Below, one piece after another: positions 1-64,000 of a DNA stretch of 64,000 bases (positions within the stretch are counted from its first letter, which is position 1; the number at the start of each line of letters is the position of its first letter). The translations under genes and the position numbers were made by a program. The notes beneath the pieces were generated by a model that did no database searches, was not told the DNA's origin, and saw nothing but the letters and a program-made list of their open reading frames with translations. The stretch is taken from the NCBI GenBank assembly GCA_964576525.1, contig CAZNVH010000041.1, positions 7,326 to 71,325 on the forward strand, written 5' to 3'. This DNA comes from an uncultured Enterobacteriaceae bacterium. GTDB lineage: Bacteria; Pseudomonadota; Gammaproteobacteria; Burkholderiales; SG8-39.

Positions 1-1
1 G

Positions 2-5039
<5,038 letters not shown>

Positions 5040-5043
5040 TTCC

Positions 5044-5913
5044 ATGCCCGCCAAGCTGAGAAAAGCCGTTTTCCCGGTTGCCGGCCTCGGCAGCCGCTTC
5101 CTGCCGGTGACCAAGGCGAGCCCCAAGGAGATGCTGCCGATCGTCGACAAGCCGCTGATCCAGTACGCGGTGGAGGAGGCGGCGGCGGCGGGGATCACCG
5201 AGATGATCTTCGTCACCGGGCGCAACAAGCGGGCGATCGAGGACCACTTCGACAAGGCCTACGAGCTCGAAACCGAGCTCGAGCGCAAGAACAAGGCCGA
5301 GCTGCTCGAGATGGTGCGCTCGGTGCTGCCGGAAGGCGCGCGCTGCATCTACCTCCGCCAGGCCGAGCCGCTCGGCCTGGGGCACGCCGTGCTGTGCGCG
5401 CAGCCGGTGGTCGGCAACGATCCTTTCGCTGTGGTGCTGGCCGACGACCTGATCGACGCGCAGCCGCCGGCGATGTGCCGCATGGCCGAGCTGTTCGCCA
5501 AGGAGGGCTGCTCGCTGCTCGGCGTCGAGGAGGTGCCGCGTGACCAGACCCAGAGCTACGGCATCGTCACCGTCGAGGCCATGCAATCCGACGCCGGGCG
5601 CCTGCGCAGCATCGTGGAGAAGCCCCGACCCGCCGATGCACCCTCGAACCTCGGCGTGATCGGCCGCTACGTGCTGACGCCACGCATCTTCGACCTGCTG
5701 GCACGGCAGTCGCCAGGCGCCGGCGGCGAGATCCAGCTCACCGACGCGATCTCGGCGCTGCTCACCCACGAACGGGTCCTCGCGGTGCGGCTGCCCGGCC
5801 GGCGCTACGACTGCGGCACCAAGCTCGGCTATCTGCAGGCGACGCTCGAGTACGGGCTGCGCCATCCCGAGACCGGCGAGGCGTTCGCGCGCTACCTGAA
5901 AGCACGCAAGTGA
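5044..5913 (+). CDS. galU: UTP-glucose-1-phosphate uridylyltransferase
   Basis: [31 protein letters not shown]; [12 protein letters not shown]. Confidence 0.96.
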
Positions 5914-6443
5914 TTCGCGCCGTCCTGCGCATGGGCGACCCGCGGCTGTGGCAGAAGTCGGAGGCCGTCGCCGATTTTGGCGATCCTTTCCTGAAAAATC
6001 TCCTGACCGACATGCGCGACACCATGGCGCACCTGAACGGCGCGGGCCTCGCCGCGCCGCAGATCGGCGTAGGCCTGCGCGTGGTGATCTTCGGCGTCCA
6101 TTCCAACCCGCGCTACCCGGACGTCGAGGAGGTGCCCGAGACCGTCCTGATCAATCCCGAGATCGCGCCGCTCTCCGCCGAGATGGAGGAGGGCTGGGAA
6201 GGCTGCCTGTCGGTTCCCGGCATGCGCGGCTGGGTGCCGCGCTTTTCCAGGCTCAAGTACTCGGGTTACGACGAGCACGGCAAGCATTTCGAGCGCGAGG
6301 TCGAGGGCTTCCACGCCCGGGTGGTGCAGCACGAGGTCGACCACCTCGACGGCGTGCTCTACCCGATGCGCATCCTCGACCTGACCCGGTTCGGCTTCAA
6401 TGAAGAGCTGTTTCCCGAGCAGGAGTTGCCAGCGGAGGACTAG
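5910..6443 (+). CDS. def: Peptide deformylase
   Basis: [15 protein letters not shown] and HEVDH motifs. Confidence 0.96.
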
Positions 6444-7276
6444 TGAAGACGAAGTTCAGAGAGCGGGGGGAGAAGGTTCGCCTCGACGACATCTCGGCCG
6501 AGCCCCCCAAGGGGATGACCAAGGAGAAGGCGCGCGAGCGTTTCGCGAAGCTCGGCGCGGAGATGTTCGAGCTGCAGGACGCGATGTTCGGCGCCAAGGT
6601 GAACAGCGTCATGGTGGTGCTGCAAGGGCGCGACAGCGCCGGCAAGGACGGTGCGATCAAGCACGTCGCCGGCTGCCTGAACCCGCGCGGCGTGAACGTC
6701 GTGTCCTTCGGCACGCCCACGGCCGAGGAGCGCCAGCATGACTTCCTGTGGCGGGTGCACCGCCACGCGCCGCGGCTCGGCGAGTTCGCCATCTTCAACC
6801 GCTCGCACTACGAGGACGTGCTGGTGGTGCGGGTCCACAGCCTGGTGCGGGAGAAGCTGTGGAAGGAGCGCTACGGCCACATCGCCGACTTCGAGGAGCT
6901 GCTCGCCGAGCATGGCGTCATCGTGCTCAAGTTCTTCCTGCACATCACCAGGAAGGAGCAGAAGGCGCGGCTGCTCGAGCGCGAGAAGGCGCCCGAGACG
7001 GCGTGGAAGCTGAATCCCAACGACTGGAAGGAACGCGACCACTGGGACGAATTCACCGCGGCCTACGAGGACGCGATCTCGAAGACCGCGGCGCCGCACG
7101 CCCCGTGGATCGTGGTCCCGGCCAACGCCAAGGGGTACCGCAACCTGGTGATCGCGGAAGCCATCGTCGGCGCGCTGCGCGAGCACCGCAAGGGATGGAA
7201 AAAGACGCTCGACGCGATGGGCCGGCAAGGCCGCGCCGGGCTCACCGCCTACCGGGCGGAGAAGGCCAAGCGCTAG
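6443..7276 (+). CDS. ppk2: Polyphosphate kinase 2 family protein (class III-like)
   Basis: Walker A QGRDSAGKDG, FNRSHYE, lid WKLNPNDW; GTG start overlaps def stop. Confidence 0.88.
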   Translation: MKTKFRERGEKVRLDDISAEPPKGMTKEKARERFAKLGAEMFELQDAMFGAKVNSVMVVLQGRDSAGKDGAIKHVAGCLNPRGVNVVSFGTPTAEERQHDFLWRVHRHAPRLGEFAIFNRSHYEDVLVVRVHSLVREKLWKERYGHIADFEELLAEHGVIVLKFFLHITRKEQKARLLEREKAPETAWKLNPNDWKERDHWDEFTAAYEDAISKTAAPHAPWIVVPANAKGYRNLVIAEAIVGALREHRKGWKKTLDAMGRQGRAGLTAYRAEKAKR

Positions 7277-9819
7277 ATCTGCAGTTCTTTCAGCAGCTCC
7301 TGCTCGAGCTGCAGGACCGTTTTCGGGTTCGACAGCGCCGATCCCGAGAGCAGGAACACGTCCTCCACGCGGTCGCCGAGGGTGTTGACGCGGGCGGTCT
7401 GCAGGCTGATCTGGTAGCGCGCCAGCGTGCGCGCCACGCCGTACAGCAGGCCCGGCCGGTCGGCCGCGACGATCGACAGCGCGTGGTAGGTGCCGCGCTC
7501 GTCGGGGCGGATGTCGACCGCAGGAGAGATCGGGAAGTGCCGCACCCGCCTGGACAGGCGCCCGCCGCGCGGTGGGGCGAGCGGAGCTTCGGACTGCAGC
7601 TCCGCGGCGAGCTCGGTCTCGATCATGCTGATGCGGTCCTGGTAGTGCGCGTCGCGTCCCTGGCCCATGACGACGAACGTGTCCAGCGCATAGCCGTGGC
7701 GCGTGGTGTGCACCTTGGCCTCGGCGATGTTCAGGCCGGCGCGCTCGAAATAGCCGCAGATGCGCGCGAACAGCGCTTCGCGGTCGGGGGTATAGATCAT
7801 CACCTGGAGCCCTTCGCCGAACGGCGCGAGGTGCGCCTTGACTACCGGCTTGTCGGTGTCGACGCGGTAATGCAGGTTGCGCGTTTGCCAGGCGATCTCC
7901 TGCGCGTCGTGGCGCAGAAAGTAGGGGGTGTCGAGCTGCGCCCAGAGCTTGTCCTTCACGCCGTCGGAAAGCGCGTACAGCCGCAGCAGCCGCACCACTT
8001 CGGCCTGCTTCTCCGCGAGCGCGGCGTCGCGCGCCAGCGGTTCGCCGGTGAGCACCCGGAGGGTGGCGCGGAACAGGTCCTCCAGCAGCTTCGCCTTCCA
8101 CGCGTTCCACACCTTGGGGCTGGTGCCACGAATGTCGGCGACGGTGAACAGGTACAGCGCCACCAGGCGCCGCTCGCTGCCGACCATGTCGGCGAAGGCG
8201 CGCACCACCTCGGGGTCGTGCACATCCTGCTTCTGGGCGACGTGCGACATGGCGAGGTGGCGCTCGACCAGGAACTCGACCAGCTCGCGATCGTCGCGCG
8301 CCAGTCCGTGCCGCTTCGAAAAGCTGCGGACATCCTTGGCACCGAGCGCCGAGTGGTCGCCGCCGCGCCCCTTGGCGATGTCGTGATAGAGGGCGGCGAC
8401 GTACAGGAGCCAGCGCCGCTCGAAGCCGTTCATCAGCTCGCTGCTCAGCGGGAACTCGTGCGCGAACTCCGGCATGGTGAAGCGCCGCAGGTTGCGCATC
8501 ACCATCAGGATGTGCTGGTCTACGGTGTAGACGTGGAACAGGTCGTGCTGCATCTGGCCGACGATGCGGCCGAACTCCGGCAGGTAGCGGCCGAGGATGC
8601 CGTACTGGTTCATGCGCCGGAACTCGTGCACGATGCCGCGCGGCTGCTGCAGGATCTGCAAGAACAGCAGCCCGGCGACCGGGTTCTTGCGGAAGCGCGC
8701 ATTCACCAGGGAGCGCGCACGCCATAGCGCCCGCAAGGTGCGGGCCGTCATGCCGCGCAGTTCCTGGTGCTGCATCATCAGCAGAAAGCATTCCAGGATC
8801 GCGGTCGGTTCGCGGGCGAAAGTGCCTTCCTGCTTGATGTGAAGCCGCTCGCTGCGCACCTCGAAGCGCTCGTTCAGCGCGCGCGGTGCCGTGTCCGGCT
8901 GCGGCGCCAGGCGCGCCTCGAAGTTCTGCAGCAGGATGGCGTTGAGTTGGGTGACGCCCTTGGCGGTCTGGTAGTAGCCCTGCATCAGCGCTTCGCTGGC
9001 GCGTCGGGCCGGCGTGTCCTTGTACCCGAGCTGGGCAGCGAGCGCGGTTTGCAGGTCGAACACGATGCGGTCTTCGCGCCGTCCGGCGAGGTAGTGCAGG
9101 CGGATGCGCAGGTCCTGCAGGTGCTCCTCGAGACGTGTCAGCTGGCGTGCCTCGTCGCGCTCGATCAGGCCGCGCGCCAGCAGGTCGCTCCAGCGCCGGC
9201 CTATGCCGCTCGCCCGAGCGATCCACTGGATGACCTGGAGGTCGCGCAGGCCGCCCGGGGCCTCCTTGAGGTTGGGCTCGAGGGAGTAGGGGGAATCCTG
9301 GTGTTTGGCGTGGCGCTGCTCCTGCTCGAGCTTCTTCGCCTTGAAAAAGGCCACCGGATCGGAGCGCTGCTGCAGCGCCTCGGCCATTTTCCGGTACAGG
9401 CTGCGGCTGCCGGCGAGGTAGCGCGCCTCGAGCAGCGTGGTGCGCACGGTGACGTCACCCTCGGCCGCCTCGACGCAGCCGGCCACGGTGCGCACGCTGT
9501 GCCCGATCTCCAGGCCGATGTCCCAGAACACGCCGATCAGGCGCTCGAGCGCCCCGCGCTCCGCGGGCTGCAGCTCGCGGCCGAGCAGCACCAGCAGGTC
9601 GACGTCCGAGGACGGATAGAGCTCGCGCCGCCCGTAGCCGCCGGTCGCGACCAGCGCCGCTTCGGCGGCGAGGCCGGACCGGCCCCAGAGCGAGCGCACG
9701 GTCCGGTCGATGAGCTGCGCGTGCTGGCGCAGCAGCGCGCGCGGGTTCGGCCGCCGCAGGTAGGCTTCGCGCAGCGCCTGCCGGGCGGCGGCCAGGTCCC
9801 CCCGCAGGTCGAACTTCAT
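7273..9819 (-). CDS. glnD: [Protein-PII] uridylyltransferase/uridylyl-removing enzyme
   Basis: GGYGRRELYPSSDVDLL nucleotidyltransferase motif, HD domain, two ACT domains; start set at MKFDL. Confidence 0.95.
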   Translation of the reverse strand: MKFDLRGDLAAARQALREAYLRRPNPRALLRQHAQLIDRTVRSLWGRSGLAAEAALVATGGYGRRELYPSSDVDLLVLLGRELQPAERGALERLIGVFWDIGLEIGHSVRTVAGCVEAAEGDVTVRTTLLEARYLAGSRSLYRKMAEALQQRSDPVAFFKAKKLEQEQRHAKHQDSPYSLEPNLKEAPGGLRDLQVIQWIARASGIGRRWSDLLARGLIERDEARQLTRLEEHLQDLRIRLHYLAGRREDRIVFDLQTALAAQLGYKDTPARRASEALMQGYYQTAKGVTQLNAILLQNFEARLAPQPDTAPRALNERFEVRSERLHIKQEGTFAREPTAILECFLLMMQHQELRGMTARTLRALWRARSLVNARFRKNPVAGLLFLQILQQPRGIVHEFRRMNQYGILGRYLPEFGRIVGQMQHDLFHVYTVDQHILMVMRNLRRFTMPEFAHEFPLSSELMNGFERRWLLYVAALYHDIAKGRGGDHSALGAKDVRSFSKRHGLARDDRELVEFLVERHLAMSHVAQKQDVHDPEVVRAFADMVGSERRLVALYLFTVADIRGTSPKVWNAWKAKLLEDLFRATLRVLTGEPLARDAALAEKQAEVVRLLRLYALSDGVKDKLWAQLDTPYFLRHDAQEIAWQTRNLHYRVDTDKPVVKAHLAPFGEGLQVMIYTPDREALFARICGYFERAGLNIAEAKVHTTRHGYALDTFVVMGQGRDAHYQDRISMIETELAAELQSEAPLAPPRGGRLSRRVRHFPISPAVDIRPDERGTYHALSIVAADRPGLLYGVARTLARYQISLQTARVNTLGDRVEDVFLLSGSALSNPKTVLQLEQELLKELQI

Positions 9820-10604
9820 GGCGGCGGCTGCGTGCCCGCCGAGCGCGTCAGGACTTCGTGGCCCGATTCGGTGACCGCCACGGTGTGCTCCCATTGCGCC
9901 GACAGGCTGTGATCCTTGGTGACGATGGTCCAGCCGTCGGCCAGTTCCCGAATGCCGGGCTTGCCGGCGTTGATCATCGGCTCCACGGTGAAGGTCATGC
10001 CCGGCTCGAGCGTCAGGCCGGCGCCGGGCTTGCCGTAATGCAGCACCTGCGGCTCTTCATGGAAGCGGCGGCCGATACCGTGCCCGCAGAATTCGCGCAC
10101 CACGGAGAAACCGTGCTGCTCGGCATGGCCCTGGATCGCGGCGCCGACATCCCCCAGATGCGCCCCGGGGCGCACCTGCCGTATGCCGAGCCACATGCAC
10201 TCGAACGTGACCTCGACCAGGCGCTTCGCCTGGATGCTCGGCTCGCCGACGTAGAACATGCGGCTGCAGTCGCCGTGAAAACCATCCTTGATCACCGTGA
10301 TGTCGATGTTGAGGATGTCGCCGGGCTTCAGCACGCGCTCGCCCGGGACGCCGTGGCACACCTGGTGGTTCACGGAGGTGCAGATCGACTTCGGGAAGGG
10401 ACGGTAACCCGGCGGCGCGTAGTTGAGCGGCGCCGGCACCGTGCCCTGCACGTTCACCATGTATTCGTGGCACAGGTCGTTCAGTTTGCCGGTGGCGACC
10501 CCGGCGCGGACCTGCGGCGCGATGAAATCGAGCACCTCGGAAGCCAGCCGGCCGGCGATACGCATGCGCTCCAGCTCTTCCGGGCTCTTCAGGACAACGG
10601 CCAT
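9816..10604 (-). CDS. map: Methionine aminopeptidase type I
   Basis: [39 protein letters not shown]; map-glnD synteny. Confidence 0.97.
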
Positions 10605-10615
10605 TTGGCTGATTA

Positions 10616-10624
10616 TGCTAGAAT
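10616..10624 (+). promoter_or_regulatory. Extended -10 promoter of rpsB-tsf (TGcTAGAAT)
   Basis: TGn plus TAGAAT about 95 nt before the rpsB start; the E. coli rpsB promoter is also extended -10. Confidence 0.55.
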
Positions 10625-10630
10625 TTCGGG

Positions 10631-10719
10631 CTCAAATCTTCCGGCGCGCTCGACAAAGGGTCCCCAGTGAAACGGGGCAAGCGTGCGCCGCAGACCCAAA
10701 CCCTTTAAGGAGAATCGAA
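10631..10719 (+). ncRNA. Candidate rpsB (S2 autoregulatory) leader RNA
   Basis: 5' UTR with CGGCGCG/CGTGCGCCG outer pairing, CCCC-AGTGAAAC-GGGG hairpin and GGGT..ACCC pairing; SD AAGGAG. Confidence 0.5.
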
Positions 10720-11469
10720 GTGTCGGTAACGATGCGTCAAATGCTGGAAGCCGGGGTCCATTTCGGACACCAGACCCGGTACTGGAACCCGAAGATGGCG
10801 CAGTACATCTTCGGCCACCGCAACAAGATCCACATCATCAACCTCGAGCGCACCCTGGCCCTGTACCAGGAGGCGGTCAAGTTCGCGCGCCAGCTGACGG
10901 CAAACCGGGGAACGCTGCTGTTCGTCGGCACCAAGCGCCAGGCGCGCGAGATCGTCCGCGAGGAGGCGCTGCGCTGCCAGATGCCGTACGTCGACCATCG
11001 CTGGCTCGGCGGCATGCTGACCAACTTCAAGACCGTGAAGCAGTCGATCAAGCGCCTCAAGGAAATGGAGGCGATGCAGCTGGACGGCAGCTTCGAGCGC
11101 ATCACCAAGAAGGAGGCGCTCGGCCTGCAGCGCGAGCTCACCAAGCTGCAGCGCTCGCTCGGCGGCATCAAGGAGCTGTCGGGCCTGCCCACTGCGCTGT
11201 TCATCATCGACGTCGGCTACCAGAAGGGCGCGGTGGCCGAGGCGGTCAAGCTCGGCGTGCCGGTGATCGGCGTGGTCGACACCAACCACTCGCCGGCCGG
11301 CATCGACTACGTCATTCCCGGCAACGACGATTCCAACCGTGCGATCCGGCTGTACGCGCGCGGCATGGCCGACGCGGTGCTCGAAGGCCGCAGCCAGTCG
11401 CTCGAAGAAGTGGTCGCCGCTTCGCGCGACGAGTTCGTCGAAGTGGAAGAGGATGAAGGTGCAAAGTAG
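10720..11469 (+). CDS. rpsB: 30S ribosomal protein S2
   Basis: [35 protein letters not shown]; GTG start after AAGGAG. Confidence 0.98.
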
Positions 11470-11491
11470 GGTGCGCTTCCCCTCTTGACGG

Positions 11492-11516
11492 AAAAAGGGC
11501 TTCGGCCCTTTTTTTT
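11492..11516 (+). terminator. Intrinsic terminator/attenuator between rpsB and tsf
   Basis: AAAAAGGGC-TTCG-GCCCTTTTTTTT: GC stem, UUCG loop, U tract. Confidence 0.85.
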
Positions 11517-11536
11517 CAACCAAGGAGTTCGAAGGA

Positions 11537-12346
11537 ATGACGGAAATTAGTGCAAGCCTGGTGAAGGAGCTGCGCGAGCTCACCGGCCTGGGAATGATGG
11601 AGTGCAAGAAGGCCCTGACCGAGGCGGGCGGCGACCTGAAGAAGGCCGAGGAGCTGTTGCGCATCAAGAGCGGCGCCAAGGCGAGCAAGGCGGCCTCGCG
11701 CGTCGCTGCCGAAGGCGTCATTGGCGCCTGGCTGTCGGCCGACGCCAAGCTGGGCTCGCTGGTCGAGCTCAACTGCGAGACCGACTTCGTCGCCCGGAAC
11801 GCGGACTTCCTCGCTTTCGCCCGCTCGCTCGCCGAAGTCGCCGCCACGCGCGACCCGGGCGCGCCAGAGGACGAGCGGCGGCAACAGCTGGTGCAGAAGA
11901 TCGGCGAGAACATCACCATCCGCCGGTTCAAGCGCCTGCAAGCCAAAGGCAAGCTCGCGCTCTACGTCCACGCCGGCGCCAAGATCGGCGTGCTGGCGGA
12001 CTACGAAGGTGCCGAGGAGATCGGCAAGGACGTGGCGATGCATATCGCGTTCGCCAAGCCGCGGCACCTGAGCAAGGGCGAGGTTCCCCAGGACGCGGTG
12101 CAGGGGGAGAGGAGGATCCAGGAAGCGCGCGCCCGGGACTCCGGCAAGCCGCCGGAGATCGCGGCCAAGATGGTCGAGGGCGCGCTCAACAAGTTCCTCG
12201 GCGAAATCACGCTCCTCGGGCAGCCCTTCATCAAGGACGACAAGCACAGCATCGAGAAGATGCTGGCCGCGAAACAGGCCAAGGTGCACGGCTACGCCTT
12301 CCTCGTGGTGGGCGAGGGCATCGACAAGCCTCGACCCGTGCATTGA
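11537..12346 (+). CDS. tsf: Elongation factor Ts
   Basis: [35 protein letters not shown]. Confidence 0.97.
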
Positions 12347-13056
12347 CCCCGAAATACAAAAGGATCCTTCTCAAGCTGTCGGGCGAAGCCCTGATGGGCG
12401 GGGATCCGTTCGGCATCAACCGGCAGACCATCGAGTCGATCGTCGGCGAGATCGCCCAGGTGTCGCGCATGGGGGTCGAGCTCGGCGTGGTGATCGGCGG
12501 CGGCAACATCTTCCGCGGGGTGGCGCCGGGCGCCGCCGGCATGGAGCGGGCGACCGCCGACTACATGGGAATGCTCGCGACCGTGATGAACGCGCTCGCC
12601 CTGTCGGACGCGATGCGCCAGGCCGGGCTGGCGAGCCGGGTGCAGTCGGCGCTCAACATCGAGCAGGTGGTGGAGCCCTACATCCGCGGCAAAGCGATCC
12701 GCTATCTCGAGGAGGGCAAGGTGGTGATCTTCGCCGCCGGCACCGGCAACCCGTTCTTCACCACCGACACGGCGGCCGCGCTGCGCGGCAGCGAGATCGG
12801 CGCCGAGATCGTGATCAAGGCCACCAAAGTCGACGGCGTGTACAGCGCCGATCCGAAGCGCGATCCGCGCGCCGAGCGCTACGCGCGCATCAGCTTCGAC
12901 GAGGCGATCGCGCGCAACCTGCGCGTGATGGACGCCACCGCGCTGACGATGTGCCGCGACCAGAAACTGCCGATCGCGGTGTTCAGCATCTTCAAGCCGG
13001 GCGCGCTGCGCCGGCTGGTGCTCGGCGAGGACGAAGGCACGTTGGTTCACGTATGA
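12343..13056 (+). CDS. pyrH: UMP kinase
   Basis: TTG start overlaps tsf TGA; [31 protein letters not shown]. Confidence 0.96.
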
Positions 13057-13072
13057 TGGCGCGGAGGTCTCC

Positions 13073-13633
13073 ATGGTGATTGCGGATCTCAAGAAGACCG
13101 CCGAGCAGAAGATGGACAAGAGCGTCCAGGCGTTCAAAGGCGACCTGGCGAAAGTGCGCACCGGGCGCGCGCACACCGGGCTGCTCGACCATATCAGCGT
13201 CGACTACTACGGCACGCCGACGCCGCTCAACCAGGTCGCCAAAGTGGTGCTGCTCGACGCGCGCACCATCGGCGTCACCCCGTTCGAGAAGAAGATGGGG
13301 CAGGCGATCGAGAAAGCGATCCGCGATGCCGAGCTCGGGCTGAACCCGGCGGCGAGCGGCGACACGGTGCGGGTGCCGATGCCCTCGCTGACCGAGGAGC
13401 GGCGCAAGGAGCTGATCAAGGTGGTGCGGCACGAAGCCGAGAACGCGCGCGTGGCGGTGCGCAACCTGCGGCGCGACGCGATTCATCACCTGAAGGACGC
13501 GCTCAAGAAGCACGAGGTTTCCGAGAACGACGAGCGCCGCGCGCAGGACGAGGTGCAGAAAATGACCGACCGCCACGTCACCGAGATCGACAGGCTGCTG
13601 CAGCAGAAGGAAGCCGAGCTGCTGGCGGTATGA
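13073..13633 (+). CDS. frr: Ribosome recycling factor
   Basis: [21 protein letters not shown]. Confidence 0.97.
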
Positions 13634-14397
13634 GCGCGGACAGCTCGACGCGCGGCATCCCCGAGCATGGCGACGCGCCGCGCCACGTCGCCATCATCAT
13701 GGACGGCAACGGCCGCTGGGCGCGGCGCCGGCACCTGCCGCGGCTCGCCGGCCACCGGCGCGGGGTGGAGGCGGTGCGCGCCACGGTGCGCGCCTGCGCC
13801 GAGCGCGGCATCGGCTTCCTGACCCTGTTCGCCTTCAGCTCCGAGAACTGGCGCCGCCCGCCCGAGGAGGTGGCGCTGCTCATGAAGCTGTTCGAGGCCG
13901 CGCTGTCCAGCGAGGTGGACAAGCTGCACCACAACGGCGTGCGGCTGAAGGTGGCGGGCGACACGCTGTGCTTCGACCCCAAGATACGCCGCCTGATCGA
14001 GCAGGGCGAGGCGTTGACCGCGCAGAACCAGGGCCTGACGCTCACCATCGCCGCCAACTACGGCGGCCGCTGGGACATCCTGCAGGCGCTTACTCGTCTT
14101 TTGAAAGAGAAGAATTTTTCGGGGGAAGAAATTCGCGAGGAGATGCTGGCACCGTATCTCGCCATGAGCTACGCGCCCGAGCCGGACCTGTTCATCCGCA
14201 CCGGCGGCGAGCAGCGCGTCAGCAACTTCCTGCTGTGGCAGCTCGCCTACACCGAGCTCTACTTCACCGAGACGCTGTGGCCGGATTTCGACGCCGCGGC
14301 GCTCGACGAAGCGATCGCCTCGTACCGTCAGCGCGAGCGGCGCTTCGGCCGCACCAGCGAGCAGGTCGAGCAAGCGAAGCGCCCCGAGGTCGCCTGA
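13630..14397 (+). CDS. uppS: Undecaprenyl diphosphate synthase
   Basis: [40 protein letters not shown]. Confidence 0.96.
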
Positions 14398-14401
14398 AGT
14401 C

Positions 14402-15205
14402 GTGAGCGACGCGGGCGCGCTCGCCGCGCGGACAGCGACCGCTGCGGTGCTGATCGCGCTGCTGCTCGCCGGGCTGTTCCTGCTGCCGCGCGCGGGGGTG
14501 GCGCTCCTCGCTGCGCTGATCGCCGGCATCGCCGGCATCGAGTGGGCGCGGCTGTGCGGGCTGGGCCCGTTGCGGGCGCGGCTGTACGCCGGTGCGATCG
14601 TGGTGGCGCTGTTCGTGCTGTACGTATTGGAGGCGCCGTGGGCCGCGTTCGCCGCCGCCGCCGCGTTCTGGATCGTGGCCGTGCCGGCATGGTTGCGGCT
14701 GGGGGTCCGGGCGGAGCATTCGGCGGCGCTGCTCGCGGCCGGGTTCCTCGTGCTGGTGCCGCCGGCGCTCGCCATGGTCGCGCTGCCGCCGGTGCAGGTA
14801 CTGCTCGCGCTCGGGCTGGCGTGGATTGCCGACACCGCCGCGTACTTCGTCGGCCGGCGCTGGGGCCGGCGCCGGCTCGCGCCGTCGATCAGCCCGGGAA
14901 AGACCTGGGAGGGCGTCGCCGGCGCGCTGATCGGCGCCGCCGCCTACGCTATGATTCTCTGGCTGCTTTTCGACGGGGTTCAAGGAGCGCGGATGGGGGC
15001 CTTTCTGGGCGCGGCGGCGCTGCTGGTCATGGTAAGCATCGTCGGCGACCTGTTCGAATCCGCCGCCAAGCGCCGGGCCGGGGTCAAGGACAGCGGCGCG
15101 CTCCTGCCGGGCCACGGCGGCGTGCTCGATCGCATCGACAGCGCCACCGCGGTCCTTCCGCTGGCGGCCCTGGTCACTCCATTTCTGATGAAGGTGGGGG
15201 CGTGA
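14402..15205 (+). CDS. cdsA: Phosphatidate cytidylyltransferase
   Basis: Multi-TM; [37 protein letters not shown]. Confidence 0.95.
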
Positions 15206-16353
15206 ACCTCGCACTGCTCGGCGCCACCGGCTCGATCGGAGCGAGCACGCTCGACGTCGCGGCACGCCATCCGCAGCGGATCCGCGTTTTCGCCCTCAGC
15301 GCCAACAGCTCGGCGCAGGCCCTGCTGGATCTCTGCCGCCGCCACCGCCCGCGCTTTGCCGTGCTTTCGGGGATTCCCGAGGACGGCACCCTCAGGGCGC
15401 GCTTTTCGGAGCACGGCACCGAGCTGCTGTTCGGCACTTCGGCGTTGGAGTTCGTCGCGCAGCACCCGGAGACCGAGGCGGTGATGGCGGCGATCGTCGG
15501 CGCGGCCGGTCTCGGCTCGACCCTCGCCGCGGCGCGCGCCGGCAAGCGCGTGCTGCTGGCCAACAAGGAGGCCCTGGTGATGGCCGGCCCGCTGATGACC
15601 GCGGCGGCACGCGCGGGCGGGGCGCAGATCCTGCCCGTCGACAGCGAGCACAATGCCGTCTTTCAATGCTTTTCCGAAAAGAAGCACGTCAAGAGAATAA
15701 TGCTGACCGCCTCGGGCGGCCCGTTCCGCGCGGTGCCGCCGGAGGGCCTGGAGCGCGTGACGCCCGAGCAGGCCTGCGCCCATCCCAACTGGGTGATGGG
15801 CCGCAAGATCTCGGTCGACTCGGCGACCATGATGAACAAGGGGCTGGAGGTGATCGAGGCGCGCTGGCTGTTCGACCTCGCGCCCGAGCGCATCGAGGTG
15901 CTGATCCATCCCCAGAGCATCGTGCATTCGCTGGTCGAGTACGCCGACGGCTCGGTGATCGCGCAGATGTCCAACCCCGACATGCGCGTGCCGATCGCGC
16001 ACGCGCTCGCCTACCCGGAGCGTATCGAGTCCGGCGCGCAGCCATTGGATTTGTGTTTTGTCAAAAATCTTTCTTTCGAGCGGCCGGATGAACGACGCTT
16101 TCCCTGCCTGCGGCTCGCTTACGACGCGCTGGCCGCCGGCGGCACGGCGCCGGCGGTGCTCAACGCGGCGAACGAGATCGCGGTCGAGGCCTTCCTGGCG
16201 GGCCGGCTGCGGTTCACCGGTATTGCGGCGGTGATCGCCGATACCCTGGCGGCAGTGGCGGCCCGGCCGGCGGAAACCCTCGCGGCCGTGATGGCCGCCG
16301 ATGAAGAAGCGCGCCGCGCCGCGGCCGCGCGCGTCATGGCCCTGGCGGCATGA
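15202..16353 (+). CDS. dxr: 1-deoxy-D-xylulose-5-phosphate reductoisomerase
   Basis: GTG start; [42 protein letters not shown]. Confidence 0.96.
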
Positions 16354-17702
16354 GCCTGCTCCACACGATCGTCGCTTTCATCGTCGCGCTCGGCCTGCTG
16401 ATCGTGGTGCACGAGTACGGGCACTACCTGGTCGCGCGCCTGTGCGGCGTGAAGGTGCTGCGATTCTCGGTTGGTTTTGGAGGAAGTCTATTCATAAAAA
16501 GAATCGGCAAAGATCAGACCGAGTGGGTCATCGCGGCCATCCCCTTCGGCGGCTACGTGAAGATGCTCGACGAACGCGAAGGCCCGGTCGACTCGCACGA
16601 GCTCGACCGCGCCTTCAACCGCCAGAGCGTCTGGCGGCGTATCGCCATCGTGATCGCCGGGCCGCTGGCGAACTTCCTGTTCGCGATCGCGTTGTACACG
16701 GGGCTGTACATGTACGGCCTGCCGGAGATGCGCCCGGTGCTCGGCACGCCGCCGCAAGGCTCGCCCGCGGCGCTCGCCGGGCTGCGCGAGGGCGACACGG
16801 TGACGGCGACCGACGGCGAGGCCGTGGCGACCTGGCAGGAGCTGCGCTGGCGCGTGCTGAAGGCGGCGCTGCAGCGCGACACGCTGCGCCTGCGGACCCA
16901 GAACGAGCGGGGCCATCTCAGCGAGGCGCTGCTCGACCTGAGCGGGTTCCCGACCGACAGCGTCGAGAAGGACGCGCTCGATACCGTCGGCCTGCGCCTG
17001 TATCGCCCGACCTTCGCGCCGGTCCTGGGGCTGCTCGAGGCCGGGCGCCCGGCGAAGCAGTCGGGCCTGCAGCCCGACGATCGCGTCACGCACGTCCAGG
17101 GAACGGCGGTGGCGACCTGGGACGACTTCGTCAAGCTGATCCAGCAGAACCCGGGAAAACCCACCGCGGTGAGCGTCAATCGCGGCGGCAGCAGCCTGAC
17201 GATCGAGGTCACGCCCGAGCCGACGCGCGTGGGGAACAACGTCATCGGACGCATCGGCGCGGCGCCCCGCGACGTCGAGAAGCTCTACCTGCGCGTGAGC
17301 TACGGTCCGGGGGCGAGCCTGGTGAAGGCGTTCGACCGCACCGTGGAAATCTCGGTCTTCAGCCTGAGGATGCTCGGCCGCATGCTCGTTGGGCAGCTCT
17401 CCTGGAAGCACCTGTCCGGGCCGGTGACCATCGCCGATTTCGCCGGCCAGTCCGCGCAGATGGGCGTTACCTACTATCTGACTTTCCTCGCGCTGATCAG
17501 CATCAGCCTCGGCGTGCTGAACCTGCTGCCGATCCCGCTGCTCGACGGCGGGCACCTGATGTACTATGCGATCGAAATCGTCAAGGGCCGGCCGATTTCC
17601 GATCGCGTCATGGAGCTCGGCCAGCGTGTAGGTCTCGCACTGCTGCTGGTCATGATGGCCTTTGCCCTCTACAACGACCTGAATCGCCTGCTGACCGGCT
17701 AG
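16350..17702 (+). CDS. rseP: Intramembrane metalloprotease RseP
   Basis: HEYGH zinc motif, two PDZ-like segments, [11 protein letters not shown]. Confidence 0.96.
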
Positions 17703-19985
17703 ATGCTGCGCACCGGCGTGATCGCCGCGGTCCTTGCCTGTTGCCTGGCCGTGGCGGCGGCCGGCGCCGCGGCCCAAAGCTTCCAGCCGTTCGTCGTCAA
17801 GGACATCCGCGTCGAAGGCCTGCAGCGCACCGAGGCCGGCACGGTGTTCAGTTACCTGCCGATCAAGGTCGGCGAGACCATGAGCGAGGAGAAGGCGCAG
17901 GCGGCGATGCGCGCCCTGTACGCCACCGGCTTCTTCCAGGACGTGCGGCTCGAGGTCGAGAGCGGCGTGCTGGTGGTGTTCGTGCGCGAGCGGCCGGCGA
18001 TCGCGCAGATCGACTTCTCCGGCATGAAGGAGTTCGAGCCCGACATGCTGCGCAAGGCGCTGCGCGAGCTCGGCCTGGCCGAAGGGCGGATCTTCGACCG
18101 CGCCCTGCTCGACTCGGCGGAGCAGGAAATCAAGCGCCAGTACCTGTCGCGCGGGCTGTACGCGGCCGAGGTGCAGACCACGGTGACGCCGCTCGAGCGC
18201 AATCGGGTCGGCATCAACGTCGCGGTAACCGAGGGCGAAGTGGCCCGCATCCAGGGCATCAACATCGTCGGCGCGCAGGCCTTCGCCGAAGACGAGTTGC
18301 TGGGGCTGTTCGTGCTGCGCACGCCGGGCTGGCTCACCTGGTATACGAAGGCCGACCGCTACGCGCGCGAGCGCCTGGCCGCCGACCTCGAGACGCTGCG
18401 CTCCTTCTACCTCAACCGCGGCTACCTCGACTTCAGCCTGGAGTCGACTCAGGTGCAGATCACGCCGGACCGGCGCGACATCCACATCACCGTCAACGTC
18501 GTCGAAGGCGAGATCTACACCGTATCCGGCATGGCGCTCGCCGGCCAGATGCTGCTGCCGCGCGAGGAGCTGGAGAGGCTGGTGCAGCTCAAGCCGGGCG
18601 AGGTGTTCTCGCGCGAGAAGCTCGCCGCGAGCACCAAGGCGATCACCGACCGGCTGGGCAACGAGGGCTATGCTTTCGCCAACGCCAACGCCATCCCCAC
18701 CGTCGACAAGGAGAAGCGCACGGTGGCCTTCAGCGTCGTGATCGATCCGGGACGCCGGGTCTACGTGCGGCGCATCGACGTCTCCGGTAACAGCAAGACG
18801 CGCGACGAGGTGGTGCGCCGCGAGATGCGCCAGCTCGAGGGCGCCTACTACGACGCCTCCAGGATCCAGCTGTCGCGCCGGCGCATCGACCGCACCGGCT
18901 ACTTCGCCGAGGTCACGGTGGAGACGCAGCCGGTCGAGGGCAGCCCGGACCAGGTCGACGTGGTCTACTCGGTGAAGGAGAAACCGACCGGCGCGCTGCT
19001 GCTCGGTGTGGGCTTCTCCAGCGTGGAGAAGATCGCGCTGTCGGCCTCGGTCACGCAGTCGAACATTTTCGGCACCGGCAAGTACCTGTCGGCCAACGTC
19101 AATAGCGGCAGCGTCAACACCGTGTACTCGCTGTCTTACAACGACCCGTACTACACCGTCGACGGCGTGAGCCGGGGCTTCGACGTCTACAAGCGCACCA
19201 TCGACGCCTCGAGCCTCTCCGTGGGCCCCTACAAGACCGATTCGGTCGGCGGCGGAATGAGGTTCGGCTATCCGGTGTCGGAGCAGATCTCGGTCGACTT
19301 CGGCCTCAACCTCGAATCGGTCGATCTGGAGATCTTCGCCAACAGCCCGCTGCAGTACATCGGCTTCGTCAATTCCTTCGGCACCCACTACACGTACGCC
19401 GCACTGACCGCCGGCTGGGCGCGTGATACGCGCGACAGCGTGATCTCGACCAACGCGGGCACTTATTCGCGCGCCTCTGTCGAGGTGGCGAGCGGCGACC
19501 TGCAGTTCTACCGTCTCGGCTTCCAGCAACAGTGGTACACGCCGCTTTCGCGCAACACCACCGTGCACCTGGGCGGCGAGATCAATTACGCCGCCGGTTA
19601 CGGCGACACGCCGCTGCCGTTCTTCAAGGCATACTTCGCCGGGGGCCCCGGATCGGTGCGCGGCTACCGCTCGTTCTCCCTCGGCCCGCGGGACGACCTG
19701 AACAACGCCCTCGGCGGCGACCGCAAGATCACCGGCACCGCCGAGCTGCTGTTCCCGATGCCCGGCGCCGAGCAGGACCGCTCGTTGCGCCTCGCGTTGT
19801 TCATCGACGGCGGCCAGGTGTACTCCAGCTCGATCAAGCTCGACGAGGTGCGCTACGCGGCAGGCCTGGCGCTGTTCTGGTCTTCCCCGATGGGTCCGCT
19901 GCGCCTGTCGTGGGCGCGGCCGCTCAACGACCGGAGCGGAGACCAGTTGCAGCCGGTACAATTCACCTTTGGCACCGGCTTCTGA
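17703..19985 (+). CDS. bamA: Outer membrane protein assembly factor BamA
   Basis: Signal peptide, POTRA repeats, SVRGY motif, C-terminal Phe. Confidence 0.96.
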   Translation: MLRTGVIAAVLACCLAVAAAGAAAQSFQPFVVKDIRVEGLQRTEAGTVFSYLPIKVGETMSEEKAQAAMRALYATGFFQDVRLEVESGVLVVFVRERPAIAQIDFSGMKEFEPDMLRKALRELGLAEGRIFDRALLDSAEQEIKRQYLSRGLYAAEVQTTVTPLERNRVGINVAVTEGEVARIQGINIVGAQAFAEDELLGLFVLRTPGWLTWYTKADRYARERLAADLETLRSFYLNRGYLDFSLESTQVQITPDRRDIHITVNVVEGEIYTVSGMALAGQMLLPREELERLVQLKPGEVFSREKLAASTKAITDRLGNEGYAFANANAIPTVDKEKRTVAFSVVIDPGRRVYVRRIDVSGNSKTRDEVVRREMRQLEGAYYDASRIQLSRRRIDRTGYFAEVTVETQPVEGSPDQVDVVYSVKEKPTGALLLGVGFSSVEKIALSASVTQSNIFGTGKYLSANVNSGSVNTVYSLSYNDPYYTVDGVSRGFDVYKRTIDASSLSVGPYKTDSVGGGMRFGYPVSEQISVDFGLNLESVDLEIFANSPLQYIGFVNSFGTHYTYAALTAGWARDTRDSVISTNAGTYSRASVEVASGDLQFYRLGFQQQWYTPLSRNTTVHLGGEINYAAGYGDTPLPFFKAYFAGGPGSVRGYRSFSLGPRDDLNNALGGDRKITGTAELLFPMPGAEQDRSLRLALFIDGGQVYSSSIKLDEVRYAAGLALFWSSPMGPLRLSWARPLNDRSGDQLQPVQFTFGTGF

Positions 19986-19987
19986 GC

Positions 19988-20518
19988 ATGCGTAACCCGA
20001 AAAACCTGTTGTTTGCCGCGGCGCTGGCCGCCGCGGCGCCGGCTGCGGCGCAGGCGCCGCAGCCGCAAGGCGGCAGCAAGTTCGGCTTCGTCCATACCGA
20101 GCGCATCCTGCGCGACTCGGTGCCGGCGCAGCGCGCGCAGAAGCTGATCGAGGTCGAGTTCCAGAAGCGCGACCGCGAGCTTGCCGCCATGGCGGACCAG
20201 CTCAAGCGCCTGCAGGAAGACCTGGACAAGAACGCGATGACCATGAGCGAGGCGCAGCGCCGCACGCGCGAGCGCGAGTTCGGCGAGATCAACCGGGAAT
20301 TCCAGCGCAAGCAGCGCGAGTTCCGCGAAGACCTGAATCAGCGCCGCAACCAGGAGCTGTCGCAGGTGGTGGAGCAGGCGAACCGCATCATCCGCCAGAT
20401 CGCCGAGCAGGAGAAGTTCGACATCATCTTCCAGGAGATGCCGGCCTATGTCAGCCCGCGCATCGACATCACCGACAAGGTGATCAAGGCGCTGGAAGGT
20501 AAGCCGCCCGCGAAGTGA
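19988..20518 (+). CDS. skp: OmpH/Skp periplasmic chaperone
   Basis: Signal peptide, KFGFV..ERIL, coiled coil, [11 protein letters not shown]; between bamA and lpxD. Confidence 0.92.
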
Positions 20519-20522
20519 CCGC

Positions 20523-21464
20523 GTGCCGGGGCCGTTGACGCTCGGGCAGATCGCGTCGCGGCTCGGCGGCCGCGTCGCCGGCAACGCCGACACCCTGATC
20601 CGCCAGGTCGGCTCGCTGGAACACGCTGGCGCGGGCGAAATCACTTTTCTAGTTGGCAAGAAAAACAACGTCAAGCTGGCCGAGACCCGGGCCGCTGCGG
20701 TGATCGTCGCCGCGGAGGGCGAGAAGCTGACCCGGCTGCCGCGCATCGTGTGCGACGATCCCTACGCCTATTTCGCCCACGTGTCGCAACTGTTCAACCC
20801 GCTGGTGACGCAGCCGCCCGGGGTGCATCCTTCTGCGGTCGTTTCTGAAAAAGCAACTCTTGGACAGCGCGTGTCGATCGGCGCCGGCTGCGTGGTCGGC
20901 GATGGCGTGGCCATCGGCGACGACAGCTGCCTGTACCCGCGCGTGGTGATCTATCCGCACTGCTCGCTGGGGGCCCGGGTGATCGTGCACGCGGGCGCGG
21001 TGATCGGCGCCGACGGCTTCGGCATCGCCCCCGAGGCGGGGCGCTGGGTGAAGATCCCGCAGGTCGGCGGCGTGCGCATCGGCGACGACGTCGAGATCGG
21101 CGCCAACACCACCATCGACCGCGGCGCGCTCGACGACACGGTGATCGAGGAAGGCGTCAAGCTCGACAACCAGGTCCAGGTCGCGCACAACGTGCGCATC
21201 GGTGCGCACACCGCGATCGCCGGCTGCGTCGGCATCGCCGGCAGCACCGACATCGGCGCGCACTGCATCATCGGCGGGGCGGCGATGATCGGCGGCCACC
21301 TGCGCATCGCCGACGGCGTGCGCATTTCGGGCGGCACGGCGATTCCGCACTCGATCCTCAAGCCGGGGACCTACACCGGCCTCTACCCGTTCGACGAGCA
21401 CCAGGCGTGGCGGCGCGGCGCCGCTCGGCTGCGCCGACTCACCAAGGGGAAAAAAGATGGCTGA
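20523..21464 (+). CDS. lpxD: UDP-3-O-acyl-glucosamine N-acyltransferase
   Basis: Hexapeptide repeats, [27 protein letters not shown]. Confidence 0.96.
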
Positions 21465-21906
21465 GATGGACGTCTACCAGGTGCTCAAGTACCTGCCGCA
21501 GCGCTACCCGCTGGTGATGATCGACCGCGTCAAGGAATGCGAACCGGGCAAGCGCGTGGTCGCGGTGAAGAGCGTTTCGCTCAACGAGCCGTATTTCCAG
21601 GGGCATTTTCCCGGCCGGCCGATCATGCCGGGCGTGCTGATCCTGGAGGCGATGGCGCAGGCGGCCTCGGTGCTGGTGTTCAGCGCCGAGGGCGCGGCCA
21701 AGCTCAGCGACCAGACGCTGTACTACTACGTCGGCATCGACAAGGCGCGCTTCAAGAAGCCGGTGATCCCCGGCGACCAGCTCGAGATCGAGGTCAAGCT
21801 GGAGCGCTCGTTGCGCGGCATCGGCAAGTTCGGCTGCGTGGCGCGCGTCGACGGCAAGACGGTCGCCGAAGCCACCATCCTCTGCTCGGTCCAGTCGGTC
21901 GTCTGA
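21457..21906 (+). CDS. fabZ: 3-hydroxyacyl-ACP dehydratase
   Basis: [33 protein letters not shown]. Confidence 0.96.
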
Positions 21907-22682
21907 TGGCCAGGGTTCACCCGAGCGCCGCGGTGCACCCGGGAGCGCGGCTTGCCGCCGACGTCGAGGTCGGGCCGTTCTGCGTCATCGGCGAGCATGT
22001 CGAGGTGGGGGAGGGCTGCTGGATCGGCTCGCACGTGGTGCTCGACGGCCACACGCGGGTCGGGCGGGGCAACCGCATCTGGCACTTCTGCTCGATCGGC
22101 GCGGCGCCGCAGGACAAGAAGTACGCCGGCGAGCCGACCCGGGTGGAAATCGGCGAGCGCAACGTCATCCGCGAGTACGTCACCATCAATCGCGGCACGG
22201 CGCAGGACGTAGGCGCGACGCGCATCGGCAACGACAACTGGATCATGGCCTACGTGCACTTCGCGCACGACTGCCAGATCGGCAGCAACACCATCTTCGC
22301 CAACGCCAGCCAGCTCGCCGGCCACGTCACGGTGGGCGACTGGGCGATCTTCGGCGGCATGACGCTGGTCCACCAGTTCGTGCACATCGGCGCGCATGCC
22401 TTCACCAGCATGGGCGCGTACCTGTCGCAGGACCTGCCGCCCTACATGGTCGCGGCGGGCAACATGGCGCGCACCTTCGGCATCAACAGCGAGGGCCTGA
22501 AGCGGCGGGGTTTCACCCCCGAAACCATCCAGGGCCTGAAGCGCGCGTACCGCACGCTGTACCGCAAGGGCCTTGGATTGGAGGAGGCGCAGCGCGAGCT
22601 CGAAGGCCAGGTGGCCGCCTGTCCGGCGGTACGCGAGATCCTCGAGTTCATCGGCCGCAGCAAGCGCGGAATCATCCGCTAG
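21906..22682 (+). CDS. lpxA: Acyl-ACP-UDP-N-acetylglucosamine O-acyltransferase
   Basis: ATG overlaps fabZ TGA; PQDKKY, IREYVTINRGT, HFAHDC. Confidence 0.96.
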   Translation: MARVHPSAAVHPGARLAADVEVGPFCVIGEHVEVGEGCWIGSHVVLDGHTRVGRGNRIWHFCSIGAAPQDKKYAGEPTRVEIGERNVIREYVTINRGTAQDVGATRIGNDNWIMAYVHFAHDCQIGSNTIFANASQLAGHVTVGDWAIFGGMTLVHQFVHIGAHAFTSMGAYLSQDLPPYMVAAGNMARTFGINSEGLKRRGFTPETIQGLKRAYRTLYRKGLGLEEAQRELEGQVAACPAVREILEFIGRSKRGIIR

Positions 22683-23839
22683 TGGCCGACTCCGCGCGCG
22701 TCGCCATGGTGGCGGGCGAGGCTTCGGGCGACCAGCTGGCCGCGCCGCTGATCGCGGCGCTGAAAGCCCGCCGTCCCACGATGCGCTTCGACGGGATCGG
22801 CGGCCCGCGCATGCAGGCGCAAGGCTTCGAGTCGCATTACTCGATAGAGAAGCTCTCGGTGCGGGGCTACGCCGAGGCGCTGCGGCACTACCGCGAAATC
22901 ACGGAGATCCGCCGGCGCCTGGCACGCAGCCTGCTCGCCGAGCGGCCTGAGCTGTTCATCGGCGTGGACGCTTCAGACTTCAACCTGGTGCTGGAGCGGC
23001 AGCTGCGCGAGGCCGGCATCCCGACGATCCAGTACGTGAGCCCGTCGGTATGGGCCTGGCGCCCCTGGCGCGTGCGCCGCATCGCGCGCTCGGTGACCCG
23101 CATCCTGGTGATGTTCCCGTTCGAGGAGCCGCTGTACCAGAAGGCGGGCGTGCCGGTGACCTACGTCGGCCATCCGCTCGCCGACCTGATTCCGCTCAAG
23201 CCGGACAAGCACGAGGCGCGCGCGCAGCTGCGCCTGCCTTCGGGAAAGCTGATCGTCGCGCTGCTGCCCGGGAGCCGGCGCTCGGAGATGGCCCACATGG
23301 CGGCGCCCTTCCTGCTCGCGGCGCACCGCTTCCGGCAGGAAGTGCAGGACGTGCACTTCGTCTGCCCCACGGTGACGCGCGAGACACGCGACATGTTCGA
23401 GCTCGCGGTGCACCGGCACCAGCGCACCGATCTGCCCCTGACCTTGCTTTTTGGCCACTCCCACGAGGCGCTCGCCGCCGCCGACCTGGCGCTGGTGGCG
23501 AGCGGCACGGCGACGCTCGAGGCGGCGCTGTTCAAGACGCCGATGGTGATCGCCTACCGGCAGTCTCCGATAAGCTGGGCGCTGATGCGAGCCCTGACCA
23601 GGCTCCCCTACGTGGGCATGCCCAACATCCTTGCCGGAGAAAAGCTGGTGCCCGAGCTGCTCCAGGACCAGGCGAACCCGGCGGCGCTCTCCGCGGCGCT
23701 GATCGCGCTGCTGCGCGACACCGAGGCGCAGCGCCGCCAGGTCGAGCGCTTCCGCGAGTTCCACGAGCTGCTGCGCCGCGACGCCGCGGAGAAGGCGGCC
23801 GACGCGGTGCTGGAAGTCCTGGAAAAAGGACGTGCCTAG
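22682..23839 (+). CDS. lpxB: Lipid-A-disaccharide synthase
   Basis: [32 protein letters not shown]. Confidence 0.96.
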
Positions 23840-24416
23840 ACTGCTCGTCTGCGGCGTGGACGAGGCCGGCCGCGGGCCGATCGCCGGCCCGGTGTACGCC
23901 GCGGCGGTGATCCTTAATCCGGAGCGGCGTATCAACGGCCTGGCCGATTCCAAGGTCCTCACCGCGGGGCGGCGCGAACTGCTCGCCGGGAGGATCAAGG
24001 AGCGCGCCATTGCCTGGTCGGTGGCGCAGGCGAGCGTCGAGGAAATCGACCGGATCAACATCCTGCGCGCTGCGCTGCTGGCGATGCGCCGCGCGGTCGA
24101 GGCGCTAAGCGTCGCCCCGGAGGAGGCCTGGATCGACGGCACGCACTGCCCCGAGCTTTCCTGCCGCATGCGCGCCATCGTCGACGGCGACGCCACGCAC
24201 CGGCCGATCTCGGCGGCTTCGATCCTCGCCAAGACGGCGCGCGACGCCGAGATGTGCGCCCTGCACGAGCGCTACCCGCAGTACGGCTTCGCCCAGCACA
24301 AGGGCTACTCGACCCCGGGGCACCTCGAGTTGCTGCGCCGCCTGGGTCCCTGCGACATCCACCGCCGCAGCTTCGACCCTGTGCGGGTGTTCTTCGAGAA
24401 GGATCTGTTCAGCTAA
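23832..24416 (+). CDS. rnhB: Ribonuclease HII
   Basis: [29 protein letters not shown]. Confidence 0.96.
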
Positions 24417-24418
24417 CC

Positions 24419-25189
24419 ATGGCGGTCCTCAGTTCACGCGACAACCCGAGGGTCAAGCGCTGGGCGAAGCTGGCGCAGGATGCGCGCTTTCGGCGCGCGG
24501 AAAAACGCGCGCTGATCGAGGGGCCGCACCTGCTTGCCGCCGCTCTCGCGCAGGGATGCAGGCCGGTCGCGGTGCTGGCGACCGAGGCCGCCGCAGCCGA
24601 CGCCGAGATCGGCGCCCTCATCGCGCGCAGCGGTCTGCGGCCGGTGCTGCTCGCCGAAAGCGTGTTCCGCGGAATCGTCGATGCCGAGAGCCCGCCGGGC
24701 CTCGCCGCCGAGATCGCGATTCCCGAGGCGCGCCGCGACGCGGTGCAGCGAGCCGTTTTCCTGGAAGGCGTCCAGGATCCGGGCAACGTGGGCGCCATCG
24801 TGCGCAGCGCGGCGGCTTTCGGCGTCGGCCGCGTGATCCTGGACCGCGGCTGCGCCGATCCCTGGTCCCCGCGCGCGCTGCGCGCCGGCATGGGCGGCCA
24901 CTTCGCCCTGACGATCGAGCAGCTCGGTGAGCTCGGCCCGGCGCTCGGTGGTTTCGGCGGGAAGCTGGTGTGCGCCGTGCCGCGGGGCGGAGTGCCGCTT
25001 CGGCAGGCCGACCTGGCGGGGCGGATCGGCTGGATCTTCGGCGGGGAGGGGCAGGGGGTGAGCCCGGCGGTCGAGGCCCTGGCGAAGCTGAAGGTGACGA
25101 TCCCGGTCGCGGCAGGAATGGAATCGCTGAACGTGGCGGCTGCCGCGGCGATCTGCCTCTACTTCAGTACACCTGCCGCTGGATCCTGA
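24419..25189 (+). CDS. TrmH/SpoU family RNA methyltransferase
   Basis: [36 protein letters not shown] motifs. Confidence 0.9.
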
Positions 25190-25982
25190 GCTCGCGCAGG
25201 ATGGTGGTGGCGATTTCCTCGATCGACTTGCTGGTCGAGTTGATGTGGCGGATGCCTTCGCGCCGCATCATGCTCTCGGCCTCGGCGACTTCGTAGCGGC
25301 AGTTGTCGAGGTCGGCGTAGCGGCTCCCCGGGCGGCGCTCCCGGCGGATCTCGTGCAGGCGCTCGGGGGCGATGGTCAGGCCGTAGAGGCGGGTCTTGTC
25401 GGTGCGCAGCGCTTCCGGCAGCTGCCCGCGCTGGAAGTCCTCGGGGATCAGGGGGTAGTTCGCGGCCTTGACGCCGAACTGCAGCGCAAGGTAGAGGCTG
25501 GTCGGCGTCTTGCCGCTGCGCGACACCCCGACCAGGATCATGTCGGCCAGGTCGAGCTCGCGGTGCGAGGCGCCGTCGTCGTGCGCCATGGCGAAGTTGA
25601 TCGCCTCGATGCGCTGCTGGTACTCCTTCTTGTCCATCGCGCTGTGCGAGCGGCCGATCGTGTGGCTCGACTTGATGCCGAGCCCGGCTTCCAGCGGATC
25701 GATGAAGGTCTCGAAGAAATCGATGAACAACGCGTTCGCGCGGCGCACCACCTGGCGCAGCTCCTGGTTGACCAGGGTGGAGAACACGATCGGCTGGCCG
25801 GTGCCGGCCTCGGCGGCGATGCGCGCCAGGCATTCCTCGGCCTTTTCGAGGCTGTCGACGAAAGGCAGCGTCACCTGGTTGAACTCGACGCCCTCGAACT
25901 GCGTGAGCAGGCTGTGGCCGAGCATCTGCGCGGTGATCCCGGTGCCGTCGGAGACGAAGAACACTGTCCGGCGTTGAGTCAT
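25164..25982 (-). CDS. ppsR: PEP synthetase regulatory protein (DUF299 kinase/pyrophosphorylase)
   Basis: [27 protein letters not shown]; divergent from ppsA. Confidence 0.95.
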
Positions 25983-26003
25983 AGGCCATAAAATACCAAG
26001 CCG

Positions 26004-28397
26004 ATGCGGGTTGCGTGGCTCAAAGATTTGCGCATGGCCGACCGGGAGCGGGTCGGCGGCAAGAACGCCTCGCTCGGCGAGATGATCGGCGGCCTGTCCC
26101 CGGCCGGGATCCGGGTGCCGGGGGGATTCGCCACCACCGCCCAGGCTTACCGCGAGTTCCTCGCGTCCGGCGGGCTGGACGCCCGCATCCAGAAGCGCCT
26201 GCGCGAGCTCGATTCCTCCGACGTCGAGGCCCTGGCCCGATGTGGCGCCGAGATCCGCGGCTGGATCGCCGAAGCCCCATTCCCCGCTGCGCTTGATCAT
26301 GAGATACGTATTAAGTATCAAGATCTTACTAATAGTACTTCAGGTGAAACCTCGTTTGCCGTACGCTCCTCGGCGACCGCCGAAGACCTGCCAGACGCCT
26401 CGTTCGCCGGCCAGCAGGAGACCTTCCTCAATATCCGTGGCGCCGAGAACGTGCTGGAAGCGATCCGCCACGTCTTCGCCTCGCTCTACAACGACCGGGC
26501 CATCTCGTATCGGGTCCACCAGGGCTTCGAGCTCGCGGGGGTGGATTTGTCGGCGGCGGTACAGCAGATGGTGCGCAGCGACCTCGGCGCGAGCGGGGTG
26601 ACCTTCACCCTGGACACCGAGTCGGGCTTCCGCGACGTGGTGTTCATCACCTCGGCCTACGGGCTGGGGGAGTTGCTGGTGCAGGGCGCGATCAACCCGG
26701 ACGAGTTCTACGTCCACAAGCCGATGCTGGAAAAGGGCCGCCCGGCCATCGTGCGGCGCAGCCTGGGCTCGAAGCTGCAGAAGATGGTGTTCGGCGCCGG
26801 GGACCGGGCCGGACGCTCTACCCGGGTGGTGGACGTGCCGGACGCAGAAAGACATGCTTTTTCTCTGGACGAGAAAGAAATTCTTGAATTGGCGCGCACC
26901 GCCGTGGCAATCGAGAAGCACTACGGCCGCCCCATGGACATCGAGTGGGCGAAGGACGGGGCTGACGGCCGCCTCTACGTGCTGCAGGCGCGGCCGGAAA
27001 CCGTCAAGTCGCGCAGCCGCGCAGAGCTCGAGGAGCGCTACGCGCTGAAGGGCAGCTCGCGCGTGCTCGTCATCGGGCGCGCCATCGGCAACAAGATCGG
27101 CAGCGGCGCGGTGCGCGTGGTGCCGGGCGCCGCCGAGATGGCGCGCGTCAGGAAAGGCGACGTGCTGGTGACCGACATGACCGACCCCAACTGGGAGCCG
27201 GTGATGAAGCTGGCGGCGGCGATCGTCACCAACCGCGGCGGGCGTACTTGCCACGCGGCGATCATCGCCCGCGAGCTGGGCATCCCGGCCGTGGTCGGCT
27301 GCGGCGACGCCACCCGGCGGCTCAAGGACGGCCAGGCGGTCACCGTGTCCTGCGCCGAGGGGGATACCGGCAACGTCTACGAGGGGCTGCTGCCGTTCGA
27401 GGTGTCGAGCCGCGAGCGCGGCGAGATGCCGCGCATCCCGGTGAAGATCGCGATGAACGTCGGCAACCCGGAGCTCGCTTTCACCTTCGCCCAGCTGCCG
27501 AACGCGGGCGTCGGCCTGGCGCGCCTGGAGTTCATCATCAACAGCATCGGCGTGCACCCGAAGGCCTGCCTGGAATACCCGGAGTTGCCGCCTTCCTTGA
27601 AGGCAAGACTCGAAGAAAAGTGCCGTGGCTACGCCAACCCGCGCAGCTTCTTCCGCGAGAAGATGGTCGAGGGCGTGGCCACCATCGCGGCCGCCTTCTG
27701 GCCCAAGCCGGTGATCGTCCGGCTGTCGGACTTCAAGTCGAACGAGTACCGCAAGCTCCTCGGCGGCGAGCGCTACGAGCCCGAGGAGGAGAACCCGATG
27801 CTCGGCTTCCGCGGCGCCTCGCGCTACCTCGCGCCGAGCTTCCGCGCATGCTTCGAGCTCGAGTGCGCGGCGCTGCGCAAGGTGCGCGAGGAGCTCGGCC
27901 TCAGCAACGTGGAGCTGATGGTGCCGTTTGTCCGCACGCTGGAGGAGGCGAGGGCGGTGCTGGAATTGCTGGGGAATAATGGATTGCAGAGAGGCAAGAA
28001 CGGCCTGCGGATCGTCATGATGTGCGAGCTGCCGTCGAATGCGATCCTCGCCGACGAGTTCCTGGAGATGTTCGACGGCTTCTCGATCGGCTCGAACGAC
28101 CTGACGCAGCTCACGCTGGGTCTGGATCGCGACTCGGGGCTGGTCGCCGCGACCTTCGACGAGCGTGACCCCGCGGTCAAGGCGCTGCTTTCCATGGCGA
28201 TCCGTGCCTGCCGCAAGCAGGGCAAGTACGTCGGCATCTGCGGGCAGGGGCCTTCCGACCATCCCGACCTGGCGCGCTGGCTGATGGAGCAGGGCATCGA
28301 CAGCCTGTCCCTCAACCCCGATACGGTGGTCTCGACCTGGACTTCTCTAGCCAACCCCGCCCCTTCGGAAACCGAAAAGAAGTCAGCGGCTGCGTAG
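26004..28397 (+). CDS. ppsA: Phosphoenolpyruvate synthase
   Basis: [27 protein letters not shown] phospho-His, [10 protein letters not shown]. Confidence 0.97.
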
Positions 28398-28826
28398 CAG
28401 GCGCTGCTTCTCGCGATTCCACTCCTTCTCGCGCTCGTCGGCGCGCTTGTCGTGCTTGAGCTTGCCGCGCCCGAGGCCGATTTCGAGCTTGATCAGGCCC
28501 TTCGAGTAATGCAGGTTGAGCGGCACCAGCGTATACCCACGCTGCTCGACCTTGCCGATCAGCCGGCGGATCTCCTCGGCGCGCAGCAGCAGTTTGCGCG
28601 TGCGCGTCGGGTCGGCGCTGACGTGGGTCGAGGCGGCCGCCAGGGGGCTGATGTGCGCGCCGATGAGAAAGATCTCCTCGCCGCGCACCGTGACGTAGCC
28701 CTCGGCGATCTGCGCGCGGCCGGCGCGGACGGCCTTGACCTCCCAGCCGAGGAGGGCAAGCCCGGCCTCGTAGCGCTCCTCGATGAAGTAGTCGTGGTGC
28801 GCCTTGCGGTTCTCGACGATCGACAT
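28383..28826 (-). CDS. smpB: SsrA-binding protein
   Basis: [31 protein letters not shown]. Confidence 0.96.
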
Positions 28827-28840
28827 CGGCAAATTCTCCC

Positions 28841-29284
28841 ATGAAGCGCATCGCCCGCTCGGCCATCGTCGAGCATGCCGCGGCCCAGATGTACGCGCTG
28901 GTCGAGGACATCGAGGCGTACCCGGGCTTCCTGCCGTGGTGTGCGGCCGCCGCAGTCCACGAGCGCACGCCGAGTGCTACCCGCGCCTCGCTGACTATCG
29001 CGCTCGGCAAGCTGCGTGAGTCGTTCAGCACGCGCAACCAGAACCGGCCCGGCGAAGCCATCGACATGCATCTGGTCGCCGGGCCGTTCCGCGAGTTCGC
29101 CGCGCAATGGCGTTTCGTGCCGCTGGCGCTGCGCGCCTGCCGCATCGAGTTCTCCATGCAGTACGAGTTCTCGGGCCGCGCGCTCGGCAAGCTGCTCGCG
29201 CCGCTGTTCGATCGCATGGCCGACAGCATGGTCGACGCCTTTACGCGGCGCGCCGATGAGGTCTATGGCAAGCCTGAGCGTTGA
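28841..29284 (+). CDS. ratA: RatA/PasT (Coq10-like START domain)
   Basis: [21 protein letters not shown]; conserved divergence from smpB. Confidence 0.9.
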
Positions 29285-29534
29285 AGTGGTGTACGCGCTG
29301 GCGGAGGCGGCCGAGGCGGTCAGGCTGAGTCTGCCGCCCGGCGCGACGCTTCGAGACGCGGTCGTGGCGTCGGGCTTGCCTGTGGACCTCGAGAAACAGG
29401 CTTTCGGAATCTTCGGCAAGCGGGTCGGGATCGACCATCCGCTCGCCGAAGGCGATCGCGTCGAGATCTACCGCCCGCTGAGAATCGATCCGAAGGAAGC
29501 GCGGCGCCGGCGCGCGCGGGCTCTCAGGCGCTGA
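29265..29534 (+). CDS. ratB: RnfH/RatB ubiquitin-like protein
   Basis: VEVVYA, GIFGK, GDRVEIYRPL.IDPKEARRRRA. Confidence 0.9.
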   Translation: MASLSVEVVYALAEAAEAVRLSLPPGATLRDAVVASGLPVDLEKQAFGIFGKRVGIDHPLAEGDRVEIYRPLRIDPKEARRRRARALRR

Positions 29535-29537
29535 GGA

Positions 29538-30017
29538 TCAGTTGCACCACTGCTGCACGCCCTGGCGCGCCTTGGCGAGCTCCTGTGCGACCTGCGCTTC
29601 CTCGAGCATGTAGCGCTCGCCCTTGGCGTCGGTGCGCGAAATGCGCTGGCCGCCCTCGAGCGCGCGCAACTGGTTCTGCGCGCCTTCGCAGTTCGCGCGC
29701 TTGGCATCCGCCTGCACGCGATCCTTCGCCGCCTTCTCCTCCTCCTCGCGCTGCTCCTTTTGCCGCTTCTGGAACGCCTGCTCCGGCGTGAGCGGCTTTT
29801 CGTCCTTCTTCGCGTCCTTCTTCGCCGCGCCGGCGGGCGCCGCGGGCGCGCTGCCCGTGGCCGGCGGCTTCATGCGCGTCGCCTTGACGCCGGGCGGCGG
29901 CACGTCGCCGTAGCGCGTCTTGCCGTCCTGGTCGACCCACTTGTACTGCTGAGCCGCGGCGGGCGCAGCGAACGCAGCGAACGCAAGGGCGGCTGCCAGC
30001 ACCAAAAGTGTCTTCAT
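29538..30017 (-). CDS. DUF4124-like exported protein
   Basis: Signal peptide, [18 protein letters not shown]-terminal C..A..QL..L and DAKGER motifs. Confidence 0.8.
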
Positions 30018-30024
30018 ACCATGA

Positions 30025-35169
<5,145 letters not shown>

Positions 35170-35197
<28 letters not shown>

Positions 35198-36132
35198 AGT
35201 TTCGCCCGGTCCGGGGCGAGCACCACGCCTTTCTCGCAGATGATGCCGGTGATCAGCTCGGCGGGCGTGACGTCGAACGCCGGATTGCGTACCTTGACGC
35301 CCTCGGGCGCCCAGCGCATGCCGCGGTAGCCGGTGACCTCGGCCGCCGGGCGCTCCTCGATCGGGATGTGCGTCCCGTCCGGGATCTTCGGATCGAAGCT
35401 CGACAGCGGCGCTGCGACATAGAACGGGATGCCGTGGCGCTTCGCCAGCACGGCGAGGGTATAGGTACCGATCTTGTTCGCGACGTCGCCGTTCGCGGCG
35501 ATGCGGTCGGCGCCGACCACGACCACGTCCACCTCGCCGCGGCTCATCAGGTGGCCGGCCATGCTGTCGGTGATCAGTGTGCACGGAATGCCTTCCTGCA
35601 CCATCTCGTAGGCGGTGAGCCGCGCGCCCTGCAGGTACGGCCGTGTTTCGCACGCGAGCACGGAAATGGATTTACTTTTTGAAGATCTAATAACTCCCAA
35701 AGCTGTTCCATACCCTGCCGTCGCCAGCGCGCCGGCGTTGCAATGGGTCATGACGCGCGCCTTGTTCGGAATCAACTCGGCGCCGAGCCTGCCCATGGCG
35801 TGATTCGCTGCAAGATCCTCGGCGAAGATCGCCTCGGCCTCGGCTTTCAGGTCCTTGGCTTTCTTCATCCGGTCCAGCGCCCAGAACAGGTTGACCGCCG
35901 TGGGGCGGCTCTTGGCCAGGACCTCGAAGGAGGAAGGAGATCCTTTGTCCAGGGCCACGCCGAAAGCCGCGGCGCAGCCGATCGCCGGCGCTCCGCGTAC
36001 CACCATGTCGCGGATCGCCTGCGCGACTTCCGCGGCGCCGCGGCAGGTCACGTAGACGGTCTGGTCGGGCAGCAGCCGCTGGTCGAGGAGATCCAGGCGG
36101 TCGCCGTACCAGCGGATCGGCTCGACCGTCAT
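35170..36132 (-). CDS. mtnA: S-methyl-5-thioribose-1-phosphate isomerase
   Basis: [68 protein letters not shown]. Confidence 0.94.
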
Positions 36133-38099
36133 TAGACGACGCGCTCGTTGCCGCCGTCGACCGGCACCTGGGCGGCGGTGGTCTTGGCGAAGAGCGGCCC
36201 GCACATTTCGGCGGCGAGCTCGGCGACGTCTTTCGACGCCACCTCGGTCTTGAGCAGGTTCTTCCTGCGGTACTGCTCGACGCTCAGGTTGTAGGCCTTG
36301 GCGCGCGCCGCGAGAAGCTCCTCGGTCCACAGCCCGGTGTCGTACACCGCGTCGGGGTGCAGCGAGTTGATGCGGATGCCGTCCTTGGCCCATTCCAGCG
36401 CGGCGACCCGCGCGACCTGGTTGAGCGCTGCTTTGGATGCCGAATAGGCGCCAGCCCCCGGCCCGGGCGCCGGCACGTTGCGCGAGCCGATCACCACGAT
36501 GCGCCCGCCGTGCGGCGCGAGCTTGAGCAGCGGATGACACAGCTGCAGCAGGCGCAGCGGCGCGTCCAGGTTGACGGCCATGGTCTGCCGCCAGGTGTCG
36601 AGGGCGATGTCCTGGACCGGCTGGGAGGAGGGGAAGATCCCGGCGTTGAGCACCAGCATGTCGAGCCCGCCGAAGCGCTGCACGGCCTTTTCCAGGGAAT
36701 CGTTGAGCGCGCCAGAATCCGTGAGATCGCAAGCCAGGCCGAGAAACGCGGGATCGGCACACTGCGTTTCTATGGCGGGATTGCGATCCAGGCCGACGAC
36801 CGCCGCTCCGCGCCGGAGAAACGCCTCCACGCACGCCTTGCCGATGCCCGAGGCGGCGCCGGTCACCAGGGCGACTTCGCCGGCGAACGCCGGCGGCGGG
36901 CCTGCTTTGCGCTTGGCCTGCTCGAGCTGCCAGTACTCGACGTCGAAGAGGTGCTTTTCGTCCACGGCGCGCCAGCCGCCGAGCGCCTCGGCGCGCAGGA
37001 TGACGTCGATGCTGTGGTCGTACAGCTCCTCGATGATCGTGGTCTCCCGCGCGCTGCGGCCGACGGCGGCGAGGCCGAGCTGCGGATCGAGCACGACCCG
37101 CGGCGCGGCGTCGAGCATTGCCTTCGGCTCGCCGGCGCCCTTGGCGTGGCGCTGGAAATACTGACGATAACTCTTGGCGTAGGCCGCCACGTCGCGCCCG
37201 AGCATCGGCGCCGGCTTGGTGAACAGCAGGTGATCCGGCGTCGCCGGGCCCTGCTGCGCGAGCTTCTGCAGGTCCGGGCGTTGGGCGAAGGCGAGGAATT
37301 TGTCGCTGCTACTGACCCGCATGAGCATCGGTACCCCGGCCTGCTCCGAAATCGCTCGCCTGAGGCTCGCGACGTCCTCGTTCTTCGGCGCCGTCGCCGG
37401 TTTCGGAGAAAACGCGAGCTGCCAAGCTTTTTTCTTCCCCAGGTACTCCTCGGCCATCGACACCAGCTCGATCATGCGCTCATAGGATTCGCGCGCCTCG
37501 GCGCCGAAGGAAAAGATGCCGTGCGACAGCAGCACCATGCCGACGGTGTGCTTTCCCGCCTGCTTCGGAAACTCGCGCGCGCAGCGCGCGGCGAGCTCGA
37601 AGCCTGCCATGACGTAGGGGATGACGACCACCCGCTCGCCATAGATCTCGCGGATGCGCTTCTCGCCCTGCGGCGCGTTGGAGATCGCCAGCATCGCGTC
37701 GGCGTGCGTGTGGTCGACGTAGCGGTGCGGCAGGATTGCGTGCAGGATGGTCTCGACCGAGGGCGAGGGCGCGCCGGCGCGCAGCACGTGCGTGTTCAGC
37801 TCGTTCAGCATCTGCGCGTCGGAGAGCGACGGCAGGCGCGCGAGCTTCTGCATGGCGGCGAGCGAGACCGGGGTGAAGCCGGCCGGCTCGATGGTCTCGA
37901 GGTCCGAGCCGCTGCCCTTGACGTAGAGCACCTCGCGCTCCTCGCCGAACAGGTCCTTCTCGCGCAGCTTGACCGAAGTGTTGCCGCCGCCATGCAAGAC
38001 GAGCGCTCGGTCGCGTCCGAGCAGGCGCGAGGTGTAGACGCGCGGCCCGAGCAGGCCGTCGAACTGCGCCGCTTCGGCGTCGCTCCAGCGACTTTTCAT
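36132..38099 (-). CDS. Bifunctional class II aldolase / short-chain dehydrogenase (RhaD-ADH/YuxG-like fusion)
   Basis: [15 protein letters not shown] and HG metal ligands; C-terminal [19 protein letters not shown]. Confidence 0.9.
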
Positions 38100-38122
38100 G
38101 CCGCGATTATACTTTTCGCGCC

Positions 38123-38539
38123 ATGCTGCGAATTGAGCTTCTGTCCTGGGAAGGCGCGCGCGTCCATGCGAGCCTGATCCGTTTCACCGTGTTCGTGGAA
38201 GAGCAGGGCGTGCCGCGCGAGATCGAGCTCGACGAGCAGGATGCGGTTTCGGTTCATGGGGTGGTGTTCGATCGGGAGAAGGCCGTGGCGACCGGCCGGC
38301 TGCTGCCCGACGGCCACATCGGCCGGATGGCGGTCCTCAAGGAGTGGCGCGGCCGCGGCGTGGGCGGGCTGATGCTGAAAAGCCTCATGCAGCGCGCCAA
38401 GGAGCGCGGCGACGCCGAGGTGGTCCTTTCGGCGCAAGTCCATGCCAGGGCCTTCTACCGGGCGCACGGCTTCGCGGAGGAGGGGGCCGAATACATCGAA
38501 GCGGGAATTCCGCATCAGACCATGAAGCACCGGTTCTAG
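38123..38539 (+). CDS. GNAT family N-acetyltransferase
   Basis: FVEEQGVP, IGRMAVLKEWRGRGVG, FYRAHGF, IPHQTM. Confidence 0.9.
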   Translation: MLRIELLSWEGARVHASLIRFTVFVEEQGVPREIELDEQDAVSVHGVVFDREKAVATGRLLPDGHIGRMAVLKEWRGRGVGGLMLKSLMQRAKERGDAEVVLSAQVHARAFYRAHGFAEEGAEYIEAGIPHQTMKHRF

Positions 38540-39195
38540 AACTCGTAGTGCAGGGTATCGCCCGGGGCACCGTCCGGGGCGAAAACGCGCTCGGCATAGC
38601 GGGTCCGCAGACCCTTGAGCAGCACGGTCGAGCAGCGCGTGCCGTAGGCCGGGCTGAGGATGCGCGCCGGCGCGAGCGCCCCGAACAGGGTCTCGACCGC
38701 GGGCGCTTGCTCGAGGATCTCCCGAAAGCGCGTCTTGGCGTCATCGACCTCTGGGGCATCGAGCAGCGTGTTGCCCAGGCCGTAGATCCCGGGCCCCAGC
38801 CGCCGCGGCGGACCGTCGCGGTTCGACATCGACCAGAGCTCCTCGCCGTCGCTCACCAGCAGATTGAAGCCGCTGTATTGGTCTGCCTTTATTTGCCGGA
38901 GATGCGCAGCCGGCTTTTCATTCCCATCCAGAAAGCTCGTCACCAGCGCCCCGCGCGACTCGGCGGCGCGCGCTTCATGGGCGCCGCGATAGTTGGTCAC
39001 CGCGGCAAATCTTCCCGAGCGGGAAATACCCATCCAGGTGCCGCCCGCCTCGAGGTCCCGCCCGGCGAGGATTTCCGGGTGGTCGGCCCAGAAGGCCGCC
39101 GGGGCGGCGGGACGGGCGTGGAACTCGTCGCGGTTCGCCGCGACGATCAACGGAAAATCAGGACGAGTGCGCCAGGCGAGAACGATCAGGCACAT
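38536..39195 (-). CDS. NRDE/TANGO2 family protein
   Basis: MCLI start, [29 protein letters not shown]. Confidence 0.92.
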
Positions 39196-40072
39196 TCCGG
39201 CTCTTCAGCTGCTGGTAAAGCTGGAACGCCTGCTGCGGCTTCTCCTTGCGGTGGACCACCGCGCCGACCGCCTGGATCATCGCCACCGGGTCGTCGGACT
39301 GGAAGATGTTGCGCCCCATGTCGACGCCGGCCGCGCCCTGGTCGAGCGCCTTGTACGCCATGGTCAGGGCGTCGAGCTCCGGGAGCTTCTTGCCGCCGGC
39401 GATCACGATCGGCACCGGGCAGCCGGCGACCACGCGCTCGAAGCCTTCCTCGATGAAGTAGCTCTTGACGTAGTGCGCGCCGAGCTCGGCGGCGATGCGC
39501 GTGGCGAGGCCGAAGTAGCGCTCGTCGCGCTTCATCTCGGCGCCGACGCCGGTGACGGCCATGGTCGGGATGCCGTAGCGGTTGCCGCTGTCGATGAGCT
39601 GCACCAGGTTCTTGATCGACTGGTGCTCGTATTCGGCGCCGATGTAGATCTGCGTGGTGATGGCGCAGGCGTTGAGGCGGATGGCGTCCTCGATGTCCAC
39701 CGCGATCAGCTCGCGCGACAGCTCGGTCAGGATGCTCTGGCCGCCCGAGCAGCGCAGGACCAGCGCGTTGGTGGAGGAGGGGGGGATCACCGAGCGCAGC
39801 GCGCCGCGGGTGCACATCAGCACGTCGGCGTAGGGGATGAGCGGCACGATGTTGAGGTCCATGCGCTCGAGGCCGGTGGTCGGCCCCTGGAAGTAGCCGT
39901 GGTCGAAGGCGAGCATCACGGTCTTGCCCGAGGCCGGGTTGAAGATGCGCGCCAGGCGGTTCTGCATTCCCCAGTCGAGCGCGCCGCCGCCCTTCACGAA
40001 GAAGGGATGGTTGACCTGCGGTACGCCGATGCCGAAGTCCTTGCCTTCTCGGATGTCGTCTTTATCGGCCAT
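39158..40072 (-). CDS. lsrF: LsrF-type thiolase (class I DhnA aldolase fold)
   Basis: [57 protein letters not shown]. Confidence 0.88.
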
Positions 40073-40088
40073 AATTTCCAACCATACC

Positions 40089-40370
40089 ATGTACGCCATC
40101 GTTTGTTTCGACCGCCCGGACTCGGCGGCGCTGCGCGACAGCCACCGCGCCGCCCATCAGGAATTTCTGAAAGCGAATGCGGAAAAAGTGGTGTTCGGCG
40201 GCCCGCTGAAGGACAGCCCTGAAGGGCCGAGCACCGGGGCGCTGATCGTGGTCGATTGCGCGACGCGCCAGGAGGCCGAGGCCTTCATCGGCGCCGACCC
40301 GTTCTACCGCAACGGCGTCTACGAGAACGTGGCGATCCGCGCCTTCAGGAAGGTGTTTCCGCAGAAATGA
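40089..40370 (+). CDS. YciI family protein
   Basis: C.DRP...LR...RAAH, GGPL, DPFY..GVY. Confidence 0.85.
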
Positions 40371-40611
40371 AGCGCTCGACCTTGCGCGCGAGGCCGAGCT
40401 TTGCGCCCTCGCGCTCGAGCAGCGCCTCGAACGCGGCCTCGTCCTTCACGCCTTCGAAGACCTCCATGTAGGTTGCCGGGTCGTCGCGCCGGCGCATCCA
40501 GCGGCCGCGGATGCCGGTTTGCTTCTCTATGGAGTCGAGCAGTGCTTTTACCCGACCCGACAGGGCGCCGGCCTGCTCCGGGGCGATCTTGTAGTACACG
40601 TAATAGTTCAA
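40345..40611 (-). CDS. DUF4936-like small protein
   Basis: TTG overlaps ygfZ TGA; YYVYYKI, RRRDDPATYMEVFE. Confidence 0.75.
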   Translation of the reverse strand: MNYYVYYKIAPEQAGALSGRVKALLDSIEKQTGIRGRWMRRRDDPATYMEVFEGVKDEAAFEALLEREGAKLGLARKVERFISAETPS

Positions 40612-41330
40612 ACCGGCATGACCGCGAGCAGCTCGCCCCCGGCGCTGTCGACCACCACGCCGCCGTTGAACTCCTGGCCGGGCCGCAGCTCGGCGCCGGC
40701 AGGGGCGGGCAGGCGCACCATGCGGCGCTTCACCTCGCCGCGGTACTGGGCGCGAGCGACGATTTCCTGCCCCGGGTAGCAGCCCTTCTGGAAATCGATG
40801 CCGCCGAGCGCCTCGAAATTCACCATCTGCGGCACGAACTTGTCCTGGGTGGCGGCCGTGATCAGCGGCCTCCCGGCGCGGATCTCCTGCAGTGTCCAGG
40901 CCTCTTCGGCGCCGGAGCAGGCTTGCGAGAGGGCCTTGCCGATCTTCAGGTGGCGCAGATCCCCGACCGGCACGGTCACAGTGTCGCCCTCCCAACTCAC
41001 CCGCGGGACGCCGGCATTCCAGAACCCGTATTGCACCCAAACATCGCTTTCGTCGGAGACCTTCACCTTGGAGCGCAGCACGTACATCGACAGGCGCTTG
41101 GCCACCGCGGGCGCGAGATCGCGCGCGAGCTGCAGCAGGAAGCCCGTGGGCGCCGGGATGACCAGCATGCTGGCGAGGAGGCGACCCTTCGCGGTGCACC
41201 AGCCGGCCAGCGCGGCGCGATCCGCGGGCAAGTTGGCGATGTCGTTGGTGAGCTGCGCGTGCAGGAAATCACGCGCGTCCGTTCCCGTCACTGACAGGAT
41301 TCCGTACCGGCTAAGGCGTGCGCACTCCAT
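40608..41330 (-). CDS. ygfZ: Folate-binding Fe-S maturation protein YgfZ
   Basis: G.DARDFLHAQLTND, KGCYPGQEIVAR. Confidence 0.93.
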   Translation of the reverse strand: MECARLSRYGILSVTGTDARDFLHAQLTNDIANLPADRAALAGWCTAKGRLLASMLVIPAPTGFLLQLARDLAPAVAKRLSMYVLRSKVKVSDESDVWVQYGFWNAGVPRVSWEGDTVTVPVGDLRHLKIGKALSQACSGAEEAWTLQEIRAGRPLITAATQDKFVPQMVNFEALGGIDFQKGCYPGQEIVARAQYRGEVKRRMVRLPAPAGAELRPGQEFNGGVVVDSAGGELLAVMPV

Positions 41331-41362
41331 CGTAGAATGCCGATTTTAGCGCCGCCGCTCCT

Positions 41363-42352
41363 CTGAAGACCCTTCTCGCACTGGTAGCAATCGTCGGCGC
41401 CGCGCTCGCCGGCTATGCCGCCTGGTACGTCGGCTCGCCGGTCACCGTGCGCAAGTACCCGGTCGAGGTGGAGATCCCGCGCGGCGCGGGCTTCCGCACG
41501 GCGATGGAGCAGCTGGAAAAGGCCGGCGTGTCGATGCGGCGCTCCGAGTTCGAGCTCCTCGCCCGCTCGCTCGGCCGGGGACGCGATATCAAGGCGGGGA
41601 GCTACGAGATCGCGCAGCCGCTCACGCCGCTGCAGCTTCTCGACAAGCTGACCCGGGGCGACGTCACCCAGGCCGAGCTACGGCTGATCGAGGGCTGGAC
41701 CTTCGCGCAGTTCCGCGCGGCGCTGGACGCCAGCCCCGACCTGAAGCACGACACCAAGGGACTGGAAGAGGGCCCGATCCTGGCGCGGCTGCAGGTCGCC
41801 GAGCCGCAGGCCGAAGGCCTGTTCTTTCCGGACACCTATCTCTTCGCCAAGGGATCGAGCGACCTGGCGGTGCTACGCCGGGCGCATCGCGCGATGGCGC
41901 GCCACCTCGCGCAGGAATGGGAGGCGCGGGCGCAGGGCGTGCCCTACGCGAAGCCCTACGAGGCGCTGGTAATGGCGTCGATCATCGAAAAGGAGACCGG
42001 GCTCGCCGGCGAGAGGGACCTCATCGGCGGCGTGCTGGCCAACCGCCTGCGCATCGGCATGCGCCTGCAGGCCGATCCGACGGTGATCTATGGGCTGGGC
42101 AACACGTTCGATGGCAACCTGAAGCGCGTGCACCTGCTCGAGGATGGTCCCTATAACACCTATACCCGCGCCGGCCTGCCGCCGACGCCGATCGCCATGC
42201 CGGGGCTCGCCTCGCTGCGCGCGGCTCTGCGGCCGGGGACCACCAACGCGCTGTACTACGTTTCGCGCAACGACGGCTCGAGCCATTTCTCGCGCACCCT
42301 CGAGGAGCACAATCGCGCGGTGACCCGGTACCAGCTGCGGGGCGGCAAATGA
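41363..42352 (+). CDS. mltG: Endolytic transglycosylase MltG (probable CTG start)
   Basis: N-terminal TM anchor LKTLLALVAIVG; EGLFFPDTY, ASIIEKET, LQADPTV, YNTYTRAGLPPTPI. Confidence 0.92.
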   Translation: MKTLLALVAIVGAALAGYAAWYVGSPVTVRKYPVEVEIPRGAGFRTAMEQLEKAGVSMRRSEFELLARSLGRGRDIKAGSYEIAQPLTPLQLLDKLTRGDVTQAELRLIEGWTFAQFRAALDASPDLKHDTKGLEEGPILARLQVAEPQAEGLFFPDTYLFAKGSSDLAVLRRAHRAMARHLAQEWEARAQGVPYAKPYEALVMASIIEKETGLAGERDLIGGVLANRLRIGMRLQADPTVIYGLGNTFDGNLKRVHLLEDGPYNTYTRAGLPPTPIAMPGLASLRAALRPGTTNALYYVSRNDGSSHFSRTLEEHNRAVTRYQLRGGK

Positions 42353-42963
42353 GCGCGCGCGGCAAGTTCATCACCCTCGAAGGCGTCGACGGCGCCGGCA
42401 AGTCCACCCACCTGCAGTTCATCGCGGACTTCATCGGCGGCGGCGCCCGCCGCGTGATCGTGACGCGCGAGCCCGGCGGCACCGAGCTCGGCGAGCGGCT
42501 GCGCGAGGCGATCCTCGGCCAGCCGATGGCGCCGCTGGCGGAGACCCTGCTGATCTTCGCGGCGCGCGCCGAGCATGTCGCAAAGGTCATCGAGCCGGGG
42601 TTGCAGGCGGGAAGCTGGGTCGTATGCGACCGCTTCACGGACGCGACCTACGCCTACCAGGGGGCGGGGAAGGGCGTCTCGTTCGAGCTGATCGGGCGCC
42701 TGGGCGACGCCGCCCATCCAGGACTGCGCCCCGACCGCACCCTGCTGTTCGATTGCAGCTACGAAGTCTCCCGCCAGAGGCTGGCGGCGTCCGGCAAGGC
42801 GCTCGACCGTTTCGAGCGCGAGGGCCGCGAATTCTTCGAGCGCGTGCGAAACATCTATCGGGTCCGCGCCGAGGCCGATCCGGCACGCATTCGCGTGATC
42901 GACGCGGCGGCGGACCTGAAGACCATTCGCAAGGCGGTGGAGCAGGGGCTGGCGGGGCTGTGA
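42349..42963 (+). CDS. tmk: Thymidylate kinase
   Basis: FITLEGVDGAGKST, TREPGGT, CDRFTDATYAYQG. Confidence 0.96.
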   Translation: MSARGKFITLEGVDGAGKSTHLQFIADFIGGGARRVIVTREPGGTELGERLREAILGQPMAPLAETLLIFAARAEHVAKVIEPGLQAGSWVVCDRFTDATYAYQGAGKGVSFELIGRLGDAAHPGLRPDRTLLFDCSYEVSRQRLAASGKALDRFEREGREFFERVRNIYRVRAEADPARIRVIDAAADLKTIRKAVEQGLAGL

Positions 42964-43901
42964 TGCATCCCTGGAATCAGCCGATCCTCGACGGATTGCG
43001 CAAAGGCCTCGAGCGCCTGCCGCACGCGCTGCTGATCCATGGACCGCGCGGGGTCGGCAAGCTGGCGCTCGCCGAGCGCGCAGCACAGCTTTTTCTTTGT
43101 GAAGGAAAAGACAAGCCTTGCGGCTCCTGCGACGGCTGCAGGTGGTATCTCGGCGGCAACCACCCCGATTTCCGCCGGGTCGAGCCCGAGGCGCTGGCCG
43201 CGGCGCCGGCGGAAAGCGAGGAAGAGGCGCCCGCCCGCAAGACAAAGCAGCCGAGCACCGAAATCAAGATCGATCAAGTGCGGGGCCTGGCGGACTTCCT
43301 GAACGTAGGCTCGCACCGCGGGGGCAGGCGGGTGGTGCTGATCCATCCGGCGGAGCACATGAACATCCCGACCGCGAACGCGCTTCTCAAGGACCTCGAG
43401 GAACCGTCCGCCGGTGCGATGTTCATCGTGGTATCGCATCGCCCGGCCCTGCTGCTGCCGACGATCCGCAGCCGCTGCGTGGCTGTGCCGGTGCCAATCC
43501 CGCCGATGGCCACCGCGCTGGCGTGGCTGGCGGAGCAAAAGGTGGCTCAAGCCGAGCGCTGGCTTGCGTATGCCGGCGGAGCGCCGCTGCGGGCCCTGGA
43601 CTACGCCGCGGATTCCACCGCGCTCGAAGGGCTGCTGGCTTCCCCGAGGCCGGTGGACGACCGCGAAGGCATCGAACGCCTGGCGGAGGTCCTTCAGAAG
43701 ATCGCCCTGGACCGGGCCCTCCTGGCTTTCGGCCTACCCCCCAAGTACCGGACGGGCGGGGCGAAGGTCAGCCGGAAGGATGCACACCGTTGGCTGGTCT
43801 TTGCCCGTCAGATGGGCCAGCACCGCCGTCTGAGCCGCCATCCCTTGAATCCGAGGCTGTTTTCGGCCGAGATGCTGGCCGGGATGCCTGGGAAGGTCTA
43901 A
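42963..43901 (+). CDS. holB: DNA polymerase III delta prime
   Basis: PHALLIHGPRGVGK, CGSCDGC, ANALLK.LEEP, LLPTIRSRC; after tmk. Confidence 0.92.
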   Translation: MHPWNQPILDGLRKGLERLPHALLIHGPRGVGKLALAERAAQLFLCEGKDKPCGSCDGCRWYLGGNHPDFRRVEPEALAAAPAESEEEAPARKTKQPSTEIKIDQVRGLADFLNVGSHRGGRRVVLIHPAEHMNIPTANALLKDLEEPSAGAMFIVVSHRPALLLPTIRSRCVAVPVPIPPMATALAWLAEQKVAQAERWLAYAGGAPLRALDYAADSTALEGLLASPRPVDDREGIERLAEVLQKIALDRALLAFGLPPKYRTGGAKVSRKDAHRWLVFARQMGQHRRLSRHPLNPRLFSAEMLAGMPGKV

Positions 43902-43902
43902 T

Positions 43903-43930
43903 ACTTAACATAATACACATTGGGCAACAT
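43903..43930 (-). other. dif-like XerCD recombination site
   Basis: Minus strand ATGTTGCCCAA-TGTGTA-TTATGTTAAGT vs E. coli GGTGCGCATAA-TGTATA-TTATGTTAAAT (XerD arm 10/11, spacer 5/6); intergenic. Confidence 0.8.
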
Positions 43931-43989
43931 AAGCTCAGTCCCCAGGATACCTACAGCATCACTCGAACTACAATGAATAATGCTTTGTC

Positions 43990-44442
43990 CTAGTTAAGCT
44001 TATCTGCAGGTGGGACAGGCAGACGCGCAACCGGAACGCCCTCATCCAACAGATCGTCGTGCTCCTGCTGGGTGGCCTGGCCGCGGATGGCGCGGGCCGG
44101 CGCCTGGTCATAGAAGATCTTGCGGGCTTCTGCGGGAAAGTCTTTGCCGACGTCCTCGCTCTTGGTGAGGAGCTCGTCGAGCATGCGCGAATACAGCATC
44201 TGGGCGATGGCGAACGGGTCCTTGCCTTCCATTTCCGGTGTCTTGGCGGGCTGGGCGGGCGCCTTGGGCTCTGTGGCGCCAAGGTTGACCCGGGCTGCCG
44301 AGGGCACGCGCTCTACCTTCGCCGCGCCGCAGCTCGGGCAGGAAAGCAGCTTGCGCTCCTTCTGCGAGGCGAAATCGGCGGCCGAGGCGAACCAGCCCTC
44401 GAAGCGGTGCCCTGAGCTGCAAAGCAGATCGAAAACAATCAT
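43990..44442 (-). CDS. DUF1178 family protein
   Basis: MIVFDLLC..GHRFEGWF.S, CPSCG, SEDVG..FPAEARKI. Confidence 0.88.
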   Translation of the reverse strand: MIVFDLLCSSGHRFEGWFASAADFASQKERKLLSCPSCGAAKVERVPSAARVNLGATEPKAPAQPAKTPEMEGKDPFAIAQMLYSRMLDELLTKSEDVGKDFPAEARKIFYDQAPARAIRGQATQQEHDDLLDEGVPVARLPVPPADKLN

Positions 44443-44465
44443 TTGATGGATTCTACAATGCGGCC

Positions 44466-45770
44466 ATGAGGAGATACCGGGACGACCCGGGCGCGCTGCA
44501 GGCGCTGGTAGAAGCCGACCGGGTGCACCGCGACGTCTATATCGACGCGGAAGTCTTCCAGCTCGAGATGGAACGCCTGTGGGCGCGGACCTGGATCTAT
44601 GTCGGCCACGAAAGTCAGGTGCCGCAGCCCGGCGACTACATCACCGCCGACATCGCGGCGAAACCGGTGATCGTAGTGCGCCATACCGACGGCAAGGTGC
44701 GCGTGCTGATGAACCGCTGCGCCCACAAGGGCACCAAGGTCGTGGGAGACCTCGTGGGCAATACCGGCAAGACGTTCCGTTGCCCGTACCACGCGTGGAC
44801 TTACCGTACGGACGGTTCCCTCCTGCAGGTTCCGCTCAAGGGCGGTTATGAAGGAACCCGGGTCTACGAAACCGAGGCCGGTCGTGGCCTGGCGCGCGTC
44901 ACCCACGAGACCTATCGCGGGTTCGTGTTCGCCCGCCTCGCCCCCGGCCCGGGGTTCCGCGAGTACTTCGGCGATTCGCTCTCCTCCATCGACAACCTCG
45001 CCGATCGCTCGCCGGAGGGCGAGCTCGAGATCACCGGCGGCTGCCTGCGCTACCTGCACAACTGCAACTGGAAGATGTTCGTCGAGAACCTGAACGACAT
45101 GATGCACCCGATGATCGTGCACGCCTCCTCCGCCGGCACTGCGAAACGGCTGTGGGAAGGCCAGCCGGCGGACCGTCCCAAGCCGATGGCGGTCGAGCAG
45201 TACGCGCCCTTTGCCAACGACTACAAGTTCTTCGATGACATGGGGGTGCGCGTTTACCCGCACGGCCACGGCTTTTCCGGGGTGAATTTCTCGATCCATT
45301 CTTCGTACTCGGCGATCCCGGACTACGAGGAGGCGATGAAGCGCGCCTACGGCGCGGAGCGTGCGCAGCAGATCCTGGGCACGGTGCGCCACAACACCGT
45401 CTACTACCCCAGCCTCACCATCAAGGGCGCGATCCAGTCGATCCGGGTGGTGCGGCCGCTTGCCGCCGACAAGACGCTGATCGAGTCCTGGACTTTCCGC
45501 CTCAAGGGCGCGCCCGACAAGCTGCTCGAGCGCACGGTGATGTACAACCGGCTGATCAACTCACCCATGTCGGTGGTCGGCCACGACGACCTGCACTGCT
45601 ACCGCTCGGCGCAGGAAGGCCTCGCCGCCCCTGGGAATGAATGGGTGAGCCTTCACCGGAATTTTAATGAAAGTGAATTGAACGAAAAAGAACTCATCTG
45701 CAACGGCACCAGCGATATCTCCATGCGCAACCAGTTCCGCGCCTGGAGGGAATTCATGGCGGCCGGATGA
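44466..45770 (+). CDS. Rieske aromatic ring-hydroxylating oxygenase alpha subunit
   Basis: Rieske ligands CAH..CPYH; mononuclear Fe motif NLNDMMHPMIVH; distal Asp in GHDD. Confidence 0.92.
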   Translation: MRRYRDDPGALQALVEADRVHRDVYIDAEVFQLEMERLWARTWIYVGHESQVPQPGDYITADIAAKPVIVVRHTDGKVRVLMNRCAHKGTKVVGDLVGNTGKTFRCPYHAWTYRTDGSLLQVPLKGGYEGTRVYETEAGRGLARVTHETYRGFVFARLAPGPGFREYFGDSLSSIDNLADRSPEGELEITGGCLRYLHNCNWKMFVENLNDMMHPMIVHASSAGTAKRLWEGQPADRPKPMAVEQYAPFANDYKFFDDMGVRVYPHGHGFSGVNFSIHSSYSAIPDYEEAMKRAYGAERAQQILGTVRHNTVYYPSLTIKGAIQSIRVVRPLAADKTLIESWTFRLKGAPDKLLERTVMYNRLINSPMSVVGHDDLHCYRSAQEGLAAPGNEWVSLHRNFNESELNEKELICNGTSDISMRNQFRAWREFMAAG

Positions 45771-46240
45771 GCGAAGCGGACCTGATTCGCTTCGTCCTGC
45801 GCGAGGCGCGCCTGATCGACGAGAAGCGCTTCGACGAGTGGTACGAGCTGTTCGCCGACGACGCCTATTACTGGGTTCCGATCGCTCCCGGGCAGAGCGA
45901 TCCGCTGGGCCACAACTCGCTCGCCTACGAGGACAAGTTCCTGCTCAAGCTGCGCATCGAGCGGCTGAAGCAGCCGAACGCCTTTTCGCAGAAACCGGCG
46001 AGCCGCTGCCAGCACCTGCTGCAGACCCCGGAGCTGGAGAAGTCCGACGCGGCGCGCGGCGAGTACCTGATGCGCACGCCGTTCATCTATACCGAGACCC
46101 GCGGCGACGATTCGCAGCGCTATGCCGCAACCGCCTGGCACACGTTGGTTACTTCAGACGCCGGGCTGCGCATCCGCCTGAAGCGCGTGGACCTGCTGAA
46201 CTGCGACGCCGCCCTGCCCTCGATCCAGCTTTTCCTGTGA
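45767..46240 (+). CDS. Ring-hydroxylating oxygenase beta subunit
   Basis: EARLIDE.RFDEW, YYWVP, KRVDLLN; ATGA overlap with alpha. Confidence 0.9.
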   Translation: MSEADLIRFVLREARLIDEKRFDEWYELFADDAYYWVPIAPGQSDPLGHNSLAYEDKFLLKLRIERLKQPNAFSQKPASRCQHLLQTPELEKSDAARGEYLMRTPFIYTETRGDDSQRYAATAWHTLVTSDAGLRIRLKRVDLLNCDAALPSIQLFL

Positions 46241-46953
46241 GCGCGGCGCTCGTCACCGGCGGCAGCGCGGGCATCGGGTTGGCGGTCGTGCAACGGCTGC
46301 TGGATTCCAATGTTGAGGTTTTTTCGTTGGACGTGCAGCCGCCGCCGGCAGCGCATCAAAAGCTGAATTACGTGAAGGTGGATCTCACCGACACCGCCGC
46401 GACGAGAAAAGTCTGCGAAGACCTCAGGAACCGCAGGATCACCACGTTGATCCACAACGCCGGGACAATCCGCCCTGCTCTCCTGCCCGACGTCAAGCTC
46501 GAGGACTTCGAGGCGCTGGTCCACCTGCACCTTTCGGCGGCGATCCTGCTGCTGCAGGCGACGCTGCCGGCGATGAAGGCCGCGGGCTACGGCCGCGTGG
46601 TGCTGGTGTCCTCCCGGGCGGTGCTCGGCCTGCCCACGCGCACGTCGTACTCGGCGACCAAAGCCGGCATCCTCGGGATGGCGCGCACCTGGGCGCTCGA
46701 GCTCGCGCCGCAGGGGATCACGGTCAACGTGGTGGCGCCGGGGCCGATCGAGACCGACAACTTCCACAGCATCGTGCCGCGCGGCAGTCCCCAGGTCGAG
46801 CGCATCGCGCAGGGCATCCCGGTGAAGCGGTTGGGCCAGCCGGCCGACGTGGCGCGCGCGGTGCTGTTCTTCGCCGACCGGGAAAACAGCTTTGTGACCG
46901 GCCAGGTGCTGTACGTCTGCGGCGGCACCAGCGTCGGCAGCCTGGCGCTCTAG
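46237..46953 (+). CDS. Short-chain dehydrogenase/reductase
   Basis: GTG start; TGGSAGIG, HNAG, YSATK. Confidence 0.9.
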   Translation: MSAALVTGGSAGIGLAVVQRLLDSNVEVFSLDVQPPPAAHQKLNYVKVDLTDTAATRKVCEDLRNRRITTLIHNAGTIRPALLPDVKLEDFEALVHLHLSAAILLLQATLPAMKAAGYGRVVLVSSRAVLGLPTRTSYSATKAGILGMARTWALELAPQGITVNVVAPGPIETDNFHSIVPRGSPQVERIAQGIPVKRLGQPADVARAVLFFADRENSFVTGQVLYVCGGTSVGSLAL

Positions 46954-46958
46954 GCCGA

Positions 46959-48620
<1,662 letters not shown>

Positions 48621-48630
48621 GTCAGGCCCG

Positions 48631-48636
48631 ATTATA
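48631..48636 (-). promoter_or_regulatory. -10 element (TATAAT) for tRNA Gly-Cys-Leu operon
   Basis: Perfect TATAAT 10 nt upstream of tRNA-Gly 5' end, adjacent to pgsA stop. Confidence 0.6.
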
Positions 48637-48638
48637 GG

Positions 48639-49214
48639 TCAACCGGGGGTCGCCGCGTGCGGCAGCGCCTTGCGCAGGTAGTAGAGCATCGAGATCACGG
48701 TGAGCACTGCCGCGATGTTGATCAGCACGGTGCCGAGCCACTGGCAATCGATCAGCCCGAACAGCCAGTCGTCGTACAAAAGGAGAGGGATTGCGATCAT
48801 CTGGCCGACCGTCTTCAGTTTGCCGATGAACGCGACCGCGACACTCCTCGACTGGCCTACTTTAGCCATCCATTCGCGCAACGCGGAGATGGCAATCTCG
48901 CGGCCGATGATGATTAAAGCCACTGCGGTTTCGACCCTGCCTTCCTTCAGTAGCACGATAAGCGCACCGACGACGATGAGCTTGTCGGCCACGGGATCGA
49001 GAAAGGCGCCGAAAGCCGACATCTGGTTGAGCTTGCGCGCGAGGTAGCCGTCGAGCCAGTCGGTAACCGCGGCGAAGATGAACACTGCAGTCGCGGTGAT
49101 GTTCTTGCTCGAAGGAGAGAGCCATTCGTCGGGCAGGTAGAAGATTCCGACGATCAGCGGGATCAGGATGATCCGCGACAGCGTGACCAGGTTAGGGACG
49201 TTGAGCGGGATCAT
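48639..49214 (-). CDS. pgsA: CDP-diacylglycerol-glycerol-3-phosphate 3-phosphatidyltransferase
   Basis: PNLVTLSRI, TDWLDGYLAR, GAFLDPVADK, GREI. Confidence 0.96.
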   Translation of the reverse strand: MIPLNVPNLVTLSRIILIPLIVGIFYLPDEWLSPSSKNITATAVFIFAAVTDWLDGYLARKLNQMSAFGAFLDPVADKLIVVGALIVLLKEGRVETAVALIIIGREIAISALREWMAKVGQSRSVAVAFIGKLKTVGQMIAIPLLLYDDWLFGLIDCQWLGTVLINIAAVLTVISMLYYLRKALPHAATPG

Positions 49215-50989
49215 GCGCTGGCGGACTCGTGCAGGTGGCGGTAGATGCGCTCGGCGAGCGGCCGGCTGATGCCCTCGACCTTGGCGATGTCGTCGATCGC
49301 CGCGGCCTGGACGCCGCGCAGGCCGCCGAAATGCTCGATCAACGCCTGGCGGCGCTTGGCGCCGATGCCGGGGATCTCGTTGAGCATCGAGGTGGTGCGC
49401 GCCTTGCCGCGCCGCGCGCGGTGGCCGAGCACCGCGAAGCGGTGCGCCTCGTCGCGGATCGCCTGGATCAGGTGCAGCCCGGGGTGCGAGGGCGGGAGCT
49501 GCAGCGCCTGGGCCCCGCCTTCCAGGATCAGCTCCTCCTCGCCCGGCTTGCGCCCGGGCCCCTTGGCGACGCCGACCACGCTCACTTGGTGTAAACCCAA
49601 ATCATGTAGAACTGCACAAGCAACCCCTACTTGCCCCTTGCCGCCGTCGATCAGGATCAGGTCGGGAATCCGGCCCGCCTCGGCGCTGACCCGCTCGTAG
49701 CGGCGCGCGAGCGCCTGGCGCATCGCAGCGTAGTCGTCGCCGGGCGTGATATCCCGGATGTTGAAGCGGCGGTATTCGGCCTTCTGCATCTGCTGGCGAT
49801 CGTAGACCACACAGGATGCTACCGTTGCCTCGCCCATCGTGTGGCTTATGTCGAAGCATTCCACGCGCTGCGCACCCTCCGGCAGGCCCAGCGCCTCGCG
49901 CAACGCGAGCAGCCGACCCTCCTGCGTCGCCCGGTCGCGCACCCGCTGCGCGATCGCCAGCAGCGCGTTCTTGCGGGCCATGTCCAGCCAGACCCGCCGT
50001 TCGCCGTGCGACGGGTTCACCACGTTCGCGTTCTCGAGCTCCACGGGCTCGCTCGTGACCACAAGCGCGGGCAGCGGCTGCTCCAGGTAATGCTGCCCGA
50101 GGAAGGCGGAGACGACCTCGGCTTCGGCGGCGCCCTCGGCGTTCGCCGGAAAGAAGCTGCGGTCGCCGACGTGGCGGCCGGTGCGGATCATGACCAGGTT
50201 GACGCAGGCGATGCCCCCCTCGACTACGCAGGCGACCACGTCGGCGTCGACGCCGTGGTTCGATTCGACGTACTGGCGCACCTGAATGCGGGACAGCGCG
50301 CGCACCTGATCGCGATAGGCGGCAGCCTCCTCGTAGTGCCGCGCGTCGGACGCGGATTTCATTCGCTCGCCCAGGTTCCGGATCACGTCATCCTCGCGGC
50401 CCTCGAGGAACAGCGCCGCGTTGGCCACGTCCTCGGCGTACGGCTGCGCCGCGATCTGGCCGGTGCACGGCGCGCTGCAGCGCCGGATCTGGAACAGCAG
50501 GCAGGGCCGCGAGCGGTGCTCGAACACCGTGTCCTCGCAGGTGCGCAGGCGGAACACCCGCTGCAGCAACTGGATGCTCTCGCGCACCGCGTGGGCATGC
50601 GGGAACGGCCCGAAGTAACGGTGGCGCCGGTCCTTGGCGCCACGGTGGAAGCCCAGGCGCGGAAACGGGTGCCCGGTCAGCGTCAGGTAAGGGTAGGACT
50701 TGTCGTCGCGGAACAGGATGTTGTAGCGCGGCGCGAGGCTCTTGATGAGGTTGTTCTCGAGCAGCAGCGCCTCGTCCTCGGAGCGCGTCGCGGTCACCTC
50801 CACCGCGGCCACCTGCGACAGCATCATGCGGATGCGCGGGCTCTCGACGGTCTTGTGGAAGTACGACGCGACGCGCTTCTTCAGGTCCCGCGCCTTGCCG
50901 ACGTACAACGGCTCCCCGGCCCCGCCGAGCATGCGGTACACCCCGGGCAGATTCGGCAGCCCGGCGACGAAAGCCTTGGCATCGAACAA
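49211..50989 (-). CDS. uvrC: Excinuclease ABC subunit C
   Basis: GIY-YIG PGVYRM..LYVGKA, ECFDISH, DGGKGQ, RDEAHRFA, HhH; TTG start inferred. Confidence 0.95.
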   Translation of the reverse strand: MFDAKAFVAGLPNLPGVYRMLGGAGEPLYVGKARDLKKRVASYFHKTVESPRIRMMLSQVAAVEVTATRSEDEALLLENNLIKSLAPRYNILFRDDKSYPYLTLTGHPFPRLGFHRGAKDRRHRYFGPFPHAHAVRESIQLLQRVFRLRTCEDTVFEHRSRPCLLFQIRRCSAPCTGQIAAQPYAEDVANAALFLEGREDDVIRNLGERMKSASDARHYEEAAAYRDQVRALSRIQVRQYVESNHGVDADVVACVVEGGIACVNLVMIRTGRHVGDRSFFPANAEGAAEAEVVSAFLGQHYLEQPLPALVVTSEPVELENANVVNPSHGERRVWLDMARKNALLAIAQRVRDRATQEGRLLALREALGLPEGAQRVECFDISHTMGEATVASCVVYDRQQMQKAEYRRFNIRDITPGDDYAAMRQALARRYERVSAEAGRIPDLILIDGGKGQVGVACAVLHDLGLHQVSVVGVAKGPGRKPGEEELILEGGAQALQLPPSHPGLHLIQAIRDEAHRFAVLGHRARRGKARTTSMLNEIPGIGAKRRQALIEHFGGLRGVQAAAIDDIAKVEGISRPLAERIYRHLHESASA

Positions 50990-51047
50990 GAATTCATTAT
51001 AAATCGTGTAAAATTCGCGCCCTTTTCGCAGAGCGTCATTCACTGTC

Positions 51048-51614
51048 ATGGCCAAGGTCGAAGCGGTAGGGATCCGCCCCGGGAATTTGATCGAGTGGGA
51101 CAAGCGCGTCTGGCGCGTGCTCAAGTCCTACCACGTGCACGTCGGCGGCCGCGGTGGCGCGTTCATGCAGGTCGAGATGAAGGACATCGAGGCCGGCACC
51201 AAGACCAACCAGCGCTTCCGCACCGAGGACAAGGTCGAGCGCGCCTACATGGATGGGCGCGACATGCAGTACCTGTACCAGGACGGCGACAGCTACGTGT
51301 TCATGGACAAGGAGAACTACGAGCAGCTGTCGCTGCCGGCGGACTTCCTCGAGGGTCAGGCGGGCTACCTGCTGCCCAACACCGAGGTGCAGATCAGCTT
51401 CTACAACGGGCGCCCGATCGGCATCGAGCTGCCGCCGTCGGTGGTGCTGACCGTCGAAGACACCGAGCCCGGCATCAAGAATTCCACCGCCACCAATTCC
51501 TTCAAGCCAGCGAAGATGGAGACCGGAATCACGGTGCAGGTGCCGCCCTTCATCAACAAGGGCGAGAAGATCAAGATCGACACCGCCGAAGGCACTTACA
51601 TGGAGCGCGCGTAG
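51048..51614 (+). CDS. efp: Elongation factor P, atypical tip loop (HVGGRGGA)
   Basis: QYLYQDGDSYVFMD, IELP..V.L.V..TEPG, KPAK.ETG..VQVPPFI..GEKIKIDT..G.Y.ERA. Confidence 0.93.
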   Translation: MAKVEAVGIRPGNLIEWDKRVWRVLKSYHVHVGGRGGAFMQVEMKDIEAGTKTNQRFRTEDKVERAYMDGRDMQYLYQDGDSYVFMDKENYEQLSLPADFLEGQAGYLLPNTEVQISFYNGRPIGIELPPSVVLTVEDTEPGIKNSTATNSFKPAKMETGITVQVPPFINKGEKIKIDTAEGTYMERA

Positions 51615-52633
51615 CCGAGCGCGCCGAGCGCCTCCTGCGCTTCGCGGTAGGCGACGCTTTTTCGGAGATCTCGCCCGCCCTGCTTCCGCATCCGGTCCAG
51701 GCGCCCGGCGTTCCCAAGGGAAACGTCCTTTAGGGAATCCAGCAGCGCGTCGAGCCCCTTGGGGTCGTTGCATAACAACACCATGTCGCAACCAGCGGCC
51801 AGCGCGGCGCGGGCGCGCTCGGGCGGGCCGCCGGCGGTGCTCGCCCCCGCCATCGACAAGTCGTCGCTGAAGATCAGCCCGTCGAAGCCCAGCTTGCCGC
51901 GCAGCACTTCCTGCAACCAGTATTTCGAGTAGCCTGCGGGCTCGGCGTCCGCCTGCGGGTAGACCACATGCGCCGGCATCACGGCCGCGAGGCCGGCCTC
52001 GATCGCTTTCCGGTAGGGCAGGACGTCCTTTTTCAGGACATCGGCAAGCGCTCGCTCATCTCGCGGTACGGCAACGTGGGAGTCCGCGGAAGCGAATCCG
52101 TGGCCCGGAAAATGTTTGCCGACCGCAGCCATCCCGGCGTCGGCGAAGCCCTGCACAATGGCGCCGGCGAGGGCGCCGACGGCGTTGGGGTCGTAATGCA
52201 GCGCGCGGTCGCCGATCACGCTGCTCGCGCCGTAGTCGAGATCGAGCACCGGCGCGAAGCTGAAGTCGAGGCCGTGCGCGCCGAGCTCGGCGCCGATGAC
52301 GTACGCGGCGGCGCGCGCCGCCTCGCGGGCCAGGTCCTGGTCGCGGTCCCACAGGCGGCCCAGCTCGCGCATCGCCGGGATCGCGGTGAAGCCCTCGCGG
52401 AAGCGCTGTACCCGGCCGCCCTCGTGGTCCACGCCCACCGGCAGCGCGGGCTCGCGCAGCCGCTCGATATCCTCGGCCAGCAGGCGCAGCTGCTCGGGCG
52501 CTTCATAATTCCTGGAGAAAAGAATGACCGCGCCGGTCGCCGGGTGGCGCAGGCGCTCGCGGTCGTCGTCGCTCAGCACCGGCCCCACGACGTCTGCGAC
52601 CACAGGTCCCGGCGGCAGCCTTACTTTTCGCAC
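51596..52633 (-). CDS. nagZ: Beta-N-acetylhexosaminidase
   Basis: VILFSRN, VDHEGGRVQRF, KHFPGHG, IFSDDLSM. Confidence 0.95.
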   Translation of the reverse strand: MRKVRLPPGPVVADVVGPVLSDDDRERLRHPATGAVILFSRNYEAPEQLRLLAEDIERLREPALPVGVDHEGGRVQRFREGFTAIPAMRELGRLWDRDQDLAREAARAAAYVIGAELGAHGLDFSFAPVLDLDYGASSVIGDRALHYDPNAVGALAGAIVQGFADAGMAAVGKHFPGHGFASADSHVAVPRDERALADVLKKDVLPYRKAIEAGLAAVMPAHVVYPQADAEPAGYSKYWLQEVLRGKLGFDGLIFSDDLSMAGASTAGGPPERARAALAAGCDMVLLCNDPKGLDALLDSLKDVSLGNAGRLDRMRKQGGRDLRKSVAYREAQEALGALGYARSM

Positions 52634-53004
52634 TCGAGGATCACGGTGGCGACCGCGACGCCGCGCTCGTCGGCGAGGGAAAGATGCGCTTTCGACACGC
52701 CTCTTTCCTCAAGGAGCTGTTTCAAGGGTTGTGAAAACTCGAGAACCGGCTTACCCGAGGCCAAGTTCCTGACCCATACGCCGTGCCAGTTGGCCGGCGC
52801 CTTGATGCCGGTGCCCAACGCTTTCGTGAAGGCTTCCTTGGCGGCAAAACGCTTGGCGAGGTAGGCGGCAGGCTGCCGGTGCCCCTGGAACCGCTTCAGC
52901 TCGGGATCGCAGAGGATGCGGCGCGCGAAGCGCTCGCCGAAGCGCCCGAGCGCCTTTTCGATCCTGCCGATCTCGACCACATCGGTGCCGACGCCGTAGA
53001 TCAC
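52621..53004 (-). CDS. acpS: Holo-ACP synthase
   Basis: GVGTDVVEI, AKRFAAKEAF.KALGTG, SLAD. Confidence 0.95.
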   Translation of the reverse strand: MIYGVGTDVVEIGRIEKALGRFGERFARRILCDPELKRFQGHRQPAAYLAKRFAAKEAFTKALGTGIKAPANWHGVWVRNLASGKPVLEFSQPLKQLLEERGVSKAHLSLADERGVAVATVILECEK

Positions 53005-53747
53005 CGCGCGGCCTGCACCATCAGGCTCTTCATCTCGCGCACCGCCTCGCGCATGCCGATGAACAGGGCGCGCGACACGATGGCGTGGCCGATATGCAGC
53101 TCGCGCACCCCCGGCAGCCGCGCCACCGGCTCGACGTTGAAGTAGTTGAGCGCGTGGCCGGCGTTGAAGCGCATGCCGAGCGAGCGAATGACTTCTCCCG
53201 CGTTCTGAATTTTTCTCAATTCTGAAATAACGGCAGGGCTTTCCGCGTCGCGGCCCTTCGAATGGAAGGCGTGGGCGTACGGGCCGGTGTGGACCTCGCA
53301 GACCGTCGCGCCGATGCGCTTCGCCGCCTCGACCTGGCGCAACTCGGCGTCGATGAAGACGGAGACGACGATTCCCGCGTCGGCAAGGCGCTTCACGATA
53401 GAAGACAATTGTTTTTCCTGACCTGCAACATCCAGGCCGCCCTCGGTCGTCACCTCGTGCCGCCCCTCCGGCACCAGCATCGCCATCTCGGGCTTGAGGT
53501 GGCTGGCGATGCCGACCATCTCGTCGGTCGCCGCCATCTCGAGATTGAGCTTGATGTGCGTCAGCTCGCGCAGCCGGCGCACGTCCTGGTCCTGGATGTG
53601 GCGCCGATCCTCGCGCAAGTGCACCGTGATGCCGCCGGCGCCGCCGAGGTGCGCTTCGACCGCCGCCCAGACCGGGTCGGGCTCGTAGGTGCGCCGCGCC
53701 TGCCGCACGGTGGCGACATGGTCGACGTTGACACCCAGTTCGATCAT
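53001..53747 (-). CDS. pdxJ: Pyridoxine 5'-phosphate synthase
   Basis: LGVNVDHVATVRQAR, TVHLREDRRHIQ, TTEGGLDV, NAGH, ELHIGH. Confidence 0.97.
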   Translation of the reverse strand: MIELGVNVDHVATVRQARRTYEPDPVWAAVEAHLGGAGGITVHLREDRRHIQDQDVRRLRELTHIKLNLEMAATDEMVGIASHLKPEMAMLVPEGRHEVTTEGGLDVAGQEKQLSSIVKRLADAGIVVSVFIDAELRQVEAAKRIGATVCEVHTGPYAHAFHSKGRDAESPAVISELRKIQNAGEVIRSLGMRFNAGHALNYFNVEPVARLPGVRELHIGHAIVSRALFIGMREAVREMKSLMVQAAR

Positions 53748-53757
53748 GGTTGCCCGA

Positions 53758-54474
53758 TCACAGCTCGTTCAGCTCCAGCAGCACCGCGCGCGTGTGCAGC
53801 ACCTGGCCGTGCAGCCGCTGGCCGATGAGAGAGCGCAGCAGCAGGCGCGCCTCGTCGCGCGTCTCCGGGCGGCCGTAGCGGTCGGCGGCGACGTCGAGCA
53901 GCGTCTGGCCGCTGACGCTGGGCTGGCTGGAAGCGGCGCTGTTCAGGGGCATGGGTCCGCGTTCGGGCTCGTAGACGTAGCGCCGCGCCGGATCGATTGC
54001 CGCGCCGGTCGCCGCGTCCTGCTCGAGCAGCGGAGCATACCCGAGCTCGGCGAGCAGGCGCTTTTCGAAGGCGCGCAGCACCGCGGCGTGGTCCGGGTCC
54101 CGGGACAGCGCCGCGAGCGACTCGCCGTAGATATCGAACAGGGCTTCGTGCGGGTCGTCGCGCGGCAGGAGCCGCAGCAGCAGCTCGTTGAGGTAAAAGC
54201 CGCACATCAGGGCGCGCCCGCCGAGCGGTGGCGAGGCGCCCGACCACTCGCCGGAAATCAGGTTGCGCAGCTCGGCCGCGGCGCCCCAGCTCAGGCGCAG
54301 CGGGTGAAAGGACAGCAGCACGCCGCGCATCGCCGAGCGCGGACGGCGCGCGCCGCGCGCCAGCAGCGCGATGCGGCCGAAGCGCCGCGTGAGCGCCTCG
54401 ACGATCAGGCTGGTCTCCTTGTAGGGATACGTATGCAGCACGTAGCCCGGCTCGTGCTCGGTCCGGCTTCTCAT
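53758..54474 (-). CDS. recO: DNA repair protein RecO
   Basis: GYVLHTYPYKETSLI, CGFYLNELL, LRAFEKRLL.ELGY, LHTR. Confidence 0.94.
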   Translation of the reverse strand: MRSRTEHEPGYVLHTYPYKETSLIVEALTRRFGRIALLARGARRPRSAMRGVLLSFHPLRLSWGAAAELRNLISGEWSGASPPLGGRALMCGFYLNELLLRLLPRDDPHEALFDIYGESLAALSRDPDHAAVLRAFEKRLLAELGYAPLLEQDAATGAAIDPARRYVYEPERGPMPLNSAASSQPSVSGQTLLDVAADRYGRPETRDEARLLLRSLIGQRLHGQVLHTRAVLLELNEL

Positions 54475-55352
54475 TCGTAGCCGAGCTGGCGCAGCACGCG
54501 CGCGTCGTCGGTCCATGACTTGCGCACCTTCACCCACACCGCGAGGAACACCTTGCCGCCGAAGAGCTTCTCCATGTCCTGACGCGCCGCCGTGGCCATC
54601 TGCTTCATCTTCTGGCCGCCGGCGCCCAGGACCATGGCCTTCTGGCTCGCGCGCTCGACCAGGATGGTGGCCTCGATGCGCCGCAGCCGCCCTTCTTCCT
54701 TGAAGCTCTCGATCAGCACCTCGCAGCGGTACGGCAGCTCCTGGCCCATCCCGATGAACAGCTTCTCGCGCAGCAGCTCCGCGGCGAAGAAGCGCTCGTC
54801 GCGGTCGGTGAGCTGGTCGGGCGGGTACGCCGGCGGCGCCTCGGGCAGCGCGTCGCGCATTACGCGCAGCAGCTCCAGGATGTTGCGGCCGGTCTTCGCG
54901 CTCACCGGGACGATGGCCTCGAACGCGCGAGTCTTCGACAGCCGGTCGAGGAACGGGATCAGCTGCTGGGCCTTCATCAGGTCGATCTTGTTCACGACCG
55001 CGATCACGTGCTGCGCGACGGGAATGCGCGCCAGCACCGCCTCGTCCTCGGGGCCGAAGCGCAAGGCCTCCACCACGAACAGGGCCACGTCGGCGTCGCG
55101 CGCCGCCTCGGTGGCGCGCTTGTTGAGCCTGCGGTGCAGCGTGCTCTTCGCCTGCAGCTGCTGCCCTGGCGCGTCGACGAACACGTACTGGCAGTCCTCG
55201 CGCGTCAGGATGCCGGTGATCAGGTGGCGCGTGGTCTGGGGCTTGGCCGAGACGATCGACAGCTTCTCGCCCACCAGGCGGTTCAGCAGGCTCGACTTGC
55301 CGGTGTTGGGGCGCCCGGCAAAGCCGATGGTGCCGCAGCGATGCGCGCTCAA
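54471..55352 (-). CDS. era: GTPase Era
   Basis: TTG overlaps rnc TGA; GRPNTGKS, KPQTTR, DAPG, NKID, KH domain. Confidence 0.95.
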   Translation of the reverse strand: MSAHRCGTIGFAGRPNTGKSSLLNRLVGEKLSIVSAKPQTTRHLITGILTREDCQYVFVDAPGQQLQAKSTLHRRLNKRATEAARDADVALFVVEALRFGPEDEAVLARIPVAQHVIAVVNKIDLMKAQQLIPFLDRLSKTRAFEAIVPVSAKTGRNILELLRVMRDALPEAPPAYPPDQLTDRDERFFAAELLREKLFIGMGQELPYRCEVLIESFKEEGRLRRIEATILVERASQKAMVLGAGGQKMKQMATAARQDMEKLFGGKVFLAVWVKVRKSWTDDARVLRQLGYE

Positions 55353-56005
55353 CGCTCGAGTCTTTCCAGCATCTTCTGCGCAGCTTCCTGCTGCGCGCGC
55401 TGCAGCGAGCTGCCGTTTCCCCGGGTGTGGAGGTCGAGCTCCGGCAGCACGCATTCCACCTCGAAGGAGAGCCGGTGCGCCTCGCCGAGGGTCGCGACCA
55501 CGCGGTACTCGGGCAGGCCCTTGCGTCGCGCGTGCATCATCTCCTGCAGGCGGCTCTTCGCGTCCTTGGCGCTGTTCGCGGGGTCAAGCCGCCCGAGCAG
55601 CGGGCCGAAAGCGCGTAGCGCCGCTTCGCGCGCCGCGTCATAGCCCCCGTCCAGGAAGATCGCCCCGAACAGCGCCTCGACGCCGTCGGCCAGCACCGAG
55701 GGGGTGACCGTCTGGCGGGCGGCCAGCCGCAGGTGCGCAGCCAGGTCCAGGCTCGCGGCGACCTCGACCAGGGCCTCCTCGCGCACCAGGCTCTCGCGCA
55801 AGCGCGACAGCCGGCCCTCCGCAAGCGCCGGGAAGCGGGCGTACAGCTCGTCGGCGATCGCGCAGCCGAGGACGCCGTCGCCCAGGAATTCCAGCCGTTC
55901 GTTGTTGTCCGCGCCCCAGCTCGCGTGCGTCAGCGCCTGCTCGAGGAGCCGCGCTTCGGCGAAGCGGTAGCCGAGGCCTTCCTCGAGAGCCGCGGGTCGA
56001 GGCAA
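55349..56005 (-). CDS. rnc: Ribonuclease III
   Basis: ALTHAS, NNERLEFLGDGVLG, dsRBD KDAKSRLQE. Confidence 0.96.
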   Translation of the reverse strand: MPRPAALEEGLGYRFAEARLLEQALTHASWGADNNERLEFLGDGVLGCAIADELYARFPALAEGRLSRLRESLVREEALVEVAASLDLAAHLRLAARQTVTPSVLADGVEALFGAIFLDGGYDAAREAALRAFGPLLGRLDPANSAKDAKSRLQEMMHARRKGLPEYRVVATLGEAHRLSFEVECVLPELDLHTRGNGSSLQRAQQEAAQKMLERLER

Positions 56006-56010
56006 TTCGC

Positions 56011-56361
56011 TTACTGGCTGCCCTTCGAGCTCGCGGCGTAGTCGATGTACAGGCCGACGCTGCCGAACATCGGCACTTCCTTGCGGTAGGCGAAGGCGAT
56101 CACCATCTGGTTGCCGTCTTTACTGATCTCGAGATCCGAGGCCTTGACGGTGTTGATGTCGTCGATCGCCGCGCGGCCCTCCCACGCCCTGCGAATGTCC
56201 GTCGGCGACCCCCCCTGGCGCGCGATGGCCTCGATCGCCGCCTTGGCGGCGCGGAATTCCATGAAGGACGGCACGACCTTCATCGCGAACACCGCGACCA
56301 AGACCAGGATCGCCAAGCCGATGATCAGTCCGATGATGCTGACGCCACGTTGTTTGCGCAT
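56011..56361 (-). CDS. DUF4845 family protein
   Basis: KQRGVSIIGL type-IV-like N-terminus plus TM; between lepB and rnc. Confidence 0.82.
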   Translation of the reverse strand: MRKQRGVSIIGLIIGLAILVLVAVFAMKVVPSFMEFRAAKAAIEAIARQGGSPTDIRRAWEGRAAIDDINTVKASDLEISKDGNQMVIAFAYRKEVPMFGSVGLYIDYAASSKGSQ

Positions 56362-56381
56362 CGCTATTCCTCCCTGCCGCT

Positions 56382-57166
56382 TCAGCGGAACGAGCCGAAC
56401 CGGCCCAGCTCGCTCAGGTTCAGCCAGATGAAGAACGCCTTGCCGACGATGTTCTCGTCGGGGACGAATCCCCATACGCGGCTGTCGCTCGAGTTGTCCC
56501 GGTTATCGCCCATGACGAAGTAATGGCCCGGCGGAACGGTGCATGCCAGGCCGCTGGTATTGTAGTTGCAATTCCCGGCAAACGGGAACGCGCGCCCCGG
56601 CATGACCGATGCCGGCGCGTCCTCGTCGAGCAATATTTCATGGTCGGCGCCGTTGAGGCTCTCGACGAAGCGCCGGGAAAACTGCATGCGCTCCTTGGAC
56701 AGGTAGTCGTCCACCTGGCGCACCGGCACCGGGGAGCCGTTGATCGACAGGCGCTTGTTGCGGTACTCGAGGCGGTCGCCGGGGATGGCGACCACCCGCT
56801 TGATGTAGTCGAGCGAGGGATCCTCGGGGAAGCGGAACACCATCACGTCGCCGCGCGCCGGGCTGTCGAGCTCGATGATCTTCTTGTTGGCCACCGGCAG
56901 GCGGATGCCGTAGGTGAATTTGTTCACCAGGATGAAGTCGCCGACCAGCAGCGTCGGCACCATCGAGCTCGAGGGGATCTTGAACGGCTCGACCAGGAAC
57001 GAGCGCAGCAGGAACACGATCAGGATCACCGGAAAGAAGCTGATCGAGTACTCCACCCACCACGGCTGCCTGGCGTCCGCTGCCCTTCTTTTTCTGAGAA
57101 AGAATTTATCGAACAGCCAGACCAGCCCGGTGACCAGCAGCAGGATCAGCAGGAACAGCGCGAAAT

Positions 57167-57170
<4 letters not shown>
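56382..57170 (-). CDS. lepB: Signal peptidase I
   Basis: [40 protein letters not shown]. Confidence 0.96.
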
Positions 57171-58966
<1,796 letters not shown>

Positions 58967-58975
58967 ATAAAGCAA

Positions 58976-58997
58976 GAGGGTGCCACATGGCACCCTC
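58976..58997 (-). promoter_or_regulatory. Strong hairpin in lepA 5' leader
   Basis: GAGGGTGCC-A(TG)T-GGCACCCTC, 9 nt before lepA ATG; TAAAAT -10 at 59015-59010. Confidence 0.55.
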
Positions 58998-59099
58998 CTC
59001 TAACCTGCTATTTTACCGTAGGAATTACCGCTAATGACTATAAACGTCGGCTAAGCCTTCAGCTTTCATATTGACTGTCCGGACGGTATCGCCGTCACA

Positions 59100-59759
59100 T
59101 TAGAGCCCTTTGGATCGGTTCGTTCGCCATTCACTCCGACAGTCCTCATGATTTGAGAATGCGTATTGGAAAAGTAGTGCTCCCATCGCTCCTTTGCCGA
59201 GATCAGACACACCTACGGAAAGCCGAACCGTGCGCAGCTTGTCCGGCAACCGATGTCGATGTTCCTCTACCCACATCGCAACAAGCCTTCCATTCTGTTC
59301 CATGACCGCCCTGTACCATTCTTTCGGAGGTATGGGCTGTCGCACATCTCTATTCGGTTCAAACCCGATCTGCGGTTTGCCATATTTCTGCGAAAGGACT
59401 CGTACGGTTTCCTCAAATTCATGCTCGATGGAAGACGCAAAGAACAGCTTTCCTTCTGCGAGGATAAAGCAGAGCCCGGATTCCTTCGAAAAGAAGAGTG
59501 TTAGCGATTGAATACTCTCGTTGATGATCGGCGGTTGTTGGACCGTCAACGCGTCCTTACTGTCGCGGACACCCTTAGAGATCTTTTTCGCCGCCTCCCG
59601 AGTCATCCCCTGGTCGTATCCGAACGGTCCTGCCACTGATATCGCGGAGTACCCAAGCAAAGCAGTTGTAGCCACGGTCACGAATACATGAATGAGTAAA
59701 CGATGCTCTTTGGGGGGCGGCCCGACGCGCTGCTTACGCAGCTTCCCTCTCAGTTTCAC
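59100..59759 (-). CDS. Hypothetical exported protein (low-GC island)
   Basis: GTG overlaps upstream TGA; hydrophobic signal-like stretch ending SVA-GPFG; 219 aa. Confidence 0.6.
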   Translation of the reverse strand: MKLRGKLRKQRVGPPPKEHRLLIHVFVTVATTALLGYSAISVAGPFGYDQGMTREAAKKISKGVRDSKDALTVQQPPIINESIQSLTLFFSKESGLCFILAEGKLFFASSIEHEFEETVRVLSQKYGKPQIGFEPNRDVRQPIPPKEWYRAVMEQNGRLVAMWVEEHRHRLPDKLRTVRLSVGVSDLGKGAMGALLFQYAFSNHEDCRSEWRTNRSKGL

Positions 59760-59959
59760 TTGTGCTTCCAGTAATTGATTGTGTAAGCCAGCGTAGTGGC
59801 CGCTACGGAAGCCAGCATGATTACTGAGACAGCCACCGAGAACCAATACAGCGTGGATAGCCCAAAGTGCTCCGCAGCACCCAAGAAACCCAACCCGACG
59901 ACTAAACCCCACAGGTTCTGATTCAGATGGATCTTGAAGTGCTCGTCAAGGCTTGCCAT
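59756..59959 (-). CDS. Small two-TM hypothetical protein (67 aa)
   Basis: AGGAG SD before ATG; two hydrophobic segments. Confidence 0.6.
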   Translation of the reverse strand: MASLDEHFKIHLNQNLWGLVVGLGFLGAAEHFGLSTLYWFSVAVSVIMLASVAATTLAYTINYWKHK

Positions 59960-60038
59960 TTCGACTCCTAAACGGATGCATAACTAAACACGTGTCGGAC
60001 CATTGTTGTTCTGCTGATTGTCGACGCCGGTAGTGGCG

Positions 60039-60611
60039 TTACGTGATGTACTCCATGTCGTACTGAAGCTTCTTCCCACGACAACGTGGACAGAACAACG
60101 CTCGGCTCCTTGTGAGCGTTCCTCCGCATTTGCAGCCCCCGGCCACCACATCGGGTGACGAATTCGCGAGCGCGATAAACGTCCCGCAAGATTCGCACTG
60201 ATATCCAGTGGTACTCGTTTCGCCGTGAACAAAGGAGACGATTTCAGCAGAGTAGCCACATTCCAAGCAGGAAATTGTCCCGGCACCTCCTATGAATTGA
60301 AAGAAGACCTCCGATCGTCTCGCGTCTTCGCCGTCTGTACTGCTACGCCGTGTTCGGAGTTCTTCTCGTACTGCCCCCGGGAGAAAAATCGGCCAAAGCA
60401 AAATAACCCCTAGCGATAGCAACGTTCCGAACAACAGGAGTCTTGATTTTGAAAGTGCCGGACGGCCGTAATAGGCGTTTAGGAGATTCAATCCACGAGC
60501 ATCCGCCGCCGCTTCGGACACTTTCCTACGAAGTGGCCCTGCAGCAAGCAAAGCCAGCCCCACGAGAACATAGAGTGCTAGGCCAGCCAATAGTGCCCCG
60601 CCGATATACAT
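60039..60611 (-). CDS. Hypothetical membrane protein with Cys-rich double zinc-ribbon C-terminus
   Basis: Two TM helices, then CLEC, CESC, CKC, CPRC. Confidence 0.65.
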   Translation of the reverse strand: MYIGGALLAGLALYVLVGLALLAAGPLRRKVSEAAADARGLNLLNAYYGRPALSKSRLLLFGTLLSLGVILLWPIFLPGAVREELRTRRSSTDGEDARRSEVFFQFIGGAGTISCLECGYSAEIVSFVHGETSTTGYQCESCGTFIALANSSPDVVAGGCKCGGTLTRSRALFCPRCRGKKLQYDMEYIT

Positions 60612-61028
60612 TCAATGCATGCTTTGCGGCGTTAGATCAAGACTTAGTAGCGCTCTCGCATTTCTCGAACGAAGCACACGAGCCCCTACTCATGGAGTTT
60701 CGCCTAGTCGAAAAGTTTGCTTCGACGTCCTAGCTCAAACTTTCCACCGCTTGCCGCAGGGAATCCTACGCCGGTTGCCTCATAGACCTTACTGATTAAG
60801 TTTCGAAGCTGCTTTCTGGCAAATTCCTCTGCCAACTGAGGTGCTAACACCGACGCATTGTGCTCAACTTCAAAAGAAGCGGCTGTTGATTTGGCGGCGA
60901 ACTGAATAGCCAAAGATGCAATAGCATGCTCCCGCCTACTGCACCTGCTCTTCCGGCCCATTAACTTCCCCCGAACTTGTTGGAGTTTTGGTATTAAAGC
61001 AACCGGAGTGTTTGACCGCGAGGCGTTT

Positions 61029-61068
61029 AAAAAAGTTGCACCCGTAGTCTTCTAAGAAAAGGTGCGAC
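61029..61068 (-). terminator. Terminator-like hairpin after glutaredoxin gene
   Basis: GTCGCACC..GGTGCAAC (7/8 bp) then TTTTTT on minus strand; long 18-nt loop. Confidence 0.35.
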
Positions 61069-61069
61069 G

Positions 61070-61300
61070 TTAGCCAATTCCCGTCGCAATCTTTAACGCT
61101 GATTTGTCGAGATGATAGTGGCAAATCTCGTTCCCTTGCGCGTCGACAAGGACTGGAACCAGATGTCCATATTCTTTCTTAAGCGCAAGATCCGAATCGA
61201 CGTCGATCTCCTCGAAATCGACCCCGAGCGAGCGCAGCGCCTGCGCCATCTCCTCGCAGAGGTGGCAGCGGCTGCGCCCGTACAGCTTAACCTTTGTCAG
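61070..61300 (-). CDS. Glutaredoxin-like protein (DUF836 type), absent from ORF track; CTG start
   Basis: Manual translation LTKVKLYGRSRCHLCEEMAQAL..EEIDVDSD..YGHLVPVL..EICHYHLD; usual neighbour of mucD. Confidence 0.85.
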   Translation of the reverse strand: MTKVKLYGRSRCHLCEEMAQALRSLGVDFEEIDVDSDLALKKEYGHLVPVLVDAQGNEICHYHLDKSALKIATGIG

Positions 61301-62720
61301 TCAAGCCCGAGATCGTGACGAAGGCGATGTTCTCGCCGCGGCGCACCTGCAGGGTGATCACCGAACTCTTGTCGAGCGCCGCGAGCATCCGGTTGAACTG
61401 CTCGACCGACTTGAGCTCGGTGTGCTGCCCCTTTTGCACCACGGTGAGCAGCACGTCGCCCTTGCGCAGGTCGACCGCCTTGGAGTCGGGGCGCACGTCG
61501 GTGACCACCAGGCCGTAGGTCAGGTTCAGGCCGCGCCGCTGCTCGGCCGACAGCTCGGTCACCACCAGGCCGAGACGGTTCGCCGCGACCTCGGCCGGCG
61601 GCTTGGACTTGCCGGGGGTGTCGCGCGCCGCCACCCGGTCCTCCTGGAGCTCGCCGACCGTGATGCTGAGGCGCCGCGTCTGCCCCTTGCGCCAGACCTC
61701 GACGGACGACGTCGCTCCAGGCCGGGTCGAGCCGACGATGCGCGGCAGGTCGCTCGAGCTGTCGACGGTCTTGCCGTCGAAGCTGACGATGATGTCGGTC
61801 GCCTCGACGCCCGCCTTGTCGGCCGGGCTGCCCTTCTCCACCGAGTTGACCAGCGCGCCGCGCGGCCGGTCCAGGCCGAAGGAGGTGGCGAGGTCGCGCG
61901 ACACCTCCTGGATCACCACGCCGATGCGGCCGCGCGCCACGCGGCCCTTGTCGCGCAGCTGCCTCTGGATGTCGAGCGCCACGTCGATCGGGATCGCGAA
62001 CGACAGCCCCATGAAGCCGCCGGTGCGGCTGTAGATCTGCGAGTTGATGCCGACCACCTCGCCGCGCATGTTGAACAGCGGCCCGCCCGAGTTGCCGGGG
62101 TTGATGGCGACGTCGGTCTGGATGAACGGGACGAAGTTCTCCTGCGGCAGCGAGCGCCCCTTGGCGCTGACGATGCCGGCGGTCACGGTATTCTCGAAGC
62201 CGAACGGCGAGCCGATCGCCAGCACCCACTCGCCCACCTTGAGCTTGGCCGGGTCGCCGAAGCGCACCGCCGGCAGCCCGGTGGCGTCGACCTTGATCAC
62301 GGCGATGTCGGTGCGCCGGTCGGCGCCGATCACCTTGGCCTTGAACTCGCGCTTGTCGGTGAAGCGCACGGTGATCTCGTCGGCGCCCTCGACCACGTGG
62401 GCGTTGGTCAGGATGTAGCCGTCGGCGCTGATGATGAAGCCCGAACCGAGCGAGCGGCTCTCCGACCTCGGCGAGGGCCCGGGCTGCTGGCGCGGGATGA
62501 AGCGGCGGAAGAACTCGCGCACCTCCTCGTCCTCGATCCCCGGCACCTGCGGCGCGGCGCCGCTGCGGCGCACCGCCTGCGTGGTGCTGATGTTCACCAC
62601 CGCGCCGCCCTGCTCCTCGACCAGGCGGGTGAAGTCCGGCAGCTCGCGCCCCTGCGCGATAGCGCCCGCGCAGACAGCGGTCAAGCACAGAACTCCCACG
62701 AATCTCATTACGGCATGCAT
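61287..62720 (-). CDS. mucD: DegP/MucD HtrA serine protease
   Basis: Signal peptide, GSGFII, TNAHVV, DIAVIK, GNSGGPL, two PDZ domains. Confidence 0.94.
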   Translation of the reverse strand: MHAVMRFVGVLCLTAVCAGAIAQGRELPDFTRLVEEQGGAVVNISTTQAVRRSGAAPQVPGIEDEEVREFFRRFIPRQQPGPSPRSESRSLGSGFIISADGYILTNAHVVEGADEITVRFTDKREFKAKVIGADRRTDIAVIKVDATGLPAVRFGDPAKLKVGEWVLAIGSPFGFENTVTAGIVSAKGRSLPQENFVPFIQTDVAINPGNSGGPLFNMRGEVVGINSQIYSRTGGFMGLSFAIPIDVALDIQRQLRDKGRVARGRIGVVIQEVSRDLATSFGLDRPRGALVNSVEKGSPADKAGVEATDIIVSFDGKTVDSSSDLPRIVGSTRPGATSSVEVWRKGQTRRLSITVGELQEDRVAARDTPGKSKPPAEVAANRLGLVVTELSAEQRRGLNLTYGLVVTDVRPDSKAVDLRKGDVLLTVVQKGQHTELKSVEQFNRMLAALDKSSVITLQVRRGENIAFVTISGLTDKG

Positions 62721-62748
62721 GCTTCGGTCTCCCTATCCTGGTCCTATC

Positions 62749-63702
62749 TTACTGCGGGCGCCGGTATTCGACTGCATTGGCGATGCGCTGCACGCTCGTT
62801 GCCGGGGCCTCGCCGACGACCGTCACCACGTGGTTGGCGATCTCGCGCGTAAAGATGTGGATCGCGCCGGCGCGGGCGAGCCCGGGGCGTATCGTGTCGC
62901 GGCGGCCTTCGAGCGATTCGATGAACACCGAGACCGCCGCCAGGCCGTCGGAATACACCAGCTGGGTCGCCGGCCGCGAATCTCCCAGCCGGCGCTTCAG
63001 CTCGAACACCTTGTGGAAGCCGGGCAGCTCGCTTGTCAGGCGCCAGCCCGCCAGCCGCGTCGGGACGGCCCCGGCGTCCTCGACGCGCCAGTTCTCCGCG
63101 GCGTGCCGCGGCTTCACCATGTCGCGCGTCACCTTGCCGACCGAGAGCTGCGTGAACATGAACTGCTCGACCTGCTCGCCCGTGGCGTCGAAGGTCACTG
63201 CCCGCAGCAGCATGCCGCTCGAGACGTCGGCGTACAGCCGGTAGCCGTAGCGCAGGTTGTCGCGCGGCGTCAGCACTACCGCCTGGCAGTCGTAGCCGGC
63301 GATGCGCCGCGTCTCGCCCAGGCTGAACTCGTAGTGGCGCGCCAGCGCGGCGATGCTCTCGGGCAGCAGCGCCGGGAAGTCGCGCTCGGTGCGCCGGTCG
63401 ACCTTGACCACGCGCATGCCCGGCAGGTAGCAGCGCACCGTGTCCCGGGTGCGCACGATCTCGCGCGGCACGCCGTCCATGACCTCGAGCTTCTCGATGT
63501 CGCCGGCCGGGTCGACAAAGCGCGTGATGCGCGAGGTCTCGCTGCGGCTGCCGTTCTGGTAGACGAATGTGCCGCTGTAGGAGAGCTTCTGCGTCGCGTT
63601 CTGCATCTTGCGCAGCCAGCCCAAGGCCTCGGGCGATTGCGCTTGGGCCAAGCCCGGCGCGCACGCGAAAACGATAAGTAGGGCGAAGAACCGCGGCGTC
63701 AA
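62749..63702 (-). CDS. rseB: Anti-sigma-E regulator RseB/MucB
   Basis: TTG overlaps rseA TGA; signal peptide, LSYSGTFVYQ, YSDGLAAVSVFIE, VTVVGEAP. Confidence 0.92.
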   Translation of the reverse strand: MTPRFFALLIVFACAPGLAQAQSPEALGWLRKMQNATQKLSYSGTFVYQNGSRSETSRITRFVDPAGDIEKLEVMDGVPREIVRTRDTVRCYLPGMRVVKVDRRTERDFPALLPESIAALARHYEFSLGETRRIAGYDCQAVVLTPRDNLRYGYRLYADVSSGMLLRAVTFDATGEQVEQFMFTQLSVGKVTRDMVKPRHAAENWRVEDAGAVPTRLAGWRLTSELPGFHKVFELKRRLGDSRPATQLVYSDGLAAVSVFIESLEGRRDTIRPGLARAGAIHIFTREIANHVVTVVGEAPATSVQRIANAVEYRRPQ

Positions 63703-64000
63703 CGCCGCGGCTCCTGCGGGTGCTCGGACACGGTGCGCACATAGGGCGCCATGCCCTGCAGCCACATGCGCGGCGAGAAGCCCTGATGGGCGAGCAGGTA
63801 ATCGTTGGCCGCGGTCGGCAGCGGCACCAGGACCGGTTGCGCTTCGGGCATGGCCTGGGCGACCGCGGCAGGCTGCGGCGCCGCGGCCGAAGGAAGCGGC
63901 AGCTGCGGCGCATAGGCCATCCAGCCGACCAGGCTGACCGCCGCGAGGCTCGCCGCGGCCGAGAGCGCGTACCAGGTGCGCTGCCGGGCCGCAAACCGGC
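63699..64000 (-). CDS. rseA: Anti-sigma-E factor RseA/MucA (5'-partial)
   Basis: TM AAASLAAVSLVGWMA and C-terminal NDYLLAHQ; upstream of rseB. Confidence 0.8.
   Translation of the reverse strand, partial: RFAARQRTWYALSAAASLAAVSLVGWMAYAPQLPLPSAAAPQPAAVAQAMPEAQPVLVPLPTAANDYLLAHQGFSPRMWLQGMAPYVRTVSEHPQEPRR

Follow-up and report, generated by a model that had tools for sequence, protein, structure and literature searches.

Genes at the locus

The window, by which we mean the whole 64-kb stretch of DNA that was analyzed, has housekeeping genes around a pair of adjacent genes on the reverse strand: a gene for an aldolase/short-chain dehydrogenase (SDR) fusion, and mtnA (Table 1). The stop codon of the fusion (TAA, 36134-36132) and the start codon of mtnA (ATG, 36132-36130) have one base in common, which gives TAATG at 36134-36130; this overlap, which was described in the original prediction, can be read directly from the sequence. 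The pair was also thought to have its own TATAAT. This is a perfect match to the -10 box at 38111-38106 (reverse strand), and the longer string aaaGTATAAT is kept 5' of the fusion in nearly all of the related loci. A sigma-70 scan found no -35 box and no two-hexamer promoter at the fusion. The position of the TATAAT suggests that the transcript of the fusion is leaderless or nearly so.

Table 1. Features of the fusion-mtnA locus, in window coordinates.
Feature	Position	Strand	Details
Aldolase/SDR fusion gene	36132..38099	-	655 aa; NCBIfam NF006196 "bifunctional aldolase/short-chain dehydrogenase"
RhaE-type module of fusion	36906..38099	-	residues 1-398; class II aldolase fold and conserved middle region
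Classical SDR domain of fusion	36135..36887	-	residues 405-655
mtnA, S-methyl-5-thioribose-1-phosphate isomerase	35170..36132	-	320 aa
-10 box TATAAT	38106..38111	-	6 nt 5' of fusion ATG
LsrF orthologue (3-hydroxy-5-phosphonooxypentane-2,4-dione thiolase)	39158..40072	-	candidate third component
GNAT acetyltransferase, divergent	38123..38539	+	start 23 nt from fusion ATG
TANGO2/NRDE-family gene	38536..39195	-	between lsrF and GNAT gene

There are 51 predicted open reading frames in the window, and none of the roughly 40 that could be annotated is a rhamnose or fucose gene, as was originally noted. The 64-kb window also lacks mtnP, mtnK, and mtnN (which may be elsewhere in the genome), as well as mtnB, mtnC, mtnD, mtnW, and mtnX. 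The lsrF gene lies 1 kb 5' of the pair, in a separate transcription unit, with no lsrK, lsrR, lsrACDB, or lsrG around it. The GNAT and TANGO2/NRDE genes are syntenic neighbors of the fusion in 60 and 58 of 80 loci, respectively. We rejected both as members of the pathway: this synteny is confined to the Burkholderiales and is absent from the distant or deep-branching loci L128, L130, and L143.

The fusion protein and MtnA

Across its full length (residues 1-655), the fusion scores 1015 bits against NF006196 (PRK08324.2-4), which has a cut-off of 831 bits, and distant members of the family (L093, L128, and L130) are likewise above this cut-off. Its Pfam domains are Aldolase_II (residues 22-220, E = 2e-21) and adh_short (residues 409-592, E = 2e-43). 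The RhaE-type module carries the Zn-site and phosphate-site motifs GGGNTS (residue 37), KGSG (in KGSGS at 61), PSVE (113), DHTH (129), and SHG (192), and its end is marked by EYWxLEQAK. The SDR domain has the glycine motif TGxxxGIG (TGAASGIG at 413), GLDRN at 436, NAG at 485, GSRN at 538, and YSASK at 552; the key residues are Asp438, Ser539, Tyr552, and Lys556. We take Asp438, which is in GLDRN, to be the usual mark of a preference for NAD. The motif positions bear out the earlier statement that the aldolase ligands (SVE, HTH, and HG) and the SDR motifs (TGxxxGIG and YxxxK) are intact, and in our alignment the motifs are common to all of the subfamilies.

Against TIGR02632 (RhaD_aldol-ADH), the fusion scores just 429.3 bits, under the cut-off of 567.75, while RhaEW from Rhizobium scores 1205 bits. 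A RhaEW that is 33% identical to our fusion is encoded together with rhaI, rhaM, and rhaS in a rhamnose locus (L083). True RhaEW proteins are found in rha loci, and the fusion is not an orthologue of them.

The N-terminal module matched PRK08324/RhaE-type models only, followed weakly by RhaD (E = 0.002), and a profile search gave no match to models of FucA-like Ald2/DrdA or of MtnB. In a sequence search against the PDB, the best match of this module was the uncharacterized protein 3m4r; the other matches were spurious (DARPins), and there was no link to FucA, RhaD, DrdA, or MtnB. AlphaFold2, run on a 16-sequence alignment of the fusion, gave a pLDDT of 51 and a pTM of 0.38, too low for the model to be of use. 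Stand-alone RhaE-type modules of 400 amino acids are found in Sinorhizobium meliloti and in Sagittula. The nearest relatives of the SDR domain in a model search are beta-hydroxy/beta-keto enzymes.

MtnA belongs to the Pfam family IF-2B (E = 5e-81), matches PDB entry 1t9k (E = 1e-103), and scores 418.9 bits against the equivalog model TIGR00512 (cut-off 279). Its match to a model of ribose-1,5-bisphosphate isomerase is below that model's own cut-off. The catalytic residues Cys131 and Asp209 show no variation among 64 MtnA sequences from linked loci.

Linkage of the fusion to mtnA is conserved

We compared 75 informative loci, with fusions that are 62-77% identical and are mostly from Burkholderiales (including Nitrosomonadaceae). 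In 63 of the 75, mtnA is directly 3' of the fusion (33 overlapping and 18 within 30 nt), so the coupling is not due to chance and the linkage is not sporadic. Support from these 63 loci comes largely from one order, in which synteny is partly inherited. Two deep-branching members of NF006196 (L130 and L143) have the order mtnA-fusion-lsrF instead, so linkage to mtnA spans the deepest split in the family and comes in two gene orders. Twelve orthologues that are among the most distant (from Acidobacteriota, Chloroflexota, Sulfuricaulis, and others) have no adjacent mtnA, and the search for another informative neighbor in these 12 loci turned up unrelated genes only.

A paralogous family, NF006192, is independently linked to mtnA. 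In Ensifer, Shinella, and Rhizobium, its members are found in clusters of the form SorC regulator / fusion / ABC transporter / mtnK / mtnA. The MtnK in these Rhizobiaceae scores 493 bits against TIGR01767. The content of these clusters suggests that their role is to take up 5-deoxy or methylthio pentoses from outside the cell.

A proposed variant of the DHAP shunt

We propose that MtnA and the fusion form a variant of the DHAP shunt that acts on 5-deoxy-pentose by-products of SAM chemistry. As a claim about the pathway, this is well supported by comparative genomics, and we give it a probability of about 0.7. The original prediction of such a variant is strengthened by the conserved linkage to mtnA, by the two gene orders, by the paralogue with mtnK-mtnA, by the fusion's not being a RhaEW orthologue, and by the lack of rhamnose genes in the window; its other part, the disposal of an aldehyde, may need to be replaced by an oxidation at C4, as discussed below.

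Radical-SAM, polyamine, and acyl-homoserine-lactone chemistry unavoidably produces 5'-deoxyadenosine and MTA, both of which are inhibitory. From what we observe (the gene structure, the family membership, the intact catalytic residues, the conserved operon linkage, and the conserved -10 box), we infer the substrates, products, redox direction, and order of steps as follows. A phosphorylase or a kinase that is encoded elsewhere, whose supply of substrate we assume, would convert 5'-deoxyadenosine or MTA to the 1-phosphates. MtnA would isomerize 5-deoxyribose-1-P and/or 5-methylthioribose-1-P to the ribulose-1-phosphates. The fusion, taking the place of the FucA-like Ald2/DrdA, would then convert the ketose-1-phosphate and NAD+ to DHAP and an oxidized two-carbon fragment, which could be acetate, methylthioacetate, or a CoA ester of either. 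The two-gene operon would be constitutive and would both dispose of and salvage the 5-deoxy-pentoses. We favor by-product salvage over a nutrient island because the housekeeping setting and the conserved TATAAT fit with it.

By analogy to RhaEW, the default order would be aldol cleavage at the Zn site, after which the SDR would oxidize the toxic aldehyde before any of it could be released in free form. RhaEW enzymes, which are relatives of the fusion, formed DHAP and lactate in vitro if NAD+ was present, and RhaEW formed no DHAP without NAD+ (PMC3870299); the published reading of RhaEW is that the aldolase acts first. We tentatively put this order ahead of the alternative, at a bit less than even odds. 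It leaves the recurrent association with LsrF unexplained.

Several other observations count against the proposed shunt variant. The 12 distant orthologues lack an adjacent mtnA, and the window contains none of mtnP, mtnK, and mtnN. No similarity to models of the FucA-like Ald2/DrdA could be detected in the N-terminal domain. Also, the stereochemistry differs: the products of MtnA are 3R,4R (FucA type), while the substrate of RhaEW is 3R,4S.

LsrF and the order of the steps

Within the same pathway, the SDR might act first, as a ketose-1-phosphate 4-dehydrogenase, which we consider possible but rather doubtful. The C4 hydroxyl of 5-deoxyribulose-1-P (CH2OP-CO-CHOH-CHOH-CH3) would be oxidized to give CH2OP-CO-CHOH-CO-CH3, or P-HPD (3-hydroxy-2,4-pentanedione-5-phosphate). 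From the structures, P-HPD, which is the substrate of LsrF, is identical to 4-dehydro-5-deoxyribulose-1-phosphate, so the SDR may oxidize C4 before the C-C bond is cleaved, rather than oxidizing a free aldehyde. There are two ways that P-HPD could then be cleaved. The LsrF orthologue could use CoA to cleave it to DHAP and acetyl-CoA, or the hydrated ketone could be split by the Zn module into DHAP and acetate.

The case for this order begins with the LsrF orthologue near the pair, which is not accompanied by other lsr genes. It scores 499 bits against NF006081 (cut-off 297) and is 69% identical to LsrF from E. coli, without gaps. Genes for LsrF are within 10 kb of the fusion in 8 of 80 loci, in three different arrangements, and in two of these loci (L074 and L065) lsrF is directly 3' of mtnA. 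Starting from LsrF instead, canonical lsr operons account for only 18 of 80 loci, and a full-length fusion is present in 14 of the 62 non-canonical ones, including in mtnA-fusion-lsrF operons. Other LsrF loci have different partners: a Zn-ADH (15 loci), or an SDR with a Dak kinase and an LsrG-like gene (8 loci). The lsr operon of S. meliloti has a RhaE-type module in place of the expected lsrF. Oxidation at C4 would also be consistent with the similarity of the SDR domain to beta-hydroxy/beta-keto enzymes and with the failure of RhaEW to form DHAP without NAD+ (PMC3870299).

However, in about 90% of the fusion-mtnA loci, lsrF does not occur within 10 kb. Fusions with lsrF next to them still have intact Zn-site motifs, which means that the Zn module has a role of its own. 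In Sagittula, LsrF and a RhaE-type module are both present and are coupled, so they are not simply interchangeable. And RhaEW was published as aldolase-first.

Alternatives to the pathway

It is unlikely that the pair acts on another pentose phosphate, with the MtnA-like isomerase used for a substrate that is not derived from SAM, for example in a P-DPD/AI-2-like or 1-deoxy-pentulose phosphate route that converges on LsrF. The association with LsrF would be explained, the fusion's family is functionally diverse, and related modules are found in lsr-like and polyol clusters. But MtnA is clearly above the cut-off for its equivalog, while the ribose-1,5-bisphosphate isomerase model is below its own, and the MtnK of the paralogous cluster is bona fide (TIGR01767, 493 bits).

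We think it quite improbable that the Aldolase_II domain is a dehydratase like MtnB, acting on methylthioribulose-1-P, with the SDR processing the diketone in a new route for regenerating methionine. In favor of this, the Pfam family of the domain includes MtnB, mtnA is next to the fusion, and the window has no mtnB, mtnC, or mtnD. However, the N-terminal domain matches PRK08324/RhaE-type models and, weakly, RhaD, but no model of MtnB; characterized relatives make DHAP (PMC3870299); and the associated LsrF is a DHAP-forming enzyme. Also, a glutamate is found 14 residues before the HxH motif, which we take to be the spacing in FucA and RhaD.

Least credible is that the fusion is an ordinary RhaEW (rhamnulose-1-P aldolase/lactaldehyde dehydrogenase) with mtnA nearby incidentally: it does share the Aldolase_II + SDR architecture with intact catalytic motifs, and JGI names homologues "rhamnose utilization protein RhaD", but its score of 429 bits is under the TIGR02632 cut-off of 568, it is only 33% identical to a RhaEW from a rha locus, there are no rha or fuc genes in the 64 kb, and its coupling to mtnA is conserved.

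Implications

If our proposal is correct, then this operon, which dozens of soil bacteria carry, would indicate a previously undescribed route for the recycling of toxic 5-deoxy and 5-methylthio sugars. The operon's carriers are widespread among soil and freshwater Burkholderiales, including ammonia oxidizers. The proposal gives a testable function to NF006196, a large family that is annotated but unassigned, and probably to NF006192 as well, and to LsrF orthologues in bacteria that lack the Lsr system. It does the same for the odd dependence on NAD+ that was reported for RhaEW. If oxidation does come first, then waste from radical-SAM enzymes would enter central metabolism without a free aldehyde ever forming; LsrF would have a housekeeping role outside of AI-2 quorum-sensing operons; and the whole RhaEW family might be reinterpreted as a dehydrogenase with a beta-diketone-cleaving enzyme, instead of as an aldolase with an aldehyde dehydrogenase.

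Comparison to known systems

DHAP shunts have been described in Rhodospirillum rubrum, extraintestinal pathogenic E. coli (ExPEC), and Bacillus thuringiensis, and consist of MtnP (or MtnN and MtnK), MtnA/DrdI, and Ald2/DrdA (PMC6079011, PMC10986504, PMC13474568). As in those shunts, the proposed pathway would have an MtnA-type isomerase as the committed step, an adjoining gene for a metal-dependent protein with the class II aldolase fold, DHAP as the expected output, and a role in disposing of the by-products MTA and 5'-deoxyadenosine. In contrast, Ald2/DrdA is FucA-like and has about 215 amino acids, whereas here a 400-amino-acid RhaE-type module is fused to an SDR; our cluster has no kinase or phosphorylase; the likely product is an acid or acyl-CoA, in place of a free aldehyde or alcohol; and there may be an extra thiolase step (LsrF). 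Just two layouts of the shunt have been described, so this operon would be a third, with cleavage and redox disposal on one polypeptide. Reviews up to 2026 cover Ald2/DrdA-type shunts only and call the aldehyde-handling enzyme unknown. Our literature searches found no paper in which MtnA, MtnK, or 5-deoxyribose is tied to LsrF or to an aldolase-SDR fusion, although an earlier mention is possible.

RhaEW (YuxG; TIGR02632 / NF006189) has the same full-length architecture, Zn site, and SDR motifs as the fusion, and its NAD+-coupled conversion of a ketose-1-phosphate to DHAP and an acid is probably the same kind of reaction (PMC3870299). The two are only about 33% identical, and RhaEW has ASID where the fusion has PSVE. 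Unlike RhaEW, the fusion is never in a rha locus, among the loci that we considered, and is linked to mtnA (and to lsrF). The stereochemistry of their substrates at C4 should differ as well.

The NF006192 clusters of the Rhizobiaceae share the genetic linkage of an aldolase/SDR fusion to mtnA. Their fusions are from another equivalog family and are 38% identical to ours, and the clusters themselves are plasmid-borne and catabolic; besides mtnK, they include genes for a SorC regulator, a sugar ABC transporter, and in some cases a transketolase.

Finally, the processing of AI-2 by the Lsr system of E. coli resembles the oxidation-first form of our proposal in the use of LsrF, with P-HPD as its substrate and with DHAP and acetyl-CoA as the proposed products. 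E. coli makes P-HPD by the isomerization of phospho-AI-2, while here it would be formed by the dehydrogenation of 5-deoxyribulose-1-P.

The aldolase/dehydrogenase fusion and its coupling to mtnA

The best-supported reading, to which we assign a probability of about 0.72, is that the fusion acts on the product of MtnA. MtnA would supply 5-deoxy- or 5-methylthio-ribulose-1-phosphate, which the fusion, with NAD+, would convert to DHAP and an oxidised C2 fragment. Comparative genomics, on which all of this is based, supports the original prediction that the two proteins may form a variant of the DHAP shunt.

By Pfam, the fusion contains Aldolase_II (residues 22-220) and adh_short (residues 409-592), and its partner contains IF-2B. 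The fusion scores 1015 bits against NCBIfam NF006196, "bifunctional aldolase/short-chain dehydrogenase" (cut-off 831), a family that is already catalogued without an assigned function. MtnA is above the cut-off of its equivalog model (TIGR00512; 419 versus 279) and retains Cys131 and Asp209. The overlap of the two genes that had been noted is present as TAATG: the last A of the fusion's TAA (36134-36132) is the first base of the mtnA ATG. The aldolase and SDR motifs, which had been described as intact, are all there on inspection (GGGNTS, KGSG, PSVE, DHTH and SHG; TGAASGIG, Asp438, NAG, Ser539 and YSASK). The RhaE-type module of the fusion ends with a conserved EYWxLEQAKL, at about residue 398. 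Structure prediction for the fusion gave an unusable model (pLDDT 51). In the clade of the window, MtnA is some 25 residues shorter than is typical, with N-terminal-domain deletions after residues 64 and 93; more distant fusion-linked MtnAs have about 340-346 amino acids.

The window (67% G+C) has 51 predicted genes, and the roughly 40 that we annotated are housekeeping throughout (smc-zipA, glnD-map-rpsB-tsf, uppS-cdsA-rseP, lpxD-lpxB, ppsA, smpB, guaB-guaA, mltG-tmk-holB, uvrC, pdxJ-recO-era-lepB, and degP-rseB) save for one small aromatic-catabolism patch. The claim that rhamnose or fucose isomerases, kinases and transporters are absent holds for these annotated genes, which also include no mtnP, mtnK, mtnN, mtnB, mtnC, or mtnD. 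The fusion gene and mtnA form a two-gene unit, since a divergent GNAT gene flanks them on one side and a convergent L,D-transpeptidase gene on the other.

The pair does have its own TATAAT, as had been noted: a perfect match lies 6 nt 5' of the fusion ATG, and "aaaGTATAAT" is kept across related loci, 6-8 nt before the ATG in closer relatives and 25-35 nt in distant ones. At a genomic G+C content of 67%, such conservation speaks strongly for a genuine promoter, which is probably constitutive. A simple promoter scan upstream of the fusion gave no -35 element. Since the TATAAT is only 6 nt from the ATG, we infer that the mRNA is probably leaderless in this clade. The GNAT ATG is 23 nt from the fusion ATG and has a TATACT 9 nt upstream; the two genes would have overlapping promoters, placed back to back. 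At the other end, the mtnA and transpeptidase (YkuD) genes overlap at their 3' ends, with no terminator-like site between them. In about 58-60 of 80 related loci (Burkholderiales synteny), the operon has the GNAT and TANGO2/NRDE-family genes as neighbours; both are missing from distant mtnA-fusion-lsrF loci.

Features of the window and of compared loci (L-numbers are locus handles)
Feature	Locus	Position	Strand	Details
Fusion ORF	window	38099->36132	-	655 aa
mtnA ORF	window	36132->35170	-	320 aa
mtnA/L,D-transpeptidase overlap	window	35170-35197		28 nt
Intergenic region with TATAAT	window	38100-38125		
GNAT and TANGO2/NRDE-family genes	window	38123-39195		
LsrF orthologue	window	39158-40072	-	NF006081, 499 bits (cut-off 297)
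Aromatic-catabolism patch	window	44466-48589		Rieske dioxygenase alpha and beta subunits, FAA-hydrolase family protein, 3-hydroxyanthranilate 3,4-dioxygenase
lsrF at window-like position	L005, L009, L020, L031, L041			
lsrF directly 3' of mtnA	L074, L065		same	
LsrF-like gene 3' of mtnA	L065	13050-13895		lacks 19 residues
lsrF 2 kb from fusion	L062			no mtnA
Non-lsr LsrF family with dehydrogenase	L103, L105, L111, L122 and others; L096, L100, L101, L104 and others			
RhaE-type module, Sinorhizobium meliloti pSymB	L167	7001-8251		416 aa
lsrF/RhaE-type cluster, Sagittula sp. MA-2 plasmid p3	L168	3847-9176		
NF006192 fusion clusters	L082, L085			Ensifer (with transketolase), Shinella

Conservation of the linkage

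We scanned one genome per species and obtained 80 loci, mostly from MAGs of Burkholderiales/Betaproteobacteria (Nitrosovibrio and Nitrosomonadaceae among them), with fusions that are 62-77% identical. The linkage that the original prediction had noted is not sporadic: mtnA lies directly 3' of the fusion, on the same strand, in 63 of the 80 loci, with 12 lacking it and 5 ending too soon to tell. Among 61 measurable junctions, 33 overlap (-1, -4 or -17) and another 18 are spaced by 0-30 nt. All 12 loci without mtnA carry fusions that rank with the most distant orthologues (Acidobacteriota, Chloroflexota, Sulfuricaulis, and "Muproteobacteria"), and these fusions have unrelated neighbours, never rhamnose genes.

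Metagenomic fusions of just 45-58% identity still pass the NF006196 cut-off. Two of these loci (L130 and L143, 42% G+C) have the order mtnA-fusion-lsrF, with mtnA upstream and spacers of 19 nt and 36 nt. Because a neighbour-joining tree places mtnA linkage on either side of the family's deepest split, in two gene orders, the data argue for selection on the linkage and against inherited synteny alone, with most of the supporting loci coming from one order.

LsrF and stand-alone RhaE-type modules

A candidate third component is LsrF. The window's lsrF is 1 kb upstream of the fusion, beyond the GNAT and TANGO2 genes, and the TANGO2-family gene begins inside the 3' end of lsrF. Its product is 69% identical to LsrF from E. 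coli K-12 over 286 residues, ungapped, and there is no lsrK, lsrR, lsrACDB, or lsrG nearby. In 8 of the 80 genome loci, lsrF is near the fusion, in three arrangements. The LsrF-like gene in L065, whose missing residues include a conserved YVK stretch, may have decayed to a pseudogene or reflect faulty assembly.

The converse search, with LsrF as the query, returned 80 metagenomic loci, made up of 18 canonical lsr operons, 14 loci with a full-length NF006196 or NF006194 fusion, and 48 others. In 15 of these others, the gene immediately 3' of lsrF encodes a Zn-dependent alcohol dehydrogenase, and in 8 lsrF occurs with genes for an SDR, a Dak1/Dak2 kinase, and an LsrG-like ABM protein; both types look like dehydrogenase-thiolase pathways. 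Given these counts, LsrF-type thiolases outside of lsr operons regularly have a dehydrogenase partner. A link between LsrF and the salvage of radical-SAM by-products would be unexpected, and we offer it as a lead. Five high-G+C contigs (L145, L146, L158, L162, and L163) have lsrF, a ribulose-phosphate-3-epimerase-like gene, and an NF006194-type fusion in that order, and in L158 this cluster adjoins a sulfatase and a GH130 gene.

The 400-aa RhaE-type module is also found as a separate protein. In S. meliloti, it follows lsrB, at the position of lsrF in E. coli, and this 15-kb lsr (AI-2) locus has no LsrF or LsrG homologue. The module may be a non-orthologous displacement of LsrF. A 2008 survey gave the alpha-proteobacterial lsr operon as lsrBDCARKG. 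The Sagittula cluster, preceded by genes for a sugar ABC transporter and a SorC regulator, encodes a GlpD-like dehydrogenase, an FGGY kinase, LsrF, and a RhaE-type aldolase (397 aa) whose start overlaps the lsrF stop (translational coupling).

Order of steps and other readings

The fusion might perform a Zn-dependent aldol cleavage and then oxidise the hydrated aldehyde. RhaEW has been interpreted in this way in the literature, and for the fusion we hold this order tentatively, at somewhat less than even odds. RhaEW from Chloroflexus and Bacillus converts rhamnulose-1-phosphate and NAD+ to DHAP and L-lactate, is inactive with NADH, and forms no DHAP without NAD+ (PMC3870299).

We give slightly lower odds to the other order, in which the C4-OH of 5-deoxyribulose-1-phosphate is oxidised before cleavage. 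Its basis is structural: this oxidation would yield exactly the substrate of LsrF, 3-hydroxy-2,4-pentanedione-5-phosphate. LsrF would then form DHAP and acetyl-CoA, or the Zn module would act on the hydrated ketone to give DHAP and acetate. Oxidation before cleavage would explain why LsrF is associated with the fusion, why S. meliloti has a RhaE-type module where lsrF would be expected, why RhaEW needs NAD+ to form DHAP, and why the nearest SDR relatives are beta-hydroxy/beta-keto enzymes. OtnC, which has the class II aldolase fold and forms DHAP from a beta-keto acid phosphate, is a precedent. However, lsrF is missing within 10 kb in about 90% of the fusion-mtnA loci, the fusion keeps an intact Zn site even beside lsrF, and Sagittula has both LsrF and a RhaE-type module.

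Other readings of the pair are less convincing. We discounted another pentose phosphate as the substrate, as MtnA and, in the NF006192 clusters, MtnK are clearly above their equivalog cut-offs, and an MtnB-like dehydratase, as the fusion has no similarity to MtnB and its relatives and partners are both DHAP-forming. We also discounted an ordinary RhaEW: the fusion is under the cut-off for the rhamnose enzyme family (TIGR02632; 429 versus 568), there are no rha genes among the annotated genes of the window, and the coupling to mtnA is conserved.

Comparison with known systems

True RhaEW (NF006189/TIGR02632) is 33% identical to the fusion and has rhaI, rhaM, rhaS, an FGGY kinase, and a DeoR regulator as neighbours. 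Plasmid and chromid records contain only distant relatives of the fusion (<42% identity). Since some members of the superfamily are in unrelated polyol or glycerol-phosphate clusters, it is functionally diverse.

The described DHAP shunts begin with MtnP or MtnN/MtnK and use a FucA-like aldolase, Ald2/DrdA (PMC6079011, PMC10986504), and a 2026 review states that the aldehyde-reducing enzyme is unknown (PMC13474568). A 2018 review of methionine salvage does not mention an aldolase-SDR fusion. Our search of the full texts available to us found no paper that ties such a fusion to MtnA.

NF006192 fusions are a separate equivalog family, 38% identical to ours, whose linkage to mtnA is a second and independent case. 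In Ensifer and Shinella, the cluster is a SorC regulator, the NF006192 fusion, a sugar ABC transporter, mtnK, and mtnA (and, in Ensifer, a transketolase), with MtnK and MtnA above their equivalog cut-offs. In Rhizobium sp. RCAM05350, the NF006192 fusion is about 6 kb from mtnA by coordinates. S. meliloti (L084) has the ABC-mtnK-mtnA genes and the fusion is missing. The NF006192 cluster looks like the E. coli-type shunt (uptake, MtnK, MtnA, and aldolase), except that a fusion takes the place of the aldolase.

Follow-up and report, generated by a model that had tools for sequence, protein, structure and literature searches.

What could an LsrF enzyme be doing in a locus that carries none of its usual partners? 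To our knowledge, destruction of the quorum-sensing signal AI-2 is the sole role known for LsrF so far; environmental homologs of the protein run into the thousands. Here, we analysed a 64-kb stretch of DNA (the window) with an orphan lsrF locus, whose host is a sediment bacterium. Combining ORF calls with third-position GC and family searches, we mapped the following genes at the locus:

39158-40072, minus strand: lsrF ortholog of the 3-hydroxy-5-phosphonooxypentane-2,4-dione thiolase family, 304 aa, N-terminus MADKDD; NF006081
38536-39195, minus strand: NRDE/TANGO2 gene, 219 aa, starting MCLIVLAW; PF05742 at 181 bits
38123-38539, plus strand: GNAT acetyltransferase, 138 aa; PF13673 and PF00583; frame and third-position GC checked
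36132-38099, minus strand: class II aldolase-SDR fusion, RhaEW-like, 655 aa; NF006196, PF00596 and PF00106
35170-36132, minus strand: mtnA (S-methyl-5-thioribose-1-phosphate / 5-deoxyribose-1-phosphate isomerase), 320 aa; TIGR00512, PF01008

The first-pass annotation had put lsrF about 1 kb upstream of the fusion and mtnA on the same strand, with GNAT and NRDE genes intervening. Indeed, 1058 bp separate the lsrF stop from the fusion start, all three genes lie on the minus strand, and both intervening genes are present, but GNAT is antisense while NRDE is co-oriented with lsrF and begins inside its 3′ end, with 38 nt shared. The locus thus consists of two minus-strand gene pairs with one opposite-strand gene between them. 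The GNAT gene is convergent with NRDE (4-nt overlap) and starts 23 nt from the fusion start. At the other end, the mtnA ATG overlaps the fusion TAA (junction sequence TAATG), an arrangement denoting translational coupling. The NRDE/TANGO2 protein has its N-terminal Met-Cys and the NRDE motif (MCLIVLAW...AANRDEF), and in each of the 15 related Burkholderiales loci its gene comes directly after lsrF; no NRDE gene was found beside alphaproteobacterial lsrF. In 10 related loci GNAT occupies the same position and points the same way, and one locus without it (L006) has lsrF, NRDE and fusion genes contiguous.

The gene, initially described as lsrF-like, encodes a true LsrF. Its product scored 499.4 bits against NF006081 (cut-off 297), covering profile positions 1-290 of 291, shares 68.5% identity with E. 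coli LsrF over 286 aa (tblastn) and matches the E. coli LsrF structures (PDB 3gkf/4p2v) at E=3e-137. Residues D57, H58, K203, Y205, G226, G227, D251, G253 and R254 are invariant across the window protein and 83 aligned sequences, at the same numbering throughout. This set comprises the Schiff-base Lys203, the general acid/base Asp57, Asp251, and the phosphate site formed by His58, Arg254, Gly226, Gly227 and Gly253 (PMC2728841), so that all catalytic and phosphate-binding residues are kept. LsrFs linked to an aldolase-SDR fusion differ consistently from canonical ones at only three, conservative positions (4, 112 and 204), which argues for the same or a near-same substrate. By these sequence features the window gene is a true LsrF ortholog, and we propose that it works outside quorum sensing as a thiolase of 3-hydroxy-5-phosphonooxypentane-2,4-dione (P-HPD).

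In line with the earlier report that the window lacks lsrK, lsrG, lsrR and lsrACDB, tblastn searches of the 64 kb with E. coli K-12 LsrK, R, A, C, D, B and G returned nothing at E<1e-3. For comparison, we assembled 58 lsr-less and 24 canonical lsrF loci and considered neighbourhoods of 10 kb. Both lsrK and lsrG adjoined lsrF in 24/24 canonical loci, and neither was present within 10 kb at any of the 58 lsr-less ones.

Where, then, might the substrate of such an LsrF come from? The 5′-deoxyadenosine released by every radical-SAM enzyme inhibits these enzymes, and its known bacterial disposal ends in free acetaldehyde. Tentatively, we favour a CoA-dependent form of the DHAP shunt, with LsrF at its end, that clears the 5-deoxyribose moiety of 5′-deoxyadenosine, and possibly MTA, an assignment we consider plausible if still short of probable. 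5′-deoxyadenosine would be converted to 5-deoxyribose-1-P by MtnP, or by MtnN plus MtnK, and MtnA would isomerise this to 5-deoxyribulose-1-P. The NAD-dependent SDR of the fusion would then oxidise the C4 hydroxyl to CH3-CO-CHOH-CO-CH2OP (P-HPD), which LsrF would cleave with CoA into DHAP and acetyl-CoA. Of the SDR-then-LsrF route already sketched in the first-pass annotation, the chemistry stands (C4-oxidised 5-deoxyribulose-1-P is indeed the LsrF substrate P-HPD), as do the lack of lsrK and lsrG nearby and the gene clustering; SDR oxidation and acetyl-CoA formation are predicted steps. We infer the physiological substrate, that the SDR acts on C4 of the ketose-1-phosphate rather than on a free aldehyde, and that P-HPD is released to LsrF. 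As the equilibrium of aldol cleavage is unfavourable (PMC6079011), an oxidative pull makes sense. No description of a link between lsrF and deoxyribose salvage was found in the searchable literature.

The isomerase of this route is clearly encoded (418.9 bits against TIGR00512, cut-off 279). Counting against the route, neither mtnP nor mtnN nor mtnK was found in the 64-kb window; related clusters contain mtnP (L017, L018, L024 and L032) or mtnK (L080 and NT-25). The fusion belongs full-length to NF006196 (1015 bits, cut-off 831), a subfamily of uncharacterised function, and scored 429.3 bits against TIGR02632 (RhaD_aldol-ADH, RhaEW), under the cut-off of 567.75; no rhamnose genes were found in the 64-kb window. 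Its N-terminal part (~aa 1-225) has a class II aldolase fold, a middle domain follows, and residues 405-655 form a C-terminal SDR of the NAD type. In the aldolase-like part, HGGGN-S-K at 36-44 (the window has HGGGNTSVK), E116, H130, H132 and H193 are invariant across 22 full-length homologs, and so are TPDH at 287-290, G414/I419/G420, D438, N510, S539, Y552 and K556. The SDR domain is closest in kind to sugar secondary-alcohol dehydrogenases, and its beta-2 strand ends in an Asp (D438) typical of NAD+-preferring oxidative enzymes. Among matches of the aldolase-like domain to solved structures, only the uncharacterised 3m4r and no characterised class II aldolase appeared; the domain is RhaE-like. 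Its reaction might be a hydrolytic cleavage of the same beta-diketone, a C3 epimerisation or an ordinary aldol equilibrium. The only characterised relative of the fusion is RhaEW, which releases no DHAP without NAD+ (PMC3870299). By analogy, this requirement would fit an oxidation that precedes cleavage in the fusion. As published, RhaEW combines an aldolase with an aldehyde dehydrogenase and makes no P-HPD, which speaks against the proposed route.

Support also comes from gene neighbourhoods. The fusion family lies no more than 10 kb from lsrF in 31 of the 58 lsr-less loci vs. none of the 24 canonical ones (Fisher p=7.7e-7), confirming the suspected co-occurrence of lsr-less lsrF with the fusion and mtnA, and this in independent gene orders. 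The lsrF-fusion pairing recurs in at least seven gene orders across Beta- and Alphaproteobacteria, the genes often overlapping or lying a few bases apart; some of these clusters, with mtnP or mtnK next to mtnA, are complete. Burkholderiales have lsrF-NRDE-(GNAT)-fusion-mtnA; marine Alphaproteobacteria have mtnP-mtnA-fusion-lsrF, mtnA-fusion-lsrF, or lsrF convergent with the fusion. In Marinosulfonomonas, mtnK-mtnA and the fusion adjoin ABC transporter-rpe-lsrF, and lsrF-fusion adjacency extends to loci without mtnA. Shinella has lsrF-fusion-ABC transporter-FGGY kinase-GlpD-like, and Sagittula encodes FGGY kinase-lsrF-standalone RhaE-like protein, the latter without an SDR. LsrF of Burkholderiales is ~80% identical to that of the alphaproteobacterial mtnP-mtnA-fusion-lsrF group, whereas the respective fusions share 37% identity and fall into different equivalogs (NF006196 vs. 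NF006192), and the MtnA proteins share 42%. The partners were therefore not merely co-inherited. Against the proposed route stand the 27 of 58 lsr-less loci with no fusion within 10 kb, 10 of which have lsrF behind a suf operon, as well as the feeders in Shinella and Sagittula, where an FGGY kinase and a GlpD-like oxidase take the place of MtnA.

These neighbourhoods bear on the strongest competitor, which we regard as unlikely, though a serious contender, namely that the fusion is self-sufficient. Its aldolase would split 5-deoxyribulose-1-P or MTRu-1-P into DHAP and an aldehyde, and its SDR would oxidise the latter to the acid. LsrF would be otherwise employed, perhaps in clearing P-DPD/P-HPD from imported or spontaneous DPD, or another diketone phosphate, and its adjacency would reflect shared regulation without a shared intermediate. 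mtnA-fusion pairs do occur without lsrF within 10 kb in Ruegeria, Gemmatirosa and NT-25 and, by coordinates, on several replicons of Ensifer and Rhizobium; the fusion-mtnA module thus does not require LsrF, and the fusion can complete the pathway without an adjacent LsrF. The metal site of the aldolase-like domain is complete in LsrF-linked and unlinked fusions alike, and with this active site intact the fusion may need no partner to cleave its substrate, just as RhaEW by itself yields DHAP and lactate (PMC3870299). Also favouring self-sufficiency, the antisense GNAT gene splits the locus; this split and the lack of any promoter or terminator signal at the locus that settles operon structure count against the CoA-dependent route. 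Self-sufficiency, however, leaves unexplained why RhaE-like genes neighbour lsr-less lsrF in seven or more unrelated orders but never the lsrF of canonical loci, and it names no source of LsrF substrate in organisms without lsrK and lsrG.

Decidedly less probable is that the main substrate is MTA-derived 5-methylthioribulose-1-P, with C4 oxidation and LsrF giving DHAP and (methylthio)acetyl-CoA, i.e. a sulfur- or carbon-salvage branch and not 5′-deoxyadenosine disposal. Neighbouring genes carry the annotations MTA phosphorylase, MTR kinase and MTR-1-P isomerase, and known DHAP-shunt enzymes accept MTA- and 5′-dAdo-derived substrates about equally (PMC13474568). Yet the LsrF active site is essentially that of the E. 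coli enzyme, which takes a methyl ketone, and the loci showed no downstream gene to handle a methylthio-acyl product. Very unlikely, in our view, is a cycle in which DHAP serves as carrier: the aldolase would join a toxic aldehyde (e.g. acetaldehyde) to DHAP, the SDR would oxidise C4, and LsrF would free acyl-CoA and DHAP, for a net conversion of aldehyde, CoA and NAD+ into acyl-CoA and NADH. Such a cycle would assign a necessary role to all three catalytic units and suit the loci where fusion and lsrF are adjacent without mtnA, and the aldol condensation it starts from is thermodynamically favoured. It is, however, purely conjectural, we know of no precedent for it, Sagittula combines LsrF with a RhaE-like protein without an SDR, and the coupling of mtnA in the window suggests that the ketose-1-P is supplied. 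Finally, ordinary AI-2 processing with lsrK, lsrG and a transporter encoded elsewhere in the genome would accord with the high-scoring LsrF equivalog, but is scarcely credible given the 10-kb lsrK and lsrG counts above and the salvage genes that form the conserved neighbours of the window lsrF.

A broader and rather doubtful extension of the CoA-dependent route is that LsrF constitutes a general thiolytic end-step of deoxy-sugar and polyol routes converging on P-HPD, AI-2 processing being one specialised instance, and that RhaE-like/SDR fusions (possibly including RhaEW) are ketose-1-phosphate 4-dehydrogenases with a metal-dependent 2,4-diketone domain. P-HPD would then be fed by MtnP or MtnK plus MtnA (from 5-deoxyribose), by FGGY kinase plus GlpD-like oxidase (Shinella, Sagittula), or by LsrK plus LsrG (from DPD). 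If the CoA-dependent route itself is real, handing on the two-carbon piece directly as acetyl-CoA would conserve energy and avoid free aldehyde, a new way of dealing with a universal toxic by-product, and many ‘AI-2 aldolase/thiolase’ genes in bacteria without an lsr system would gain a physiological role. Inferences of AI-2 sensing drawn systematically from annotation in Burkholderiales and in marine Alphaproteobacteria would likewise need correcting, the mechanism of the widespread RhaEW-type fusion enzymes would call for re-examination, and the route would suggest how AI-2 degradation is connected with sugar salvage.

Among known systems, the lsr operon of E. coli and Salmonella shares with the window the LsrF equivalog, at 68.5% identity with identical active-site residues, and presumably the reaction of P-HPD and CoA to DHAP and acetyl-CoA. 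In contrast to that operon, the window has mtnA, the RhaEW-like fusion and TANGO2/NRDE as lsrF neighbours in place of lsrK, lsrG, lsrR and lsrACDB, and the substrate would come from oxidation of a 5-deoxypentulose phosphate instead of from LsrK and LsrG acting on DPD. The non-phosphorylative L-rhamnose pathway offers a chemical parallel, in that an SDR, L-KDR 4-dehydrogenase, oxidises the C4 hydroxyl to a beta-diketone, which a second enzyme, 2,4-diketo-3-deoxyrhamnonate hydrolase, cleaves; its enzymes come from unrelated protein families, its substrate carries no phosphate, and cleavage is hydrolytic, not thiolytic. RhaEW (YuxG; rhamnulose-1-P aldolase/lactaldehyde dehydrogenase) resembles the fusion in its three-part architecture, all catalytic motifs, an NAD-dependent SDR and an analogous substrate type, a deoxy-ketose-1-phosphate, but the window fusion stays below the RhaEW cut-off (429 vs. 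568 bits), falls into NF006196 and is linked to mtnA and lsrF without rha genes. The nearest non-LsrF structural relative of the window LsrF (128 bits) is the ADH synthase MJ0400, a 6-deoxy-5-ketofructose-1-P transaldolase of methanogens, which likewise acts on a methyl-ketone deoxy-sugar phosphate, derived in those organisms from 5′-deoxyadenosine salvage (PMC6079011). At ~30% identity and below the MJ0400-family cut-offs, the window LsrF differs from this enzyme, which catalyses transaldol transfer and not CoA thiolysis. The closest pathway is the DHAP shunt (MtnP or MtnN plus MtnK, MtnA and Ald2; or DrdK-DrdI-DrdA), of which a 2026 review still lists only two classical variants. MtnA in the window, MtnP or MtnK in related clusters, DHAP as product and 5′-dAdo and MTA as physiological inputs are shared with it; the small FucA-like aldolase Ald2/DrdA is replaced here by the 655-aa RhaE-like aldolase-SDR fusion, with LsrF as an addition, and acetyl-CoA (or acetate) is predicted as second product where the classical shunt yields free acetaldehyde.

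ORF calling, third-position GC and family searches resolved the locus as follows.

35170–36132, minus strand: mtnA
36132–38099, minus strand: class II aldolase-SDR fusion gene (655 aa)
38123–38539, plus strand: GNAT gene
38536–39195, minus strand: TANGO2/NRDE gene
39158–40072, minus strand: lsrF

Beyond lsrF lie yciI (plus strand) and ygfZ (minus strand). The fusion stop codon overlaps the mtnA start in a TAATG junction, and lsrF and NRDE overlap by 38 nt, the 3′ end of the former covering the start of the latter. The first-pass annotation had placed lsrF about 1 kb upstream of the fusion/mtnA pair on the same strand, with a GNAT and an NRDE gene intervening. Indeed, 1058 bp separate the lsrF stop from the fusion start, all three genes lie on the minus strand, and both intervening genes map between them, with the addition that GNAT, located between NRDE and the fusion, is antisense to its neighbours: its start codon diverges from that of the fusion at a distance of just 23 nt (38099–38123), and at their stop codons GNAT and NRDE overlap by 4 nt. 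A promoter and terminator scan of the locus returned no signal exceeding shuffled expectation. On the minus strand, a TATAAT hexamer precedes the fusion ATG by 7 nt, with no credible –35 element found; from this position, the fusion mRNA could be leaderless.

The sequencing runs containing the window region derive from freshwater sediment, and part of the locus sequence is present in two apparent metatranscriptome runs. The window has a GC content of ~68% and mostly housekeeping genes (smc, glnD, rpsB-tsf-frr, ppsA, guaBA, ygfZ, mltG, tmk, uvrC, efp, pdxJ, era, rnc, lepA); mtnP, mtnN and mtnK, which would serve the entry step from 5′-deoxyadenosine to 5-deoxyribose-1-P, are absent from its 64 kb. 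Amid the housekeeping genes sits a small aromatic-catabolism block (44466–48589) made up of paired alpha and beta genes of a Rieske dioxygenase together with an SDR, a 3-hydroxyanthranilate 3,4-dioxygenase and a gene resembling 2-keto-4-pentenoate hydratase, and two tRNA genes are found at 48424–48620 (minus strand). An island of lower GC content (59000–61290; ~59% vs. ~68%), possibly an inserted element, separates lepA from a gene for a DegP-family protease and harbors two ORFs of 270 and 190 aa, the latter of which has four C-x-x-C motifs and is hydrophobic near its N terminus.

All available sequence tests identify the product of the lsrF-like gene as LsrF. It reached 499 bits against NF006081, the equivalog for LsrF (cut-off 297), and aligned end to end with crystallised E. 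coli LsrF, at 68.5% identity and with the same residue numbering. The LsrF residues reported as catalytic or nearby (Lys203, Asp57, Asp251, Tyr205) and those binding phosphate (His58, Arg254, Gly226/227/253; Diaz et al., PMC2728841) are all invariant in 83 aligned LsrFs, and just three conservative positions (4, 112, 204) tell fusion-linked LsrFs apart from canonical ones, i.e. those encoded beside lsrK and lsrG. Since these residues are kept and so few positions differ, the substrate of the window LsrF is very probably 3-hydroxy-5-phosphonooxypentane-2,4-dione (P-HPD) or a near-identical compound. The closest homologs came from uncultured Burkholderiales, and the contig collection held no record of the exact window LsrF sequence. 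The top-scoring homolog (P0001), an LsrF of the E. coli type, contains an internal duplication, is probably an assembly artefact, and was dropped. Under midpoint rooting, the canonical lsr-linked forms appeared derived, whereas a neighbor-joining tree with MJ0400 and T. tenax FBPA as outgroups placed the gammaproteobacterial canonical forms at the base; because the two rootings conflict, we make no claim as to which gene context is ancestral.

In agreement with the first-pass annotation, which had seen no lsr partners in the window, E. coli K-12 LsrK, R, A, C, D, B and G found no match there. An LsrF-alignment scan of one genome per species yielded 527 relatives, the best 80 of which were kept, and their loci were sorted with tblastn, using the Lsr proteins of E. 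coli and the proteins encoded in the window as queries. Among these best 80 of 527, 24 canonical loci (Enterobacterales, Pasteurellaceae, Rhodobacter, Cohaesibacter) carried lsrK and lsrG beside lsrF; neither the fusion nor mtnA was present in any of the 24. Another 58 loci (from the best 80 of 527, plus the window and L001, a further genomic locus) were devoid of lsrK and lsrG within 10 kb, and 31 of them encoded a member of the fusion family within 10 kb of lsrF (Fisher p = 7.7e-7 vs. canonical loci), confirming the suspected co-occurrence of the fusion with lsr-less lsrF. Rhodobacter sp. TJ_12 possesses two near-identical LsrF genes (L055 and L057), one in a full lsr operon and one without lsr neighbours. 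Cultured carriers encountered in the surveys are Shinella sp. H4-D48, S. zoogloeoides Teo12, Sagittula sp. MA-2 and Rhodobacter capsulatus, the last having an lsr-less lsrF.

The order lsrF-NRDE-(GNAT)-fusion was found in all 13 Burkholderiales loci whose sequence runs past NRDE, with mtnA next after the fusion wherever the contig goes on. The antisense position of GNAT is kept in most related loci; one locus (L006) is without it, its lsrF, NRDE and fusion genes being contiguous. NRDE directly follows lsrF in 15/15 related loci of Burkholderiales, an arrangement not shared by Alphaproteobacteria. Eukaryotic TANGO2 is linked to acyl-CoA or haem handling, and the pairing of TANGO2/NRDE with a CoA-dependent thiolase may be meaningful.

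Marine Alphaproteobacteria display other orders of the same families (mtnP-mtnA-fusion-lsrF and mtnA-fusion-lsrF). In some (L020, 7916–13614; L035, L046, L053, L054, L058, L059), lsrF is convergent with the fusion and lies behind two other genes, one YghX/dienelactone-hydrolase-like and one encoding a 387-aa homolog of PRK07559 (‘2′-deoxycytidine 5′-triphosphate deaminase’). Burkholderiales LsrF is ~80% identical to, and sister of, that of the mtnP-mtnA-fusion-lsrF group, whereas the fusions share 37% identity and fall into different NCBIfam equivalogs (NF006196 vs. NF006192), and MtnA shares 42%; judged from these identities, the three partners are not simply co-inherited. Ten further marine alphaproteobacterial genomes (L019, L023, L026–L031, L034, L036) carry an lsr-less lsrF flanked by a complete iscR-sufBCDSE-sufT-sufA operon, which it directly follows, and a downstream molybdopterin oxidoreductase gene (~3300–13200 in L019), with no fusion within 10 kb in any of the ten. 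This placement links lsrF to Fe-S assembly, perhaps by way of radical-SAM cofactors.

In the reverse direction, the window fusion was searched in an annotated plasmid and chromid collection. Its best matches there stemmed from two Shinella strains in culture, whose fusions share 41.5% identity with it and belong to its SDR motif subfamily. In these strains, lsrF directly precedes the fusion, and the genes that follow encode a sugar ABC transporter, an FGGY kinase not orthologous to LsrK, and a dehydrogenase resembling GlpD/EryB. In Sagittula, the order transporter-regulator-GlpD-like-FGGY kinase-lsrF continues into a standalone RhaE-like gene overlapping lsrF by 4 nt, whose 397-aa product matches fusion residues 14–399 and is without the SDR. 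These operons of cultured strains (Shinella sp. H4-D48 p1, 8053–17991, and Sagittula sp. MA-2 p3, 2174–12081), combining lsrF, a RhaE-like gene, the transporter, the non-LsrK kinase and the dehydrogenase, look like catabolic loci for a deoxy-sugar or polyol, a route that could also reach P-HPD, e.g. by C4 oxidation of 1-deoxypentulose-5-P.

Paired mtnA and fusion genes with no lsrF within 10 kb were found in Ruegeria, Gemmatirosa (phylum Gemmatimonadota) and strain NT-25, as well as—judged by coordinates—on several Ensifer and Rhizobium replicons; one Rhizobium fusion resides in a glycerol-phosphate context with neither mtnA nor lsrF. On plasmid 3 of the arsenite-oxidising bacterium NT-25 (411–10670), the fusion is grouped with mtnK and mtnA as well as with genes for a sugar ABC transporter and a split transketolase, a cluster that may represent a further variant of 5-deoxyribose/MTR catabolism. 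The LsrF-first and fusion-first surveys therefore define two recurrent links: that between the fusion and mtnA is general and able to stand without lsrF, while that between LsrF and the RhaE-like domain recurs and is confined to lsr-less lsrF; both are present in the window. The presumed tie of the mtnA/fusion pair to lsrF thus holds as a recurrent feature of lsr-less loci, but does not extend to all mtnA-fusion pairs.

The first-pass annotation had proposed an acetaldehyde-free salvage route, in which the MtnA product is oxidised by the SDR and then split by LsrF into DHAP and acetyl-CoA. By our derivation, the structures agree: C4 oxidation of 5-deoxyribulose-1-P (CH2OP-CO-CHOH-CHOH-CH3) gives CH2OP-CO-CHOH-CO-CH3, which, numbered from the methyl end, is P-HPD. 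In the SDR domain of the fusion, the N-S-Y-K tetrad is complete and D438 is an Asp of the NAD type; the closest resemblance of this domain is to sugar secondary-alcohol dehydrogenases. Judged by sequence, all fusions retain a catalytically intact aldolase-like domain, and LsrF-linked and unlinked fusions exhibited no catalytic-motif difference.

RhaEW, the sole characterised relative, forms DHAP and lactate only in the presence of NAD+, and no DHAP without it, which its authors read as dependence of the aldolase activity on the dehydrogenase, within an aldolase plus aldehyde-dehydrogenase scheme (PMC3870299). The NAD+ result fits equally well with rhamnulose-1-P being oxidised at C4 first and the beta-diketone cleaved second. 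That classical scheme, however, would leave LsrF without a substrate, and the recurrence of LsrF in these pathways is our main argument for a P-HPD-type intermediate. An oxidative, irreversible route is also favoured because the aldol-cleavage equilibrium was noted as unfavourable for DrdA (PMC6079011). In the oxidation-first route, the SDR would convert 5-deoxyribulose-1-P to P-HPD, and it is plausible that the class II aldolase site would act on the hydrated 4-keto substrate as it does on the 4-hydroxy one, releasing an acid and the DHAP enediolate; LsrF would provide the thiolytic alternative to that cleavage, capturing the acyl group as acetyl-CoA. The physiological input of the pathway might derive from 5′-deoxyadenosine, from MTA or from both. 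Comparative genomics supports the initial interpretation, with the specific mechanism, a CoA-dependent ending by LsrF, put forward tentatively at a little under an even chance.

As the first-pass annotation had surmised, such a route appears undescribed: the searchable literature never ties LsrF to 5-deoxyribose, 5-deoxyribulose, the DHAP shunt, mtnA or TANGO2, and a July 2026 review lists only two DHAP-shunt variants, both ending in Ald2 and an unidentified alcohol dehydrogenase (PMC13474568). Known enzymes—LsrF, MtnA and the RhaEW-like fusion—might here join in a new assembly, a CoA-dependent ending of 5-deoxypentose salvage that we deem possible, if not quite probable. In a Marinosulfonomonas MAG, one side comprises mtnA-mtnK, the fusion and a regulator resembling LsrR, and the other lsrF with genes for a sugar ABC transporter and an Rpe-family epimerase, a layout parallel to that of the lsr operon, with MtnK and MtnA standing where LsrK and LsrG stand.

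Follow-up and report, generated by a model that had tools for sequence, protein, structure and literature searches.

The gap between holB and the next gene in an uncultured betaproteobacterial genome holds a 28-bp sequence that resembles the recombination site dif in its XerD-binding half and departs from it in its XerC-binding half. This raises two questions: whether the sequence is the chromosomal dif of the organism, and what its unusual XerC arm says about the way XerC recognizes DNA. We examined the site in a 64,000-nucleotide stretch, here called the window, which corresponds to positions 7326-71325 of contig C41 of a draft genome (G000; 99 contigs, 3.36 Mb, 67.6% G+C, 97% complete). The closest named genomes are uncultured Burkholderiales/Betaproteobacteria MAGs, for example RIFCSPLOWO2_12_FULL_68_19.

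The dif-like site and its position at the terminus

The plus strand at 43903-43930 reads ACTTAACATAATACACATTGGGCAACAT, and its reverse complement gives the minus-strand 28-mer ATGTTGCCCAA TGTGTA TTATGTTAAGT. This has the 11-6-11 architecture of an XerCD-dif site with a recognizable XerD arm. The XerD-binding arm TTATGTTAAGT (dif positions 18-28; 43903..43913, minus strand) matches the E. coli/Burkholderiales consensus TTATGTTAAAT at 10/11 positions, and the 6-bp central region of strand exchange, TGTGTA (43914..43919, minus strand), is the commonest centre in the genus. In the XerC-binding arm ATGTTGCCCAA (43920..43930, minus strand) only the inner CAA (43920-43922) is conserved across the genus, and the outer 8 nt (43923..43930, minus strand) are essentially unconstrained. 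E. coli dif is GGTGCGCATAA TGTATA TTATGTTAAAT. Compared with it, the 28-mer showed nine mismatches in total, agreeing at 10/11 positions in the XerD arm and 5/6 in the centre but at only 4/11 in the XerC arm. An initial annotation of this DNA had described a 28-bp site in an AT-rich spacer one base after the holB stop, with an XerD arm and spacer near those of E. coli and an XerC arm whose inner bases are CCAA instead of the usually conserved ATAA; each of these descriptions was confirmed, with the site on the minus strand.

The site lies inside an 88-nt AT-rich gap between convergent genes. On the XerD-arm side is holB (DNA polymerase III delta'; 42960..43901, plus strand, start approximate), the last gene of mltG-tmk-holB, whose TAA stop codon (43899-43901) is separated from dif by a single base (43902). 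On the XerC-arm side a conserved 150-aa ORF, orf150 (43990..44442, minus strand), faces dif at a distance of 59 nt. The 28-mer is intergenic, with 32% G+C compared to 67.6% for the genome. The holB product matched profile TIGR00678 at 194 bits, above the cut-off, and NF004310 at 200.7 bits, under its 280-bit cut-off; the family matches began at about residue 113 of the 425-aa ORF 42624-43901. A weak zinc-ribbon match was seen for orf150 (TIGR02605, E = 3.4e-4, below the cut-off). Elsewhere in the window, G+C fell to 0.585-0.59 at 58001-62000 compared to about 0.68 in the remainder, and this stretch, some 15 kb away from dif, is possibly an island gained by horizontal transfer.

The XerD-arm 11-mer occurred once in the window with at most one mismatch, where 0.01 occurrences were expected by chance. 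In the whole 3.36-Mb draft the 20-nt core CAATGTGTATTATGTTAAAT had one match, with one mismatch, and the next best had six. One further dif-like candidate, at C27:173 on a 2.3-kb contig, had a partial XerD arm and 6/20 core mismatches; it was rejected as fitting chance. As a rough estimate rather than a computed value, tens of 11-mers with two mismatches are expected.

The genome being a draft, skew and polar motifs were assessed on the single 138-kb contig. G-C skew on C41 (137.8 kb) was positive to the left of dif and negative to the right, and the cumulative G-C count of the contig peaked some 700 bp away from dif, at window position 44621. The octamer GGGNAGGG, the FtsK-orienting motif of E. 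coli, which we take to be the KOPS of this organism as well, showed a matching polarity: 8 plus-strand and 1 minus-strand copies left of dif and 2 plus-strand and 14 minus-strand copies right of it (Fisher p = 3.4e-4), so that 22 octamers pointed toward dif and 3 away. The direction flipped between 42667 and 46219, the last rightward octamer toward dif being at 42667..42674 (plus strand) and the first leftward one at 46212..46219 (minus strand). When octamers on C41 were screened for polarity without bias, most of those returned were codon- or strand-related words and none was clearer than GGGNAGGG, 138 kb being too short for such a search.

The cognate proteins are encoded on other contigs of the draft. 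XerD (C3:6318-7145; 357.8 bits) and XerC (C61:20378-21232; 337.7 bits) both scored above the NCBIfam equivalog cut-off, and the FtsK gamma domain was found at C15:163933-164115 (100 bits). The catalytic set R...K...HxxR...H...Y was intact in both recombinases, and XerD kept a TRQ motif at the corresponding recognition position. XerC was a single-copy orthologue in 67/71 genomes of the genus, at 66-85% identity. Its single copy, its intact catalytic residues and its score above the equivalog cut-off indicate continued selection for function. The genome also carries further tyrosine-recombinase genes or fragments at C19:4966-5758, C60:16652-17518 and C99:32809-33685, the last with two in-frame TGA codons; these are probably integrases of mobile elements.

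Conservation of the locus in the genus

The genomes of the genus were searched with the 20-nt core, allowing up to 3 mismatches. The core CAA TGTGTA TTATGTTAAAT was present in 47/71 genomes, exactly once in 45 of them and twice in two, while a reversed-pattern control gave 0 matches in any genus genome. No match to the core was found in the other 24/71; most of these are incomplete, yet 8 of the 29 high-quality genomes are among them. In the 48 distinct sites recovered, the XerD arm was invariant or nearly so and the central TGTGTA was seen in 38; conservation of dif positions 9-28 is partly built into this result because the search pattern required those positions. The flanking DNA of the sites has diverged to randomness around the invariant core.

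Gene order was also maintained. The arrangement mltG-tmk-holB-dif-orf150 is syntenic across the genus: holB flanked the XerD arm in all loci that extended to that side, and orf150 orthologues (68-82% identical) lay on the XerC-arm side in most loci that were long enough. Nearly every sufficiently long locus placed dif between holB and an orf150 orthologue, the exception being a second copy in one genome (G062, locus L166). This synteny indicates that dif is old and fixed in the gap, and is not an insertion junction.

Three observations concern the neighborhood of dif in relatives. The holB frame enters dif in 16 of 47 distinct genus relatives (L125, L127, L128, L131, L133, L142, L143, L148-L151, L153-L155, L161 and L177, all with dif near position 1501). 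In 15 of these 16, holB stops at a TAA within the XerD arm, ending ...(D/H)-L-T-stop (nAT TTA ACA TAA), so that the whole XerD arm is also coding, which contradicts the usual statement that dif is non-coding. One genome (G068) has two contigs, L153 and L154, with near-identical holB-dif-orf150 regions whose arms, GGCAAACACAA and GGCCAACACAA, are 1 nt apart; these probably reflect strain heterogeneity within the MAG and not two dif sites. In a genome from another Burkholderiales family (G030, locus L027), dif is at 3039 and holB at 4549-5508 in reverse, with tmk-holB within 1.5-3 kb of dif, inverted and on the XerC-arm side. Linkage between holB and the terminus may predate the genus and may have involved an inversion around dif.

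The initial annotation had proposed a chromosomal dif and had named skew, uniqueness and conservation as checks. All three came out in its favor: the skew maximum lies close to the site, the draft holds one core match, and the locus is syntenic in the 47 genomes of the genus that have the core. The site is thus single-copy, lies at the skew shift and at the convergence of KOPS, and is accompanied by cognate XerC, XerD and FtsK gamma. The XerC arm ATGTTGCCCAA is off the canonical proteobacterial consensus (C)GCATAA, and the site is therefore classed as dif by function and position and not by consensus match. On this sequence evidence we consider the 28-mer very probably (probability about 0.88) the functional single chromosomal dif of this uncultured betaproteobacterium from soil or sediment, the place where XerC and XerD would resolve chromosome dimers at the replication terminus with FtsK in control. 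Its annotation places the replication terminus of an uncultured lineage, which aids replichore orientation and assembly checks.

The XerC arm and its recombinase

Over the 48 distinct sites of the genus only the CAA at positions 9-11 of the XerC arm was fixed. Positions 1-8 carried between -0.04 and 0.74 bits each, about 2.4 bits in total; in other Burkholderiales lineages, 22 canonical sites gave 7.0 bits. In the genus, positions 5-8 carried 0.06, 0.34, 0.28 and 0.74 bits (about 1.4 bits summed); in the 22 other sites they carried 1.90, 1.63, 0.96 and 0.94 bits (about 5.4 bits summed) and read CG[C/T]A before TAA. A family-level control around G030 showed that the arm varies to some extent there too, with CGCC, CATA and CGTA at positions 5-8; with only 6 genomes that family is unfit as a within-genus control.

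Close pairs of species showed how fast the arm changes. In five pairs with alignable left flanks, a small sample of non-independent pairs, divergence per site was 0.31 for the flank and 0.20 for the outer arm, and the core showed 0/100 changes. The outer arm was mildly A-rich (37% A compared to 20% in the flank), and given this residual bias of about 2.4 bits some shape preference or weak sequence preference may remain. The XerC arm has been described as the less conserved of the two, with variation concentrated at its outer ends (PMC2731167; PMC3025954). The new element is that variation spans positions 1-8, together with T9->C, and extends over a genus of 71 species. The divergent XerC arm of the initial annotation was real and extends through the genus, whereas CCAA itself is only the version found in the G000 species; since the outer 8 nt drift and nothing but CAA stays fixed, the arm appears relaxed rather than merely different.

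Two relatives carry arms of other forms. In G019 (loci L014/L126) the centre-adjacent arm is GGGTAACAGTC, preceded by ATGTTACCCCAA, and GTTACCC-CAA-GGGTAAC is palindromic, its two 7-bp halves matching perfectly; the normal ...CCAA arm seems to have been pushed away from the centre by an 11-nt insertion. A more distant relative, G091 (locus L178), has the dif ATTGTCGCATA TGTGTA TTATGTCAAAT, the arm of which looks like canonical TCGCATAA minus one A.

To compare the recombinase, 80 Burkholderiales XerC sequences were aligned, and G000 with its six closest relatives was set against the 73 others. Five positions distinguished the clade: D35 (frequency 0.88 in the others) is A, S72 (0.96) is T, R75 (0.93) is L or Y, R219 (0.89) is T, S, A or G, and G256 (0.86) is Q. 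Among 30 orthologues from the genus, A35, L75 and Q256 were each present in 30/30 and position 219 was S, T, A or G in 28, while position 72 was T in 19 and S in 11. The substitutions followed the arm: D-S-R...R219 was found in 12/12 canonical-arm genomes with scorable XerC, and A-T-L/Y...S219 in 3/3 non-canonical-arm genomes scored (two with an nCAA arm and the intermediate G091), a correlation that amounts to a single evolutionary event in one clade. The G091 XerC (L048) is 62% identical and has A35, T72, Y75 and S219, but G256. This genome may represent the step toward the relaxed arm.

In an AlphaFold model built for XerC of the closest relative (mean pLDDT 86.9), residue 35 falls within N-terminal helix 2 and residues 72 and 75 within helix 4; residue 219 belongs to the opening turn of helix 217-230 (pLDDT about 96), which directly precedes the HxxR helix. 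By helix order, residues 35, 75 and 219 would match the Cre DNA-contact helices B, D and J, an assignment made through helix correspondence and not from a superposed complex. In Cre, R259 of helix J makes a key bidentate guanine contact (PMC7438526). On our own reading of the sequences, STRALEG of Cre appears to resemble SPRAVQ of canonical XerC. A fold search returned the generic Xer/tyrosine-recombinase fold only, without residue-level contacts. The global pairwise alignment of XerC and XerD from G000 was unreliable near the recognition helix, and a phmmer alignment to 1A0P was used instead. The suggestion in the initial annotation of a divergent XerC, to be sought among its contact residues, agrees with these results, since D35, R75 and R219 have been lost in helices likely to contact DNA.

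Proposed relaxed recognition and its alternatives

Taken together, these data suggest that recognition of the XerC arm has probably been relaxed in this genus, and not re-specified species by species, although we hold this with less assurance than the identity of the site. Under re-specification, the recognition helix of each species (XerC residues 219-223) would have co-evolved with its own arm, and the outer arm would still be read. Helix positions 219-223 are indeed hypervariable in the genus and vary there as the arm does; close species resemble each other in both helix and arm, for instance RIAPTVVNSRLR with AA(C/T)GCATGCAA; and position 259 of Cre accepts many residues that make different specific contacts (PMC7438526). 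Against this, three species (G068, G049 and G066) have the identical helix RISPSRVWQRLT with the arms GGCAAACACAA, TAAACATACAA and AAGCAATACAA, which disagree with one another at 5-6 of the eight outer positions. The outer arm also diverges near the flank rate in close pairs, and the losses R75L and D35A are fixed where re-specification would have them vary. The S, T, A and G replacements at 219 are small and ill-suited to base reading, and XerH offers a precedent for reading of the inner bases. The shared helix with different arms, the near-neutral drift of the outer arm and the small replacement residues with the XerH precedent favor the relaxed reading, and we regard re-specification as unlikely.

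Relaxed recognition could operate as follows. XerD would bind the conserved arm TTATGTTAAGT and anchor the complex, and FtsK, steered by converging GGGNAGGG motifs, would use its gamma domain to activate XerD, which would then perform the first strand exchange. XerC would be recruited to the left arm mainly through cooperativity with XerD, would read little beyond the CAA next to the cleavage point, and would then resolve the Holliday junction. The outer 8 nt of the XerC arm would be free of sequence constraint, and the conserved XerC residues lost in the genus (D35A, R75L and R219 to S, T, A or G) would correspond to this release. Carried to its end, this scheme would make the XerC of the clade an almost sequence-independent partner, placed by XerD and CAA, and would reduce dif to an XerD half-site plus CAA; we put forward this stronger form tentatively, as a possibility short of even odds. 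If true, it would be a naturally occurring step between Xer systems with two recombinases and those with a single specificity, and the XerC-arm barrier that normally limits which mobile elements use dif would be gone.

The site could alternatively be a hybrid junction (attL or attR) left by an integrated element that exploits Xer (IMEX), with the odd XerC arm derived from the element and the true dif elsewhere. When an IMEX integrates, the resulting site pairs an XerC arm from the element with the XerD arm of the chromosome, and one relative, G062, does have two dif-like sites. In G000, there is one dif-like site, it lies at the skew peak and the KOPS switch, and on both sides, at holB and at orf150, synteny extends to dozens of relatives. 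An attachment junction was rejected for G000, given the lack of a second site, the housekeeping flanks and the absence of an inserted element, and this explanation is very improbable. The two G062 sites, at L166 (1553) and L147 (107), share 14/15 nt beyond the XerD arm. The L166 site is followed by small ORFs and then a ParB-like N-terminal domain (ORF 2635-3099, plus strand), while the L147 site adjoins orf150, and we consider G062 a candidate for an integrated element of this kind.

XerC might also have fallen out of use, with XerD alone, or another tyrosine recombinase, working both arms in the manner of single-recombinase systems. The left arm is without XerC consensus beyond CAA, and other tyrosine-recombinase fragments are available on C19, C60 and C99. 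The left arm is no copy of the XerD arm, however, and an XerC that scores above its equivalog cut-off with catalytic residues intact, conserved as a single-copy gene in 67/71 genomes, makes disuse slightly less probable still than an IMEX junction. A chance AT-rich match or a regulatory element can be dismissed as the least probable explanation of all: terminators are expected in a gap between convergent genes, but Rfam, promoter, terminator and inverted-repeat scans of the holB/orf150 gap found nothing at the site, the XerD-arm match was expected only 0.01 times by chance, and the 20-nt core is invariant in a genus where the flanks have diverged to randomness.

With relaxed recognition as the preferred reading, the locus offers a natural case, spread over many species, in which the XerC arm has apparently been released while XerC stays conserved and catalytically intact, and in which that release coincides with the loss of specific conserved XerC residues. 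It would let one ask what amount of sequence XerC must read when targeting is done by XerD and FtsK, and through which of its residues XerC recognizes the canonical CGCATAA. As a dif the site is ordinary; a genus-wide relaxed XerC arm with matching XerC losses, as judged from sequence comparison, would be a modest novelty.

Comparison with known Xer systems

The system resembles E. coli dif/XerCD/FtsK, with which it shares the 11-6-11 layout, a single copy at the skew shift, converging GGGNAGGG motifs, and XerC, XerD and FtsK gamma. It differs in the inner XerC arm, which is CCAA in G000 and ATAA in E. coli. The recombinases differ as well: E. coli XerC carries the motif 'SARNVQKR', and the XerC of this clade is without the Arg corresponding to the R of that motif. 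Canonical betaproteobacterial dif sites, such as AATTCGCATAATGTATATTATGTAAAGT of Bordetella pertussis (Carnoy & Roten 2009, PMC2731167), provide a further comparison. Like the 22 Burkholderiales sites, the G000 site has the same or nearly the same XerD arm and centre, low G+C, and an intergenic position near the terminus. Unlike the G000 genus, where only CAA is kept, with T9->C, other Burkholderiales families keep CG[C/T]ATAA at positions 5-11 even between families.

Sites used by IMEX (CTX-phi, TLC-phi and the gonococcal island) and the plasmid sites cer and psi likewise have one degenerate arm and rely on a well-bound partner. In those sites the degenerate arm is usually that of XerD and the site is on a mobile element, whereas here it is the XerC arm of a chromosomal dif that is degenerate, and the condition is stable across a genus. 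The single-recombinase class (XerS/difSL and XerH/difH), whose one Xer recombinase usually goes with a linked site of non-classical type, does not accommodate the site, since XerC and XerD are both present, on other contigs. In Helicobacter XerH/difH the inner arm bases are read specifically and the outer bases are mostly in backbone contact (Bebel et al. 2016, PMC5241119), which provides the precedent for reading of inner bases only. Unlike XerH/difH, in which a single recombinase acts on its own site, G000 has both XerC and XerD and a classical XerD arm.

Follow-up and report, generated by a model that had tools for sequence, protein, structure and literature searches.

An elongation factor P with a proline-free HVGGRGGA loop in the uvrC/nagZ slot held by earP-efp in related betaproteobacteria

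We found that the efp gene located between uvrC and nagZ in a 64-kb stretch of DNA from an uncultured betaproteobacterium (hereafter the window, meaning the whole stretch) encodes an elongation factor P (EF-P) with an Arg-tipped, Pro-free loop of increased length, in the slot which in EarP-type relatives is taken by an earP-efp pair. In situ displacement by a distinct EF-P subtype had been proposed in a sequence-only reading of this DNA. The gene slot, the neighbor-gene trees, the EF-P tree and the local absence of earP all agree with that proposal, and an in situ xenologous displacement of earP-efp is well supported. The explanation that we favor, and consider probable, is that this is the resident housekeeping EF-P in the old earP-efp slot of a large lineage of uncultured soil/sediment betaproteobacteria, working without modification. 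EarP-less Arg-type EF-Ps are already known; what is new is this one-residue-longer, Pro-free loop subtype in the earP-efp slot.

The window efp ORF, which begins MAKVEAV, matches PF08207 (EFP_N), PF01132 (EFP) and PF09285 (Elong-fact-P_C), and its product scores above the cut-offs of TIGR00038 efp (236.2 bits, cut-off 185.8) and NF001810 (233.7 bits, cut-off 161). The AF2 model (pLDDT 88.9) superposes on solved EF-Ps with TM values of 0.85–0.89 and its top PDB fold matches are all EF-Ps; the protein is an EF-P with the whole EF-P fold. Both EfpL models gave scores below their cut-offs (TIGR02178, 141.3 against 264.05; NF003392, 158.9 against 216), and EfpL/YeiP identity is ruled out by these cut-offs, by the loop anatomy and by the tree position. 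The efp gene of the clade is under purifying selection, as shown by dN/dS values of 0.08–0.39 between the window gene and its clade orthologues, with dN of domain I two to three times below that of domains II–III. Identity among the clade EF-Ps (78–94%) is above that of most essential neighbors, with 50–81% for UvrC, NagZ, Era and RecO. Contigs identical in efp are present in RNA-labeled sediment sequencing runs, which is weak evidence of expression, contig depth being a poor measure of it.

The tip loop had been described from the sequence as H31-VGGRGG-A38, lacking Pro and extended by one residue, and both the ORF translation and the alignments bear this out. The sequence runs Y28-H-V-H31-V32-G-G-R35-G-G-A38-F39, with no Pro in the loop and V32 at position -3. 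R35, encoded by CGC at 51150–51152, occupies the alignment column of K34 in E. coli and R32 in P. aeruginosa, and the window protein thus has the basic tip residue expected of an EF-P. A one-residue insertion separates its loop from that of every other EF-P aligned, both by HMMER against PDB EF-Ps and by MAFFT against 150 representatives and against verified references, e.g., HVHVGGRGGAF versus HVK-PGKGGAF, FVK-PGKGQAF and FNK-SGRNAAV. The canonical β3-Ω-β4 loop has seven residues (Volkwein et al., 2019, PMC6544042), one fewer than the window loop. The extension noted earlier is therefore real, but it amounts to one residue relative to canonical EF-P and is not the Pro-containing extension of two residues found in EfpL. 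In AF2 models the β3/β4 hairpin comprises residues 20–46 (27 residues) in the window EF-P versus 20–45 (26 residues) in a canonical control, and DSSP places the loop at residues 32–37 with strands 20–31 and 38–46 on either side, the confidence of the loop being moderate (block mean pLDDT 82).

The HVGGRGGA loop is unchanged in 83/83 loci, and the same loop occurs in 119/120 and 119/119 database matches (approximately 240 proteins), including relatives down to 59% identity. Since it is identical across these loci and proteins while its codons differ synonymously between clade members, it is not a product of chance. A full-text search of the literature found no paper joining "GGRGG" and "EF-P."

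The organization pgsA-uvrC<>efp><nagZ-acpS-pdxJ-recO-era-rnc is retained in nearly all of the loci L001–L080 (Table 1). The start of uvrC is inferred to be the TTG at 50989 (MFDAKAF...), on the other strand from efp; given this start, the uvrC-efp gap has the length claimed in the sequence-only reading, and it measures 41–120 bp in 66 related loci. The motif GTGTAAAATTCGCGCCCTTTT within the gap is kept across clade loci even where the surrounding intergenic sequence diverges, and it is probably a -10 element with a GC-rich discriminator for efp. As a consensus sigma-70 scan of the uvrC/efp intergenic region gave no formal match, this promoter is assigned by inference. At the other end, nagZ, the first gene of the conserved block, runs 19 bp into the end of efp, and a terminator-like hairpin follows; the terminator scan returned 3 sites in the region versus 1.0 expected, which is weak support. 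Inserts between efp and nagZ were detected in approximately 17 loci (EamA transporter, ABC substrate-binding protein, LysR regulator, RecQ and aldehyde dehydrogenase genes) and are not conserved.

Table 1. Features of the efp region, in window coordinates.
Feature	Position	Strand	Basis
uvrC, divergent from efp	49211..50989	-	TIGR00194 552 bits, synteny
uvrC/efp divergent intergenic region, 58 bp	50990..51047	.	Sequence
Clade-conserved motif GTGTAAAATTCGCGCCCTTTT in uvrC/efp gap	51006-51026		Kept across clade loci
efp, three-domain elongation factor P, "HVGGRGGA" subtype	51048..51614	+	ORF, 188 aa
β3-Ω-β4 tip codons V32-G-G-R35-G-G-A38	51141..51161	+	Alignments, DSSP on AF2 model
nagZ (beta-N-acetylhexosaminidase), convergent with efp	51596..52633	-	NF003740 441 bits, synteny
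Terminator-like hairpin + T-run	51638..51663	+	Consensus scan; 24 nt past efp stop, within nagZ 3' coding region
acpS, pdxJ, recO, era, rnc block	52621..56005	-	NCBIfam equivalogs; used as species-tree markers

The absence of earP at uvrC/efp, also claimed beforehand, holds within ~10 kb in 83 loci: a tblastn search with EarP detected none (best E = 0.97) in 1.23 Mb comprising the window and 82 related loci, the latter with ~10 kb to either side of efp, and in none of these loci was the co-located earP (PF10093) of EarP-type systems found. As a positive control, the same tblastn picked up earP next to efp in 64/80 EarP-type loci, down to 29% identity. Neither EarP, EpmA or EpmB domains were present among the ~58 window ORFs scanned, nor were radical-SAM/LAM or PoxA-like domains; epmB adjoins efp in E. 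coli. The loop does not correspond to the EpmAB type either, which has P-G-K-G with a Lys tip, while here the tip is Arg and Pro is missing. No conserved candidate modifier gene lies next to efp in the 83 loci. Two further window genes were considered and rejected: the NTP-transferase at 4858–5910, tried as RmlA, is GalU, and the aldolase/SDR fusion at 36132–38183, tried as RhaD, matched rhamnulose-1-phosphate aldolase models only below cut-off. The latter scores above the cut-off of a generic bifunctional aldolase/short-chain dehydrogenase model, and no link between it and EF-P modification was found. By its Arg tip and non-EfpL identity, and with EarP absent locally (~10 kb per side), the window protein is a candidate for the Arg-type class without a known modification system. 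Judging from the 64-kb window and ~10 kb to either side of efp per relative, earP may be missing from the clade genomes as a whole, and this would be the sole EF-P of the clade.

In related metagenomic betaproteobacteria with KSGRN-type efp, the divergent partner of uvrC is earP. The module (uvrC-)earP-efp(-nagZ-acpS-pdxJ-recO-era-rnc) was found in the EarP-type loci L101, L124, L139, L153, L105, L092, L109 and L125, the first six of which have the nagZ-block synteny in common, and the L101 ORF is EarP (PF10093 at 505 bits). The statement in the sequence-only reading that earP-efp sits at the uvrC/nagZ locus is thus confirmed for EarP-type metagenomic betaproteobacterial loci. Neighbor-joining trees of the neighbor genes, rooted on E. 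coli, a distant outgroup, recovered the GGRGG clade as monophyletic in 100% of replicates and placed it among EarP-type lineages. Monophyly of the EarP-type loci was obtained in 0/100 to 0/200 replicates from the concatenates and from era, recO and pdxJ singly, but in 66/100 from acpS alone and 34/100 from rnc alone, and single neighbor genes disagree over which EarP-type lineage is closest.

The EF-P tree, also built by neighbor-joining, shows a different affiliation. GGRGG-type EF-Ps are monophyletic in 92/100 replicates, and their sister group contains the alpha-like core in 64/100 replicates, against 3/100 for EarP-type sequences of any kind. In agreement, the window EF-P is 39–47% identical to alpha-like Lys-type proteins (labeled "Caulobacteraceae bacterium" in MAG records) versus 30–35% to EarP-type ones, and it lies outside the EarP-type clade with its K-S-G-R-N-A-A-like loop. 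EarP-type EF-Ps whose loci are syntenic cluster tightly in a single clade (100/100), with an internal grouping that partly follows the neighbor genes. The phylogeny against EF-P and EfpL clades, which had been put forward as a check, thus groups the protein with the alpha-like Lys type and away from both EfpL and EarP-type, and by sequence it is phylogenetically foreign, i.e., of a lineage other than the EarP type. The search for a donor turned up nothing closer than about 50% identity, and the alpha-like sister group has a Band_7-efp-inositol monophosphatase organization with no uvrC. In a sister lineage that carries the same loop, efp lies in the unrelated context gshA-efp-pstSCAB; a uvrC<>efp adjacency occurs also in the more divergent L082 lineage. 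The efp reading frame has a GC3 of 0.91, and the kilobase holding the gene has a GC content of 0.647 against 0.674 for the window; this native composition points to an old transfer.

EarP-type EF-P, as described by Lassak et al. in 2015, reportedly has a KSGRNAA loop with rhamnosyl-Arg32. It has in common with the window EF-P the Arg tip, the absence of Pro at -2, the betaproteobacterial host and the uvrC/nagZ slot; the window EF-P differs in forming a separate clade, in its one-residue-longer loop without S30 and N33, and in having no earP adjoining. The alpha-like Lys type (P0136 family) shares with it the GGA(F/Y)(M/A)QVE(M/L)K stretch after the tip and a YMERA-like C-terminus, but has a Lys tip, Pro at -2 and a seven-residue loop, and its efp is followed by an inositol-monophosphatase gene. 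The unmodified PGKGP-type EF-P of Actinobacteria, which Pinheiro et al. are said to have described in 2020, may be a further analogy in that it is likewise presumed to be modification-free by virtue of its loop sequence. Yet its Lys loop owes its stiffness to two prolines, while the window loop, V-G-G-R-G-G-A in place of the palindromic P-G-K-G-P, surrounds Arg with four flanking glycines; such a Gly-rich, flexible loop is of opposite rigidity and runs counter to the stiffening logic.

Also comparable are the Arg-type EF-Ps without known modification of D. radiodurans, T. thermophilus and N. communis, which likewise have an Arg tip, no Pro at -2 and no EarP. In the experiments of Brewer et al. 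(BMC Biol 2026, PMC12931083), Arg-type EF-Ps without a modification system were active in E. coli in unmodified form, and EarP did not rhamnosylate them. The T. thermophilus protein (K-L-G-R-G-G-A) aligns with the window EF-P over the G-R-G-G-A tip, although Thermus/Deinococcus loops are of canonical length and the window loop is longer by one (KL-GRGGA versus HV-GGRGGA); since EF-Ps with a GRGGA tip do not group together in the tree, we regard the common tip as convergent. N. communis is itself a betaproteobacterium, the one cultured member reported with an EarP-less Arg-type EF-P, which works unmodified in E. coli, and it has a second EF-P (PMC12931083); its Nm2 EF-P (A0A0F7KHW6) may be of the same class as the window protein. 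EfpL/YeiP (Sieber et al., 2024; PDB 8S8U) may follow a common unmodified-Arg logic, and it too has an extended loop and has lost the domain III GDT motif. Its R33 is unmodified on a loop longer by two (bioRxiv 10.1101/2024.04.15.589488; PMC12856214). However, the EfpL loop (SPTARGAAT) has a strict Pro three residues before Arg, and the window loop, longer by one and Pro-less, has neither of these features of the EfpL type (bioRxiv 10.1101/2024.04.15.589488; PMC12856214). Moreover, EfpL is always a second copy, while the window EF-P is in the primary efp slot.

The course of events that we propose starts from an ancestor of the lineage which would have carried earP and a KSGRN-loop efp between uvrC and nagZ. 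A single efp from another EF-P lineage would then have taken the place of this two-gene module, keeping slot and orientation. Among known sequences, the incoming gene is closest to alphaproteobacterial-like EF-Ps of the Lys type, which have an H(V/T)(K/Q)PGKGGA loop. As for any EF-P, binding is expected between the P and E sites, with the hairpin pointing at the CCA end of peptidyl-tRNA in the P site; the unmodified R35 guanidinium, on a slightly longer hairpin, could stabilize this end with no need for rhamnosylation, as in the logic of EfpL and of the GRGGA-tipped Arg EF-Ps of Thermus and Deinococcus. Analogy with EfpL and the Arg-type EF-Ps of Deinococcus and Nitrosomonas suggests that the protein would be independent of modification, and the extra loop residue may compensate for the missing modification. 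It is possible, and we suggest it tentatively, that the eight-residue Pro-free GGRGG loop is a third independent structural solution for a modification-free EF-P, next to the stiffening of PGKGP and the two-residue extension of EfpL, and that a whole betaproteobacterial radiation could drop EarP by factor swap; less likely, an undescribed enzyme that modifies arginine would recognize the invariant loop.

Under the same gene history, R35 might be modified by an unlinked novel enzyme (glycosyltransferase, methyltransferase etc.) to which the Gly-rich extended loop is adapted, a reading that we consider unlikely. Two studies (PMC11388002, PMC12931083) leave room for it: about half of bacterial EF-Ps fall outside the known modification classes, and genomics does not separate EF-Ps that lack a modification from those that receive one through an unknown pathway. 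The absolute invariance of the eight loop residues would fit a joint constraint by ribosome and enzyme, and flexible Gly flanks would leave R35 accessible. Yet known modifiers adjoin efp here (earP in 64/80 loci; epmB in E. coli), while no conserved candidate does so in the 83 loci, where inserts are sporadic, and those EarP-less Arg-type EF-Ps that were tested and active in E. coli worked unmodified (PMC12931083). We hold it to be more doubtful still that the protein is a second, auxiliary EF-P resembling EfpL and specialized in its motif spectrum, with a canonical primary EF-P, accompanied by its modifier or not, encoded elsewhere in the genome. Its position in the slot of the relatives' only visible efp, with earP gone from that slot, does not favor an auxiliary role, nor do the passed efp equivalog cut-off against two failed EfpL cut-offs, the distance from EfpL in the tree (31% identity) and a conservation exceeding that of most essential neighbors; the -10/GC-discriminator-like motif would likewise suit a growth-rate-controlled translation gene. 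What such a role has in its favor is the resemblance to EfpL in the Arg tip, the extended loop and the lack of the domain III GDT motif (KNST; KGAS in EfpL), the rule that EfpL-type factors always accompany a primary EF-P (PMC11388002), and the case of N. communis, whose EarP-less Arg-type EF-P exists alongside another EF-P (PMC12931083).

We give least credence to ancestral retention, by which the uvrC-linked efp of the clade would be the original and the EarP module would have replaced it elsewhere, possibly several times. The proposed origin of the EarP type within Betaproteobacteria (PMC11388002) implies an earlier state without EarP, and the uvrC<>efp adjacency in the L082 lineage, the lack of a close donor and the failure of acpS and rnc alone to reject EarP-type monophyly are all compatible with retention. 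Rooted trees of the concatenates and of era, recO and pdxJ, however, never give EarP-type monophyly, and retention therefore needs at least two independent invasions of the same slot. Against it stand also the single clade (100/100) formed by EarP-type EF-Ps of syntenic loci, as predicted by vertical descent in the slot, and the unrelated gshA-efp-pstSCAB context of efp in the sister lineage with the same loop.

EF-P is near-universal, and its mode of activation is a live question. It is unusual for a core translation factor to be replaced precisely where it originally lay, and the case provides a natural experiment in which sister lineages carry either earP with KSGRN-efp or a single HVGGRGGA-efp in one gene slot, so that the costs and benefits of losing the modification enzyme, as well as the effects on the polyproline proteome, can be followed comparatively in hundreds of related genomes. 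A testable hypothesis on the loop also emerges, namely that the extra residue and the Gly flanks may render an unmodified Arg competent, which bears on the use of modification-free EF-Ps for polyproline proteins or for the incorporation of non-canonical amino acids.

The efp frame encodes a protein that begins with MAKVEAV, a start common to all its relatives, and in which all three EF-P domains (EFP_N, EFP and Elong-fact-P_C) were matched by Pfam. It scores 236 bits against the NCBIfam equivalog TIGR00038 (cut-off 185.8). An EfpL/YeiP identity was rejected, as both models of this paralogue family stay well under their cut-offs (159 vs. 216 and 141 vs. 264). The AlphaFold2 model, computed from an 82-sequence alignment, has a mean pLDDT of 88.9, and its top fold matches in the PDB are EF-Ps without exception (TM up to 0.89).

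At the tip of domain I the sequence is Y28-H-V-H31-V-G-G-R35-G-G-A38-F, as proposed by the sequence-only reading; it is indeed one residue longer than the KPGKG type and lacks Pro, Gly taking the place of the position -2 Pro of Lys-type loops. When aligned by HMMER to solved EF-Ps, the target shows a one-residue gap in its loop, e.g., hvhvggrggaf against hvkp-gkgsaf, or against qhqkl-grggakv of Thermus, whose GRGGA tip is common to both proteins. MAFFT places the same insertion against 150 representatives of a 50%-identity protein library and against verified references, i.e., E. coli EF-P and EfpL (NC_000913), P. aeruginosa EF-P (checked against PDB 3OYY) and EarP-type (KSGRN-loop) EF-Ps from metagenomic loci; the additional length is thus independent of the alignment method. 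E. coli K34 and P. aeruginosa R32 are the counterparts of R35 in the alignment, and the extra residue lies N-terminal to the tip. In contrast, the EfpL loop is two residues longer and contains Pro (PMC12856214 and our alignment). In the AlphaFold2 model the hairpin spans 27 residues (20-31, loop 32-37, 38-46), compared with 26 (20-30, 31-37, 38-45) in a like-for-like model of P0136, a canonical Lys-type relative, the extra residue being modelled as an additional beta-ladder step with a tighter Gly turn. Since confidence in the loop is moderate, we read the models as no more than compatible with a small lengthening of the hairpin.

Of the 120 best nr90 matches, 119 contain the HVHVGGRGGA motif (in the remaining one N replaces H29), as do all 119 further matches to a 59%-identical relative, the window and all 82 fetched loci with this loop (GGRGG-type); the motif is also kept in representatives at 59-66% identity. 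Its codons vary synonymously across species (GGC/GGG/GGT/GGA, CGC/CGT, GTC/GTG/GTT). Pairwise dN/dS of efp is 0.08-0.39, dN is lower in domain I than in domains II-III by a factor of two to three, and residues 18-63 are near-invariant in the clade. The gene is functional and strongly constrained; a decaying copy is ruled out by the loop invariance, the synonymous codon variation and the low dN/dS. The gene is also compositionally native, its reading frame having a GC3 of 0.91 and its kilobase a GC content of 64.7% (67.4% in the window).

The matches listed in the species-level genome collection, where the best 80 of at least 515 confirmed relatives were kept, all come from uncultured 'Burkholderiales/Betaproteobacteria bacterium' MAGs, and the window is near-identical to contigs from a metagenome of freshwater sediment. 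Across the sediment runs, contig depth peaks 10- to 30-fold over positions 51132-51241, the loop-encoding part of efp, probably because many co-occurring strains collapse onto this highly conserved stretch. In MAG MFD02840.bin.2.96, the pgsA...rnc locus is whole on three contigs (L001, L002 and L003), whose EF-Ps are 93-94% identical to that of the window, which points to strain variants left uncollapsed in a long-read bin.

According to NCBIfam, efp is neighbored by pgsA and uvrC on one side and by nagZ, acpS, pdxJ, recO, era and rnc on the other, and the order pgsA-uvrC<>efp><nagZ-acpS-pdxJ-recO-era-rnc is kept in nearly all of loci L001-L080. The earlier claim that no earP lies at efp, and that none would fit, was upheld: from the inferred TTG start of uvrC at 50989 the gap to efp is 58 bp (41-120 bp in 66 loci), so that earP (~1.15 kb) cannot be accommodated. 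Pfam scans of ~58 window ORFs found core genes only (including smc, glnD, map, rpsB, tsf, frr, cdsA, rseP, bamA, lpxD, fabZ, lpxA, ppsA, smpB, guaB, guaA, mltG, tmk, lepB and lepA) and no EarP, EpmA or EpmB. The conserved motif upstream of efp is kept across the clade though the remaining spacer is different or unrelated; going by its sequence, it is possibly a -10 element (TAAAAT) with a GC-rich discriminator of the kind found at promoters under stringent control. A sigma-70 consensus scan of the upstream region called neither a formal promoter nor this motif. Insertions recur at the efp/nagZ junction (L009, L010, L013, L019, L024, L025, L027-L029, L032, L033, L037, L042, L066 and L077), the inserts being occasional and not conserved: ~8 loci carry an EamA-type transporter, and other loci ABC substrate-binding proteins, a LysR regulator, RecQ or an aldehyde dehydrogenase.

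Features of the window and of lineage B loci (a 59%-identical lineage with the same loop)
Feature	Position	Strand	Remarks
efp, 188 codons	51048-51614	+	ORF
Conserved motif GTGTAAAATTCGCGCCCTTTT	51006-51026, ~22-42 nt upstream of the efp ATG		clade conservation; same position in L004-L075
pgsA, then tRNA-Gly(GCC), tRNA-Cys(GCA), tRNA-Leu(TAA)	48279-49214	-	
Bifunctional aldolase/short-chain dehydrogenase, 683 aa	36132-38183	-	NF006196, 1015 bits
TANGO2-family and DeoC-like aldolase genes	38536-40156	-	adjoin the 683-aa aldolase/dehydrogenase
Low-GC island, ~2.3 kb	59000-61290		between lepA and DegP/MucD-like protease gene; GC 51-53% vs. 67% in the window
Lineage B efp context	L081 6563-10570; L205 4614-8570; L207 1041-4989		efp always after gshA, before pstSCAB-phoU

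Metagenome contigs were scanned for DNA encoding K-S-G-R-N-A-A-V-V-K, and the 80 returned loci were searched with the window proteins. The earlier statement that earP-efp sits at the uvrC/nagZ locus proved correct: an EarP-type efp occupies the same slot in 8 of the 80. In L101 the order is uvrC(-), a 383-aa ORF(+), efp(+), nagZ(-), acpS, pdxJ, recO, era and rnc, the 383-aa product being EarP (PF10093, 505 bits); the nagZ side is visible in L124, L139, L153, L105 and L092, and the uvrC/pgsA side in L109 and L125. These EF-Ps are 53-70% identical to that of P. aeruginosa and only 30-36% to that of the window. With the L101 EarP as tblastn query, EarP was detected next to efp in 64 of these 80 KSGRN loci, down to 29% identity, while nothing was matched over the 1.23 Mb of the window plus all 82 loci of the GGRGG type (best E = 0.97). 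A GGRGG-type efp together with the earlier occupant was seen in none of 162 loci.

In neighbor-joining trees of AcpS, PdxJ, RecO, Era and RNase III, for which the syntenic E. coli block served as root, 100% of replicates recover the GGRGG clade as monophyletic. Monophyly of the EarP-type loci was recovered in 0/100 to 0/200 replicates (concatenates, and era, recO and pdxJ alone); the outcome is ambiguous for acpS and rnc (66/100 and 34/100), whose alignments are short. PdxJ points to L153, L105 and L139 as the nearest EarP-type lineage, and the other genes point to L101 and L124; the genes thus differ on the sister lineage of the GGRGG clade, but its nesting among EarP-type lineages is resolved. 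The PdxJ of L101 and L124 is only 53-55% identical to that of the window, less than E. coli PdxJ (57%), while that of L153 and L105 reaches 80-81%. A separate history of transfer is possible for PdxJ, which accounts for part of this conflict between trees. As the GGRGG clade nests among lineages with earP-efp in the slot, the in situ displacement proposed earlier is the most parsimonious scenario, in which the ancestor carried earP-efp there and the GGRGG clade replaced it, the incoming efp taking over its exact position and orientation.

Phylogeny against the EF-P and EfpL clades (92 sequences) sets the GGRGG type apart as its own clade (92/100 replicates), grouping with alphaproteobacterial-like H(V/T)(K/Q)PGKGGA(F/Y) EF-Ps, which its sister includes in 64/100 replicates; any EarP-type sequence is included in 3/100. 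The window EF-P shares 39-47% identity with the alpha-like group, 37% with E. coli EF-P, 31% with EfpL and 30-35% with EarP-type EF-Ps. The alpha-like group, labelled 'Caulobacteraceae bacterium' in MAG records, differs in gene context (Band_7-efp-inositol monophosphatase). No relative without this loop was found closer than ~50% identity, so the transfer is old. Two further lineages bear the loop. L082 (66% identity) also has uvrC<>efp, but followed by a risA/risS-like pair. Lineage B (P0123 and P0410-P0413), 59% identical to the window protein, has a stable context, CBS-YbaK-like-DUF971-UbiE-like-GshA-efp-pstSCAB, its upstream genes encoding a CBS-domain protein, a YbaK-like aminoacyl-tRNA editing protein (tRNA_edit), DUF971, a UbiE-like methyltransferase and GshA; the proximity of a prolyl-tRNA-related trans-editing gene to efp is a curious coincidence.

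Elsewhere in the window, the low-GC island looks like a foreign insertion, and Pfam matched none of its ORFs (e.g., 59100-59945, minus strand, 281 aa). The aldolase, TANGO2 and DeoC-like genes look like a sugar-catabolic cluster that is unrelated to EF-P rhamnosylation. The RhaD models are under cut-off for the 683-aa protein. The pgsA-tRNA order is a deeply conserved arrangement, the same as pgsA-glyW-cysT-leuZ of E. coli.

The window EF-P is complete and constrained, stands in the long-standing efp position of its lineage, and is without the adjacent enzyme needed by its predecessors. From these observations and from precedents we infer that it would serve as the EF-P of these bacteria, with an Arg tip acting without rhamnose. 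The precedents include the GRGGA tip of Thermus and EfpL, in which a +2 loop brings an unmodified Arg to the CCA end of the P-site tRNA (bioRxiv 10.1101/2024.04.15.589488). The extra residue and four glycines would lengthen the hairpin and allow R35 to adjust its position, and the domain III motif K-N-S/A-T, where K-G-D-T is usual, hints at altered E-site-side contacts. Our search covered the loci around efp, and a modifier (EarP or a different one) or a second efp might act from elsewhere in these genomes; N. communis, according to PMC12931083, has a second EF-P.

Arg-type EF-Ps for which no modifier is known form a recognized, heterogeneous class, comprising 206 proteins from 14 phyla in that source. 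Our literature search found no description of the +1, Pro-less HVGGRGGA loop or of its spread through a large uncultured betaproteobacterial radiation, and no demonstration that such an efp occupies the ancestral earP-efp slot. If the N. communis EF-P is of the same subtype, activity without modification would already have been demonstrated for it.
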